Positions 1 through 64,000 are shown, counted from the stretch's first letter. The stretch: DNA of 64,000 nucleotides from Yuukianura sp. NJ FZ-2021 (GCA_046563655.1 JAJCTO010000012.1:62001-126000); one strand, 5' to 3'. Numbers and translations are program-made. The notes: a model not told the origin generated them from the sequence alone.

Positions 1-2038
1 GGGTTAGGGTGGCTCCGATCCCCACTGTGCTTGCATCTGTTTGCAGTCTGGTCTCCAACCCTGGTTGAAATAAGGCAAGTATCGGTTCTGATACGAGGGC
101 CTCTTTTGCAAAGGTGAAAGCGTCTTCCTCGTCCTTTCCCCACTGGAATTTTGCGTCTTTTTTCAAAAGATTGTACAATGGCGCCATTTTTTGAGCATAT
201 CCGGGGATGAATCTTCGGTAATGATTGAACAATCCTAGCGCTTGCTGTAACTTCTTGACCTTGGTGGGTGTGGGGAGGTCCTTAACTCCAGCCAGTACAC
301 TTTCGTCCATCTTGATTCCCCCATTCCCCACGAGGAATCCGAGGACCCTGGTTTCCCGGTATCCAACGTGGCACTTCTTCGGTTGAAGGGTCAAGCCTTC
401 ACCTTCGATTCTGGATAGAACCTTGTCCAATTTCTCAACATGTTCGTCAATTGTGAGACTGTGGATAATCAAATCGTCGACGTAAGATGCAACTACTTCC
501 GGTTTGAGGCCCGCTAAGATTACGTCCATTAGTTTGCTAAAATGACCCGGTGCTCCAGCAATGCCCATCGGTAGCACTTTGTACTGGAATAGCCCCTCTG
601 GTGTAGCAAAAGCTGTTTTTTCTTTGTCGTTGTCATCCAGTTCGATCTGCCAAAATCCAGCGTATAAATCCATCACGGTGATAAATTTTGCGTTCCTTAG
701 GCTGGACAGGATGTCTTCGATTCTAGGTAAAGGGTAGGCCGTGACGTTGGTTGTAATAGAATTCAGAAACCGGAAGTCTGTCGTGAATCGTTTCGCAGTG
801 CTGTCCTTTTTGGCTACCATGTGGACTGGGCTTGACCATGGTGATGAACTTGGCTCGATGAGGTCCAATTCCATCATTCTTTTAACTTCCTTCCGAATTT
901 CTTCTCTGACTTTCTCCGACGCTGGGTATGGTCTTATTCGCTTTGGCGGATGGTCACCCGTGTTGATCTTAAATTTCAAGCGTCCGGTCCTTCCCATGTT
1001 TTGACTATTCCAAGAGAAAGCTTTTTCATGTTTCCGTATCACCTCAAGCAACTTTCTCTTGTCTTCTTTGTCGAGTTCAGGGTTGATGTCCAGTTTCAGT
1101 TCGTCCTCAATCGAGATGCGGTTGACACGAATTCTAGATTTTTCCTGTGACCTCGATGTCAAATATTCATACTCATCCTTCTCGATTTCCGTTCCTAAAA
1201 TTGTGTCCTTGTTAATGTATGAATCTTCCTCTGTTGGATTAGTCACCACAATGGCTTGTGTTTCGCCATTGATCAGCATCCTTGGAATAAGGATGCGGCA
1301 TGTTCGGTAAATTTTTTCTGATCCGTTCAAGATGCATTCTTCATTTTGACCTAGGCCTGTTGGTTGAATTGGTAATAGGATCCTTGAGCGTGCTGGAATT
1401 TTTGTTTTCTCGGCCGCTCGAATTCTAAGAATCCGAGGTCTGGTATTTGGGATTTCTTTCTTTTCCGCATGATCAATGTAGATACCATGATGGCTCCAAA
1501 GGTCAACTTTCTGTGAAACGTAGGGCACATTTCCTGTTTTTTGTGACCAACACATTCTTGCTTCGGGATCCATGTGAATAAGAAATTTCTCTAGAAAATC
1601 TTCGCCAATTAGTAAATCGTCTTCGATGTCGTCAATGGCAATGCAAGGGTAATCTACTGTCAGCATTCCAAACTCAATTGGAACGAACACCACGCCCTTG
1701 TCCTTCAGTTTTCCTTGTAACTGATTTAATCTTGCCACAGTGTTTGGAATTTTCCTGAATCATTCCGCTAGAGAGGCCTTGATGATGCACAAAGGAGATC
1801 CCGAGTCAATAACGGCGACTATGTCCCGGCTTCCGATTTTTATCTTAACTTCTACCTTCGATCCACCTTCATTACCGGCCACACTATGAATTTTGATTTC
1901 TCTGGTGTTTGGAATTTTAAATTTGAATTTTTCCGGTTGTTCCCTTTGATCAGTCCTGTTTCCGAGTTGCGGAGAAAGTGTTCCTGCCCTCGTCACTGTT
2001 GAGGCGAGCCCTGGGCGGCTCGCCCTTGGAAGTTTCCC
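1..2038 (-). pseudogene. pol: pol (protease-RT-RNase H), disrupted
   Basis: VAVIDSGS protease in the -1 frame; in-frame TGA at 1760-1762; a further frame change near 1470-1500; then open through RT (YVDD near 477-488) to the window edge. Confidence 0.9.
1986..2038 (-). promoter_or_regulatory. -1 ribosomal frameshift signal between gag and pol
   Basis: Minus strand G GGA AAC heptamer in the gag frame (2032-2038), 7-nt spacer, perfect stem GGCGAGCC/GGCTCGCC; loop GCCC could pair with downstream GGGC; pol is in the -1 frame. Confidence 0.85.
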
Positions 2039-3264
2039 TGCCCGGAATTTTGATTTCCGTTCCTCTGTTGGTAAAATCCACTGTAGTTCGGGGGAGAGTT
2101 GTATCTGGAACCCCACTGACCGTTACTTTCTCTGCCGTTCCGCGGGCTTTGATAGCTTGGCCCTCCGCTACGCTGGTTCTGTGCTCCGCCGTCGTTGGCT
2201 CTGTTGTAGTAACACCTTGCCGCCAGATGACCTCGTTTCTTACAGATGAAGCAGCTACGATTGTCGTAGGGTCTGGGTTGACCTTGACCCCTCTGTGGTC
2301 TAGGAGCGGTTTGAGCTGGGCCATTTCTGTCGTTCTGTCGGTCGGTTACCGCTTTCACTGACCTCTCCAAATTTGTTATTTTCACGGTTAAGTCCGCGAG
2401 TATTGGCAAATTCTCCAGTGCTTTTGCCAGTTTAGCAATGTCACTTTCCTCTACGCTGGTTTTCGAAACAGTAGCTTCAACAGCCGAAGGACTAAGGTCA
2501 TCGATTTCCTTCATCCCTTTGCCTTCGTACTCTCCGGTCATCTTCACTAAATCGGCCCAATTTGCTGGAACACCTCGGTACTGTAGACAGCGTCTGATTG
2601 GAGGCAGCATGTGTTTAACAATAGCTTCTACAGCATGTTCTTCAGCCATCTTGCCCCAGTTTTCGCCAAATCTAGTCCGGATCCGAAAAATATAGGCCAA
2701 TGCTCCTTCGCCGAGCTCTTGCGGATGATCACCTACGTCATAGAGTTGTAATTCTCGCTCAACTTCGTCTTTTGGGCAGTTGGCGATGAAGCTTCGTTTG
2801 AGCGTGTCCCAAGTGACCGCTACGCTTTTGACTGCGTCTGACTGGACATAGAACCACTGATTGGCCAGATCACTTTCAAACGCTGTCGTGAAATAGCGTT
2901 TCTTGTCTTGGTCTGTAATCCCCTGAGCCTCGGCCCAATTCTCGTAATTATGTATAAACTGCTTTACCGATCTTTCCGTGAGTTTCTGCTTCATAATGGG
3001 TTTTTTCTCACCCCTTAGTAGAACCTGTTGGTTCCTGTTCTGTAGTCCAGCGTCGTCCCGTGGTCGGCTCGGTCCGGGGAGAGAAACTCCACTTTTGTCG
3101 TCGGCCATGTTGGATTCGTTTTCGGTTACTTCTTCTAATGATTCGTTGAGTAGACCCTCGAAACTGTCCACTGTCTCAAAAAAGACTTCGGGTTTTTCCA
3201 CTTTTCCACTTTCACTAATCGCGGATTCACTCTTTGATGGCTTCTTTTTGTTCTTTTCCTTCAC
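1993..3264 (-). CDS. gag: Gag polyprotein (capsid plus zinc knuckle)
   Basis: 423-aa ORF; CFICKKRGHLAARC knuckle followed by a Q/N/G-rich tail; lies just after the LTR and PBS. Confidence 0.9.
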   Translation of the reverse strand: MKEKNKKKPSKSESAISESGKVEKPEVFFETVDSFEGLLNESLEEVTENESNMADDKSGVSLPGPSRPRDDAGLQNRNQQVLLRGEKKPIMKQKLTERSVKQFIHNYENWAEAQGITDQDKKRYFTTAFESDLANQWFYVQSDAVKSVAVTWDTLKRSFIANCPKDEVERELQLYDVGDHPQELGEGALAYIFRIRTRFGENWGKMAEEHAVEAIVKHMLPPIRRCLQYRGVPANWADLVKMTGEYEGKGMKEIDDLSPSAVEATVSKTSVEESDIAKLAKALENLPILADLTVKITNLERSVKAVTDRQNDRNGPAQTAPRPQRGQGQPRPYDNRSCFICKKRGHLAARCYYNRANDGGAQNQRSGGPSYQSPRNGRESNGQWGSRYNSPPNYSGFYQQRNGNQNSGQGNFQGRAAQGSPQQ

Positions 3265-3351
3265 TACTCTCGAACTTTCACTTTTCTCGCTTATAGACTT
3301 CCCTAATTGAGATGTTTGACTTCGTTAGCATTGAGTTGAGAGCTCGTTCTG

Positions 3352-3362
3352 CTCGTCCACCA
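3352..3362 (-). promoter_or_regulatory. Primer binding site, tRNA-Ala-like
   Basis: TGGTGGACGAG one base after the LTR's CA end. Confidence 0.7.
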
Positions 3363-3363
3363 T

Positions 3364-3471
3364 TGTTGGATGCTGCGTATCAACTGTCGTTTATTCAAAG
3401 ATCTACTCACACACACTCACTCTCAGTGCAAGGGCATGCAATGTCCTTGTACTGAAAGTGTGTGTGTAACA
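3364..3471 (-). repeat. 108-bp 5' LTR
   Basis: TGTT...AACA termini, AATAAA, adjacent PBS; LINE RT homology stops exactly at 3472. Confidence 0.8.
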
Positions 3472-5504
3472 TTTTGGTTTCTCCTTCTTCTGTTCTTACT
3501 TTTGCTGATGCTTGGGCGTATAAATCCTTAAAGATTCTGACAAATTTGACTGATATGTTTTCCTTTAAAAGGCAGCTCCAGAGCAGGTTGTGGTTTGGTG
3601 TATCGAAAGCCTGCTTTAGGTCAACAAAGCAAGCATAAAGTTTGTCGCCTTTTTCTAGTTGCTTTTGGACTAGTGCGTTTAGCACAAAAATGTGGTCCAT
3701 TGTGCTTTTCTGCTTCTGAAAACCAGCTTGAAATTTTGAGAGTTTTTTGTGCTTTCTGATCCATGTATTTAGTCTCGAAACCAGGATGGAGGTAAATAGC
3801 TTCAAAATTGTGTTAAGTAGGGAAATCGGGCGACAGTTTCCTGGGTCATCAGTTGCTCCTTTTTTGTGTAACGGGCGCACTGTGGATGTTGTCCAAGATT
3901 CGGGAATTGAGCCTGTGTTGTAGATATCTTGAAAAAGGTTTTGGATACGTTCGAGCGCTGGTCCGTTCAGCATTTTCCATATTTCGTTAGGAATTAAATT
4001 CTCTGGAAGTTAAATTATCTGGCCCGGGTGCCTTGGAGTTTTTTAATTTTTTCATGGCGAGTTTCAGTTCGAGCATGCTGAACTCTGCGTCGAGGATTGG
4101 ATCTGACTGTGTTGCGGTTTCAAAGTTCGGTGCAGGGTGTTGCTTTACATCTAATGGGTTGAATACCGATTCGAAGTGGCTTTACCATCGGGGGAATGTG
4201 ATTGTCGATTTGGGAAGTGTTGTTGCCTTTCTGACGGATTTTACTTCTTTCCAGAATTCCGATCCACTGGCCGGTGTGAGGATGGCTTTTTCTTTTTCAT
4301 CACGTGAGGCTGAAGCTTTTTGGCTACATAGGTGTTTGAATTTTGCTTTGGCGTTCAAGTATGCAGATAACGCAGCGTCTCTCCTTGTCTCTTGGTGCGT
4401 GGGGATCCTCCGAAAGTGACGTAGAAGACGCAGTTTTGCTTTCTTTGTTTTTGCACATTCAGCGTCAAACCATTGTAGTCCTCCGGTTCTTTGGTGTGTT
4501 ATTCGCAGGAGGTTTTGTCCTCTGCAGACTGAGTTGACTGCACCGGCAAGTCGTTTGGACATTTCTTTTGTGTTGCTTGTTTCGGGTATTGAACTAATGA
4601 CATCATTCAGTGTTGTTTTAAGTGTCGTGAGTTGATTATACTTGGTGGGGATGTACATCTTCTCCCGGGGAACTGAGTTTTCTACTACTCTTCCGTCTGA
4701 GAGATTGAGGTAAGTGACGATGGGGAAGTGCGAAGAGTGTGGTAAACTGAGGACTTTATCAAATGCGTTGATTAATGTTAAGGCTGGCGGTGACAACATT
4801 AGTAGGTCGATTACACTGCTTCCAGACTTTGCTCCCGAATTGTTCACGTAGGTTACTTCGCCTGCACGGTCACCTTCCGTGGCCCCGTTCCCAATCAGCA
4901 GACCATGCTCATCTGCCACTTTGAGTAGTGCTTTACCTCGGTTGATAGTGCGGGTGTCCTTGCTCTTTCTGGGATATCCTAACGTTGTGTTGATTTCACC
5001 TGTCCAGGCATTAGCGTCTCCCATCAGTATTTTGTTAGCAAACTGTGTGTCCAGTTGTGTGATTTCATTAAACATCTCCGCTAATTTGGAGTGAAAGGTG
5101 GTATCTGGTGCAAAATAGAAGAAAACTAATAAGATTTTTGTCTTGGTTGACTTCAGGTTTAGGTTAACTAATACATAGTAGCTAGTCGTCTTAATTACTG
5201 AAACGTCAGAACCAACTAAAGTGTTGATCCAACCGATCACAATCCCTCCTGACGGTCTACCTCTGGACCCCTTTACGGCTGGAACTGTCAGTACATTGTA
5301 AAAGTTATTGAAAATTTTGTGGTGTGGCTTTGGTAAACAGGACATCGTTTCTGAGAGACAAAAAATGGAAGGTTTACTGCTTATTAAGTCATCGTAGAAC
5401 TTAAGATTTTTGTTTTGGATACCAGTGATATTATAATATAAGATAGAAAAAGAAGAAGACTTATCGTATTGTACAACTTGGGTTTGTTTAGGGCTGCCTG
5501 TATG
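3472..5504 (-). pseudogene. LINE ORF2 (endonuclease-RT), disrupted
   Basis: Open from 5504 to a stop at 4182; further disruption near 4000; RT fragment 3472-3973. Confidence 0.88.
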
Positions 5505-6266
5505 TCATATCTGATGGGCGACTTGCTGTTTGTGCTGTCTGAGGGCTCGTGTCTTCTTCTCCTCATCCCGAAGGATTTTTGGACGATCCGAGTAAACGGC
5601 GATCGAAGAGTCCTTGATTCTTCTGGCGGCAGTAAACACTGTGTCGCGATGTTCTAGCGATGAAAATTTTACAGCAATTGGGCGTTGCCGTCCGTTATTC
5701 ATGATAACGCCGAGTCTTCTTGCTTCGATCGGTGGGGTGCTAAGTTGCAGTTTATTCGCAGTGTAGTTTGTCACTTGCTCTTGTGGGGTGGTTGTATTGT
5801 CTTCTGGGACCCCTTGAAAGATAAGATTCTGCTTCCTGGCGTCTGCATGCAGTCTTGCGATTGATAGTTGCAAAGTCTGGTTGGATTGTTCAAGAACCGT
5901 CATCTTCGACTGTAGTGTAGTGTTCTGTCCTTCGAGTGCATTGCACTTAGCCTCTAGTTGGACGACAGTGGATGTCAACGTTGCCATATTCGTGCTTATG
6001 CTTGTTACATTGGCGTCGAGTGTTGCGAATTTTGCGTCTAGTTTATTTAGCGTGTTAAGAATCATCAATTGGATCTTCATTGGGTCCTGCTGTTCAGTGT
6101 CTACTGCATCCATTTTGGCCGATTTCTGTATTTGTGGATTGTCGTGTTCAGTTGCTGGCCTCTTCCTAGTGAGGAACGGATCCAGTGTTTTCTGTGTTCG
6201 TGGAGTAGCGGTAGATGCACTAGTGGATTGCGTGCCTCTTGGTGGTGAATGCTCAATGCCAGGCAT
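5505..6266 (-). CDS. LINE ORF1 (coiled coil plus RRM-like region)
   Basis: 253 aa; heptad-rich segment, then RKQNLIFQGVPE, IEARRLG, RPIAVKF typical of LINE ORF1. Confidence 0.85.
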   Translation of the reverse strand: MPGIEHSPPRGTQSTSASTATPRTQKTLDPFLTRKRPATEHDNPQIQKSAKMDAVDTEQQDPMKIQLMILNTLNKLDAKFATLDANVTSISTNMATLTSTVVQLEAKCNALEGQNTTLQSKMTVLEQSNQTLQLSIARLHADARKQNLIFQGVPEDNTTTPQEQVTNYTANKLQLSTPPIEARRLGVIMNNGRQRPIAVKFSSLEHRDTVFTAARRIKDSSIAVYSDRPKILRDEEKKTRALRQHKQQVAHQI

Positions 6267-6680
6267 TTCCCGGGATCATCAACGGAATTTGGGTACTTGT
6301 TCCGGTCGAACGTTTTTGCTGAAATTCGGATTTCAGAGCAGTTAACTGGTCTTAATCGCTTGTTAGATGTGAAGAGGCAATTGATAACTTATTATACTTA
6401 TCTTATTTTAGTGGATGTATTGCTCCTGGGATGCAGAGGCAGGATATGCAATCATCAGGCCATAAGCTCCCAATTTTGTTTCTGCTGATTTCGGTTGATC
6501 GATGTTTAGCACGTCGGTCTCCAAAATTATCGTTTTTGTTGTCAGATTTTGTGAGTGGAGCCGTGGTACGTTAAATCGTTGTAATGGTTTTGATTAAAAC
6601 TATTAATTAACTGTTCATTAAATGGTTTAGATGCGGAGCACTTCGCATCAGCTGTCTTTTCATTGTAGGTTAACCTAACC

Positions 6681-9600
6681 TGGACCCGCCACTTTAAAGG
6701 TACGCAGATGCCAAAATTTAGCGAGGTCAAGGATTTCCTGGAAGATCATCTGCGTGGGTTAAATGTAGGCTTAGAAAAGTCGAGTCACAGTGAGAAAAAG
6801 ACTGCTGACAAACCCACAGAGAAAAAGTCTCACCAATCGTCCTCTAAGGTCCCATGTCCAAAATGTGGGGGTGAACACTCCCTCTTCAAATGTGAACAAT
6901 TCAACTCCATGGCAGTCGACGAACGTGGGAAATTAGTAAAATCTAAAAATTTATGTTTCTGTTGTCTCAGGGGTGGTCACGGTGAGAGCAAGTGTACTTC
7001 GAAATTTAAATGTGCTAAATGTCAAAAACGGCACAACACACTGCTCCACTATGACCGGAAGCCAAAAACTTCAGCAGTGGATACAAAGGAGGAGAAACCA
7101 ACCACTTCAACCACAGCACTGTACTGTTTTAGTACTCGTGTGATTTTGGCTACCGCTGTGGTGAGTGTCATGGACTCATCTGGTGATTACCAAAACTGTC
7201 GTGTGTTGTTGGATCAAGGTTCAGAGTCCAACTTCATTTCAAATTCTTGTGTCAAAAAATTGTGGTTGAAAAAGCACCTTGCTAATGTTACCATTACAGG
7301 CATTTCAGGAACCCAGGTCGAAAGAGCGTTGGGAGAAACGAACTTTTGTGTCAAATCTAGAATTAATAATTTTGAACTTAATGTGTGTGCTCTAGTTTTG
7401 AACAAAGTTACAGGTTCTCTGCCTTCGTTGATTGTCAAAAACACTGATTGGCCACATTTGAAATTGGCAGATCCAGCCTATCTTCAGCCCAGTGACGTGG
7501 ACATTTTACTCGGAAGTGAGTTTGTGGCCAGACTTAAGACTGGTGAAAAGGTACAAATTGACCTAAGTCTTCCCGTCGCTGAGGAAACTAAATTTGGGTG
7601 GGTCATATCTGGCCCGGTGAGTTCAACAAAAAATGTAAGTGTCAATTTTTCTACTTCTGTGTGTGAGTCATATGTAAAAAAGTTTTGGGAACTTGAGAAT
7701 GTCCCAATTCGGCCTGTGTACACTACGGAGGAGGCACTGGCAGAAAAACATTTTGTCTCTAATCACTCCAGGACTGAGACTGGAAGATATGTGGTAAAAC
7801 TACCTTTCAAAACCGATTGTGTCAAATTGGGCTCGTGTACGTAACATGGCCGTGAGCAGGTTGATGGGTATCGAGAAACGATTACTAAAATTCCCTCAAC
7901 ACAAAGACAAGTACCATCAATTCATGTCAAAATACCAAGAACTTGGCCACATGAGTCGAGTGACCAAGTCGGAAGAGGGTGAGGTCATTGGAGAGACCAA
8001 TTATTTGCCCTACCACTTTGTGCTCAAAGACACAAGCACAACTACCAAATTACGAGTTGTATTCGACGGTTCTGCGAAAACATCGAATAATGTGTCTTTG
8101 AATGATTGTTTTTTAGTGGGTCCTACCATCTAACCTGATATATTTTCTCATTTGTTGTTTTTTAGGACCAATCAAATTGCACTTCAGGCGGACATTGTGA
8201 AAATGTACCGTCAATTTCTAGTGTACAAAAGTGACCAGAGAAAACAAAGGTTACTCTGGAGACAAACACCAAGTGATGAAATTGGTGAATACGAACTTCA
8301 AACGGTGACATACGGCACAAGCTCCCCCCCCCCCCCATTTCACGCCGTCAGATGCCTCCAGCAACTCGCAGAAGACGAGAAGCCTAAATTTCCCATGGCT
8401 GCTGAGGTTCTAAAGTCAAATTTTTACGTGGACGACTTAAAGGGCGGAGCCAAAAGTGTCCAAGAGGCTAACCAACTCGTGACGGAGCTTGAAGGACTTT
8501 TACGTCGTGGTTGCCTTGAAATTACAAAGTTGGACTCTAACTCAAAAGAAGTACTGAAGTCCATTGCCAAGGTCAACCGAGGTAAAAATGACGTAATAAC
8601 ATGTGATGCTGATTTTGACAAGGTTTTGGGTGTGTGTTGGGACAGTGGAGGTGACTACTTTCATCTCAAAGGTTACAGTCCAAAACCAGTAGGCGTGGTT
8701 ACAAAGAGGACGGTCTTGTCCACTATGTCCAAAGTTTTTGACCCACTTGGTTTTCTGTCCCTTGTAACAGTTAAAATCAAAGTTTACTTTCAGGTCTTGT
8801 GGTCACCAGTACAGGGAAGTGAAAATGAAATTCTCTCATGGGACGATGAGATTCCACCTGATCTGGCTGGACAATGGCATGATTATGTCAAAAGTGTCCA
8901 GAACATAAAAAGTCTAACTGTTAATAGGTGTTTGTTCTCAGGTTTACCAGGAATCGTAGAAATTCATGGATTTAGTGACGCCTCAGAACTCGCGTACTGT
9001 GCGGTAGTGCATGTCCGATCAATTCAGAGGAATGGTCAAGTCACTACCAACATAGTTGCTTCCAAGACGAAAGTGGCACCGATGAAGCAAATTAGCCTTC
9101 CGAGGCTCGAACTTTGCGGCGCTCTACTTCTGGCCAAACTGATTCCGAAAGTATTGGAGGCGACACGGTTAAAATGTCCAATCACAACTTGGACCGATAG
9201 TGAAACGGTACTCAAGTGGCTGCGTAACACGAGTCGTAAGTTTGTTACTTTTGTTGCTAATCGTGTCTCTGAGATACAGGAGGTAATTCCTGTCAGTTCC
9301 TGGAATTTTGTTTCTAGAACTGACAATCCAGCCGATTTAGGGACTCGTGGGATCACTGCTGAGGAACTCGTAAGTTCAAAATTGTGGTGGTCTGGCCCAG
9401 ACTGGCTAAAAAATCAAGATTTACCAGTGTTTGAGTCAAAAGGGAAAGTAAGAAACCCCTCTGAACTTCTGGAATTACGAAAGGTAAAGGTGAACTTGGC
9501 CATAATTGATCGTGACATGATGAAAAGATTTTCAAATTATGTGAGGCTTAACCGTGCAGTGGCATATGCCATTAGATTTGTTTCCAATTGCAGGAATTTG

Positions 9601-11020
9601 AAACAGGGGGAGAGGCTTACTGGTGACTTGTCACTCGAAGAAACTGACCGTGCCTTCCTCATCTGCATCAAAGTAGTACAAGAAGACGACTACAATGATG
9701 ACATAATGGCCCTGAAGAAGAACAATCTTGTGGACAAGGGAAGTGCACTGGAATCACTGAATCCGTTCCTGGACAGTCATGGAGTCATGCGTGTTGGAGG
9801 TAGACTCCAAAAGTCAGACCTACCAAGTGACCAGTGCCATCCCATCATTTTATCAGGTCATAATTATTTCACCAAACTACACTATCATCAATTTTATTTG
9901 CATGCCAATTATCAGTTGTTGTGGGCAAATGTGTCAAAAAAGTTTTGGATTGTGGGTGCGCGAGTCACAATTCGACAGGTGGTCAGAGACTGCGTAAAGT
10001 GCAAAAAACTACGTGCCAAAGCCAGTGAACAACTGATGGGATCATTACCAAAGGCGAGAGTAACTCCTTCTCCGCCATTTACTCACTGTGGAGTCGACTA
10101 CGCAGGTCCCTTCAAGCTTCAAGAAAAATATGGGCGCGGTAAAAGCAATTTGATGCCTATTTTTGTGTATTTGTCTGTTTTGCGACACGGGCAATCCATT
10201 TGGAACCCGTGACAGACTTGACCACGGCTGCGTTTTTAGCGACTCTAAAAAGATTCATTTCCAGAAGGAGACTGGTGTCTGTCATTCATTCTGACAATGG
10301 CAAGAACTTCGTTGGCGCATCTTATGAAATTGCAGAATGGCGAAAGATAATTCATGATACTAAAGTCGTTGATTTTTTGTGCATTTCAGGAATTCAGTGG
10401 AAATTTATACCTCCGGATGCCCCACACATGGGTGGACTTTGGGAATCAGGAGTCAAATCGGCGAAGTACCACCTCAGGAGAGTGGTTGGGTCCACCACTT
10501 TGACACTGGAAGAATTCCATACGCTCCTGACGATGGTAGAAGCAGTCCTCAACTCACGGCCGATATGTGCAAAATCTCGTGACCCAGATGACGTTGAGGC
10601 GTTAACTCCAGGCCATTTTCTCATTGGGAAGCCACTAATCGCCATTCCAGAGCCTAGTTTGGCTGAAATCAAAGAAAACCGACTCTTGAGATGGCAACGA
10701 GTACAACAAATGTCGGAGCATTTCTGGAATCGCTGAAAAAAGGAGTACTTCAACCTTCTCCAGCAACGTAACAAGTGGCGAAATGAGCTGACAACATCAA
10801 AACTACGGATCTTGTGCTGATCAAAGACGACGACACTGCACCGTTGAAGTGGAAACTCGCCAGAATCACCAAAACATTCCCTGGAGAAGACAATTTGGTA
10901 CGATCAGTGGAGGTAATCTACAAGACGACTGAAATCGACAAGAAAGGAAAATCCAAAGTGAAGGATCATGTGTTTCTTCGTCCAGTCGTAAAAATCGTCA
11001 AGCTACTAGAACCAGACTAG
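6681..11020 (+). mobile_element. BEL/Pao LTR retrotransposon gag-pol, 5'-truncated and decayed
   Basis: Three Cys/His knuckles, protease LLDQGSE, RT (KLRVVFDGS, ADIVKMYRQ, FYVDD), RNase H (HGFSDAS, PRLELCG, WTDS, NPAD), integrase (GVDYAGP, SDNG, GGLWE, LNSRP); frameshifts or stops near 7840, 8131, 10150 and 10735. Confidence 0.95.
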
Positions 11021-12275
11021 CGTAAGTCTAGGGACTTTGTGTGAATAATTTAGTGTTAAATTCAAAAATATTCATTTATTTTAAAACTTTAAAAAAATTT
11101 TTTTTGGGTTAAAATCTTAGAATTTAAGTGCCTTTTTCCAGCTATCATAACCTAGGTGTTAAGATAGGCTTTTAGTGTTAAGTGTTATCTCCTTTCAAAA
11201 TTTAAAATTAGGGGTAAAAATCATTTGCTAAAACAGCTTCCGTTCGAGTAAAGTAGTTACCGAACGTAAGGTGACTAAATTCTGGATTGTGCGGTTGTGT
11301 GGGTAATCTTTCATGTTCAGACATACTGGTAGGGTCTAGCAAACGGCAATTCCAGCCTGAGCAACTGGAAGAAGGCTTAGTCCACCTTCAGCCACCGAAT
11401 CCAGTAGCGTCGGTTCACGATGGGTTATTTCTTTCAGTCACATGCATCCAGAATTGGTCGCCATTTTCCTTTTAGTCTTCTGGAGACGCACGTCTACGAC
11501 GTGCTGAAGAAGACTATTGATACGACTTTGTCTGTCTGTCCGTCCGTCACACTTTTTAGGACCCTGTCCACTGAAACATAAGGCCTATCCCGTTCGGGGG
11601 GTTATGTTTGGCTCAAGAGTTTTCAGTAGGTCTGCATTGCACTAAAATTCTAGAATTAACAGCGTAGAAATGGCTCGGCAGTTAGCCCTCAAATGTTTTC
11701 ATTAGGTCTTCCTTCCAATAAAATACTAAAATTAACAACAAGAAATGGCGGCTACATTATGTTTCTTATTCTTAAGTCCTTAAAATTTTTGTAGTAGCTC
11801 TGCATTCATAGAGTAACCATGACGATTCGATTTTTTTTTCTTTTAACTAGAGTGGACATAAGGCATTTTTTCAACAAAATTTTTGAAACAAATTAAAAGA
11901 GGTTAAAAGAGGTAAAAAACCGCTTTCATCCGAAGTTTAAGCAAGGTTCACACAAAAAAATGTAAAACCGTACCGTAAAGGTTACCGTAAAACTTCGAGT
12001 AATGTGCAAAACTCTTACATTGAGTTGAGTTTTGACAATTTCTCTTCTCGCCTTCCCTCCACTAGTTGGAAGCTGGCGGTATAAGAGGAGGGAGAAAGAG
12101 GGATAGCGTGGTTTCTAAGAAGGGCCATTACGTATTTGTAACACTTGTAACAAAACTGTAATTTTCAGAGGTCAGTAATGTTAGATCCGGAGTATTTCCG
12201 ATTCGCGAATTTAAACTCTCTTGTGAAATAAAATCTCACTTAATTCTAAATAGTTTTAAGTAGTTAGTAGTTATT

Positions 12276-15200
12276 TTGTTCTCGTCAGCTCCAGCTTCCA
12301 ATTTCTCCCACTCGTCATCCAATTATTCTCATTGCTACTCGCCAAAAGTTTCATTCAATAACGAAGACGCTTCCGCTTCGTCATCAGCTACATCATTTCC
12401 TGCATCCAGTGAAGACATCTCCAGTCTGTCGTCAGTCCCTGACTACAGTGACAACAACTCCAGACTGCTGTCCGTTCCAGAATCCAGTAAACACATCTCC
12501 AGTTTGACGTCAGCCCCTGAATACAGTGAAAACATCTCCAGTCTGCTGTCCGTTCCAGAATCCAGTAAACACATCTCCAGTGTGACGTCATTTCCTGCAT
12601 CCAATGAAGACATTTCCAGCCTGTCGTATGTTCCAGAATCCAGTGAACACATCTCCAGTTTGACGTCAGTCCCTGTCAGTCAGTCAGTCCCTGAATCCAG
12701 TGAAAACATCTCCAGTCTGCCGCCCGTTCCAGATTCCAGTGAAAACACCTCCAGTCCGCCATCCGTTCCAGAATCCAGTGAACACATCTCCAATATTACG
12801 TCAGTTCCAGCATCCAGTGAAGGCATTTCAAGTCTGTCAGGTTCATCTCAGGAAACTTCGACGTCCTCAGCACCATTTGCCAATTTTACCAACTTGTCAA
12901 ACCACATCCGGCTCACTGAAGAATGGATTTTATCCAACATTACCTCCTCTTCTGGCTCAACGATTAAGAAACACGACCTCAAATCAAGATACCGTGAGTA
13001 CTGTGATTCAAACAAAATTCGTCCTGTTGTTGATGCTACATTGGGATCCAAGCTACTCAAGCTATTCCCTGAGATGACCACCACTCGTGCAAGTGGCCGT
13101 AGACACGCTGATCGGTCTTACAGTGGTATCTGCTGGATTAACTCTCCTTCTGACACACCCGATCCTTCTCCTAACGTTGACTTTGGATTTCTGCTCGCCA
13201 AATTGAAAACTTCGGTTCCAATACTCAAACACGTTCCAAAAGGTGCAAGACGTTCAACCGCCGAGTGTCTGTCTAAATTCATCAACGATGTCATTTCAAC
13301 AAACTCAATCAAATCCTGGCATAATCTTCTGCTCTTCCCGTTCTTCGCCCTTTCTGCTCCTATGAAGTCTGACAACGCTCCTAATTTGACCAATTGGGTT
13401 AAGTCGAACATCTCAACTCTTACTACTTCCTCAATCTTGGATGCTCAATCAATTTCACACTTCAAGACAACGCCTCGCCCTACTCCAATCAGATCTTCAG
13501 AACACAAACACTCCTCTATGATTTTATCAAAATTAGCGGATGGTGACGTCAGTGGCGCTGTTCGTTTACTTTGTTCTGATGACTCTTTGGCTCCTGAAAA
13601 TGAAGCCACTTTGGATTCTCTCAAATCCTTACACCCTCCACACCCTGAGCCGATTCAACGTGTTGATCAACCTCAATCAGATCCAATACACTTTGAAGAA
13701 CTGCAAGTTTCCAAATGCATCTCTACATTTCGCAATGGCTCTGCTGGCGGTCTGGATTCACTTCGCCCCCAAATTCTCAAGGAACTGATCTCAAAATCAA
13801 CAGGAGACGCCGGAAGTAACCTCCTTTCATCAATTACAAATTTTTGCAATCTTGTTACAAACCAACCCTTGCCTGAAGACATTCTTCCTCTCTTCTTTGG
13901 CGCATCTCTCGTGGCTATTGAAAAGAAAAAAGGAGGCGTTCGTCCTATTGCTATTGGATTAGCTTGGCGCCGCCTTATTTCAAAACTTGTTCTGTCAAGA
14001 ATGATGAAGGACCTCACTACTTACCTAAGTCCAACTCAGGTAGGTGTTGGTGTCAAGAATGGCGCCGAAGCCGTAGCCCACTCTGCTAGAATCTACATCA
14101 ACTCGCAACACTCCTCTGCCAAGGTGATGCTAAAACTTGACTTTAAGAACGCTTTCAACATCCTCAGACGAGATCAAATGCTGCAAGCCGTCAAGAGCAA
14201 GTTCCCACCGTTTCTTCACTACATTTCCCAATGTTATTCCGCTGACACTGACCTGTTCTACGGTGTGTCCCGCATAAAGTCCAGCCTCGGTGTACAGCAG
14301 GGAGACCCACTTGGCCCAGCTTTATTCGCTTTGACTGTTCATCCTCTTGCGACCTCCATCGAGTCTGAGTTTAACGTTTGGTATCTGGATGATGCTACAA
14401 TCGCAGACTCTCCTGATTCAGTCCTCTGCCATCTGGAAGAAATTTCCAAGAAAGCTGCTTCTTTTGGTCTTGAACTCAACACCAAAAAATGTGAAATCAT
14501 CATCATCGGTGCGTGTCAATCTGAGTGTCATTCAATCGCCACCCGCTTTCGTTCTTTCGCCCCGGATATTAGCGTCTGTGATGAAGAACATGCTGAACTT
14601 CTTGGTGCGCCCCTAACCAAAGCTTCATGCCGCCGCATCCTTCAACTCAAGACTCAAGATTTCAAACAAATTTCGTCTAAACTCGCCATCCTCCCGGCTC
14701 ATGCTGCCCTCTTTCTTCTAAGAGCTTCGGTCTCCACTCCGAGATTACTCTACTTTCTACGCTGCTTCCCGTCGTTCTTAGAAGAAGACCTACTACTCTC
14801 CTACGACCTGTCTCTTCGAGAAGTTTTAACCAATATCTTGAACATCAGTATGTCTGAGACGGCTTGGCTTCAATCATCACTTCCGGTCACCCAGGGCGGT
14901 CTCGGGATTCGACACGCTGCGGATTATGCTACTCTCTCTTTTTTGGCCTCAATCCACAGCTGCTCTAATCTCGTGGAACTCTTTCTACCACCTGACCATT
15001 CTCCTTTCGAGAAAGACTTTGAAGTTGCATCAAGACAATGGATTGAGAATGGACTAAAGATTCCTGAAGTCCCCAAGCTGCAACACCACTGGGATCTTGA
15101 ACTTAGCCGTCATTCGTACAATCAACTACTACAACACACTACCTCTCTGGCTGACAAGGCTCGACTGCTTGCTGTGGCTTCTCCTCATTCGGGTGATTGG

Positions 15201-15881
15201 CTCAATGCTCTTCCTGCCGCGCAATTTGGAACTCTACTCTCCAACGACTGCCTCAGAATTGCTTGTGCCCTTCGCCTTGGAGGTGATATCTGCTTATCTC
15301 ACATCTGTAAATGCGGAGCTCAAGTTTCGACCGACGGTCTGCATGGTCTTAGCTGCCAGAAAAGCGCTGGACGTCTTTCAAGACACAATTCAGTCAATGA
15401 CTTGATCCACAGAGCTCTCCAGTCGGCTGGAATTCCATGTCTAAAGGAACCCCCTGGTTGTTCCAGATCTGATGGCAAACGGCCGGACGGAGTAACCCTC
15501 ATCCCCTGGAAAGCTGGACGATGTTTAGTTTGGGATTTTACCTGTAGAGACACCTTCGCAACTTCGTATTTGCAACTCTCTTCATCTAATCCAGGATATG
15601 CTGCTTTCCTAGCCGAGAACCAGAAACACAACCTTTACGCTGACATGGAAAATCAATTCATCGTGGGCATCATTGCAGTCGAAACTTCCGGAGTTTTCGG
15701 TGAGGAAGGTTTAAAGCTCATCAAATCCATCGGACGTCGCATCGCTGATTACACCGACATCCAGAAATCAACCACGTTCCTTTTACAACAAATCAGCCTA
15801 GCCATTCAACGTGGTAACTCAGCCTCAATTCTTGGAACTCTACCTCCAGGAAAAAATCTAGACGATATATTCTACTTTTAG
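12276..15881 (+). CDS. Retrotransposon protein: Ser-rich repeats, RFX-like winged helix, RT, CCHC knuckle and PD-(D/E)xK endonuclease
   Basis: Uninterrupted 1201 codons from a TTG; GGVRPIAIG, LDFKNAFN, GVQQGDPLGP, WYLDD, GGLGI, CKCG..HGLSC..RHN, KRPDG..WDFT, AENQK..Y, VETSG, IQRGN. Confidence 0.93.
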   Translation: MFSSAPASNFSHSSSNYSHCYSPKVSFNNEDASASSSATSFPASSEDISSLSSVPDYSDNNSRLLSVPESSKHISSLTSAPEYSENISSLLSVPESSKHISSVTSFPASNEDISSLSYVPESSEHISSLTSVPVSQSVPESSENISSLPPVPDSSENTSSPPSVPESSEHISNITSVPASSEGISSLSGSSQETSTSSAPFANFTNLSNHIRLTEEWILSNITSSSGSTIKKHDLKSRYREYCDSNKIRPVVDATLGSKLLKLFPEMTTTRASGRRHADRSYSGICWINSPSDTPDPSPNVDFGFLLAKLKTSVPILKHVPKGARRSTAECLSKFINDVISTNSIKSWHNLLLFPFFALSAPMKSDNAPNLTNWVKSNISTLTTSSILDAQSISHFKTTPRPTPIRSSEHKHSSMILSKLADGDVSGAVRLLCSDDSLAPENEATLDSLKSLHPPHPEPIQRVDQPQSDPIHFEELQVSKCISTFRNGSAGGLDSLRPQILKELISKSTGDAGSNLLSSITNFCNLVTNQPLPEDILPLFFGASLVAIEKKKGGVRPIAIGLAWRRLISKLVLSRMMKDLTTYLSPTQVGVGVKNGAEAVAHSARIYINSQHSSAKVMLKLDFKNAFNILRRDQMLQAVKSKFPPFLHYISQCYSADTDLFYGVSRIKSSLGVQQGDPLGPALFALTVHPLATSIESEFNVWYLDDATIADSPDSVLCHLEEISKKAASFGLELNTKKCEIIIIGACQSECHSIATRFRSFAPDISVCDEEHAELLGAPLTKASCRRILQLKTQDFKQISSKLAILPAHAALFLLRASVSTPRLLYFLRCFPSFLEEDLLLSYDLSLREVLTNILNISMSETAWLQSSLPVTQGGLGIRHAADYATLSFLASIHSCSNLVELFLPPDHSPFEKDFEVASRQWIENGLKIPEVPKLQHHWDLELSRHSYNQLLQHTTSLADKARLLAVASPHSGDWLNALPAAQFGTLLSNDCLRIACALRLGGDICLSHICKCGAQVSTDGLHGLSCQKSAGRLSRHNSVNDLIHRALQSAGIPCLKEPPGCSRSDGKRPDGVTLIPWKAGRCLVWDFTCRDTFATSYLQLSSSNPGYAAFLAENQKHNLYADMENQFIVGIIAVETSGVFGEEGLKLIKSIGRRIADYTDIQKSTTFLLQQISLAIQRGNSASILGTLPPGKNLDDIFYF
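12400..12840 (+). repeat. Coding 39-bp (13-aa) tandem repeat, consensus about SSEHISSLTSVPE
   Basis: About 11 degenerate copies of ATCCAGTGAACACATCTCCAGT...GTTCCAGA. Confidence 0.9.
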
Positions 15882-17045
15882 CCTTGTTTGTAAAAATAAA
15901 AACAAAAATAATTCTTTATTGAAAAAAAAGTTAAAGAGTTTTAAGGAAAGAAGAAAGTAAAAGTCAAAAGTTTGAATTTTCGAAAAAAAAAAAAAAAGTT
16001 TTAAGTTTTAAGTAGTTAATGGTAATGGTAAAATGGTAACATGCAATTCATCGTTTGTGTGAACCTGGTTTAAACTTGAGATGAAAACGGTTTTTTCTTC
16101 GCTTTGGAAATGTTTCAACAATTTTGTTGAAAAAATGCCTTATGTCCACTCTAGTTAAAAGAAAAAAAAATCGAATCGTCATGGTTACTCTATGTCTGCA
16201 TTGTACTCAAAATATTTTTAAACAACGAAGTTCTGACATTATCTTTAGTTACGTTGTTAAATTAAGACTGATTAGAGGGTAGAAAAATTCGGCTTCAATG
16301 TTTACTATGTGAATAGTGAATGACAGGTGTCAAATTTGCATTTACTGTAAATTTTTATAATTTCGATTTTAAACAATCGATATTGGACCCCTCCACCTCA
16401 ACGCTCGATTTTGTACATTGTGCACACATTTAAATCTTTAATTGCACAGTTATTTTGACGCTAGAGGATACACATTGTTATGTCAAATCTAGGAATTTGT
16501 GAATACCTGTTAACAACTGCACAACATCTGGTATACGCTGTTGTTACTACTGCATTGCCATGGCAACCTTGGAATTATGTTGTGTGCATGTTGCTTTCTG
16601 AATTTTAACAATTTCAACGACACTATTTTGATAATGCTGGGTAAAAGACGTTGTTATGTAAATAATACCAGTTTGTGCATTCTCTAGAACGATTGCACAC
16701 CATCGTTAACGATAGTGCAAAACCTGGGAACAATTATTGTTCACCAAACCAATTATTTTTGAAGAGAATAAAAATTGTGCAGAGCGTAATTTTTGCAACA
16801 TTTTAATGCAAACGGTTTTTTAAGCTTTTTTTATGCTACTAGACAATTTAGTGCAACTAATGCACAATATAGGACTTCATATCCGAACTAAAAACTTTGA
16901 GCGACGTTTTGCAGCATGAAATGCATGAAAAAGGTTTCTCATCCTTTTGTTCAACGGGTTTTGCGTTCGGCCGATGTAAGTCTTATCAACGGTCAACTCC
17001 TCCAGATGACCTATGCTCAACAATTGAGCATCGCCCTACCTTGTT

Positions 17046-17230
17046 GTTAAAAGGGCCGTAGCTTGACAGTTAGGTCCTCCATTTTTTGTTAAAAGGGGGA
17101 TGGCTTGACAGTTAGCTCCTCCCTTTTTTGTTAAAAGGGGCGTGGCTTGACAGCTAGCTCATCCCCAAAGGGCGTGGCTGGACAGTTAGCTCCGCCCCAA
17201 GGGGCGTGGCTCGGCAGTTAGCTCCGCTTC
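17046..17230. repeat. 32-bp GC-rich minisatellite, 5 units
   Basis: AAGGGGCGTGGCTTGACAGTTAGCTCCGCC(T/C)C; some units about 42 bp with TTTTTTGTTAA. Confidence 0.9.
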
Positions 17231-18352
17231 TTTTTAGTCTTCTGGAGACGCATGTCTACGACATGTTGAAGAAGACTATTGATACGACTTTGTCCGTCCG
17301 TCCTTTCTGTAGCCTTTTTTTAGAACCCTTTCCACTGAAACATAAGCCTCATCGCAGTCTGGGGGTTATATATCCTTCAAATGTTTTCATTAGGTCTTCC
17401 TTCCACTAAAATTCTAAAATTAACAACAAGAAATGGCGGCTACGTTATGTTTCTGATTCTTAAGTCCTCAAAATTTTTGTCGTAGGTCTGCATTGTACTC
17501 AAAATATTTTTAAACAACGAAGTTCTCATCTCTTATTTTCTGACATTATCTTTAGTTACGTTGTTAAATTAAGACTGATTAGAAGGTAGAAAAATTCGGC
17601 TTCAATGTTTACTATGTGAATAGTGAATGACAGGTGTCAAATTTGCATTTACTATAAATTTTTATAATTTCGATTTTAAACAATCGATATTGGACCCCTC
17701 CACCTCAACGCTCGATTTTGTACATTGTGCACACATTTAAATCTTTAATTGCACAGTTATTTTGACGCTAGAGGATACACATTGTTATGTCAAATCTAGG
17801 AATTTGTGAATACCTGTTAACAACTGCACAACATCTGGTATACGCTGTTGTTACTACTGCATTGCCATGGCAACCTTGGAATTATGTTGTGTGCATGTTG
17901 CTTTCTGAATTTTAACAATTTCAACGACACTATTTTGATAATGCTGGGTAAAAGACGTTGTTATGTAAATAATACCAGTTTGTGCATTCTCTAGAACGAT
18001 TGCACACCATCGTTAACGATAGTGCAAAACCTGGGAACAATTATTGTTCACCAAACCAATTATTTTTGAAGAGAATAAAAATTGTGCAGAGCGTAATTTT
18101 TGCAACATTTTAATGCAAACGGTTTTTTAGGCTTTTTTTTATGCTACTAGACAATTTAGTGCAACTAATGCACAATATAGGACTTCATATCCGAACTAAA
18201 AACTTTGAGCGACGTTTTGCAGCATGAAATGCATGAAAAAGGTTTTTCATCCTTTTGTTCAACGGTTTTGCGTTCGGCCGATGTAAGTCTTATCAATGGT
18301 CAACTCCTCCAGATGACCTATGCTCAACAATTGAGCATCGCCCTACCTTGTT

Positions 18353-18831
18353 GTTAAACGGGCCGTAGCATGACAGTTAAGTCCTCCCTTTTTTGTTAAA
18401 AGGGGAGTGGCTTGACAGTTAGCTACTTTCTTTTTTGTTAAAAGGGGCGTGGCTTGACAGTTAGCTACTCCCTTTTTTGTTAAAAGGGGCGTGGCTTGAC
18501 AGTTAGCTCCGCCTCAAGGGGCGTCGCTTGACAGTTAGCTCCGCCTCAAGGGGCGTGGCTTGACAGTTAGCTCCGCCTCAAGGGGCGTCGCTTGACAGTT
18601 AGCTCCGTCTCAAGGGGAATGGCTTGACAGTTAACTCCGCCTCAAGGGGTGTGGCTTGACAGTTAGCTCCTCCCCAAGGGGCGTGGCTTGACAGTTAGCT
18701 CCACCCAAAAGGGCGTGGCTTGGCAGTTAGCTCCTCCCCAAGGGGCGTGGCTTGACAGCTCCGCCCAACAGGGCGTAACTGGACAGTTAGCTCCGCCCCA
18801 AGGGGCGTGGCGCGACAGTTAGCTCCGCTTC
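18353..18831. repeat. 32-bp minisatellite, 14 units
   Basis: Same unit, counted by eye. Confidence 0.9.
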
Positions 18832-19947
18832 TTTTTAGTCTTCTGGAGACGCATGTCTACGACATGCTGAAAAAGACTATTGATACGACTTTGTCCGTCC
18901 GTTCTTTCTGTAGCCTTTTTTTAGAGCCCTTTCCACTGAAACATAAGCCTCATCGCAGTCGGGGGTTATATATCCCTCAAATGTTTAGGTCTTCCTTCCA
19001 CTAAAATTCTAAAATTAACAAGAAGAAATGGCGGCTACATTATGTTTCTGATTCTTAAGTCCTCAAAATTTTTGTCGTAGGTCTGCATTGTACTCAAAAT
19101 ATTTTTAAACAACGAAGTTCTCATCTCTTATTTTCTGACATTATCTTTAGTTACGTTGTTAAATTAAGACTGATTAGAAGGTAGAAAAATTCGGCTTCAA
19201 TGTTTACTATGTGAATAGTGAATGACAGGTGTCAAATTTGCATTTACTATAAATTTTTATAATTTCGATTTTACACAATCGATATTGGACCCCTCCACCT
19301 CAACGCTCGATTTTGTACATTGTGCACACATTTAAATCTTTAATTGCACAGTTATTTTGACGCGAGAGGATACACATTGTTATGTCAAATCTAGGAATTT
19401 GTGAATACCTGTTAACAACTGCACAACATCTGGTATACGCTGTTGTTACTACTGCATTGCCATGGCAACCTTGGAATTATGTTGTGTGCATGTTGCTTTC
19501 TGAATTTTAACAATTTCAACGACACTATTTTGATAATGCTGGGTAAAAGACATTGTTATGTAAATAATACCAGTTTGTGCATTCTCTAGAACGATTGCAC
19601 ACCATCGTTAACGATAGTGCAAAACCTGGGAACAATTATTGTTCACCAAACCAATTATTTTTGAAGAGAATAAAAATTGTGCAGAGCGTAATTTTTGCAA
19701 CATTTTAATGCAAACGGTTTTTTAAGCTTTTTTTATGCTACTAGACAATTTAGTGCAACTAATGCACAATATAGGACTTCATATCCGAACTAAAAACTTT
19801 GAGCGACGTTTTGCAGCATGAAATGCATGAAAAAGGTTTTTCATCCTTTTGTTCAACGGTTTTGCGTTCGGCCGATGTAAGTCTTATCAATGGTCAACTC
19901 CCTCCAGATGACCTATGCTCAACAATTGAGCATCGCCCTACCTTGTT

Positions 19948-20586
19948 GTTAAACGGGCCGTAGCATGACAGTTAAGTCCTCCCTTTTTTGTTAAAAGGGG
20001 AGTGGCTTGACAGTTAGCTACTTTCTTTTTTGTTAAAAGGGGCGTGGCTTGACAGTTAGCTACTCCCTTTTTTGTTAAAAGGGGCGTGGCTTGACAGTTA
20101 GCTCCGCCTCAAGGGGCGTCGCTTGACAGTTAGCTCCGCCTCAAGGGGCGTGGCTTGACAGTTAGCTCCGCCTCAAGGGGCGTCGCTTGACAGTTAGCTC
20201 CGCCTCAAGGGGCGTGGCTTGACAGTTAGCTCCGTCTCAAGGGGAATGGCTTGACAGTTAACTCCGCCTCAAGGGGTGTGGCTTGACAGTTAGCTCCTCC
20301 CCAAGGGGCGTGGCTTGACAGTTAGCTCCACCCAAAAGGGCGTGGCTTGGCAGTTAGCTCCTCCCCAAGGGGCGTGGCTTGACAGTTAGCTCCTCCCCAA
20401 GGGGCGTGGGTTGACAGTTAGCTCCGCCCCAAGGGGCGTGGCTTGACAGTTAGCTCCTCCCCAAGGGGCATGGCTTGACAGTTAGCTCCTCCCCAAGGGG
20501 CGTGGCTTGACAGCTCCGCCCAACAGGGCGTAACTGGACAGTTAGCTCCGCCCCAAGGGGCGTGGCGCGACAGTTAGCTCCGCTTC
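19948..20586. repeat. 32-bp minisatellite, about 19 units
   Basis: Same unit; 160 bp longer than the previous array. Confidence 0.9.
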
Positions 20587-21089
20587 TTTTTAGTCTTCTG
20601 GAGACGCATGTCTACGACATGCTGAAAAAGACTATTGATACGACTTTGTCCGTCCGTTCTTTCTGTAGCCTTTTTTTAGAGCCCTTTCCACTGAAACATA
20701 AGCCTCATCGCAGTCGGGGGTTATATATCCCTCAAATGTTTTCATTAGGTCTTCCTTCCACTAAAATTCTAAAATTAACAAGAAGAAATGGCGGCTACAT
20801 TATGTTTCTGATTTTTAAGTCCTCAAAATTTTTGTAGTAGGTCTGCATTGTACTCAAAATATTTTTAAACAACGAAGTTCTGATCTACTTATTTTCTGAC
20901 ATTATCTTTAGTTACGTTGTAATGAGTTGTATGTAATGTAACGGAATTGTCGGAAAATTGGCGGAAAAAATTGTTTGCATTCAATTTTTATAAAATTGGT
21001 ATTAGTACAGTATTAGTTTTGTATTGGTATTAGTATTGGTACAAGAGGTATTGAACAACCTCTTGTAGCAACACAATTGGTTGTTATAG

Positions 21090-21290
21090 CAACCTTGGTT
21101 CGATGCTTTGAATGGCGGCCTGCCCACCAGCAGTTCAAAACATATTGTGCCCAGAGATCCGCCTTGCCCTCGTATTTTCCGTATCTCAGTGTCTCTGATG
21201 CCATGTACAGCGGAGACCCGGACAATGTGTTGGCCATATTCATTGTTGATGTATCTTGTAAATCCAAAATCTCCAAACTTCAGCATGAAT
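21090..21290 (-). pseudogene. ULK/Atg1-like Ser/Thr kinase fragment (subdomains VII-IX)
   Basis: Across frameshifts: [11 protein letters not shown] / [21 protein letters not shown] / [18 protein letters not shown]. Confidence 0.8.
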
Positions 21291-21319
21291 AAATCGAAAC
21301 ACTCTCTGCTGATGGCGGA

Positions 21320-21472
21320 GGGGGAGGACGTGAGCACAACAACATCAACGAGCCATAATGGTATGAAGACGATGAACCAGTTCCAATTAGCACGCTGATC
21401 CAGTCGGATGACCAGGAGTATCAAAAAACAACCGTGGAACCAAGTAAGAAGGACACGGTGGAGAAAAGACAT
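21320..21472 (-). pseudogene. TMEM60: TMEM60-like N-terminal fragment
   Basis: MSFLHRVLLTWFHGCFLILLVIRLDQRANWNWFIVFIPLWLVD matches the TMEM60 start as I recall it. Confidence 0.75.
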
Positions 21473-22099
21473 TTAGCTACCGATAGTAATTCTACCAACG
21501 AAAAGTGTATCCAATGATGTCAATGCTTTGCTGTACTGGTTTCCTGTCCAGCGTGATACTCACGTCGTTATCGTCATCACTTTTGTGTATTTTCTGTCAG
21601 TCTGGAATGAACAAGATTCAACTTTAGTAATTTCTATTTACAAGTTAGTTTGTGCTCGAAAAGTCAAGTCGTAATAATAAGACCATAAGATTTTAACTGT
21701 GTAGTCGCCTAACCAAGTTGTCCGTTTAGTAATCGTTGTCCGTCGCTTTTATAACCTTGTCCAAGATTCTTTCACGTCAATCTAAGCCTTCCGACAAAAT
21801 AACAGAGCAAACAGCAATAATTGACTTCATTCTACTAATTGTAAGATTTAAAAGCTGTGTGAAAACACGAAGAAATCAATCTTATTTAGCCAAAGGGGTG
21901 CAACGAATCCTGAAAATCCGCAGACCAATATGCAACATCCGAATGACAATTTCGATGTATTACAAAAGCCAAAAAATTGGAAGAAGAGGAAGAGGCCCCA
22001 GTGATGCTGAAATTGCAGAGAACACTGGCTGTGTGGTTGGGAAAACCGATGCAGTAGACGAGTAACCCGGAAAGCTTCGATGCCAAATGATGAAACGAA

Positions 22100-24345
22100 A
22101 TGAAGCCCCAATAGACGCTGCAAATGAATCGCTGACAATGTGGGAGGAAAACCCAATGGTTTTTCCCACTAACGAAAATATTGAAGAAAAGAAACAGGAC
22201 ACAAAAGACCGAAAATGTTTTGATGGAAACTGTTATGATTTACTAACAGAAAATGACTACGATAGTATGTACAATCTAACAAAAAATACTAAATACTACT
22301 TGTGGACCTACAGCTTCATAACGAGCGTAAAAAGAACTATGTACAGTATACTTAAAATACTAGCAAGTACTACGGACAAAAAAGAGTGGATCAGAAGGAG
22401 CGTACAAGTGTAAGTTCAGCTAGCCAAAAAAGAAAAAGTAGAAAACTGGAACGTAGAAAATGGCGAGGCAGAAGGTGAAGCGTACGGAAGGTGGCAGTTG
22501 TTCAGAGGAAGTGCAGCAGATGCTTGGAGAGAGGCCGTCCGAGTTGCTCCAAGGGCGATTCCAACGATGTAGGCGACAGACCAGTTGAAGTAGAGATGAG
22601 ACATCTTGAACGTCAGTTGCTGGATCTTGTCGGCCTCCAGGCTGGAAGTGTTGTGGATGACGGAAGGCATCGTTTTCTGCAACAAAGAGAAAAAAAAGAT
22701 TAGCAATCGCGTTAGAGTCATTGTTAGAATCCGAGTAAAGTGGTCGCTTACCATAATTGGATCAACCAATGACCTCCGAGTATCGCGCGTTGATTTGAAA
22801 ACCACCTTCGTTCAAATGGACATCATCGAGGCGGCGGTGGATGCAGCGTCAGCGAGTCCATAACTCCCGCGTAGTGACGTTGACGTGCAAGGGGGAGCAG
22901 GCAAGGGGGTTTCCGTGATGCGTGACGTCCAGTCTGCAGTGTCCGAAGGCGTTTGGCTCCAGCAACAGGGTGATCCAAGTACATCCGTTGGACAACTCGA
23001 ACATAGGGTGGATATCTGAGACGTTAGCTCCGTTCGGAAGGTAGACACCTGGAAATGGTTAGGTGAGGGTATTAAGTCACGATATGAGTTCCAGGAAAGA
23101 AATTACCAAAGGTGGTCGTCTAGAAAAAAGGATTCTTAATAACGTGGATTTGATCCGGTTGCCAGTGTCCCTCGAAGATCATTTCCACGCGAGTATCCAA
23201 CGAAAAGTCATCCATCACCTCAGCGTTGATTAGTAATGGCTCGACTAGTGCTGCAGTGTATCCATCTTCGTCCATGTCTCCAGGCACCTCTTCTCCAAGT
23301 TCTTCCACGATGGGTTCCAGTTCGTACACCCAATTCGTAAAGTAGTTGGCCAGGAGCTGGATGGCAGTTCCTGAAGTTTCTTCCTTGCCGAACATCTGCG
23401 CTGGCTTCAGATCTTCTTCTGGCTGCATCACGTAGCGGTGTCCGCCTCGAACAGTTCCTCGGCGTCCGATTGGTCGACTGGGCGATGTGTCCTTTTCCTC
23501 AAACCGAAGCTGGGACTGCAGCTCATCTCCCATCATGAGTCCCGGCATTTTGTCCAAGAAGGTGGATTCATCTAGACTGGTTGGACTCTCCAGTCCTCCA
23601 GGAAGTCCTTCGGGGTCATCCTTCAAGCGTCCAGTCATGCCTTTTTCAGCAGTTGAAGTCTCCGCTGAGTGTTGAGGTGGGGCCATCCTTCAGTGGTGGC
23701 GTAGGGTCCAGTAGTGGGGCTTCAAGTTCTCAGATGGAGTCGAGTGGAGGTCCGCCAGAGTCTTCCTCGGTAGCTGCAGTAGCGCCGGAGTCTCCGCTGA
23801 GTGTTGAAGGTGTCTTCTGGTGGCCGAAGTCTCCGCTGTGGTCCTGGTCCTTTGCTGGAGTTGAGTGGAGTTTGGCAGAGTCCTCTTCGTTGATTGTAGT
23901 AGTGGTTGTAGTCTCCGCTGTGTGGTGGGTCTCCGGTGGGGCCTTCCTTCCTTCGGTGGGTTGGTTGGAGAGAGTCTTCCTGGAGCTCTTTCCTCTTCGA
24001 CGTCTGGCGATGGAATGAAGTCTTCTCCTGGTTTCACCAAGAATGAAACCTCTGTTCCTTGGTTTTCTAGGAGGGAAGGAATTTACCCTTTTCCTTTGTT
24101 CCAGGGGCACGTGGTTGGACTTTGCCCTCCACGCATTCCTTTCGTGATCCTAAGGTGAGTTCAATGTCAAACGACCCTCGTTTCCCCCAGCAACCGAATT
24201 TGACGGTCACTTGAAGGTCAAAACGACCCTTTTCCGCACTGACAACGACATTAGAGCTTGTTTCAATGTCAACCTTCCCCGGTCTCCCCCAGCAACAGCT
24301 TCAATGTTGCTTCAAGGTCAAACAGCCAATTCAACGTCAGACTTC
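22100..24345 (-). pseudogene. Piwi-derived chimeric locus, left copy; its 5' part continues at 31487-31820
   Basis: Piwi N-terminal signature GRRG..RGG...TSGTAIQLLANYF (23339-23470); decayed terminal exon IHNTSSLEADKIQQLTFKMSHLYFNW..AYIVG (about 22500-22676); GT-AG intron and 3' region shared with 36685-36902 and 46523-47290. Confidence 0.8.
23120..23686 (-). CDS. 188-aa ORF: Piwi-like N-terminus to ANYF fused to unrelated acidic sequence
   Basis: ORF track; Piwi similarity ends abruptly after ANYF. Confidence 0.5.
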   Translation of the reverse strand: MAPPQHSAETSTAEKGMTGRLKDDPEGLPGGLESPTSLDESTFLDKMPGLMMGDELQSQLRFEEKDTSPSRPIGRRGTVRGGHRYVMQPEEDLKPAQMFGKEETSGTAIQLLANYFTNWVYELEPIVEELGEEVPGDMDEDGYTAALVEPLLINAEVMDDFSLDTRVEMIFEGHWQPDQIHVIKNPFF

Positions 24346-24478
24346 TGTTACAAGTTGAACGAGTGGAGTGATCAGTGAAGACTGACCTCTCGTGTTTTAT
24401 TCAAGTGCCTTATATAGGGGAAAGGTTTGACGTCATACCATGACGTCCATAAGCATACCTAACACGCCTACCATAACA
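24346..24478 (-). repeat. 133-bp 3' LTR
   Basis: TGTTA...TAACA termini; minus strand has TGACGTCA, TATATAA and AATAAA in promoter order. Confidence 0.82.
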
Positions 24479-24825
24479 ACAGAAGATTGTCCTCAATCGG
24501 ACATAAATGTATGATTAAAGATATAATGTATATTTGAAAGAGAGAAAGAAAGAGAGGGAAAGAGAGAGAGGAGTTGGAATTAATTTGTGTTAGTTTTTGG
24601 AGTTTTTTTTTTTGTTTTTTTTTTGTTTTTTTTTTCTGGACGTTTTAGTTTTGTTTTTATGGGTTTTTCTGTTATGAGACATAAGCTAAGAAAAGAAAGT
24701 TAAGAATGAGCGGAGATGGAAAGATTGAAAGGGAAGAGAGTAAAGGAGTAAATGATTAAAGTTATGTGATGACCGAGTAGTGTAAACTCCAAATGTTTTG
24801 ATAAAGTGTAATTGGATGTTGTGAT

Positions 24826-25575
24826 TTATGCGGAATCTTCCTCGGACGTAGAAGATCCGGAGGAGGATCCGGATGATGACGAGGAGCTGGACGATGCGGA
24901 GCTAATTGGAGGTCGGTCATCCTTTCCCGTGAGACGAGGACGAGTTTTGCGATGAGTTTTGCGTGGTGGGGTCTCGGTGCTAGTGACGCTGGTGATGGGT
25001 GCGGAAATTGGAGATGGTGTTTGAGCTGGAGCCGGGTCTGGAGATGTAGTGGGTGGTTCTTCGGGGATGGTGGCTGGGTGCGATGTTGTTTTGGAACTAA
25101 TGATGATTGGTTTTGTGCGTTTGCGGAGTGGAAATGCAGCTTGTGGAACTATGGGGTGTGTCGGACGGTCGCTGCTGGTGACGATATCTGGACACTTGCT
25201 GGACACAGTGTGAGATTTGTTGTATGGATTGGGCACGAGAGATGGGGAGACGGGATGTTCGTGGACACGGGAACTATGTGGGGTGTAGTCCGGACGTCCT
25301 TGTCTGGTGAAAACAGGTTTGGCAGAATTCTGGCGGTACGCGCGCGTGGGGATCGGTAGGATGGGGATAGAGAATAACGATTTTGGTGCTGGTGGGTCTG
25401 GAGATCGGAAGTGTGACTCCGGCCGTCTTGGGGGGTATGGGTGGTATGGAGGGTGATTTAGGCGGGAAAAAAGTTTACGCACAAAATCCCGTTGAGCACG
25501 CTCGTAATTTCGAAAACTCTCCCAAAACTCGTCAGCGAAATTATCGGTACTGTATGGTGGGGTAGAGCGAGACAT
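24826..25575 (-). CDS. Pro/Ser/Thr/Arg-rich putative accessory ORF (ORF-C)
   Basis: Open frame 24826-25620 with first ATG at 25575 (about 249 aa); short helical N-terminus (FADEFWESFRNYERAQRDFVRKLF), basic patches, Ser/acidic tail. Confidence 0.65.
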   Translation of the reverse strand: MSRSTPPYSTDNFADEFWESFRNYERAQRDFVRKLFSRLNHPPYHPYPPRRPESHFRSPDPPAPKSLFSIPILPIPTRAYRQNSAKPVFTRQGRPDYTPHSSRVHEHPVSPSLVPNPYNKSHTVSSKCPDIVTSSDRPTHPIVPQAAFPLRKRTKPIIISSKTTSHPATIPEEPPTTSPDPAPAQTPSPISAPITSVTSTETPPRKTHRKTRPRLTGKDDRPPISSASSSSSSSSGSSSGSSTSEEDSA

Positions 25576-25663
25576 GGTGGGTTGTGTTTGATTAAGATGT
25601 GAGTGTGGCCAACGAGACACAAGGACTGGAATAAATTTTTAATTGAAAAGTGATTTTATATTT

Positions 25664-26290
25664 TTAATCAGTAAGAGGAGGAAACGAGTTTGTTCGTGGT
25701 AACGAAATTGAGGAATTGTGAGTGGTCTGGATGTCGCCATCGGAATGTGGCGATGGCCGTGACATTGGTATGTCGAATGGTCGTGACCTTCCGTGCTTGC
25801 GCTTATATTGGTAGCAGTTGTTGCATAAGAGAGCAGTTTTGACGTCGCGCCAGCAGAAAGTGTGGGTAATGTTGCAATTGGTGCATCGTCGTTCAGCAAT
25901 GTATGGAATGGGAATGGAATGTTTGGGCTGAGTTGGATAAGGAGAAATTCGTCTTATGGGGGTGCTGTCCTTCCGGGTTCGCCTGGGATGTGGGTATGGA
26001 GGTGGTTCAAGGGGGGGTGGGAGTGGCGGTGTGAAGTTGGTATGCCGTGGGTCGGTATGGTGGGTGGTGGGTGTGAAGGGGGTACATGGTGGGACGCTAT
26101 GGGAAATGGTGGGTGGTACGGGAGTGCATTGTGGGTCGGTATGGTGGGTGCGTGTAACAGGTGCGGCATCTTCACTTTTATCAGAGGCTACGGCAAATAG
26201 GAAAAGAAAAGTTGCTTGGGCAGCACAAAGAAATTGGTCAGTGAGTTTTAAAAAATGGTCTTGGACGGCTTGTTTGTTTTGCGGAGCCAT
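25664..26290 (-). CDS. GATA-type zinc-finger putative accessory ORF (ORF-B)
   Basis: 208 aa, ATG start; CTNCNITHTFCWRDVKTALLCNNCYQYKRKHGRSRP = C-x2-C-x16-C-x2-C with GATA-like T..WR and Y...HG..RP. Confidence 0.8.
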   Translation of the reverse strand: MAPQNKQAVQDHFLKLTDQFLCAAQATFLFLFAVASDKSEDAAPVTRTHHTDPQCTPVPPTISHSVPPCTPFTPTTHHTDPRHTNFTPPLPPPLEPPPYPHPRRTRKDSTPIRRISPYPTQPKHSIPIPYIAERRCTNCNITHTFCWRDVKTALLCNNCYQYKRKHGRSRPFDIPMSRPSPHSDGDIQTTHNSSISLPRTNSFPPLTD

Positions 26291-26328
26291 AATGATGAGT
26301 GATCTGAGAAGGTAAATTGATTTGCCTT

Positions 26329-26649
26329 TTATAAGTGGCAGGGTGATTGATTCAATTGGAACAGGTTTTCTGTCAACCCGGGTGGGAGTGGGTTTGTACT
26401 AGTGGATGTGAGCTGCAGAGTCACAATATTAGGGGGCTCCGCTTGGGAGTGGGTGATGGGATCGGCTTCCTCATCTTTCACTGTTTTAGCATTGGGGGAA
26501 AGTGTTGACAGGATATAACGGAGTACCATGAGAATAATAATTAAAATGATTGTGATTTCGAGTAGTAGGGAGTTTTCGATGCTTTCCAAGATAATGTTCG
26601 CCGTAGTGTTCTCGGCGCGTGTGGTTAAGGGGAACGTAAGCATGGACAT
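26329..26649 (-). CDS. Small single-pass membrane ORF (ORF-A), or frameshifted env tail
   Basis: 106 aa; hydrophobic LLLEITIILIIILMVL; overlaps the env stop. Confidence 0.5.
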   Translation of the reverse strand: MSMLTFPLTTRAENTTANIILESIENSLLLEITIILIIILMVLRYILSTLSPNAKTVKDEEADPITHSQAEPPNIVTLQLTSTSTNPLPPGLTENLFQLNQSPCHL

Positions 26650-28489
26650 AGAAGGGCTAAGTATGCCAATTTTCCATGAAATAAAAAGGACCCATAAGGT
26701 GAGCAGGGTTAGCCAAATGGAGGATGAGAATGCTAGGTGGGTTGCGACGAAGTGAACTGCGGGGATGTCGGTGTCGTTGAGGGGCTGGGCTGGCCGAAGG
26801 GTATGGATGGATAGATTGAGGTGAGGGATTTCAGCGTGCCAATTAGGATTGAAAATCTCATGATGGCCGTAAAATTCGTTTTGGTCATTGAGAATTGTGG
26901 AATTTAGATTGGTCCATACTGCAGGTAGTAAATGATGGACTTTTGCACTGTTTTAGGATACCCAGGGAAAGTTATGTGTAATGGTTGTCAGATTGCCTTG
27001 CAAAGTACAATTGCACGGCAGTGTAATTTCCAGTGCCCCAATGTCATGGAGGGGTGGGATGAGGAGGAGTGTGTCATTGCAAGATAAGGTTAAAGTTTCA
27101 ACGGGGTTGAGTATTGAAAATTGGTATGGGGTGATTTCTGTGACAATTGTTGCGATTGACGTACGCGGGGCGCAAGTTAGTACGCATGCGTTTTTGAGGT
27201 CCTCCACTGTGGTATGATAGGAAAATAGGTACGTTAGGCAGTTGGTAAATAAATTTGGTCTATAATTAAAACGGGGAATATAGCAGAGGCCCGTGTTGGA
27301 TATGTCGCATTTTTGTGCATCCGTGCCCTGAATCGGGTAGAATTTCGTTCCTTGGGTGATGATTAGTGTGGCGTCTAAATGTATCTCGCAAATTTCCTCC
27401 ATATAGAGGAACGGAATGGGGGTTAGCTGCACCGGGCGGTATATAGGTTTGGAGTGGAATATAGGGATCTTGACCGTAAGTATGAGACGTTTTTCCGAAA
27501 ATGTACAGGTTGTTAGGGGCAGATGGTAGTATTGGTCGAGCTGGTCCATTGGAATAGCCAAATTTTGGTGGACGGAAAATATCGAGGTGTTAAGTCGTAC
27601 CACATCTTTTCGTAGTGTTTGTCTCGGGACAATGAATCTGGGTAGTCGATTGTGTTGACAGTCGTTGAGTGTCATTGTCCATATTGTCGCAATGACGGAT
27701 TGTTGCCATCCCGCCGCAAGAAGAAGGATTGCTCGAGAATTGTCAGAGACAACGTGGTGAAGTTTATCTTCGTCTTCGAATACCTGAGCGAACTCGTGTC
27801 CCCAGTGGTCCTCGATTTTCTCCATAGTGGAGTTGAGACTGTCTGAGTAGGAATTCAGGATTTTTGATACCTAGTAAGTCCTGATTTTCGGTTAGTAGTT
27901 TTTGTTGGACGGTATTCGTGAATGCATTCATTTTGGCTTCTGTGGCATGAATATCTTCTAAGTTTTTCTGGGTAGCGAAACCACAGCACCACTCATAAAA
28001 TGAGGATACAAATGATAGACTGCGTTGAGTTCGGATTGCGTTAGATCGGTTTGGGTTCGGCGTTTTCTTTGGGGTAAGAGGAAATAACCGTTGTACTGAC
28101 TGAAGAATATGTTGGAGGGTAAGTAGCGTGGGGTTGGTTGTTGACGTGTCCTCGTAATTTAGAACAGCTTCTGGCAAATCAGTTTCGTAGATGAGGGGGA
28201 AGGATGAATCGTAGGTAACAGCCGGGACTGCCTTATGTTGGACGCCTTTCACAATTTTTGTTGTGATTTCTGAGGGGTTTGCCGCAGCCTTTCCGAGTAA
28301 TAGACGTAGGATGTAAAGGATAATGATAAAAGACAGCCATGGGTGAATGATGAGGTAATGGTTTAGTGGCCGGTGTATTTTTGGCCGGCGTCGTGGGTTG
28401 TTTCCTGGGGTATTCGAAATGGTAGGGCCGATCCTTCCTGGTGGGATAACCATTGAGGTGGTTCGTTGGAAACGTTGTCGACGGGGCAT
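26625..28489 (-). pseudogene. env: env: class I fusion glycoprotein-like (baculovirus F/errantivirus-type layout), one frameshift and one stop
   Basis: Signal peptide, furin-like RTQR (28022-28033), fusion-peptide-like SLSFVSSFYEWCCGFA, heptads, Cys-rich ectodomain (LPCNC), NxS/T sites, TM IWLTLLTLWVLLF; frameshift near 27862, TAA at 26953. Confidence 0.82.
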
Positions 28490-28589
28490 GCTTAATTGAT
28501 GTGTTTGGTGGGAGAGTTGATGGTGGAATGAGCTGGTAGATTCGTGGAGTCTTGCTTTTATTGCTCCATGGTGCTGGGACGTGTGGGTT

Positions 28590-31097
28590 TTAGTATTTGT
28601 AGCTAACGGCCTTCCGTGGGCGTAGAGAGTATCTAGATGGAGCTGGAGGTGAAGGAGGTGGGGCCTCTGTTCTTGGGTCAGTGGTTGTGACTGAGCGGTT
28701 GGTGGTTGGTGGCTCGTTGTTTGCTGTTTGTATCGAGGGTTCTCCGCTTGAAGGAGGGCTTTCTGGTAGCGGTATTTCTTTTGGGTGGTGATTCATATTT
28801 GTGATCTTCGGGGAGGGGACTTGCACGGGCAAAGTGGGATGGGGATTATGAGGCTCATTAAGTGTGTCACTTATGGTGTTAGGGTCGCGTGCAAAGTAGG
28901 GTTTTAATTTCTCCACGTGAACTGTTTCACGGCGGTGTCGTTTCCCATGCTTCCCTTCTATGACGTAGTTAACTGCTGAGATTTTCTCGACGACTTTATA
29001 CGGACCAAAGTAGTATTTAAAAAGTTTGGACGATAAGCCTTTACGTTTGATGGGCTTACGGAGGAGAACTTGGTCTCCTATGTTATAACTGGTTTCACGT
29101 CTTCCTGTGTTAAAATATGCTGCTGAACGTGCTTGAGATTTATGTATCCGTTCGCCTGCTAGAATTCTAGCCTTTTGGAGGTATTTGACCATGTCTTCCA
29201 GAGTTTGGAATTCACTTTCTGCCTCTAAAGAAGCTTCGATAGGCATTACTGCCTCTCTTCCGTAAACAAGAAAAAAGGGGGAGAACTGAGTGGTTTCCTG
29301 GACGGCTGTGTTTATGGCAAAAGTGATGTATGGCAGGAATTCGTCCCAGTTGCGTTGGTTTTCCTTGGTGTATATTGATAAGCATGTTGTCAGTGTGGAA
29401 TGGCTGCGTTCGACCAGCCCTTGTGATTCAGGATGGTAAGCGGTACTGAATGCTTGTTCAATATTTAGCTTAGAGCAAATAACTTTCAGCAGTTCGCCTG
29501 TGAAAGTTCGTCCTCTGTCGCTTTGTATATGACGTGGACACCCATGTCGACATATAATTTGTTCAATAATAAATTTTGCTACTACTTCGGTTGTCGCGGA
29601 GGCAACAGCGCGTGATTCTATCCATTTCGTTAAATAGCATATTGCTGTAATTACGTATTTCTTGCCGGAGGCAGTACGGGTCATAGGGCCCATTATATCG
29701 ATTTGAACTTTTTCCATTACGCCTGGAGTGAACGTCATATGCTGGAGAAGGCCTGCTGGTTTTATGCGGGGAATTTTTCGACGTTGACATGCGTCACAGG
29801 TGTGAACATACGTTTTTATATTTCTGGCCATGTGAGGCCAAAAGTATCGTGTTTCTGCGCGGTGTTTAGTTTTGGAGTATCCTAGATGTGCTGATAGGGG
29901 CCCGTCATGGCATTCGGCTAAAATGGATGGAATTAAGGTTGCCGGGATCACCGGTACGAAGCGTCCTGTTTTGGAGTTATAGTGTCGTATTATGTCCATT
30001 ATAGCGTAGTGTTGTAATTTTGGGAGTATATCATGGTTGGTCAATAAGCGGTTACGTAATTGCATGAGGGTGTGGTCGTTTGCTTGGGCGGACATTAGGA
30101 TTTGTGGGCTTGCAAACAAGATGGGAATATCGCTTAGTTCTTCGATCTCGTCGTCATTAAGGTGTTTTCGGGGTTGAGGGACATCGACAGGGAACCTAGA
30201 TAGACAGTCTGGAAGATGTTTCTGTCCGGAGACATGATATATTCCTTCGATTTGGTAACAGGAAATGAATTCTACCATTCGAACTAGTTTTGGAGGTAAT
30301 TCAACTTTCTTGGCTTTGAGAATCCAACAGAGAGCGTGATGGTCTGTACGGACGGAAAAGTCTTTGCCCTTGATAAAGGTTTGGAATTTTTTAATGCCAT
30401 AAACAACGGCCAATAATTCTATTTCAGTGGTAGTCCAATTCTTTTGGGGCTTGGTTAGTGCTCGACTGGCGCATGCAACAGGGCGTTCGTTACCATCGAC
30501 AATTTGAAGCAGGCATGCACCTAGTCCAAAAGTGGAAGCGTCAGTGGACAAAATGGTTTTCCGATCGGGATCAAATAGGATTAATGCGGGTGCTTGTAGC
30601 AGTAGTTGCTTTACGTCGTCGAACGTTTTTTGTTGGTCACTGCCCCATTCAAATTTTGCATCACTAGGCATGAGTTTACCTAATGGTGTGACCAGTTGGG
30701 CGTAGTTGAATATAAATTTGCGGAAGTACGAGAAGAATCCTAGAATTTGTTGTAATTGTTTTTTAGTTGTGGGCGTTTGTAGATTTTTAACACCTTTGAC
30801 AGTAGTGGGGTCAGGTGTGATTCCTTCGCTCGTAAGTTCAAACCCCAGTATGTGAATGCGCTGGTATAGTAGGTCACACTTATTGGGTTGCATTAGTAGG
30901 GGTTCGGCTTGTAATCGTGCAAAGACTTGCTCGAGTCGGGTGATATGTTCGTCAAATGTTTTGGAATATATGGTAATATCGTCAATGTAGCAAAGGCATA
31001 TTGAGTTTTTGAGGTCGCCAAGGACGAGATCCATTAGTCTCGCGAATTGTGGGGGGCTGTTGCACAGCCCGAAAGGCATAACCTTGAATTGAAATAA
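28590..31097 (-). CDS. pol: pol (RT from motif B, RNase H, integrase), open but 5'-truncated
   Basis: VMPFGL, YIDD, TDAS, EIELLA, TDH, HHCC, IDIMGP, SDRG, GLVER, GPY. Confidence 0.95.
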   Translation of the reverse strand, partial: LFQFKVMPFGLCNSPPQFARLMDLVLGDLKNSICLCYIDDITIYSKTFDEHITRLEQVFARLQAEPLLMQPNKCDLLYQRIHILGFELTSEGITPDPTTVKGVKNLQTPTTKKQLQQILGFFSYFRKFIFNYAQLVTPLGKLMPSDAKFEWGSDQQKTFDDVKQLLLQAPALILFDPDRKTILSTDASTFGLGACLLQIVDGNERPVACASRALTKPQKNWTTTEIELLAVVYGIKKFQTFIKGKDFSVRTDHHALCWILKAKKVELPPKLVRMVEFISCYQIEGIYHVSGQKHLPDCLSRFPVDVPQPRKHLNDDEIEELSDIPILFASPQILMSAQANDHTLMQLRNRLLTNHDILPKLQHYAIMDIIRHYNSKTGRFVPVIPATLIPSILAECHDGPLSAHLGYSKTKHRAETRYFWPHMARNIKTYVHTCDACQRRKIPRIKPAGLLQHMTFTPGVMEKVQIDIMGPMTRTASGKKYVITAICYLTKWIESRAVASATTEVVAKFIIEQIICRHGCPRHIQSDRGRTFTGELLKVICSKLNIEQAFSTAYHPESQGLVERSHSTLTTCLSIYTKENQRNWDEFLPYITFAINTAVQETTQFSPFFLVYGREAVMPIEASLEAESEFQTLEDMVKYLQKARILAGERIHKSQARSAAYFNTGRRETSYNIGDQVLLRKPIKRKGLSSKLFKYYFGPYKVVEKISAVNYVIEGKHGKRHRRETVHVEKLKPYFARDPNTISDTLNEPHNPHPTLPVQVPSPKITNMNHHPKEIPLPESPPSSGEPSIQTANNEPPTTNRSVTTTDPRTEAPPPSPPAPSRYSLRPRKAVSYKY

Positions 31098-31820
31098 TGG
31101 GTTGGTTGGAGAGAGTCTTCCAGGAGCTCCTTCCTCTTCGACGTCTGGCGATGGAATGAAGTCTTCTCCTGGTTTCACCAAGAATGAAACCTCTGTTCCT
31201 TGGTTTTCTAGGAGGGAAGGAATTTACCCTTTTCCTTTGTTCCAGGGGCACGTGGTTGGACTTTGCCCTCCACGCATTCCTTTCGTGATCCTAAGGTGAG
31301 TTCAATGTCAAACGACCCTCGTTTCCCCCAGCAACCGAATTTGACGGTCACTTGAAGGTCAAAACGACCCTTTTCCGCACTGACAACGACATTAGAGCTT
31401 GTTTCAATGTCAACCTTCCCCGGTCTCCCCCAGCAACAGCTTCAATGTTGCTTCAAGGTCAAACAGCCAATTCAACGTCAAACTTCCCTATCTAAACACC
31501 ACCAGCAATAACCTTTAAAGTTACCCAAGGTTAGCATAAAATAATATTCAACAGAGAGCGCCAAATTCAAACTTATAAATCTAAAGTAAAGCGCGCCAAA
31601 ATTCAAAAATTACAAAAACAATTCAACTGCTACAGCCAAGTTCAAACCTAAACAGAAACCAATATGGAAGCGCGGAATAGCATCAGTAGATGGGAGATGG
31701 ACAGGAATCTGCATACTAAATAAATTAAAAATTAGGATATTGCTGAAATAGAAACATTTAGCAATATATTTCCATTTAGGAATTTTACTCTCCCGGCCTA
31801 AATTGGACCAATCGGATTTT
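31098..31820 (-). repeat. 5' module of the Piwi-derived locus; left arm of an inverted repeat; 31098-31486 duplicates 23957-24345
   Basis: Near-identical to the reverse complement of about 34726-35450. Confidence 0.92.
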
Positions 31821-32206
31821 CCAAAATCCTAACAAAACAAATTTCACAAAAGATTTGGATAATGTGATAACATTGAAAAGTTTAATTTTAAATTGAATTT
31901 ACCTAGAACAAGTAGCAATAAATCAACCAAAAAAAATTACATGGAAATATTACTTACTTTATTTTACTTTAAATCACTCAAAGAGTGTTGGTTTTTGTTT
32001 ATTGGAATAATGATAACTATAATTTATATAAATATAATTGAATAATTTCCTCTCACATTTCCTACAAGGTGGGCCGCTTATGCACGGTTTTACCAAGATG
32101 TCCGCGTAGTTTCCACTGCAATTTGGAGCAATTCAGGTCAACAATAAAATCAACGGTGAGATCGATTGTGCAAAGTAACTTACGATGTGCAGTAGTTGCA
32201 GATGTA

Positions 32207-32439
32207 CAGTAGACTTTCCCATTTATTCCATTTGCCAAATACAAAACAATTTCAATTGACAAATGCAAAACTCGCACCCGTACACTGGCGGTAAACTGGC
32301 AAAATGGAAAATGAAATGGCCATTGGGGGATTTGCCAATGGCAATTTCACCTCAGATTCATGTAATCTTCTAACCCTAGTGTAGTTCAATTGTATTTTGT
32401 TTTGTATTTGGCAAATGGAATAAATGGGAAAGTCTACTG
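32207..32439. mobile_element. 233-bp Tc1/mariner-pogo type MITE
   Basis: About 43-bp perfect TIRs CAGTAGACTTTCCCATTTATTCCATTTGCCAAATACAAAACAA with TA on both sides. Confidence 0.92.
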
Positions 32440-33714
32440 TAATTGAAGAAGACTTTGCCATGGTCAGACTTGCATTCTGAATAGCCACAAATGGTTTGTT
32501 GCCCAAATCAATTGTGTGTTGACCTGCGAGGCCTAAATCGTTTTTGGGAAAACCGTACGTAAAATTTAGATGCTCCAGAAACCAAGTCTTGATGGCAAAG
32601 AACCTAATTTGCACAAATTAAAATTCAGCCAATACTAAACTTTAGTGTTATTTTTATCACCGCTATACCACGGAACTTGATGCGATGACACGAAAATATT
32701 TTGACCACACCCACCGTAGTTACTGGTCCAGCGGCCGTTGGGTTGTCATGTTTGAGGCAGACGCACTTCTCGGAATATTTTTGAGCAAAATCAGATTACC
32801 GAATTATGTCATGTCTATTAACAAATTTTTGCCGTCCATGTACTTTAGGTCAAACGATTTCAAGCATATTTGAAGCAGGTTTCACGTTTCCCCGGAAGTA
32901 GTTGTGGTACGCAACGATTTTGTCTCGAATTCTTTTGGATTGCGTGAAAGACGCATTTTTTTGGCATCCTATCCCCATATACCTTTAGTCCTAAAAAAAT
33001 TTACGAACGGTTGATTTTCAATTAGTAAAGTACTGTGCAATTTGATCCGTTTTGACAAAATAGTACTGAATTACGTCTGTGTCGTTTCCACTGATGTGAT
33101 ACACCGCTCAGCTTTCTACTTCCTGCTTCCTCCTCGATTCCTTGGTCAGGCTCCATGTCCATGGAGGAGGGTGAATATGGATCCGCCACCCCTCTGCCCA
33201 GCTACCAAGAGACGTATACAGAAGAGATGTTTTCAGCTTTGATGAATGGGCTGTGTCACCCTACCATCATCAGATGACCTCTACGACCTCCGCTCCACCA
33301 ACTCCGTTCCAGTGTGTCCACTGAAAGAAAGTGTTTCCAATGAAGGTGGCGTTCGCATGGGTGGGAACGTGAAGAGCAGTTTTGGTGGACGACGTAAGTT
33401 TTTGGGCTCAAATTCTGTTTGAATTGATACTCAACTGAGTGGATCCAAGGAAGTGCTGGTCTTTTAGAGCCAGACCAGAACTTGTTGCCGGGTAGAATCG
33501 TTTATAAAGTTGGGTTTCCCTTTCTAATCTAAATTCTTGTTGGCTTGTTTCGGATGGCTGAACAGCGCCCTCTTTACGTCCGCCTGTTTCAATGAGCTCA
33601 AATGTTTTGCCTTCTATGGGGCTGGGCCGAAAATGGCAATGGTTTTACGAGAAAAAGTAGCCAGAATCTCCAGCTGAGACTGACTCAAGTAGGAACTCGA
33701 ACGGAGGCTACTCA

Positions 33715-34050
33715 GCTATCTCCTGCTCTGCCCTCTTCTTTGTGGCCAATGCCATAGTCAATAACACTCTTGCAATTTTGATTGACAGGCTGGCGTATGG
33801 TGGCTGGCAGGCGATCCTCATCTCCACTGTGCTGCTGCTGCTGTTTGCAGAGATTATTCCCCAGCAGGATTCTTTGCAAAATTTGGACTGGCGGCTGGAG
33901 CAAGATTGATTTGGCTCGTCAAAATATTTATTTTTGTTTTCTATCCAGTGGCATACCCATTGTCCCTGCTTGTGCATTCGATACGAGGGTATCATCATGG
34001 AATCACATACAAGCGAAGAGAAGTGAAGGAGCTCATCAATATTTTGACTG
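33715..34050 (+). pseudogene. CNNM: CNNM/unextended metal transporter (DUF21) fragment
   Basis: ANAIVNNTLAILID..AILISTVLLLLFAEIIPQ / LVKIFIFVFYPVAYPLSLLV / GITYKRREVKELI across frameshifts. Confidence 0.82.
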
Positions 34051-35569
34051 GGAGGAGGCCATCATTGAGGAGGAGAACACCGGCACGGCTGACGGGCTGT
34101 TTTATCTGAAGATACTCAGAAAAGTCATTTTGGTCAACATGGACAGATTCACAAAACCAGAGAATTCTGCAAATTCGCCCTCAGTTCTGTCTCCTGTGGC
34201 CAGCTATCTAAACAGGCCATCGTCGTTTTCCGAAGATTTAGCAACTTTGACAATGTCAGGATATGGGAATTCTTTATTGAATTTATCATTTAGCTAATTG
34301 TTGATAACCCCAATGCAATAGTGAGATCGGAGGTGCTTCAGAATCTATCGCATGTTATAAACAACTACTGTGTCAGGCTTGGGACGAAAAGAATGAAGGG
34401 CTCGTTTGATTATGACGTTCAGACTGAAACACGCAGAATCGTCAGGGGACTTCTGATGGATTGGATGAAGCAACTGGACTGGGCAGTACTGTTCCAGTAG
34501 TTTTGGACTTCGTACTGGAAGGCCCTTCTGTGGATGATGGGATAGTTCCACTGGTGGCTTTGGATGCAGATGCTTCCTTGATGGCACTCAGAATCTTGGC
34601 TTTTGGTTTCCCTGGAAAACCAACACAAGAGACAAACTTTATGCTTCTTTATGTTGTGACATAATGATTTGGTTAGATTTATGTGAAGATGAAATGATGA
34701 AAATGAGAATTACTGATTCCGATAGTAAAATTCGATTGGTCCAATTTAGGCCGGGAGAGTAAAATTCCTAAATGGAAATATATTGCTAAATATTTCTATT
34801 TCAGCAATATCCTAATTTTTAATTTATGGAGCATGCAGATTCCTGTCCATCTCCCATCTACTGATGCTATTCCGCGCTTCCATATTGGTTTCTGTTTAGG
34901 TTTGAACTTGGCTGTAGCAGTTGAATTGTTTTTGTAATTTTTGAATTTTGGCGCGCTTTACTTTAGATTTATAAGTTTGAATTTGGCGCTCTCTGTTGAA
35001 TATTATTTTATGCTAACCTTAATGGTAACTTTGTAGGTTATTGCTGGTGGTGTTTAGATAGGGAAGTCTGACGTTGAATTGGCTGTTTGACCTTGAAGCA
35101 ACATTGAAGCTGTTGCTGGGGGAGACCGGGGAAGGTTGACATTGAAACAAGCTCTAATGTCGTTGTCAGTGCGGAAAAGGGTCGTTTTGACCTTCAAGTG
35201 ACCGTCAAATTCGGTTGCTGGGGGAAACGAGGGTCGTTTGACATTGAACTCACCTTAGGATCACGAAAGGAATGCGTGGAGGGCAAAGTCCAACCACGTG
35301 CCCCTGGAACATAGGAAAAGGGTAAATTCCTTCCCTCCTAGAAAACCAAGGAACAGAGGTTTCATTCTTGGTGAAACCAGGAGAAGACTTCATTCCATCG
35401 CCAGACGTCGAAGAGGAAGGAGCTCCAGGAAGACTCTCTCCAACCAACCCACCGAAGGAAGGGAGGCCCCACCGGAGACCCACCACATAGCGGAGACTAC
35501 AACCACTACTACAATCAACGAAGAGGACTCTGCCAAACTCCACTCAACTCCAGCAAAGGACCAGGACCA

Positions 35570-35860
35570 CAGCGGAGACTTCGGCCACCAGAAGACACCT
35601 TCAACACTCATCGGAGACTTCGACTGCTGGAAAAGGCTTCAACCACCGACTGCAGCCACCAGAGAACACTCCAGCGGACCTCTACTCAACTACAGCGGAA
35701 AGCTTAACACTCGCGGAGACTTCGGCCACCAGAAGACACCTTCTACACTCAGCGGAGACTTCGACTGCTGGTAGAGGCTTCAACCACCGACTGCAGCCAC
35801 CAGAGAACACTCCGGCGGACCTCTACTCAACTACAGCGGAGAGCTCAACACTCAGCGGAG
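35570..35860. repeat. About 141-bp tandem duplication with CGGAGACT sub-repeats
   Basis: CGGAGACTTCGGCCACCAGAAGACACCTTC at about 35573 and 35714. Confidence 0.8.
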
Positions 35861-36012
35861 ACGCCGGCGCTACTGTAGCTACCGAAGAAGACGCCAGCGG
35901 ACTACTCGACTCAGCAGAGGACAAAGGCCACATCGGAGCGGAGCCCCACTGAAGACTCCGATTAAGAACTTGCGTCTGGGACACCGCAGGACTTCACTTC
36001 CGAAGACGACCG

Positions 36013-36564
36013 ATGGAACAGCCAAGAGAAGCCATGCGGCCATTTGGTCAGTGCCACATCTGTAGCGAAAATCCCCAGCCTCGCACTCTGTTCCTCATTC
36101 ATTTCTGTGGAATATTGCTTTGCCTCCGCTGCACTGCTGTTCGGAACCGTCATCACTCCATTTGCCCGCACTGCCGTGGACCCTCGACTCCAGTCGGCGC
36201 ATGCACAGCTCAGGAATACCGAAACTATGCCATCGCTTGTCTAGACCAAAATGCTGTCGATCCTGTCCCACCGGAAAATGCTCCTGTGCTGTCGACCTTC
36301 ACATTCAGGCATCGTGGTCCAGCTCTCATTGCTCCCACTGACCCGGTTCCCACTGCTGCACCAGCCCCTCGACGCTGTCTCACTTGCGACCACTGTGGAC
36401 GTGTTTTAAAGTCCACTTCTGCCAAGTCAGAACACATGAGGACACACACCCGCCCAACATTCCGCTGCAACATAGCCGGATGTGAGAAGACGTTCGCAAC
36501 AAAGTCGGGCCTTCGGAAGCACAAGCTTGGACGAGCACATCGACAACATTTGTTACTGGAGTAA
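36013..36564 (+). CDS. RING-like plus two C2H2 zinc-finger protein, 183 aa
   Basis: CHIC..HFCGILLCLRC..CPHC (the usual CGH His is Ile); CDHCGRVLKSTSAKSEHMRTH; CNIAGCEKTFATKSGLRKHKLGRAH; ATG to TAA, no introns. Confidence 0.75.
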   Translation: MEQPREAMRPFGQCHICSENPQPRTLFLIHFCGILLCLRCTAVRNRHHSICPHCRGPSTPVGACTAQEYRNYAIACLDQNAVDPVPPENAPVLSTFTFRHRGPALIAPTDPVPTAAPAPRRCLTCDHCGRVLKSTSAKSEHMRTHTRPTFRCNIAGCEKTFATKSGLRKHKLGRAHRQHLLLE

Positions 36565-37338
36565 CTTTTTGCATTTCTTTACTTTTGTGAGACCTAAACC
36601 GAAAATTAGTTTTTTTTACAGAATAATTTTGCAATGGAACCTTCGCCACGTTTTCCTAAACCGGATTTCTTTTTTTATTTTCAGTTCCATGATGTCCATT
36701 TGAACGAAGGTGGTCTTGAAATCAACGCGCAGTAGATGGAGGTCGTTGGTTGATCCAATTAAGGTAAGCAATCACTTTACTCAATTCTAATGAGGATTCT
36801 AACACTGACTCAAACACGAGTGCTAATTTTTGCTTTTCTCTTTGTTGCAGAAACGATGCCTTCCGAACAGACCATCATCCACAACACTTCCAGTCTGGAT
36901 GCTGTGAGTAACCCCGCCGGGCGGGATTACTCACTTCGTCTCCAAGCATAGGTATGTGACGGCTCTCGGGATGAGGCTATGATCTCAGTCATATCCCGAT
37001 GGTCAGTCAGTGAGTGGTGAGCGCTTGGTCGAGGAGGAACTATCTTCCAGATGGTTCCTCTTCCGACCGAGAGTCACGGCGGAGTCCAGTCACTGGAGTA
37101 GGGAGATTCTAGAGACAATAAAGGAACGTAGCCACACTTTGCCTTCGTCTACGACTTTCCTTTGACAGCATTCAGCCATATTCCTCAGCCACGATTCTTA
37201 GAGCTGGCACCCAGGGCCTGCGCCACCTCGGTGGTGTTCGGACCTGGGCACAGAGGTCGATGAACCAGTGGACCGCCGACCAAGCGGCGACGTGTGTGAC
37301 CCATGTCCAGGTTCACCCTGGCTGGGAGGTCACATAAA

Positions 37339-37355
37339 TGGCCCTTCGACCGGAT
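37339..37355 (+). promoter_or_regulatory. Primer binding site, tRNA-Tyr-like
   Basis: TGGCCCTTCGACCGGAT resembles the Tyr PBS TGGTCCTTCGAGCCGGAT; same sequence follows the LTR at about 62950. Confidence 0.7.
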
Positions 37356-37584
37356 CGACTTTCTTGTCCAGTTAAGGTAATAGAACAACAGGTAATGTAT
37401 GGTACGTTTTTTTTTCTTTTTCGTTATAATACTAATTATCATTGCAAAACCTACAAAACAAAAACCACAAGCAGCCAACCCTTAAGGCGACATGTTGCTC
37501 AACACATCGGCGATACATTGAGCGTTTACATATTATTTCACGTTGGGAAACTAGCGAATACAATCCCAACACACGTAAAGTTGG

Positions 37585-37880
37585 TTAAGAACTTTTGTTC
37601 CATGCCGTCAACGTTAGAACGACTTATGCGCACTTTGATAACATCCGCGTAAGGTTTTTCAAACTACATGCTAAGGCGAGAACGCAACTCCATGTAGATT
37701 TCACATAACAGAACCTGTTCAGTCATAGTGTGTTCAGAAGTTGGTCAAGAACTTTGGTTCCGTGCCGTCAACGTTATAACACCTTATGTGCCCTTTGATA
37801 ACATCCGCGCAAAGTTTTACAACCGACATGCTAAGGGCATGCAAATCCATTTAGATTTCACACATATAACCTGTCAGCCA
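37585..37880. repeat. About 160-bp direct repeats in the LTR-element leader
   Basis: TGCCGTCAACGTTA..CTTATG..CTTTGATAACATCCGCG..ACATGCTAAGG twice; also at 63190-63475. Confidence 0.8.
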
Positions 37881-40800
37881 TAATTTATTCAGATATAGAT
37901 TTCTTTTTAAGGTTATTTTACTAAATTCAAATGGTATCGCGAGACAACAAATTTGGTTACAATTAAATGGCTTCAGGGTGGCAGTCTTTTTCATAATTGT
38001 TATTTTCCCCTCCATTTCCGAATTTCCATTCTATTTTTAAACCGGAAAACGGTTAGCTAACAAGTCTGCACAGCAGATCGAGCTATTGCCCTAACATAAA
38101 TTGCTTCCAATCGCGGGGATGGTTACAATGGGGCATGCACTAGTTTCTCTCAACCATACCAGTATGACTAACATAACCAAGCTCTTCAGTTAGCTGTATG
38201 AGGGTTAATTACCATCGAAATCCAATGTGTGACTACGGGATTCATAATAACTCACGTATTAGGTTCAGTTACACCACAATTAATTACAATGTAACCGTGA
38301 TTCGCCTGTCTACCTAGGTTTTCCTGCGTTCTATGCGCGTACGATTTGCTGTGGCATTTTGCAACAAACTATGAAAATCACGCAGGAGCGAGGGTGAAAG
38401 CGTAAAAATTCCAAGAGAGCACTCTGTAATCGTGGTGGGTCTAGGTTTACGAAAAACTGCGACGAGGAAACATTCAGATTCTCATTTTCATTTCTTTTTT
38501 TTTTGTAGTAGTTTTTGTTTCTTTTTATTAACGACGCATTCAGTTGTCCACTTCAGGAAGCATAATTTTACTTGATTTTGAATCTATTACATTACAATGT
38601 CCATACTCCGGCAGAAGCATGACGATGGGATTAGTAGACACACCTTAACACGAAAACCAGTTTCAGACACAACAAAAAGCATGTTAATTTGGGCGTAAAT
38701 CTCATCCCGAACCTACTCAAGGCAGCTCACTCTCCCATTCTCGTCGCAACAAGAAACAAACGTAGTCTTTATTCTTCACACAGTCCAATCTTTTTTGCTT
38801 GCTTTTTTGCTGCGTAATTATTAGTAGGGGTTTTTACAACTTCGCAAATTCTAATTTCCACCATACGAAGGATTTCGGACAAGACAGATGCTGTGGTGTG
38901 GATAAAAAATAAGCAGAAAACAAAAATAACACACATGTAGCATACAGCAGTTAGCAAAAAACTGGTTTTCCTGGTCATTAATTTATTCCAATAGTGAAAC
39001 GTATTCTTTCAGACAAGAACTTTTTTAACTAATACTCAACGCGCATTGACTTTGGGAGTCAAAGGATTTTTGAAAATTTTGATAAATTCATATTACAAAT
39101 TCAGTCCGCCTTTAAATGACTCTCAATCGCACCCTGTTATTTGCTTTCAATTGTCGCAGAGGCTCATAACAATGGTGTTGGAAATTTTCTTTTAATTAGC
39201 TTTCAAACTCTGAAATCACTAACCGCTTTGGAATGGGCCCAAAATACTGCACATCAAGTACAAGGTTTATAAATTTAATTTGCCTTACAAGGTTGCGTAA
39301 TACCTCATGTTTTCTTACAATTCTAAAAGAAAGTTCACTTTTAGTTCACACCTTCACGAATCCTGTTGTCATATATGAAAAATATAAATGAATGGTAAAT
39401 GAAGCAATTCCAACTTTCTCATTTTTTTTTTGCTTATAAATGCTTCAAGTCAGAAACAATATGAGTTGCAGCTTTAAACTTTAAATTTCAAGTGTAAAAT
39501 CCTGATGAACGTCCATACTCGAATGAATTTCTGAATTATTTCCGGTTAGAAGTTTGGAAACTCTTTTGTGATGAAACAGTTTCAATCTGTAACGTTTCTG
39601 CAATGCCAAATTCAGATGCTGGACTTACAATTACACTGAGAAACGTCACCGTTCGCAACAGGTTACAATTTTGGGAGCTACGATTTTTCACGTGTGATTC
39701 GAAACGGAAACGGGTTCGAGAATCAAAACTCTTTTTATTGGTCCCAAGTTATTTTGCCATTGGCATAATGGTACTAAATTTTGTGTTGTTTTCATTTTTT
39801 TTTGGTGACTAACGGAGGTATTACGCAACCTGTTAGAGACGACACAAGGTTGTCAAGGAAGCTTGAATCCGGAATGTATATGTGAAATTAAACTGTCGGT
39901 CAGTCTCGGCGTGTTGTCGGTGGCTAAACGCGGAAGATCGATGCTCAAGCGTTGGGTGTCGGTTTTACGCGTGGTGATGTTGTTAATGCGATTATTGGAA
40001 ACGGACTGTTGCAAAATAACTTTGGCAAAATGCTAACTACATTGAACACAGTTTGTTTGCTATTTAAAATTATTTTAACGCAGTAACGTTTATCGCGTAC
40101 TCGCATTGGAAAATGGTAACGCTAACAATACAAACCATCCGTATACTTCACCATAAGAGAAGTGGTCGCGTCCTAAAAACACACTATCTTGATTACAAGT
40201 GTAATCACGCAAGTGGCAGCCAGCAAAGAATTTTATTTATAGAAGGGAAATAAGCCTGAGTGTTTTGAAACCAAAAAATATTCCGTAACCAAGAGAAAAA
40301 ATGGCGCTTAAGCCAGCTTCACACCGAACGCAAAAACATCTAAACGATTGTTTCAATTCAAATTAGCGGTTGGTGTGTGAACTCGACTTTACACAGCGGA
40401 AAAAACCGTTTTCGTCCCTTTGGAAATGGTTGTGAAAATTTTGTTGAAATCAAGCCTTATTTCCCGTCTAGTCTAGAGAAAAACGTAGAAAATCGCCTTG
40501 ACAACTCTCTGGCAGCCAGCTTCTTTCCAAGTTGTGACGGGGCGAAAGATTGGGCATGTAGTTGCGAGACAGTTAGATATGCGATGGGTCCTAGTGGCTC
40601 ATTAGTCAGAACAAGCTCCGGGAGTGGAGATTTGCGCATGACCGATTCCACCCTATTCAAACCAAGACTCAAACTTTTGGCATAGCGTTGGAATATACTG
40701 TCTCAATATTTGACCGAGGTATAGTTGCGTCATACACTTGAGCTTCGGAACTCCTAGGAGGACAAGTAACCGCCCGATTGACCAGAGTATAAATTCAGGC

Positions 40801-40969
40801 AAATCTAATGCACGTCCACGCAGTCTTTTCTTTCTCTCTCCACGAACAGCAACAGATAACACCTCATCTCGTCAGTTTTGGTCCACACAACCCGAAGGCC
40901 CACTAACTACCCTCAGACTCAACGCTGGCAGTACCGTAGAACAGTAAGTTTACTTATGTTTGAGCAATA

Positions 40970-42226
40970 ATGCCAAAGATAACAACACGGTCCTCCGCCC
41001 AATCGCCTCCTAATCCTGAAACCGAGCAATTACAAACTCCGGGATTTTCACAACACCAGGGGAAACTGAACTTACAGCCTCGAGTAGTCCTGCCGCCTAC
41101 CATTCCTACCGCCCCACCTCTCCCAAAACCCAAGTCACAAGCGTCGCTTAATCCCACAAATCCACCACCATATATCCCCTCACCGCTACCTCTCCCTCAA
41201 GTGATCCCTCCATCTGCCATCAGCGGTAGTAAATTACCCTTGCACATCCCCACTTCCTCACAATTACCCACGACACCGTTGAAATCTTCAGCCAGTCTTC
41301 CCATCAATATGTCCCAAGCAACACCGACGGGCGGTTCTAAGTCCGAATCGAAAACAACATACTATAAAATTAAAGTACCAACGTTCAGCGGCAAACCCGG
41401 AGAAGATGTTGTGCGTTATCTGACCAAGTTTCAATTGGCGATGACCGGGAACTCCATCCCGAAGTCGGAGTGGCCGATTTTGCTGAGTAATCATTTGACC
41501 GGTACGGCTGAAGCTTGGCTTTTCTCTTTTTTGGAATCAACCCGATGTTCCACATCGCCTCCGGCCTCGGCCCTTTTGGTTGACTACAATATGGTGGAAC
41601 AAGCTCTGATTAAAGCGTTTGGAAACACCAGTACGATGTCAGCTGAACAAAAAGTTATCAATCGACGACAACACTTGAATGAATCCGCTACGGAATACAC
41701 TTACGATCTGACCAACCTTCTCCGTCTGATGGATCCGGATATGCCTGAATCGCGCAAAGTAGGTTGGTTAATACGTAACCTTCGACCATCCAACTTAACT
41801 GCATTGGGCATCCACAAACCTAAAACCATTGACGAATTCTTAGAAGCGTTAAAATCCATAGAAGAAACGAACGAATTACTTTTACACCAAAAAGATGTCA
41901 ATGTTATGACCGAAGCTCCAGCGGTCTTGGCGGCACAGACAGAACAATTAGACAAATTCGGACGAATCATAGAGCAAATGCAAACATTCATATTACAACA
42001 GCAAAATTGTGGAGAGAGTGCAGCTTCTGGGCGCCACCTAACTGAAACCGGTGTATGGTGCTCATTGCATCAATCCGCTACACACGGCGACGCAGAGTGC
42101 CGTGCTCAGCCAAAAAACGGTCAGTGGAAGGAGACAGCGGCCAACGCCCATCCGTTCTTGACATCAGTGACGAGCCGCCAATCCGATCCAGTCATAGAAT
42201 CCTTGAACACCAGTTACTCCCCTTAA
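40970..42226 (+). CDS. gag: Ty3/gypsy Gag (Pro-rich N-terminus, capsid, variant knuckle)
   Basis: 418 aa; VPTFSGKPGED, LTGTAEAW, RRQHLNESATEY, LIRNLRP; WCSLHQSATHGDAEC (C-x2-H-x4-H-x4-C). Confidence 0.9.
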   Translation: MPKITTRSSAQSPPNPETEQLQTPGFSQHQGKLNLQPRVVLPPTIPTAPPLPKPKSQASLNPTNPPPYIPSPLPLPQVIPPSAISGSKLPLHIPTSSQLPTTPLKSSASLPINMSQATPTGGSKSESKTTYYKIKVPTFSGKPGEDVVRYLTKFQLAMTGNSIPKSEWPILLSNHLTGTAEAWLFSFLESTRCSTSPPASALLVDYNMVEQALIKAFGNTSTMSAEQKVINRRQHLNESATEYTYDLTNLLRLMDPDMPESRKVGWLIRNLRPSNLTALGIHKPKTIDEFLEALKSIEETNELLLHQKDVNVMTEAPAVLAAQTEQLDKFGRIIEQMQTFILQQQNCGESAASGRHLTETGVWCSLHQSATHGDAECRAQPKNGQWKETAANAHPFLTSVTSRQSDPVIESLNTSYSP

Positions 42227-42299
42227 CCACCACAATGACAATCAACTCGCCTCGTATTATGTCACCATTCCCACATTTACACATCTCTTATCCGACATC

Positions 42300-43700
42300 G
42301 CTTTTTGTTTTAAAAATGGGTACAAATGGTCTTTTGAAGGTATGTGGTTATGTCGTAGAACGCTCACCCGAAATTAGGTTAAATACAGGAGCGGGAATAA
42401 GCTTAGTCAATTCCACTTTAGTTAAATCTAACTATATTCAGTTGCCAGATCATACAATAATGTTGCAAGATTTTGCTCTACAAGTACTTTTGGGAGCCGA
42501 TTTTCTTTGGAATCCACGTGGCATAATCGATTTCGACCGTTTAGCTATTAATTGGGAAGGCACAACACACGATGGTAGAATTTTAATCTGTTGTGCTGTA
42601 TATACATTTACGAAGATTACACAGCCCAGGCTGTCCCTCTTACTCCCATGCTCCGGTTCTCCCTCGGCGCCAAATCGAAATAGTGTGGGTTGGTGTTCCC
42701 AAAGTTTTGTTTCGACGGAAATAGGACTTGGTCGACCTGTAATGCCCAACCTACACGTTTTCGAAACGAACACGAGCATGATGACATACACTAACGATAA
42801 CATGGAGCATTTCAATGAGTTAATCGAGAGTCCCGCTGAAACACCGAATTTGATTCATACAAGGGTCCCTGAGTCAGATTTGTCAGAGTATAGCGAAGAG
42901 TTAAACCCCGGGAAGATTGCAATGAGATATGCAATGAAACCTTCTTCGATATCAGTGGCCATGGTACGAAGGAGCACTGGCGCGAAGGTCCTCACCTCCC
43001 CAGTGAAATACAGTGTCCACACGGTCTATACACGTTGATAAATCATCCTCCCACAGCGGAGTTAACCGACCCAAGTACGGCAGAGCAAGAAGCAGATAAA
43101 AATTTACCAACTTTAGTATTTTTAACCTAACAGGAGAACGTAATGAACTATCACACCAATCGGACATTACTGAGAATAAATCCCGAGTCGGAACCAGACC
43201 AAAGGCACAGTTACAGGAACTTTTGGTTGAGTTCAAAGATATTTTTGCTTACAAGAGAGACATTGGCGAAATTATACTATATTCTTCTAACCAGCGTAAC
43301 CTGTGTACTAATTACACTATGCCCACGTAATTATTCAGTATAATGCCCATACCTTCAAAGCCAACTGGCCCGTCGAACAAAGGAAATGCTGTCATTCGAT
43401 AATAACAAAGTCAGAAATTACTAAAACACAATTGAATGGTACCATGTAATACCACTACTTTTCAGACAAAGATTTCGTCCCAAATCAATTTTGTGTAGAT
43501 TATTTTGTACTGGATTCGCTTATTACATTTATTTTGCGGTGATTAACAATCGGGACTTCCGAAACTTAATACGAAGCGTTCCAAGCATTATGGTTGCAAA
43601 TTCAGACTGCGATTGCAGAACAACAACGCAAAACCAATTCTATACCGTAAGAGACCAAGTACTGACGAACAAAGTTTAATCAATTTGTTTGGCGCACAAA
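42300..43700 (+). pseudogene. Vestigial pol: dead protease and scraps
   Basis: LNTGAGISLV (catalytic Asp replaced by Asn), VLLGADFL, QLQELLVEFKDIF, YTVRDQVL; no YxDD or DDE core found. Confidence 0.6.
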
Positions 43701-46522
43701 TTTACTGATATTATTCCGCTTAATTCTGTCAAGCCTATAACGTAAAACATTTACAAATCTAACAACAATAAGGCGCAAGTAACCAGTCGGTTAACCAGTT
43801 TTTTTATTCATCGGTTATCAAATCCGGTTAATCTCTGGAAATATATCGAAACTCGTGGCCATTTACTGTCTACCGATGCTCCTATTATTGGGGAAGTTTG
43901 GGAGGAGTGTTTTCTTTCTTCTTATTTCTTTCTTCGATGCACCGTCGAATGTACATTTCCATTTTTGGTGGTCTGATGCACATTTTGACGCAATCAAAGC
44001 ATTATGACCGAATTTTAATTTTCTTGCAAACCGGGAAATGTGGGTTTCAGAAGGAGGCAGGCGGCACAGCATTGTCGCCATTAGACGCTCCGTTACGCAG
44101 TATTGAGCGGCAACCTATTGAGTGTAACCTTCACACAGAAATATGGTCAGAAGAATGGTCCCACGCCCTTCCAATGTCTTCAGAGTTACCTTCGCTTCCT
44201 CCTAAACTTACCTCGTGTCTATCCGGACTCCACTCCTCATAAATCTGGGCAACAGACTCCAGAGCTTTCTCAGTTGTTAGGAAGCACGCGAACACGTAGG
44301 ATCACTAAAACACCAGATCGCCTTACCCATTCCAAGTTTTGAGTTGGCCACAAGAATTTTGGTTTTAGTTTTAACTCGTATTTCACTCTCTAGTGTGAAT
44401 GTGAATGTTCATAATTTAAGTCCAAATTATCAATTTAGTTTTAGTGTTAGTCTAACCCTTGTTCATTTACAACTGTATCATCGCAAGGCAGCGACCACAA
44501 CATGCGACTTCTACTCGTCGAGATAATCCTTCTTCTCCGCATCTCCACGATCAATTGTGCGCTTCCTTCCGCCGCAGCTGAAGCATTACATCGTGTTTAC
44601 TTTTCATCGTTAGCTCCAAAGCAACCTACATTCTAACCCTGTGACCCCTACGTTGGATCCTTTGCTTTTCGCCTTCCAGCAACGCCTACATGCGAATTGC
44701 CTGAACTTGTCACTCCGACTCGAATTGTGTCCACGATTTGGATCCATTACCAACAGTCCATCTGCGAGCGCCTCACTTTGTTTCACGATGTAGTCAGTTT
44801 ACCATCCCACTGTCCATCTCATTTTCACCTGCGCTATTCGTCCATCGGAATAGTTGTTTGTCGTGTCTACAATGGAAGAGACCGAGCAGCTTGATTAGTC
44901 AACGGTGGACTCCATTGATACTACTGTGAAATGCAGCAAGCCGCTCTGTTCACATCTTCGCAGACCCGACACATAACGATGACATACGACCAACTTTCTG
45001 AACCCAAACTCTCAAATTCGTCTCACATACAAAGGCCCCGAACCAGTTTCCCAAACCACAATCCATCCACATAACCGTCGTCATATCAAGTGGAGAACTA
45101 GACCTCACTACAGCTGCTCAGTCGTGATCTGCGGATCCGTCCAACGACCAATTTCTTCATCCAATTTCTTTTAAGAACACAACGGCCTGCTCTATCCTTG
45201 TTCTAACCATCCACAATCAACCGCTCAACAAATATACAAAAAACAAACAAAATCCACAAAGCATACTTAAAAATGTGTTTGGACACTTGTGGGTACCCTA
45301 ATGATAACCGAGAAATCCATCAAACGTAAACAAACAGTTTTCGAAAAGTAAAACATACACATACAGCTCTAATTTAGTGTAGATTTATTTCCAATCCTTG
45401 AATTTCTTTCATGTTTCACAATACTTTGCTTTTCTTCATTACGTCTTATACAATGTTTTTTCTCTGTTCGGTTTAAGTAATTCATTGTCATTACTAACAC
45501 TTACCCTATTCACGTTATCTTTTTTTTCCCCTCTTTAATTCGTACATTCTCTCTACAAAATAACATATCATCATTTGACAGTGGTATGCCTGTGCTTACA
45601 ACTTTTAAAACTTTTTCTTTCTATGTTCGTAATCTATTTGTAGCTATGTAGTAAAATACATATCCTGTAATCCAACATTGTATTGACATATATATTATTT
45701 GAATGTTGTACGAATCATAGTCAAAATAGTCAAAAAACACATAAAAATATCAAAATGTTAGCATATTGAGCTATGACTTTTGTAAACAGACTCTGTTCAA
45801 ATTCCTTTGACAGGAATTTCGCTGTGACCCGGGGAATATGTGAGTAACCCCGCCGGGCGGGATTACTCACTTCGTCTCCAAGCATAGGTATGTGACGGCT
45901 CTCGGGATGAGGCTATGATCTCAGTCATATCCCGATGGTCAGTCAGTGAGTGGTGAGCGCTTGGTCGAGGAGGAACTATCTTCCAGATGGTTCCTCTTCC
46001 GACCGAGAGTCACGGCGGAGTCCAGCCACTGGAGTAGGGAGATTCTAGAGACAATAAAGGAACGTAGCCACACTTTGCCTTCGTCTACGACTTTCCTTTG
46101 ACAGCATTCAGCCATATTCCTCAGCCACGATTCTTAGAGCTGGCACCCAGGGCCTGCGCCACCTCGGTGGTCTTCGGACCTGGGCACAGAGGTCGATGAA
46201 CCAGTGGACCGCCGACCAAGCGGCGACGTGTGTGACCCATGTCCAGGTTCACCCTGGCTGGGAGGTCACAGATGCCTATCCATCGACTGACGTACAAAGA
46301 TGCGTCACCCGCTCTACTTCCATCTCCATCCAGTATGTCCGCCACTTCCTCTCACTTTCAACCGCCAGCTTCCGCACACTTCCTCTTCAGCCTCGTCAAT
46401 TTCTGCAATTATGGACACAGTCGTCACCTTGCCATACAGGTACGTTTTTCGATTATTTCCAGGAATTCACCACTGATTCTCATCCTGAGAAAATTCTAAT
46501 ACGATCTTGTTTTTTTTTTCAG

Positions 46523-46787
46523 GTACGACTTCTATCTGGTTGCCGCCACTGCTCGCCAAGGCACCGTGAGTCCCTGCTCCTACACCATCATCCACGACAC
46601 GTCCAGCCTCGATGCCGACAAGATCCAGCGACTAACGTACAAGATGTGTCACCTCTACTTCAACTGGTCTGGCAGTGTAGCAGTCCCTGCACCGTGTCAA
46701 TACGCCCACAAGCTCGCCTACTTGGTTGGAATCGCACTCGGAGCAACACCCAACGCCTCTCTCCAGCATCTGCTGCGCTTCCTCTGA
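46523..46787 (+). pseudogene. piwi: Piwi-clade Argonaute terminal exon with an intact frame
   Basis: After a T-tract-CAG acceptor: YDFYLVAATARQGTVSPCSYTIIHDTSSLDADKIQRLTYKMCHLYFNWSGSVAVPAPCQYAHKLAYLVG...LRFL*. Confidence 0.93.
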
Positions 46788-49700
46788 ACTCCGCCACCTA
46801 CCGGACGCATCTTCAGCCACGCCATTTTCTACGTTCTACCTAGTTTTCTGCTTTTTCGTTTTCTGTTAAATTAACTTGAAGGCTCCTTCTGAGCTGGTTC
46901 TTTGCCGTAGTATTTTGTGTATATTGTACATAGTTATTTCTGCCCTAGTTATTTAGCTGCTTTATCGATAACTAGTATTTACTTTTTTTTGTTACACTGT
47001 ACATACTTCCGTAGCCACTTTCTATTATATAGCCACTCTAAAAATTGGCCTCCGTGTTCAGTCTCTTTTCTTCCATCTTTTCATTTGTCACCACACTGTC
47101 AGCGATTCCATTTTCGTTCGTGGGACAAACCATTGGCTTTTGTCTCCCACACTGTCAGCGATTCCATTCCAGCGTCTTTGTCATACATCTTTTTCTTCCA
47201 ACGCTTCAGCTTCGGGTGTCGAAGGCTCTTGGTTCTACTTGTTCGTGGGAAAAACCGTTGGGTTTTCCTCTCACATTGTCAGCAATTATTCTTGTTTCAA
47301 CCAAATGCATGACTTGGGTTCAGATTCAGAACGACTCCAATTCTAGACATCAAACGCTGAGAGAAATTTTCTAGATAGTAAATGGGAAGTTTGTCGGTTG
47401 AATTTTTTAATACTAGTTGTCATTTCTATTTTCACGAGATATTTCCTGGAAGAAATTACAAAGTATCAAATAACCTTGATCTAAAAAAAATTAAAAACAG
47501 GGTTTGAAGTTATTTCACTTTAAAATTGCCGCGTCCTTCGCTATGTACGAACACGCTGTACGAACGAAAGTATATCCTTAATGCTAAGTAATAGAAGACT
47601 ACAATGCGCAGCAATTGAGCGGTTTGGAAGCGATTCGAGCAATAACAGTCTGACCACCAATTCTTTCTCCGTCCAACGTAAAGTAGCCTTGATTTCCGCC
47701 TGCAGAATAAATAGAAAACTCTTTCACCACGATGTAGACCGCTCCAGGAACATCAATATGTGTGCCTGCAAGGAATTAGAGCAGAATGTTACCTGATTAT
47801 GTTAGTGACAACCGCAACATTTGAAAAGACGACAAGTCAAACAAGGACAGGAAACAGAAAAAGTCTCCTCTCCCTTCGAACACAGTACGAGAATCTGTTC
47901 AGAGTGAAAGTGAAAGCGATTCCTAACTCATTCATGATCCGAACTGTTTCCCATTGGACAAGTACAGCATGGATGATACCTATATCACGTAAAAAATTAA
48001 AACCAAAGTCGTTCAAATTTTCAAACTAAAGTCGTTGCTTTTGAAATTTTTTACAAAGTCAAGTGAGGTGTCTCAGATAGCACTCCCAATATAAACTCCC
48101 AAGAATACAAAAAATTTTTGAGTTGGGGTTATGGTCAGGTTGAAGTTAGAATTAGAAAAGTTTCGTTTATGCTGCGCCATGGGTACTTTGTACGAGAAAA
48201 CGGAGGCAAACTTATGAGTTGGCATTTGGAGGCCTTTGAGAGAAAGTTAGGTCTCATCATGGTACATTTGTAAGTGTGTGCACAGGCGACCAGAGTACCA
48301 GAGTAAGAAATTAGGCTAAAACTAACTTTTCTCAGTGATGGGATGATGGGAACAACGTGAAGTTTTTGGATGAGGTCAACCCTGATTTTCCCCAGGAGAA
48401 AGAGACTTCATGATTTGACGGGTCATGAGAAATCGTCTTAAGCTACATATAAGGAGAATCAGTAGAAAAGGAAAATTTTGAAAAATTAAACAAGAAACTG
48501 AGAAATTTAGAGCTAGAATTAGAATACAATGCAACTGTTTACAAAGCTGTAAACGAAACAAAAAATATGTTACTTTCAACATCAAAAGACAACAGATAAT
48601 GATGGTTTGATGCTAAAGTAGCATTTTGAGATCACCGTTCTTTGGCAGCATGAAAAAAATTTGACGATTGCTTCGACGAGTGCTAACACAATGAGACTTG
48701 AAGAAAACTGCAGAGTGCTTTGAACAAGAGCAGTCTTTTCAGTCTGGTCAAGTCATTTCACGGCCTATCCGATTAGCTGAAAATATTGCGCACCAACTTT
48801 GACAATTGGGAAACGTATCGAAAGAAATCATTTTTGGATCAAAAAGATGACCAAATTAAATCAATCAAAGATCAACCAGGTAGAAAAAATATTTCCTTCA
48901 ACGGCCTAATGTTTTATTAAAAGACGCAGAAAACGCAGACCAAGTCATTGTTAGGCACAATGATTTAAATGAATAATTCCACTTAATTACAAAATCAAAA
49001 TGGAAATGTTGAAGAAAAAAATTCTTAACCAAAAAAAATTTTTTAATGCGAAAAACAAAGCCTACTCGACATAACTAACAAATCGGTTGGTTTTCAATTC
49101 CTTTTTCAAAAATCAAAGAAAATGCACCAGGTTAAAAATACTAAGGACGTTCAAATACATTTTCAATGAACATCAACTTTATTTTATTTTTTTGTTTTTT
49201 TTTTTTTTCGAAATTTCAGTTTCGTTTCCGGAATTTGCCCCTCCCGCAGCACTACGTAGATTGCTTACTACCTTGAAGTGTGACATTGAAGTACGTGAGG
49301 CCAATATGGACTCCAATTGGAGACTCTTAGAGTAACTCCAATGAATTGCGAATACTATGACTTTGTGTCGACTGACGATACCGAATTGCCACTTTTAGTA
49401 AAAAATAACCCTGAGGTGTGAAATGCATATTAAATTCTAACTTCGCGGACGTAAGTGGTATCACTGACATTTGAAAATGTGTACGTTCCAAAAAATATGT
49501 ACAATCCAGCACGAGCTAGAAATACTTCCATACAAAAGTAATTCCATTTACGTGGTTTCCATCCTCGACAACTGTACGAACATTTTCAAAAAAAAAAATT
49601 TCTGAAAAAGTTTTTCAGAAAAACTAACACAACTTTGTCGGAATTTTGGCAACTTTTGGAATATGAAGCTTAGAGTGAAGCCATGTCAAAGTCGCCCCTA

Positions 49701-49799
49701 ACCAGCTTATGCACAACGATGAGTTTTGTGGAAGTCTGAGCTTCCAAAAAGTAAAAAGAAACAAACTTAAAATATGATTGGCATGATTGATATTGAAGA

Positions 49800-51785
49800 T
49801 TGGAAGGATTTCAGTTCTTGATAATAATCAGACCGATTGATGTAGAGCAGTAGCGTTACTACTTCGGTCCTGGAAACAGCGCATGTCAAAGTGTCTTTCG
49901 GTAGTTGCCGCTCCATGAGAAATGTACTTGAAAGATTACCGTTACAGTCCTAGAAATTGTTAAAAACACAATTTTGAACAAATTGTACCAAAATAGAAAT
50001 AAAAAACGTTCAATTCTTGAATGTGCTCGTACATCACAAAAGTTGATTCACATAAAGTGAATCACTTTATGTGAATCAAATTCACATAAAGTAATTAATT
50101 AGTTAATTACCAAAATCTGGAGGAATCCTTCCACACATTGATATCGGTAGCACCCGGAACCCCAATGCTGCCAATGTCTGCGCTGAATACAAGGTCGCTC
50201 TTCCCAGTCTTTCGTATGATAAAAACATCTCGCGCCCTCGCCATACTCCACCAGTGCAAAATGCTTCCCCGGTTCTATCAAATGCAAAACACCGAAAAAT
50301 AAAATTCCCAGTTCCATTGTCAATTCCAATTCAAAATGAAAGCGCTAATTTTGAAATGTGGTCTGACCGGAATTATTTTCTTCAGAAAAACAATGAGATC
50401 CTGGAATAACAACGTTGTTGGAACGCCACGTAAATTCTTGGACATATGGACAGTAATTAGCTAGACCAACTGACCCGCCTGAGAAACAAAACCAAAATTC
50501 ACACACCCACGACCAATACTCTGCTACAGTTAATAATAGAAAGTCAACAATAATCCTACCATAATAGGACGTGTTTTGATCCGCGGACAACGTTAATGTA
50601 GTATTATCAAAGTTCTTAAATTCGTTTTAAAATTCAAACAACATTTTCCAACCTTCACAACAAGGTTGACAAAACCTGACGTACTTGATATCGTTGAGGG
50701 AGGGGTTCAGGATACTTGACGAGATTACAGAGAGCTACTGAACTATAGTCATTCGTACGTTGCGTCTCCAGTGGTTCTGCTTCGATACGATTACAGTACG
50801 AAGTTGGATCAACTCCTCTAAAAATCAAATCCAAAGATATGTTTAAACACAAAAATTAAGTCATTCCTTCAAACAAGTCTCATTTTCATATATTTACTTC
50901 CATATGCAATAACCTTTCAACTGCACTTCAAATCCACTGCATGCATGACTTTTGGACGAAATTGCACCCTAACCCATGACCGCTCTGAAGCTCATGCGCC
51001 TTATAATTCGCTTTGTACCACTCAGGTCTTCCATTAAAGCCAATGTAATCCTGGAGTAGACAGACTTCATTCTAAAAACCAAAATCCACGACACCATGTC
51101 AAAATACAACTCAAGCATAAAATATTTTGGAAGAGGTCAGAGGTCAACCTCAAAAATTTTCTTCTCCCAATGCGTCAACGCCGTGCCCTCTTCCCCCTGA
51201 TCCTCCAATTCAGCTCCCTCCAAGTCATCACAGTCAAAATGACGCCGAACGTCTTTCACTACACGAGGCGTCACCATCATGTTCATTTTCCGTGTAATCC
51301 TCTCTCCATTTACTAACCAATCATTTCGCACCACTTCTCGGATCGTCGCATTGCTCCACTGACGTGCATGAATTCTAAAAATTCATAATTTTTAGAACAA
51401 CATGGCTCTATTTTTAGTACTTTGGCTTTCAAATACTTAATTGTTCATTGAGTGGTGGCTTTCCTTTGGAATATCTTGAAGTGGTTCTCCAGTTCAGTTT
51501 CATCTCGATAGAAAGCATACAGGGAGACGGAAAAACCAAGAGCATGCAGAATTTCGTGCTTGATTGTTGAAATCAAAGTATCAAGTTCTTGTGGTTTCGT
51601 GCTAATGCTCTTTGGATATAAATTGGCATGACCTTTATGCATAGAATCAATTTTTTCTTGAAACGTTTTTCCTTCAAATCCATTTCACACTCTCCATTGT
51701 CATTCATTATCATCCACGCGTCTTCATTCCAAATCCATTAAAAATATTTCCAAATAATTTACCTGCAATTGGCCTTCGCCGAACA
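49800..51785 (-). pseudogene. LMLN: Leishmanolysin-like peptidase (invadolysin, M8), multi-exon 3' fragment
   Basis: KHEILHALGFS, VTPRVV..VRRHFDC..LEGAELEDQG..GTALTHWEKKIFE, GGSVGLANYCPYVQEF, WGSGCYRYQC; the exon at about 50910-51070 is deleted and frameshifted. Confidence 0.88.
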
Positions 51786-53284
51786 AAAACACAAAATTAT
51801 TATACAAAAAAAAATTCTTGGGACTTGAGGAAAGTGGTGAGTAGACTACTGATTTACATGCTTAATTACTTTCTTCATTTCGCTTCTTAGTCTGTTAATG
51901 GCATTAGCTTAATACGGTTATTATCTTTTCTCCTTATTTTCCTCGTTTAACAGTTCATTGGGCAATTGACGAAACAAACTAATAGCTTGGATTGCTCAGA
52001 GAATCTCATTTATGAACCTCTGAAGATCTGTGCAAGTGCACGAAGCTCGCCGATTTAAACTTATTAAAAAATTATCTTTCCGTAAGAAAAAATATTGTAT
52101 CACGCTTACGTACATATCACTGCTCTCTTTCGGTTTTTAATGTTTGAGATTTTTTTGTATTATGCTAAATGGGAAAGCCACTTTTGGTTTATCGTGTAGT
52201 TAGTTGCTTTGGCTTTCCTAACTTTTAGGTTTGTACTTGTACTTTTAGTTTTTTCAAATTCGTTTTGTGGCGTACTACCTACTCGATTTGTTCGTTTTGA
52301 GAACAGTTTGGTTTATTGGTTTAATTTTTTAGGCAATTAGACACAAGTCAATTGAAGTGAATCTTAAACTAATGAAACCACTTGTTACATTGTTTCAGAG
52401 GACTCGTTAGCCAGATTGTTCCAAAACAGTAAGACTGACGTTTCAATATGCTCCCCGGTGGGACAGTAATCGGAGCAGTGACAGTAGTTATGGTTACCGT
52501 CAGCAAAACCAATGTGGCATGATTGGCGTGGAAACGGTACAAGGTCAACAGCCTAGCCATGGTGGCAAAGGGGCTGTTTTGCCACATGAAAACACTAGTA
52601 CTCCGCCACCGTATTACATTGCTGCACCTCGAGCAGCCTTCTTCCGAATCCGAGACTAGTGAGTCTTCCTTCCGTCTCCAACTTACGGGATCCGAACAAA
52701 TCAACTCCATACCAAAGCTCCAGTCACTGTTGACTACCACAATTGAACGCTGATTCACCCTTTGTCCCAGTCACTGTCCCTCCAGATCAAGATCCTTAAC
52801 TCCGTTCGCCACAAACCGATGAAACACAACCGGATGCCGGAATAGACGAACCGTGCACTGTGGAGATAACTATTTCTAAAAGTGTTACTTTAGCTAAAGG
52901 ACAAGACAAAGAAATAAAAAATAAAAAAAAGAAAAAAACAACCGACACGACGCCGTTCTTAAAAGTTTAACAACCTATTTTTACAACCTAACTCGAAAAA
53001 AAGTTCCAAGAATCCGGAATCCTAGTTTTCAAAATTTCAGCTTATTTTTTCGGTATAAAATCCATGAACGAGGTTCACTTCAACTTCAGATCCCTCTGAA
53101 ATCTAACCTAGAACTCATGGGCCAATCAAAATTTTAGCCATAACTGGTTTATCTATTTAAAAACTTCGTTAGTTTCAGCCCGTATTCCGAGAATGTCATC
53201 TCAGAATTTTTTAACACTTCCACAAAAGGTAATTTTGTATTTTAAAAAAACTTTTAGCTAAAAGTTAACGTTTCTGCAAGCAGC

Positions 53285-54560
53285 TAAACTTTCTTCTCGT
53301 TTGGTCTAGATTTTAAACATTGCGTTTACTTATCTGGACACTATAAGGAGTTGCTCACAGTTCGTCAAGTTTCTAAGCTGTTAAACGTTACAGCATGCTA
53401 TATTGGAAGACGTCGAAGACTAGCATTACGTTTGCGTAGGCAGTCAATTAATTATTACCCTTACAGAATTTGACAGCAACGGGAATTTAACCCCATTTCC
53501 ATCAGAAACATACTACCTCACTACCGTCATGAAGATGGAATACGGTTTGTTGAGGTATTTCGTGACCGGATCAACTCTTTAGTGATCGACGTGTATTATG
53601 ACAGCTGGCAACATCTTATAAATCTGCTAGCACTGCTTCCAAATTTGGAGAAACTCAGCGTCAAGAGACCTCTAGATGATGGTGGAGTTACACCATACGA
53701 CGTTGAATATTCCTTTCGTAGGGTACTCCTAGCCAAACTGAAGGCATTTAAACTTACTGTGTGGCAAAACGGCGAAAGGACATAAATGTGTCACCATTAC
53801 TGCAACACGTCCTTGCCACGTCACAAGCAATGAACCGTGTGGAAGCCGACATACCGGTACCCAATGACATGAATGGTAACACGCGTTTTCTGGAAGCAAT
53901 TACGACGCTGTTGGAGTCCAATATTAAAAATATTGTTTTGAAGTTGATCTATGAACAAAACACAGCCCTTTGGAATTCGATCTCCAGCATTCAACCCGCC
54001 TTAAACGTTAAACAACTTTTGATAAAAGTTTTTATTCATGAAGAGGTTGACTTTGTTCAACTGAACAACTTCATAACGGTTTGTACGTCGCTCTCAAAAT
54101 TTGACTTGGAAATTGAGACTTTTGTGTCAAAAGTCAACAATAAAAACCAGTTTCCTCGATTCAATACGCTCGCAAGTCTATCACTGAAGGCGAACAGCTT
54201 TGCAACCTAACAGTTATGCCTTACGCCGTTTGTCTCAAGTCAATTTAATACATTGAGAAGCGTGGAGCTGATGCTGAGTAGTGAGTGGCGTATTAACGCA
54301 GAAAATTTGACTGGAATTTTTGAAGATGAATTTCCAACAGTAACATCGCTATACATGGAAAAATATGGTGGCTCAACGACCGTAGCAAGCACATTTCCGA
54401 ACATTACCGTTTTAGCAGTAACAGTCAACTGCAAAGCACTATCTTCAACGAACTAGACAAATTGGACAAACTTCGACTAACTCTGTGGGATCCCTCCGAA
54501 AATAACGCTGCTCTTTGCAAATTTTCAAAATTTATGGAGGAATCCAAGCTAGGTTAGACT
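53285..54560 (+). pseudogene. F-box/LRR-like protein pseudogene
   Basis: F-box-like ILNIAFTYLD..KELLTVRQVSK and LRR-like LPNLEKLSV, LASLSL, FPNITVLAV, broken by stops and frameshifts. Confidence 0.6.
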
Positions 54561-56024
54561 ACAAATTCAAATTCCATGCAATTTATATTCATAACTATTA
54601 ATGCAAAATTTATATTTTTTCAACTTAAAACAGGTTTTCCACACAACTTTCATTTTTTCCCCAAAATCACAAACTACGCTCAACTTTTGGAAAGTATGTA
54701 GTAATAAAATTTAATGGATTTTCATAACACTGCTCCTTAAAATATCATGGATTTTCTGTTGCTTATGCTTGTTCACCTCAGATTTCTTTTTTAACATCAA
54801 GTTGTTATGCATTCTGAGTAGAAACACAATTAAAGTTTCCAAAAAACACGAGAATTACGAAACCAAAGTGGATTCACCTGTAGCTTTACAAAGTTCACCA
54901 AAATCTGCATAATTGCCGAAAAAAAATGACTGTGTGAAATGTTGCAACTCCAATGTGCAAAATTTGAGAATTTTACTTTTTGAACCACTTTTTGCAAAAA
55001 CTGAAAAAGTTTTTTGTACTTTAGAAAAGTTTTTCGGAAAGTGAATGCGTGGTTATATGTCCATTAGGGAGCAAATCGCTTAAGCGTTTCTAATGATCTT
55101 CCCAGCCGCTGTTTCCCGAAATTGCAGTTCTTAAATTGATGGAGTCTGGATGGAGATGAGTTTGGATTAGAGCGCGCCTTTTCAAATCCATGCGTTTATT
55201 ATGCCCATGTCAAACAAGAAAGTACCCCGTCGGAACAAAGTTTCCGAAAACACACGGAAATCTGGAAGGTGTTTCATGATGGAAACCCGCATACTTATCT
55301 CTCACTTACTTGTTCAAATTCCGTTAATTTATTCATAAACTTAAATGAAGTACGCAAAACCCCTTGCAAACTTTTTTTTTCAAAATTCCGGACAAACGGA
55401 GCTCTGAGTTAAGCTTTTGATTGTATTTGGCTGATTCGTCCACTGGGACTGCATCTCATTGTATTTTTTCACTTTTTTGGGGGCTCACGAGATGACAATA
55501 CTGTGGTCTGCAAAGTGGTCTGCAATTTTTTGAATTTTTCAACAAGAAAAGTTTGTGTGGAAAGAGATTTGCGTATTGCGTGTGACTAAAAATTTGCAGA
55601 AGAACCCAATTGGTTGATAATGCTCAACGGAAGTTTAAATTTGAATTTGCGGCAAAAGCGGAATTGTGAGGGATCGTGTGACCCAGTTGCCCAGTTCTCA
55701 TGAAGAATTCAGGAGATTTTGAAGAAAAATTAACAAGAACTTAGCAAGTCAACTTCCTGAAATGTTGAAGACAGAATTTCAATTGAAATTAGTACGCCAA
55801 ACAAGGAAATTGAATTAAACTACAGGTCGAGTCCGTTCAGTTCAGTGGGATTCAGATACTTGGTGGTTTGCAATGAAGATGGAGGTGGTGGAGGCGGTAT
55901 TTTCGGTGGAATTTTGGGAGGAGGTGGGTTTTTGGGTGGAGGTGGAATTCCTTTGGGTGATGCGCTGGGTTCTGCCATACAGCCAGCACATTCTGTCCCA
56001 CCTTCAAATTGTTGTCAAATCAAA

Positions 56025-56740
56025 GCCAGCCAGTGGACTTAACTGGTGACGTAGTTCCTGTCTGCCTACCAACTGACCCCACTGGAACCTACCTTAAGAA
56101 AACAGCTACAGTTAGTGGGTAAGGGTCAAATTCCCGACTAGAACGGGAATCGTAGAACGGGAAATTCCCCGACTGTAGCATAATTTCACAACTTATTTTT
56201 AAGTTATTACTATACCTTAATTTTGAAAACGTGGCTTGAACTATTTCCAGATGGGGTACAACTTCCGAAGGTAAAACTATTTGTTAATTTTTAATTCCCT
56301 TATAAACGTGTTTTAAACAAAATTCTAAATTTTTGCCAGCATTATGGCTCTTCAAGTTCCGGTATTCATACGGGATTGTTTATTCATCCTTAGTAGGTGG
56401 AATGCTGTCTCGCTTTCTTTTAAAAGCCGACGTCGATGTAATAGGGAATGACCAGTGCTCACTGATTTATCTAGTGGTTGTCACTTCGCGCATGGTCTGT
56501 GCTTACAGGGACAAGACGGACGCTTGCCAGGTACAGAGTAAAAATGGACTGATTCTATTCTAACTTACACTAACATGAAGCCATTTTTTTTTTCTCAGGG
56601 TGACAGTGGTGGACCATAGGTCCACCTCCATGCCTATAAGTTCAAACAGTTCAAACGTTCAAGTATGAGAAGAGATCCAAGTGTCAAAGTCATGTCCTTC
56701 GCAAAGTACACGCAAATTGGAATAGTTAGTTGGGGTACGG
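56025..56740 (+). pseudogene. Trypsin-family serine protease C-terminal fragment
   Basis: VVPVCLP..ATVSG, MVCAY..TDACQ / intron / GDSGGP then stop, TQIGIVSWG. Confidence 0.88.
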
Positions 56741-57631
56741 TCGATTCCCTCCGAACTTTTGACTCCTCAATGATGTGGAATATGATTTTGAACCAACTTT
56801 TAAAAAACTGGCGTTGAATTTGGATTTGTTTGATAGGTCAAGTGTCGCTGTAGCGGTAACTTTCGAATAATGTCGCTGTCGACTATTTTATGCACATAGA
56901 CACTGCCCATGCAATTAATGAATCCAATGATTAATATGAATTGCATCAAGGAGAACGTGATGTTGCCGGTGCTGAAAGCTTGTGATGTTGATTTCTTGTG
57001 GATGGAGGTGGAATTGTCGTCAAGTATGTCTTATTTTTTAGGAAATTTGAACTAGAACGACCATCAGACTGGTACTATTTTTGCAAATCGCAACAAGCAA
57101 GAACTTTGAATTTTTTTTAGGAAATTGGAGAAGTTAATTGTTTAAAGTCGCCTTACTTGATCGACTTCGTCATTATGTGTTTACATCTTCATCTTCACTG
57201 CCAAGTAGGTACAGTTGAAAACATTCAAATATGCTTGGCAGTTCGAATTCGGAATGGCACGATTTTGGACTTTGTATATTCCAGGTTAACCTCAAGTGTT
57301 TCTTAGGAATTTAGTGATCAAAATTTCCATCTGAGAAATTTTTGTTGAGTTTGCAAATAGCAAACGCCTTTACACTTTTACCTAGTCGCCCACCTCTCCA
57401 AATATACCTGACCGAAAGTGTCAATAAGATCATTACTCCAAATTGCGGAGTCCGCAAACCGCAAACACGAAATTTGAATCATAGAGATTTTAATTTCACC
57501 TTGGGAATCGATATCGATTTTCTTAAATTGGCCTTAAATTATCTAATTATGATAATTCCAATTAGTAATTAATACTAACAGTAACACCTTGTATTTCAAT
57601 GTCATCACGGTAATGTTTTATGTTTTGTAGA

Positions 57632-58220
57632 TTTACGTTGGGCCGTCTGATAGAATCGTTTTTGCACTGGATAGCCGTGGAGGCGTTTACGCAAGAGAAG
57701 CAGTTTTTCCGGATTTACCAATCGGAACGTCCTGGGTTTTGATTCCATCGGTAGAAGCAGTGTGCTTGGCAATCACGTACCAAATAACCAAAATTTCAGA
57801 ATTTTTGTTGAAATTTCAAAATTTTGAAAATAACACTTGCAGTGAGACGGCAGTATGGGCACTGTCACCACAGGGAGAAATATTTCGACGTTGCGGAATC
57901 TCTAGTACGAACTTCGTGGGGGATTCCTGGAAACGGATACCCGGAACTGCAAAAGTACTCACAGGTAGGTTACTTAAGTTACTAATTTAATTAATTATTG
58001 TTAAGTAGTTATTGCTAGGATTTTAATCTATATTTTTGGAATTGCAGTGTCAGTTGGTGACGAAGTTTGGACTCTGGATGGGAATGGAACGTTACTGAAG
58101 CATTTCGTGGAAGAATTGCACTTGCATGCAGCCAGTGACAGCAAGATGTCGCCCACAGCAAGAGCAAGGATAGTCCAAGACGATGATGCTGATACTGCTG
58201 ATTGTGAGTTATTGGGATAA
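57632..58220 (+). pseudogene. TECPR2: TECPR2-like C-terminal exons
   Basis: VFALDSRGGVYAREAVFPDLPIGTSW, VWALSPQGEIFRRCGISSTNFVGDSWKRIPG, VSVGDEVWTL; upstream exons not found. Confidence 0.78.
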
Positions 58221-59049
58221 TTCCTCTAGAAACGTTACATTTTAAGCTCAACTTTTTACAGTAACTATTTTTTGGGAACCGCATTTTGCAATTAGCAATT
58301 AGCAATGAGCAAGGAATTCCCGAATTCACCGAATATTTTAGACGATTTAGTATATTTCTATCAGCATGAAACGGTAGAGGCAGCGCCTATAAGTTTTGGA
58401 AACTTCGCTTTAGAATTAAAACCGCAAATTCAATTCAATTCGATTTATTCTCCTACTAATAAGTGCGTAGGTTTTTCGGAATAAACGCTTTACAAATCTA
58501 ATTTTTAGTACTAAAAACCAGTATTACCGGACAATAGTCTTTGCTAATTTTACCTGTCTCTCACATGTGTTTCTGTTTACAAGCCATCTTCACACGGGAG
58601 GTTTTCAGCAGAGGGCACCAGTATTATGTAACCATACCGACCCGTGTTGCTGGATATGCATAGCATGATATTCCAAGAATGCATAGAATGGCATGGAAGC
58701 TGGACCAAATGGATCTGACACTCTGCACTTGACTCTAATCTCAGTTTTTGTGTCAAAACCACAGTGAGTGGACGTAGACATTTAAAAAGTAAAGACAGCT
58801 TCCCAGGAAAACCTAACTTTTAAAATATGCCTACATTACAAAAGTTACGGTAAGTTAATTTGGCGTTGCTAATAATTTGAAGAAAAAGTTTAGCACTTTT
58901 TATTTTGAATTTTAGAAACTCTTTTGAGAAATTCTTTTTCCGACCGAAGCCTACATATCCTGAACATGAGAGTTGCAACAGCCAGTTTATGTTTGATTAT
59001 CATTTTGATAAGGTATGTTTTGAATTTAAATTCTTTTTTAGTTCCCGCC

Positions 59050-59662
59050 AAAAGTTTGCCATGTCTAAACCAAGCGTGTTCTTTGTGTTCTGAACAGGGG
59101 TAAGTCTGATGTTGGAGCTGAAAGTTGTGCGACCGATTCTGCGCAGAAGAGCCAGGAGCAGGCCATGACACTGATTTCAACGAAATCAAGTTTACACAAA
59201 CTTGGGGTCACGCGGAATGCTTAGACTTCAAGGAAGGTCACGGTCACCAAAGATCATAGTGTCGCTATGAACAAAATCCAAGCATTTTCTCAATCCGTGG
59301 CATTTGGCCTACGCAAACCGGCACTTCCGGTAAGCTCAAACTAATCAAATGTCGCCCTGAGACTGGAGAGGCGACATTTCATTTTCCCATTTCATGTGAT
59401 TCTGAGTTTTAGTCAACTGAGTTTCATTCTTTTTGCAGGGCCGAACTGCTGTGAGAAGATCCAGTACGACCAAGAGATGCTTGACCCATCCCTCCAAAAC
59501 TTGACCTCTATTGGTACGAAATCAGTGCTACCCGGGACCCAACTGACTTCAGGAGTCACGAGTGGATCAAACACGGCAGTTGTGCTAAAGTACTGGACCA
59601 GTTTTCGACGGAACTCAAGTACTTCAGTGCCGGATTGGAGTTTAGAGCCAAGTTTGATATGT
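59050..59662 (+). pseudogene. RNASET2: Ribonuclease T2 fragment
   Basis: FTQTW..C, CAS I-like FSIRGIWP (His replaced by Arg), GT-AG intron at about 59330-59438, CAS II FRSHEWIKHGSC, YFSAGL; stop and frameshift present. Confidence 0.85.
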
Positions 59663-59683
59663 AAGTTTATAAGTTAGGGCAGA

Positions 59684-59769
59684 AAAAATATAGAACCCAG
59701 TGGGACTCGAACCCACACATCTCTCACTCCGGAAAGATGCTCTGCTTTAACCATTGATGCATCAGGCTC
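59684..59769 (-). other. tRNA-like Pol III element (tRNA pseudogene or SINE head)
   Basis: A-box-like TGCATCAATGG, T-arm GTGGG-TTCGAGT-CCCAC, weak acceptor stem, TTTTTT downstream; no clear anticodon arm. Confidence 0.65.
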
Positions 59770-60594
59770 AATTCTGTATTGAGTCCATCCTATGCGGCTT
59801 GGCAGGGCCGAGACTATTGCCAAACGCCGTACCTACCTTAATAATAATTAATAATAAATGAATATTTAATTAAATTTGCTATTTATATTATTATATTATA
59901 TTTGTATACTACATGCAAAGCTCTGAAAGATGCTGAAATAAACAAAAAGAAGGAAAAGAATACACCACTGAGCTCATTCACCGGGCGTTTCGCCAAGCAT
60001 TCGGTGTCCAGCCTTATGTTCAATGTCTACATACGAAAACCGTAAGTTTCAAATTCAATTTCAAAGTTTTTTTTTCAAAATGTTTAAATTTTTCGAAAAA
60101 GTGTTTCAAATTACATGTAATTGAATACTTCTAGCGTGAAATTCATCTGCTCGCAGTGGAGTTCTGTTTGGATCGAAACCTAACTCCGATTGACTGTTCG
60201 ACACACGATACTCGACATGCTGAATTTGGGAACACTCTGCCATGTCCGCATGACCAGGATATCTTGTACCATGATCCCAACATTCCCACCAAAAGAGCTG
60301 AACTTTGACCGTTGACATCTCAAAGGTCAACTTTGTCATCCCATACCATCCCATACTCAACATATATATTTCATTACCGTAAATTGCCGATGAGAGGCTC
60401 AAGGTCATTCGACAACAACGGAAAAAAATTTGCTTCGGAAAACCGCCTTTATACAAACTTTTTCGGAGTAGGTTAAGGTAGACTTTATAAATAAAAGATG
60501 TGAACAGAATGCTAAAAGTGTTAAAATTAAAATTAGATAAATAAAATCTTAAACGTTAGTTAAGTAAAAGTCTATTAGTGGGCAGGGTGAGGGG

Positions 60595-62400
60595 TCAGAG
60601 ATTGTTGAGGCAGTGGATGAGGTCAAGGGAGTGGGTGACGAGGAACTTGTGGATCCGTGTTTCCATTCGGACCGTTCCGTCGTTCCGCCGCATTTGCTTC
60701 TCCATCGCTTGCTTCAGGTCGTTCTTCACACCTTTGTCCGCTCCACGCGTTCCAGTTCGGCGACTTCTGGCAGAAAGAAGAATATTAATATTGTAAAACA
60801 TGAAATATTATATATTATGTATTTTTAAGGAAAAGGAAGGTTAGGTTGCTCACCCGCTTCCTCTACCAGCAGTCGGTGTAAACAGTTCCAAGAGAACAGT
60901 CTTTGACTCCTGGTTGGCCATGAGCATGAAAGTGTCGAGGAAGTCTGGCTCGATGACAAAGTCGCCGAAGTAGGGGAAGTATGCGAACTGTCCTCTGCCT
61001 CGGATGTGGCCCACGATCTGGTCTATGACCACTTCAGCCGGGACAGAAGGCCACTCCAACTGCAGGACAGTCAGCAGATTACCCACGGACAGCTCATTAG
61101 AAGAATCAGACGACAGACTTTCCTACATATCAAACAAAGAAATCTTGAAGGTTATCTTAATGTAATGTAGGTTAGGCTGATGTAATCTAAGGTATTGTAA
61201 CTTTACGGAACTTATGCAAGCTTATGTAAGGTAATGCAAGCTTATGCATGGTATTGTACGCTTATGTAAGGTAAGGTAAGATTATTTAAGCCAACGTAAG
61301 GTTATGTTAGGTTATGGAAGGTAGTATGAGCTTATGCAATGTAAAGTAAGGTTACATGAAAACATGCGATGAGAATATTGACAGCATAGAAGATCCACTC
61401 GACACGATCCTCGGAGGTGAAGTGAAATCGCTTGAGCATCGCCGAATCTGTTTTGTTCCTTGCAGTGTCGTAGTTGTAAAAACTCAAGTCTTCCCGCTCT
61501 GACCAACAACTCGAACTTCCCGCTCTCTCCCATTTCTCTCGACTTCCGTCTGCAAGTGGTAGGGAATCCAAGGCTTTGATAACCGCTACTCCAGCTCCCT
61601 GCAAATAAAACATAAAAAAATCATCGATTCTGCCACTAAATACTATATACTTTAAATACTTGTATAGATATGGCTGAGTCTGACCTTGAAGTTGTTCATA
61701 GAGCAAAGTACAGATACGAGTTTGAGCGGATGCTGGATGAGCGGAATGTCGCTGAGAGAGTATTGACCAGTATAAATCCGAAAGTCAATTAGAAACCTGT
61801 CCAGCACTGGCCATGAGCTGAGTTGGAGTGAACTGAAGATAGTTCTCATTCCTTGTCAATGGGGTCACCCTGTCCATTTCCCGTGCCGATCAACTGCCAC
61901 AGCTTGACTGCTGTCACAACGTAGGAGTTGATGCATGTTTGCACAGGAACGACACTGTAGTTGTGGGAAACTGTTGTCACAGAGGGGGATGCTGCGGAAG
62001 TAGTTCGCTGTCGCTGATTGGTTGGATAAAATATTTCTACCAAGGTCAATCGAGACGGTCCACCTAGATCACAGGAAGAAAAGACGAGTTAAGTTAACTT
62101 ACTAAGTTAATTGATTAGTTAAGGTAACTCCTTAAGTTAATTGATTAAATATTCTGGTTAATTAGACCTTACCGAAGTTGGATGAAGCATAAGAGGCAAG
62201 TTGATCAGCTGTTACTAGGCACAGGAGAAAGAGAACGACAGAGACATAGGCCAATTCGGTGCCTGTAGTGTGCTTTGTGCTGGTAGGCGATGACGATGAG
62301 CAGCGACTGGAGGGTGGTTTCTACCGAAGTGGAGCTAGGACTGCGATGCGCCAGTGAAGAACGGAAAAATTGTCCAAGATAGAATAACTCCAATCTGATC
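60595..62400 (-). pseudogene. INTS10: Integrator subunit 10, 3' exons, apparently frameshifted
   Basis: LLTVLQLEWP, FPYFGDFVIEPDFLDTF, TRGADKGVKNDLKQAMEKQMRR, FLIDFRIYTGQY match INTS10 as I recall it. Confidence 0.75.
61145..61358. repeat. Degenerate 10-bp-period minisatellite in an INTS10 intron
   Basis: AAGCTTATGT/AAGGTAATGC-like units. Confidence 0.7.
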
Positions 62401-62512
62401 CACGATTCCAAACAGCTTGTCCCACCTAATAACAAGTACAAGAGTACAACGTTGTTGAAATGTCAATCACTAATCAAAAAAGTAAGGTAGGCAAGTAACA
62501 AGTAAGTACCTC

Positions 62513-63492
62513 TGTGAGTAACCCCGCCGGGCGGGATTCCTCACTTCGTCTCCAAGCAGAGGTGTGTGACGGCACTCGGGATGAGGCTAGGTTCTCAGTC
62601 ATATCCCGATGGTCAGTCAGTGAGTGATGAGCGCTTGGTCGAGGAGGAACTATGTTCCAGATGGTTCCTCTTCCGACCGAGAGTCACGGCGGAGTCCAGT
62701 CACTGGAGTAGGGAGATTCTAGAGACAATAAAGGAACGTAGCCACACTTTGCCTTCGTCTACGACTTTCCTTGTGACAGCGTTCAGCCATATTCCTCAGC
62801 CACGATTCTTAGAGCTGGCACCCAGGGCCTGCGCCACCTCGGTGGTGTTCGGTCCTGGGCACAGAGGTCGACGAACCAGTGGACCGCCGACCAAGCGGCG
62901 ACGTGTGTGACCCATGTCCAGGTTCATCCTGGCTGGGAGGTCACATAAATGGCCCTTCGACCGGATCGACTTTCTTGCCCAGTTAAGGTAATAGAACAAC
63001 AGGTAATGTAGGGTACGTTTTTTTTTCTTTTTAGTTATAATAGTAATTATCATTGCGAAACCTACAAAACCAAAACCACAAGCAGCCAAACCCTTAAGGC
63101 GACATACATCGGCAATACATTCAGCGTTTATTTATTATTTCACGTTAGGGTACTAGCAAATACAATCCCAACACACGTAAAGTTAGTTAAGAACTTTGGT
63201 TCCATGCGGTCAACGTTATAACAACTTATGCGCACTTTGATAACAGCCGCGCAATGTTTTTCAACCTACATGCTAAGGCGAGAACGCATCTCCATGCAGA
63301 TGTCACATAGCAGAACCTGTTCAGCGATAGTGTGTTCAGAAATTGGTCAAGAACGTTGGCTCCATGCCGTCAACGTTATAACACCTTATGCGCACTTTGA
63401 GAACATCCTCGGAAAGTTTTACACCCGACATGCTAAGGGCAGGCAGATTTTACACATATAACCTGTCAGCCATAGTGTATTCCGATATAAAT
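62513..63492 (+). mobile_element. Second member of the gag-only LTR family (5' LTR 62513-62945, PBS, leader)
   Basis: Colinear with 36903-37900, more diverged than that element's own LTR pair. Confidence 0.93.
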
Positions 63493-64000
63493 CATAGAGT
63501 TACCAAGCCGACTCGATTTTTTTTCTTTTAACTAGAGTGGACATAAGGCATTTTTTCAACAAAATTTTTGAAGCAAATTAAAAGAGGTTAAAAGAGGTAA
63601 AAAACCGCTTTCATCCGAAGTTTAAGCAAGGTTCACACAAAAAATGAAATTTAGATTTTCAATCTTCATATGAAATTATGAATAAAATTGCGAAAAGCAG
63701 GGGTTTTGAGACAAAATATCGTCCCATATCTGTCACGATACAACTGGTGACTAGTACATAGTATGTCTTCGGAGAATTGAGGATGATCAGCATGGACGAA
63801 CACACTTTTGAGTCTTCCCACGTGCTTACTTTGCTTCGCTTGGTCATTAGACAATACTGTAAGATTAGGTTTCATTACATTGCCAGACAGGAAACCATTA
63901 AGCTAAACCCAACTACTATTCGTAACACTTGTTACAAAACTGTAATTTTCAGAGGTCAGTAGTGTTAGATTCAGAGTATTTCCAATTTTCCAATTTAAAC
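63493..64000. mobile_element. Left end of a second hAT-type MITE family member; runs off the window
   Basis: CATAGAG... matches 11807-11962; 63922-64000 matches 12138-12217; the part between differs. Confidence 0.88.

Follow-up and report, generated by a model that had tools for sequence, protein, structure and literature searches.

In complex retroviruses, which belong to the Retroviridae, regulatory genes follow env, ahead of the 3' LTR (tax/rex in HTLV, tas/bet in the foamy viruses); their mRNAs are spliced and take a start codon from further upstream. The env-carrying Ty3/gypsy elements of metazoans known as "errantiviruses" are described in one study as having the three ORFs gag, pol and env (Chary & Hayashi, eLife 2026, PMC13524379); its main text nowhere uses the words "accessory", "zinc finger" or "GATA". 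In the Ty3/gypsy element Cer1 of C. elegans, another study reports that a spliced mRNA encodes the protein CERV, which genomic RNA requires for its export (Sun et al. 2023, PMC10309623); the account cited does not describe Cer1 as carrying env and further ORFs.

LTR retrotransposons also capture additional ORFs (Rodriguez et al. 2017, PMC5408684), "downstream of env" is among the positions of captured ORFs listed in a review (Arkhipova & Yushenova 2019, PMC6431247), and the MDG1 group of Drosophila carries sORF1/sORF2 (PMC11952523). In the passages of these three sources drawn on here, the captured ORFs are a GDSL esterase, a DEDDy exonuclease, membrane proteins and small fusogen-like ORFs, and, unlike the ORF-B described below, none has a GATA-type finger. 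The initial annotation of the present DNA had stated that no example of an invertebrate element with regulatory genes after env was described. This was too strong, since extra ORFs downstream of env (PMC6431247) and a regulator in Cer1 (PMC10309623) are already published, to judge from the parts of these papers that are available. Full-text literature searches found no GATA-finger ORF in an env-bearing Ty3/gypsy element.

The element considered here lies on the minus strand of a window of 64,000 nt (the whole stretch of DNA that was analysed, one strand, with positions counted from its first letter). Its layout is like that of HTLV and the foamy viruses, and by analogy spliced expression with a borrowed upstream start would be possible, whereas the family is Metaviridae-like, homology is absent and Pfam finds only the GATA finger downstream of env. 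The element is like the errantiviruses (PMC13524379) in having a Ty3/gypsy pol with, downstream of it, an env that weakly resembles Baculo_F, and in occurring in multiple near-identical copies, but it differs from them in having a further 1.86 kb with two ORFs after env and an LTR of only 119 nt. With Cer1 (PMC10309623) it shares the condition of an invertebrate Ty3/gypsy element with an extra non-structural protein, which in the case of CERV is nuclear and acts on the expression of its own element; no search revealed any sequence likeness of the Cer1 protein to ORF-B or ORF-C. The captured ORFs of PMC5408684, PMC6431247 and PMC11952523 resemble ORF-B and ORF-C in being additional ORFs enclosed by the LTRs of invertebrate LTR elements.

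The best explanation of the locus as a whole, to which we give about even chances, is that a young, multi-copy element family carries a captured 1.86-kb accessory module of two ORFs between env and its 119-nt LTR, that the second of these ORFs encodes a disordered Pro/Ser-rich protein, and that the window holds a dead copy of the family, inserted in a repeat ("repeat X") with 389 nt duplicated.

Anatomy of the element and its insertion site

By its domains and their order, the minus-strand feature is recognizable as a 5'-truncated, env-bearing Ty3/gypsy (errantivirus-like) element, which reads, on that strand, partial pol, env, ORF-B, ORF-C, a 361-nt spacer and a 119-nt 3' LTR. The pol fragment (28590-31097, minus strand) retains RT (C-terminal part only), RNase H and IN, with the Pfam domains RVT_1, RT_RNaseH_2, RT_RNaseH, Integrase_H2C2, rve, SH3_Tf2-1 and Integrase_p58_C; RT, RNase H and integrase stand in Ty3/gypsy order, and 332 relatives are found at E <= 1e-20. 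The RVT_1 match covers only profile positions 111-205 of 205. The copy is cut at 31097, where it directly abuts the unrelated repeat X, and Pfam, the junction sequence and repeat comparison revealed no gag, PR or N-terminal half of RT in the copy within the window. In public contigs RT continues past 31098, and in one of them (run X4, record 26) 2620 letters separate an LTR end from the pol sequence at 31098; full-length copies thus hold about 2.6 kb that the window copy does not. The Ty3/gypsy pol domains, together with an env homologous to that of a related unit, L002, bear out the errantivirus-like, env-bearing character given in the initial annotation, as do the base frequencies its claim of a shared A/C-rich sense strand, which is G-poor throughout, with a G fraction of 0.13-0.17 for pol, env, ORF-B and ORF-C.

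The 3' LTR (24346-24464, minus strand), the only LTR of the element in the window, starts with TGTTA, ends with TAACA, and contains a TATA box, an AATAAA, a single TGACGTCA palindrome and one further GACGTCA; inspection by eye shows no evident GATA motif in its 119 nt. Its boundary is set by two contigs (run X4, records 26 and 27) whose match is confined to 24345/6-24464/5, with other letters flanking it on each side, and several different flanks occur at 24346 among the loose ends of runs X3 and X4. The spacer between ORF-C and the LTR (24465-24825, minus strand) contains an A-rich tract at about 24600-24650 and a CT-rich tract; repeats at 24534-24641 inside it were skipped in the contig search.

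Outside the LTR lies a 389-nt copy of repeat X (23957-24345), a direct repeat, at 99.2% identity, of a second 389-nt copy (31098-31486) that adjoins the truncated pol. This direct repeat is a duplicated target and not the LTR. Repeat X runs uninterrupted elsewhere in the window (34727-35778). Empty-site contigs, with loose ends at 24345 and 31098, are seen among the public runs.

env and the two ORFs that follow it

The env gene (26329-28489, minus strand), delimited by reading frames, BLASTP and MAFFT, is broken at two places, the number already annotated: the frame shifts near 27870, and an in-frame TAA occupies 26953-26955. Both sites read differently in public contigs. Read through, with X at the stop, the gene aligns by BLASTP with the intact env of L002 (E 8e-75; 31% across 423 aa). 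L002, the nearest retrievable relative and the sole one with a homologous env, comprises gag, pol and env in intact form, and its contig stops 26 nt past env. The Baculo_F match lies below the Pfam cut-off of 24.1 bits both in env (22.1 bits, E 6.7e-5) and in the env read-through (21 bits, E 1.5e-4). The L002 env has no Pfam match and its AF2 model (pLDDT 32) is unusable; a PDB profile search for the fusogen type of env matched nothing relevant.

Three closely spaced, intronless ORFs on the same strand had been annotated after env, the first of them, "ORF-A" (26329-26649, 106 aa, minus strand), as a small TM protein. This ORF continues the frame of env 27870-26956 beyond the single stop; the BLASTP alignment to the L002 env runs across the stop and into it, and in the MAFFT alignment its hydrophobic segment is matched with the C-terminal anchor of that env. 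ORF-A as an independent gene is rejected on these grounds. By frame and alignment it supplies env with its membrane anchor and tail, within the last third of that gene, so there are two post-env ORFs and not three. The other two do lie between env and the 3' LTR, with the sizes and compositions annotated: ORF-B (25664-26290, minus strand, 208 aa) and ORF-C (24826-25575, minus strand, 249 aa). ORF-C is rich in Pro, Ser, Thr and Arg and has a poly-Ser acidic C-terminus; it matched no Pfam family and had no relative in any database search.

In a G-poor, A/C-rich strand stop codons are few, and it is therefore necessary to consider that both ORFs are long by chance, the finger in ORF-B being a decayed relic and neither ORF a gene. 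When the 1864-nt post-env region was shuffled 2000 times with dinucleotides preserved, the longest ATG-initiated ORF reached at least 249 aa in 0.65% of shuffles, the second-longest reached 208 aa in none, and ORFs of at least 249 and at least 208 aa accordingly never occurred together; the two ORFs exceed the chance expectation of length. We regard the compositional explanation as improbable, although it would accommodate the unusual openness of all three sense frames (stop-to-stop lengths of 128, 104 and 102 aa in the other frames), the low complexity of ORF-C, which is without a relative, and the weak margins of codon usage. Codon-usage scoring trained on pol and env ranks the annotated frame first of three for both ORFs, by small margins (0.014 vs -0.043 for ORF-B, 0.045 vs -0.017 for ORF-C); pol and env themselves score 0.10-0.19 vs -0.14 or lower.

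The 17 coding differences from a contig of run X1 are all silent or missense. ORF-B has 6 nonsynonymous and 5 synonymous differences (dN/dS 0.38, P 0.10), ORF-C 4 and 2 (dN/dS 0.68, P 0.48), and the pooled ratio over the 17 differences is 0.47 (P 0.10), so that purifying selection is not significant. Differences between young copies are mostly post-insertion, which leaves the test little power either way. The initial annotation had also pointed out that the ORFs are open despite the lesions in env; this carries no weight, since the probability of no stop given 17 substitutions is 0.58, and that of no lesion at the env lesion rate is 0.28.

The GATA-type finger and candidate splice sites

ORF-B consists of a predicted N-terminal helix (residues 5-37), three P/T/H-rich 14-aa repeats, encoded by a 42-nt tandem (26028-26153), and one single zinc finger followed by a basic tail (residues 134-178, 25775-25891), in which the annotated C-x2-C-x16-C-x2-C occupies residues 136-159. 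Outside the finger no database search gave a relative, and no homologue of ORF-B or ORF-C is present at any of 61 fetched retroelement loci. All 16 matches in a PDB sequence search with ORF-B are GATA factors, the best being GATA-1 (E 3.9e-8), with MED-1 at E 1.1e-6. In a library search all 150 matches listed overlap the finger, two of them at E <= 1e-10, and PF00320 is present in each of the 20 top matches scanned. The best finger matches are 38-54% identical and are spread over a springtail, fungi, a nematode and chytrids. Nine residues are invariant in 16 aligned sequences (C136, C139, W147, R148, C156, N157, C159, Y162 and R170), and the retention of all four Cys, of W, R, N and Y and of the basic R-P tail, together with the E value to GATA-1, speaks against a decayed relic.

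The likeness extends to cellular single-finger GATA factors such as C. elegans MED-1 (PDB 2kae), with which ORF-B shares the pattern C-x2-C...W-R...C-N-x-C...Y-x-(R/K)...R-P and the basic tail; it differs from them in its retroelement context, in the unrelated remainder of the protein and in a loop that is one residue shorter. With 16 residues this loop falls outside the definition C-x2-C-x17/18-C-x2-C, and in the HMMER alignments it shows a gap of one residue against GATA-1 and GATA-3 and of two against MED-1. Several consensus positions differ, and ORF-B has NNCYQY where the alignment consensus has NACGLY. The family assignment made in the initial annotation was upheld by the PDB search; the PF00320 profile match (E 5.2e-5), at 23.2 bits, lies below the gathering cut-off of 26.8. 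AF2 models the finger with pLDDT 89-95 over residues 131-170, and each of the best 17 Foldseek matches listed (ranks 1-18) is a GATA finger, most of them at 1.0-1.8 Å; since an alignment of GATA proteins went into the model, this support for the fold is partly circular. Taken together, the alignments identify the finger of ORF-B as a real but atypical, divergent GATA-type finger.

Upstream of ORF-B, an AG at 26399-26400 (minus strand) is a candidate 3' splice site. It stands directly before a junction at 26398, at which a 74-nt DNA contig (run X4, record 29) joins other sequence to the element exactly behind the AG. The ORF-B frame opens exactly at 26398 with no ATG between that position and the ORF-B start, and the 30 upstream letters of the contig that are shown have an in-frame ATG three codons before the junction and no stop; no place in the element was found for these letters. 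This one DNA contig hints at splicing of an ORF-B message. The second candidate 3' splice site, predicted from sequence alone, is a pyrimidine/T-rich run ending in CAG (25626-25640, minus strand), 50 nt before the ORF-C start; the ORF-C ATG is the first ATG downstream of the CAG. Start contexts are good for both ORF-B (A-3/G+4) and ORF-C (CCACCATG), and each ORF begins at the first ATG after a candidate acceptor, which again argues against an origin by composition alone.

We infer from these features that ORF-B would be translated from a subgenomic mRNA spliced at the AG of 26400-26399, its in-frame ATG coming from an exon further upstream, and that its finger would bind nucleic acid. If it does, then ORF-B may modulate transcription from the LTR of the element or of host genes, and could represent a virus-borne gene regulator. 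That ORF-B is functional for the element has, in our judgement, somewhat less than even chances, and functionality of ORF-C is less probable. A bolder reading, which we consider unlikely, is that the lineage has independently become "complex", ORF-B being a sequence-specific DNA-binding transactivator of GATA type and ORF-C its disordered partner, both expressed from spliced subgenomic mRNAs. If this were true, these mRNAs would borrow the start codon of an upstream exon, as tax/rex or tas/bet do, and the proteins would act on the CRE/TATA-bearing mini-LTR or on host genes under GATA control.

Recurrence and origin of the post-env region

One check named in the initial annotation was whether the post-env ORFs recur in other copies with a dN/dS below 1. 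The recurrence is observed, since ORF-B and ORF-C follow env contiguously in contigs of four public runs from two organisms; the dN/dS of 0.47 is the pooled value given above, which does not reach significance. In run X1, record 1 (1617 nt) covers 24650-26266 with 21 substitutions and no gap, record 2 (26237-26659) bridges the tail of env into ORF-B, and record 3 spans the same env/ORF-B junction at about 86% likeness (51 differences, 9 gap letters). In run X3 (organism B), record 19 spans 25677-27569. All copies seen are 86-99% alike. These contigs support the conclusion that the extra region after env is a property of the element family and not of the window copy alone.

The same contigs bear on whether the ORF-B/C segment is instead a separate mobile unit, nested in the master copy or forming a short non-autonomous LTR element of its own, its link with env being secondary. 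The junction of record 29 in run X4, which joins 26398 to other sequence, could be read in this way, as could the word depth in that run (45.7 for the ORF-B/C contig vs 18.9 for the env-pol contig), a depth that is no copy number. Against it, word depths in run X1 are similar for ORF-B/C, env and pol (232, 241 and 272), and contigs bridge env into ORF-B in runs X1 and X3. The initial annotation had named a target-site duplication or terminal inverted repeats of the segment's own as contrary evidence; none flank it, only 12-17-nt AT-rich pairs. We consider a separate unit very improbable.

The module envisaged in our preferred explanation would once have been captured and would now be carried as an accessory. 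The region could also be passenger cargo: the master would have captured a cellular mRNA, or that of another transposable element, behind env by template switching, and a burst would have spread it without benefit to the element, the ORFs being open only because the family is young. Copies so alike would owe the presence of the region to a single master, and dN/dS does not differ significantly from 1. The capture of occasional ORFs downstream of env by LTR retrotransposons, as reported in PMC6431247, provides a precedent, and the C content of ORF-B and ORF-C (0.38) exceeds that of pol and env (0.28-0.31). Two separate ORFs with good start contexts would nevertheless be odd for one captured mRNA. 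The searches found no donor gene, the finger matches being only 38-54% identical and taxonomically scattered, and the alternative junction, which brings in an in-frame ATG, lies precisely after an AG. We consider passenger cargo somewhat unlikely.

The indels point both ways between cargo and an accessory module. The only one seen in ORF-B, a 6-nt deletion in record 28 of run X4, is in frame, which argues against cargo, whereas ORF-C is cut or partly deleted in some contigs, as cargo would allow (record 28 departs at 25157, and a contig of run X3 has a joint at 24383-25005). Finally, the A-rich tract lies about 180 nt beyond ORF-C with a CATAAA 20 nt upstream of it; it resembles, and could be, the poly(A) relic of a captured mRNA, in keeping with cargo.

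The element and its host repeat

The minus-strand element at 24346-31097 belongs, as a truncated copy, to a young Ty3/gypsy family with an env gene and, after it, a module of two open reading frames (ORFs). Its pol ORF extends from the first ATG at 31079 to 28590, in a frame that is open up to 31223, and contains Ty3/gypsy-type reverse transcriptase (RT), RNase H and integrase domains by Pfam, the RVT_1 match beginning only at profile position 111 of 205.

The long terminal repeat (LTR) of the element is distinct from the duplicated sequence of X, the unrelated repeat that hosts it. Direct repeats of 389 nt at 23957-24345 and 31098-31486 (99.2% identical) were considered as LTRs and rejected, because the same sequence is unbroken, with both flanks, in the third copy of X, which lies inverted at 34727-35778; also against them are empty X sites in contigs (with loose ends 24345 and 31098) and the LTR's true end, at 24346. 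On the minus strand, the 119 nt that finish at 24346 begin TGTTA, close with TAACA, and contain TATATAAGG, AATAAA, a perfect TGACGTCA palindrome and, 13 nt away, a second GACGTCA; the two motifs, at 24428-24447 just upstream of the TATA box, are candidate CRE/ATF-like sites. Among contigs of the compared sequencing runs (X1 to X4), record 27 of X4 matches the window in 24346-24464 alone, with different letters on either side, while record 26 of X4 (7029 nt) follows the window from 24465 down to 24345, continues for 2620 letters absent from it, and resumes from 31098 down to 28083. Additional contigs show other flanks at 24346. These matches and flanks place the LTR at 24346-24464.

RT continues beyond 31098 in contigs of X2 and X3. 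Full-length copies hold about 2.6 kb missing from this copy, presumably the leader, gag, protease and the N-terminal half of RT, and the window copy is a 5'-truncated fragment within X, accompanied by a 389-nt duplication of X. The fragment is flanked by this direct duplication of its target, and the inverted, unbroken X lies 2.9 kb away; LTR elements do not usually combine 5' truncation with a target duplication of this length, and the arrangement may go back to illegitimate recombination of a filled X copy with an empty one. The long X copies at 22633-24345 (minus strand) and 34727-36902 (plus strand) have ends in common, 80-99% identical, and differ in their middles: the former holds a 188-aa ORF (23120-23686, minus strand) with no Pfam match, and the latter a 203-codon open frame (35953-36564, plus strand) whose Pfam match is to C2H2 zinc fingers. 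Repeat X also includes 141-nt tandem repeats at 35572-35853, and in X1 the contigs over its flanks exceed the element severalfold in word depth.

The env frame and the ORFs that follow it

Three ORFs were counted after env in the initial annotation, all on the minus strand: ORF-A (106 aa, 26649-26329), ORF-B (208 aa, 26290-25664) and ORF-C (249 aa, 25575-24826). The last two stand, and ORF-A proves to belong to env. In a three-frame translation, one frame takes in both env 27870-26956 and env 26952-26332, with a TAA at 26953-26955 as the sole separator, and ORF-A is the final 106 codons of this frame. A read-through env, in which X replaces the stop, aligns over 423 residues with the intact env of L002, a metagenome contig carrying a related gag-pol-env element (31% identity, E 8e-75), in an alignment that crosses the X and takes in 13 residues at the start of ORF-A; the hydrophobic stretch of ORF-A is also aligned by MAFFT with the C-terminal hydrophobic stretch of L002 env. 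ORF-A is therefore the end of env, and the post-env ORFs number two.

The other env lesion is a frameshift near 27870, which sets off the N-terminal piece (28489-27764) from the second, overlapping piece (27825-26953). At both lesions public contigs carry letters other than those of the window, which restricts the lesions to this copy or a few copies. Other copies have defects of their own in X3 and X4 contigs, namely the loss of 1 nt from the env tail at 26672 and a 483-nt skip in env at 27599-28083; the family is thus decaying as well as young. The middle env piece has a Baculo_F match below the Pfam cut-off (E 6.7e-5, 22.1 bits against 24.1). A profile of two env sequences searched against the PDB gave nothing relevant on the env fold, and the AF2 model of L002 env, with a pLDDT of 32, was left out of structure searching. 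Rfam and tRNA scans of the element region were empty.

The 1864-nt post-env region is rather open in all three frames and short of G on its sense strand, where A makes up 0.29, C 0.35, G 0.12 and T 0.24. In 2000 dinucleotide-preserving shuffles of this region, the longest ATG-initiated ORF reached 249 aa or more in 0.65%, and the second-longest never reached 208 aa (0/2000). For both ORFs the annotated frame comes out best in a codon log-odds model built from pol and env, but by small margins (over the three frames, 0.014, -0.043 and -0.255 for ORF-B; 0.045, -0.017 and -0.187 for ORF-C), and leave-one-out pieces of pol and env score 0.10-0.19 against -0.14 or lower. That the two ORFs are a chance product of composition is a reading to which we give very little credence. 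The further argument of the initial annotation, that the ORFs have stayed open despite a broken env, has no force: the probability of no stop after 17 substitutions is 0.58, and that of no lesion at env's rate is 0.28.

The stretch is contained in four runs, of which X3 comes from organism B and the other three share a single sample of organism A; they belong to two studies and are all classed, by guess, as DNA. Their contigs carry env, ORF-B and ORF-C contiguously. From X1, record 1 covers 24650-26266 with 21 substitutions and no gap, and record 2 covers 26237-26659, an interval also present in a second contig about 86% alike; records 9 and 10 of X2 carry parts of ORF-C and ORF-B, record 19 of X3 covers 25677-27569, and record 28 of X4 covers 25157-26398 with a 6-nt in-frame deletion. 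Word depth in X1 is similar for ORF-B/C (232), env (241) and pol (272), depth not being equivalent to copy number. Between the window and the X1 contig, 6 missense and 5 silent differences fall in ORF-B, 4 and 2 in ORF-C, and none creates a stop; dN/dS is 0.38 for ORF-B (P 0.10), 0.68 for ORF-C (P 0.48) and, for the two taken together, 0.47 (P 0.10), none of them significant in what is a weak test for young copies. ORF-C is partly lost in some contigs, record 28 of X4 departing at 25157 and an X3 contig joining 24383 to 25005. By reading of the X1 and X2 contigs, the stop that bounds the ORF-C frame upstream is a sense codon there, and the frame continues without a stop as far as the 3' part of ORF-B. 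A function of ORF-B for the element is a tentative proposal, somewhat short of an even chance, and the alternative that the module is passenger cargo is only slightly less probable.

The predicted finger of ORF-B and a hint of splicing

The GATA zinc finger that had been proposed for ORF-B is borne out by its matches to GATA factors, with the reservation that it is divergent and falls below the Pfam cut-off (residues 136-168, E 5.2e-5, 23.2 bits against 26.8). All 16 matches obtained with phmmer among solved structures at E <= 1 are GATA factors, and residues 134-178 match GATA-1 at 3.9e-8, GATA-3 at 1.5e-7 and C. elegans MED-1 at 1.1e-6. A HMMER search of 1.84 billion representatives listed 150 matches at E <= 0.001, all of which overlap the finger, two at E <= 1e-10 and none at 1e-30; the best 20 of these 150 all contain PF00320, and none contains a retroelement domain. 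Since the named sources among the best matches span a springtail, basidiomycetes, a nematode and chytrids, no donor stands out.

Residues C136, C139, W147, R148, C156, N157, C159, Y162 and R170 of ORF-B are invariant in a 16-sequence alignment, from which AlphaFold modelled the finger with a pLDDT of 89-95, predicted a helix over residues 5-37 (pLDDT 71-83) and left the rest disordered. The best 17 rows that Foldseek listed for this model (ranks 1-18) are all GATA fingers, an agreement that is partly circular because the model leaned on GATA sequences. The finger is atypical in its 16-residue loop and at several consensus positions, and the middle of ORF-B consists of three 42-nt (14-aa) tandem repeats. 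As judged from sequence matches and the predicted fold, this is a genuine but divergent GATA-type finger.

A hint as to the expression of the ORFs comes from record 29 of X4, a 74-nt contig in which 44 other letters are joined to 26398. The window's minus strand has an AG at 26400-26399, directly before the junction, and since this AG belongs to a TAG, the ORF-B frame opens exactly at 26398. No ATG occurs between 26398 and the ORF-B start; the 30 upstream letters shown for record 29 contain an in-frame ATG three codons before the junction and no stop, and a 25-letter piece of this upstream sequence is absent from the window. Ahead of ORF-C, a T-rich run ends in CAG at 25626, and the first ATG downstream is that of ORF-C, in the context CCACCATG; for the ORF-B start, position -3 is A and position +4 is G. 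The junction, which is that of one short DNA contig, and the start contexts would be compatible with spliced subgenomic mRNAs and a DNA copy of one of them.

Relatives, origin and significance

No search found relatives of ORF-C or of ORF-B outside the finger. Pfam gave no match for ORF-C, NCBIfam gave nothing, and the ESM Atlas no usable match for ORF-C or, with GATA clusters left out, for ORF-B (best 0.79). ORF-B found no relative among viral or metagenome contigs, and env found none among viral contigs, where pol retrieved only one distant locus (26% identity). The nearest pol relatives are 58% identical (74% coverage) and, over full coverage, 47% identical, the latter being L002. Sixty metagenome loci were retrieved through the nearest pol relative, and in the set of 61 loci L002 alone has a homologous env; ORF-B and ORF-C matched 0 of the 61 (the L002 contig stops 26 nt after env), and the GATA pattern was not found in their six frames. 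L002, the closest fetched relative, is apparently intact over 1-8238, with gag (277-2022), pol (1947-5792) and env (5912-8212, a 767-codon frame with no Pfam match) all open.

About 180 nt after ORF-C lies an A-rich tract, with CATAAA 20 nt upstream of it, which could be a poly(A) relic. The C content of ORF-B and ORF-C is higher than that of pol or env, and both features fit the capture of an mRNA. Target-site duplications or terminal inverted repeats belonging to the ORF-B/ORF-C segment itself, which the initial annotation had named as evidence against its proposal, were not found beyond short AT-rich pairs.

The placing of ORF-B and ORF-C after env resembles that of tax/rex and tas/bet; the layout is alike, but there is no homology. 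Elements of the Ty3/gypsy type with an F- or gB-type env are widespread across animal phyla and have been described as simple gag-pol-env units of three ORFs (PMC13524379); the main text of that study does not contain the words "accessory", "zinc finger" or "GATA". A passage in a review states that LTR retrotransposons may capture ORFs "downstream of env" (PMC6431247), and other accounts mention varied ORF3s in bdelloid elements (PMC5408684), small accessory ORFs in MDG1-group elements (PMC11952523) and the regulator CERV of Cer1, made from a spliced mRNA (PMC10309623). A full-text literature search found no GATA-finger ORF in an env-bearing Ty3/gypsy or like element. If ORF-B is functional, retrovirus-like elements outside the Retroviridae can gain a transcription-factor-like regulator of their own, and the 119-nt LTR with the 208-aa protein would form a small testable system, which might reveal how a mobile element governs the place and time of its own expression, or how it disturbs host GATA-dependent programmes. 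If the module is only cargo, it would still be a clean case of a gene captured behind env and then spread in a recent burst.

The window contains several other repeats. A second, different Ty3/gypsy element occupies 1-3024 on the minus strand (gag-like ORF 3024-2407, pol 1858-2) and runs off the window start; its gag and pol are 27% and 38% identical to those of L002. At 13074-15881 (plus strand) an intact 935-aa ORF has an RVT_1 match (E 3e-23) but lacks LTR-element domains; it probably represents a non-LTR retrotransposon. A 32-nt unit forms a tandem array at 20015-20609, with at least 13 offsets in register, and 22113-22663 is 69% like 46585-47177. A repeat family at 36902-37493, 45839-46270 and 62512-63105, with copies 96.6-99.5% identical, adjoins the end of the inverted X copy.
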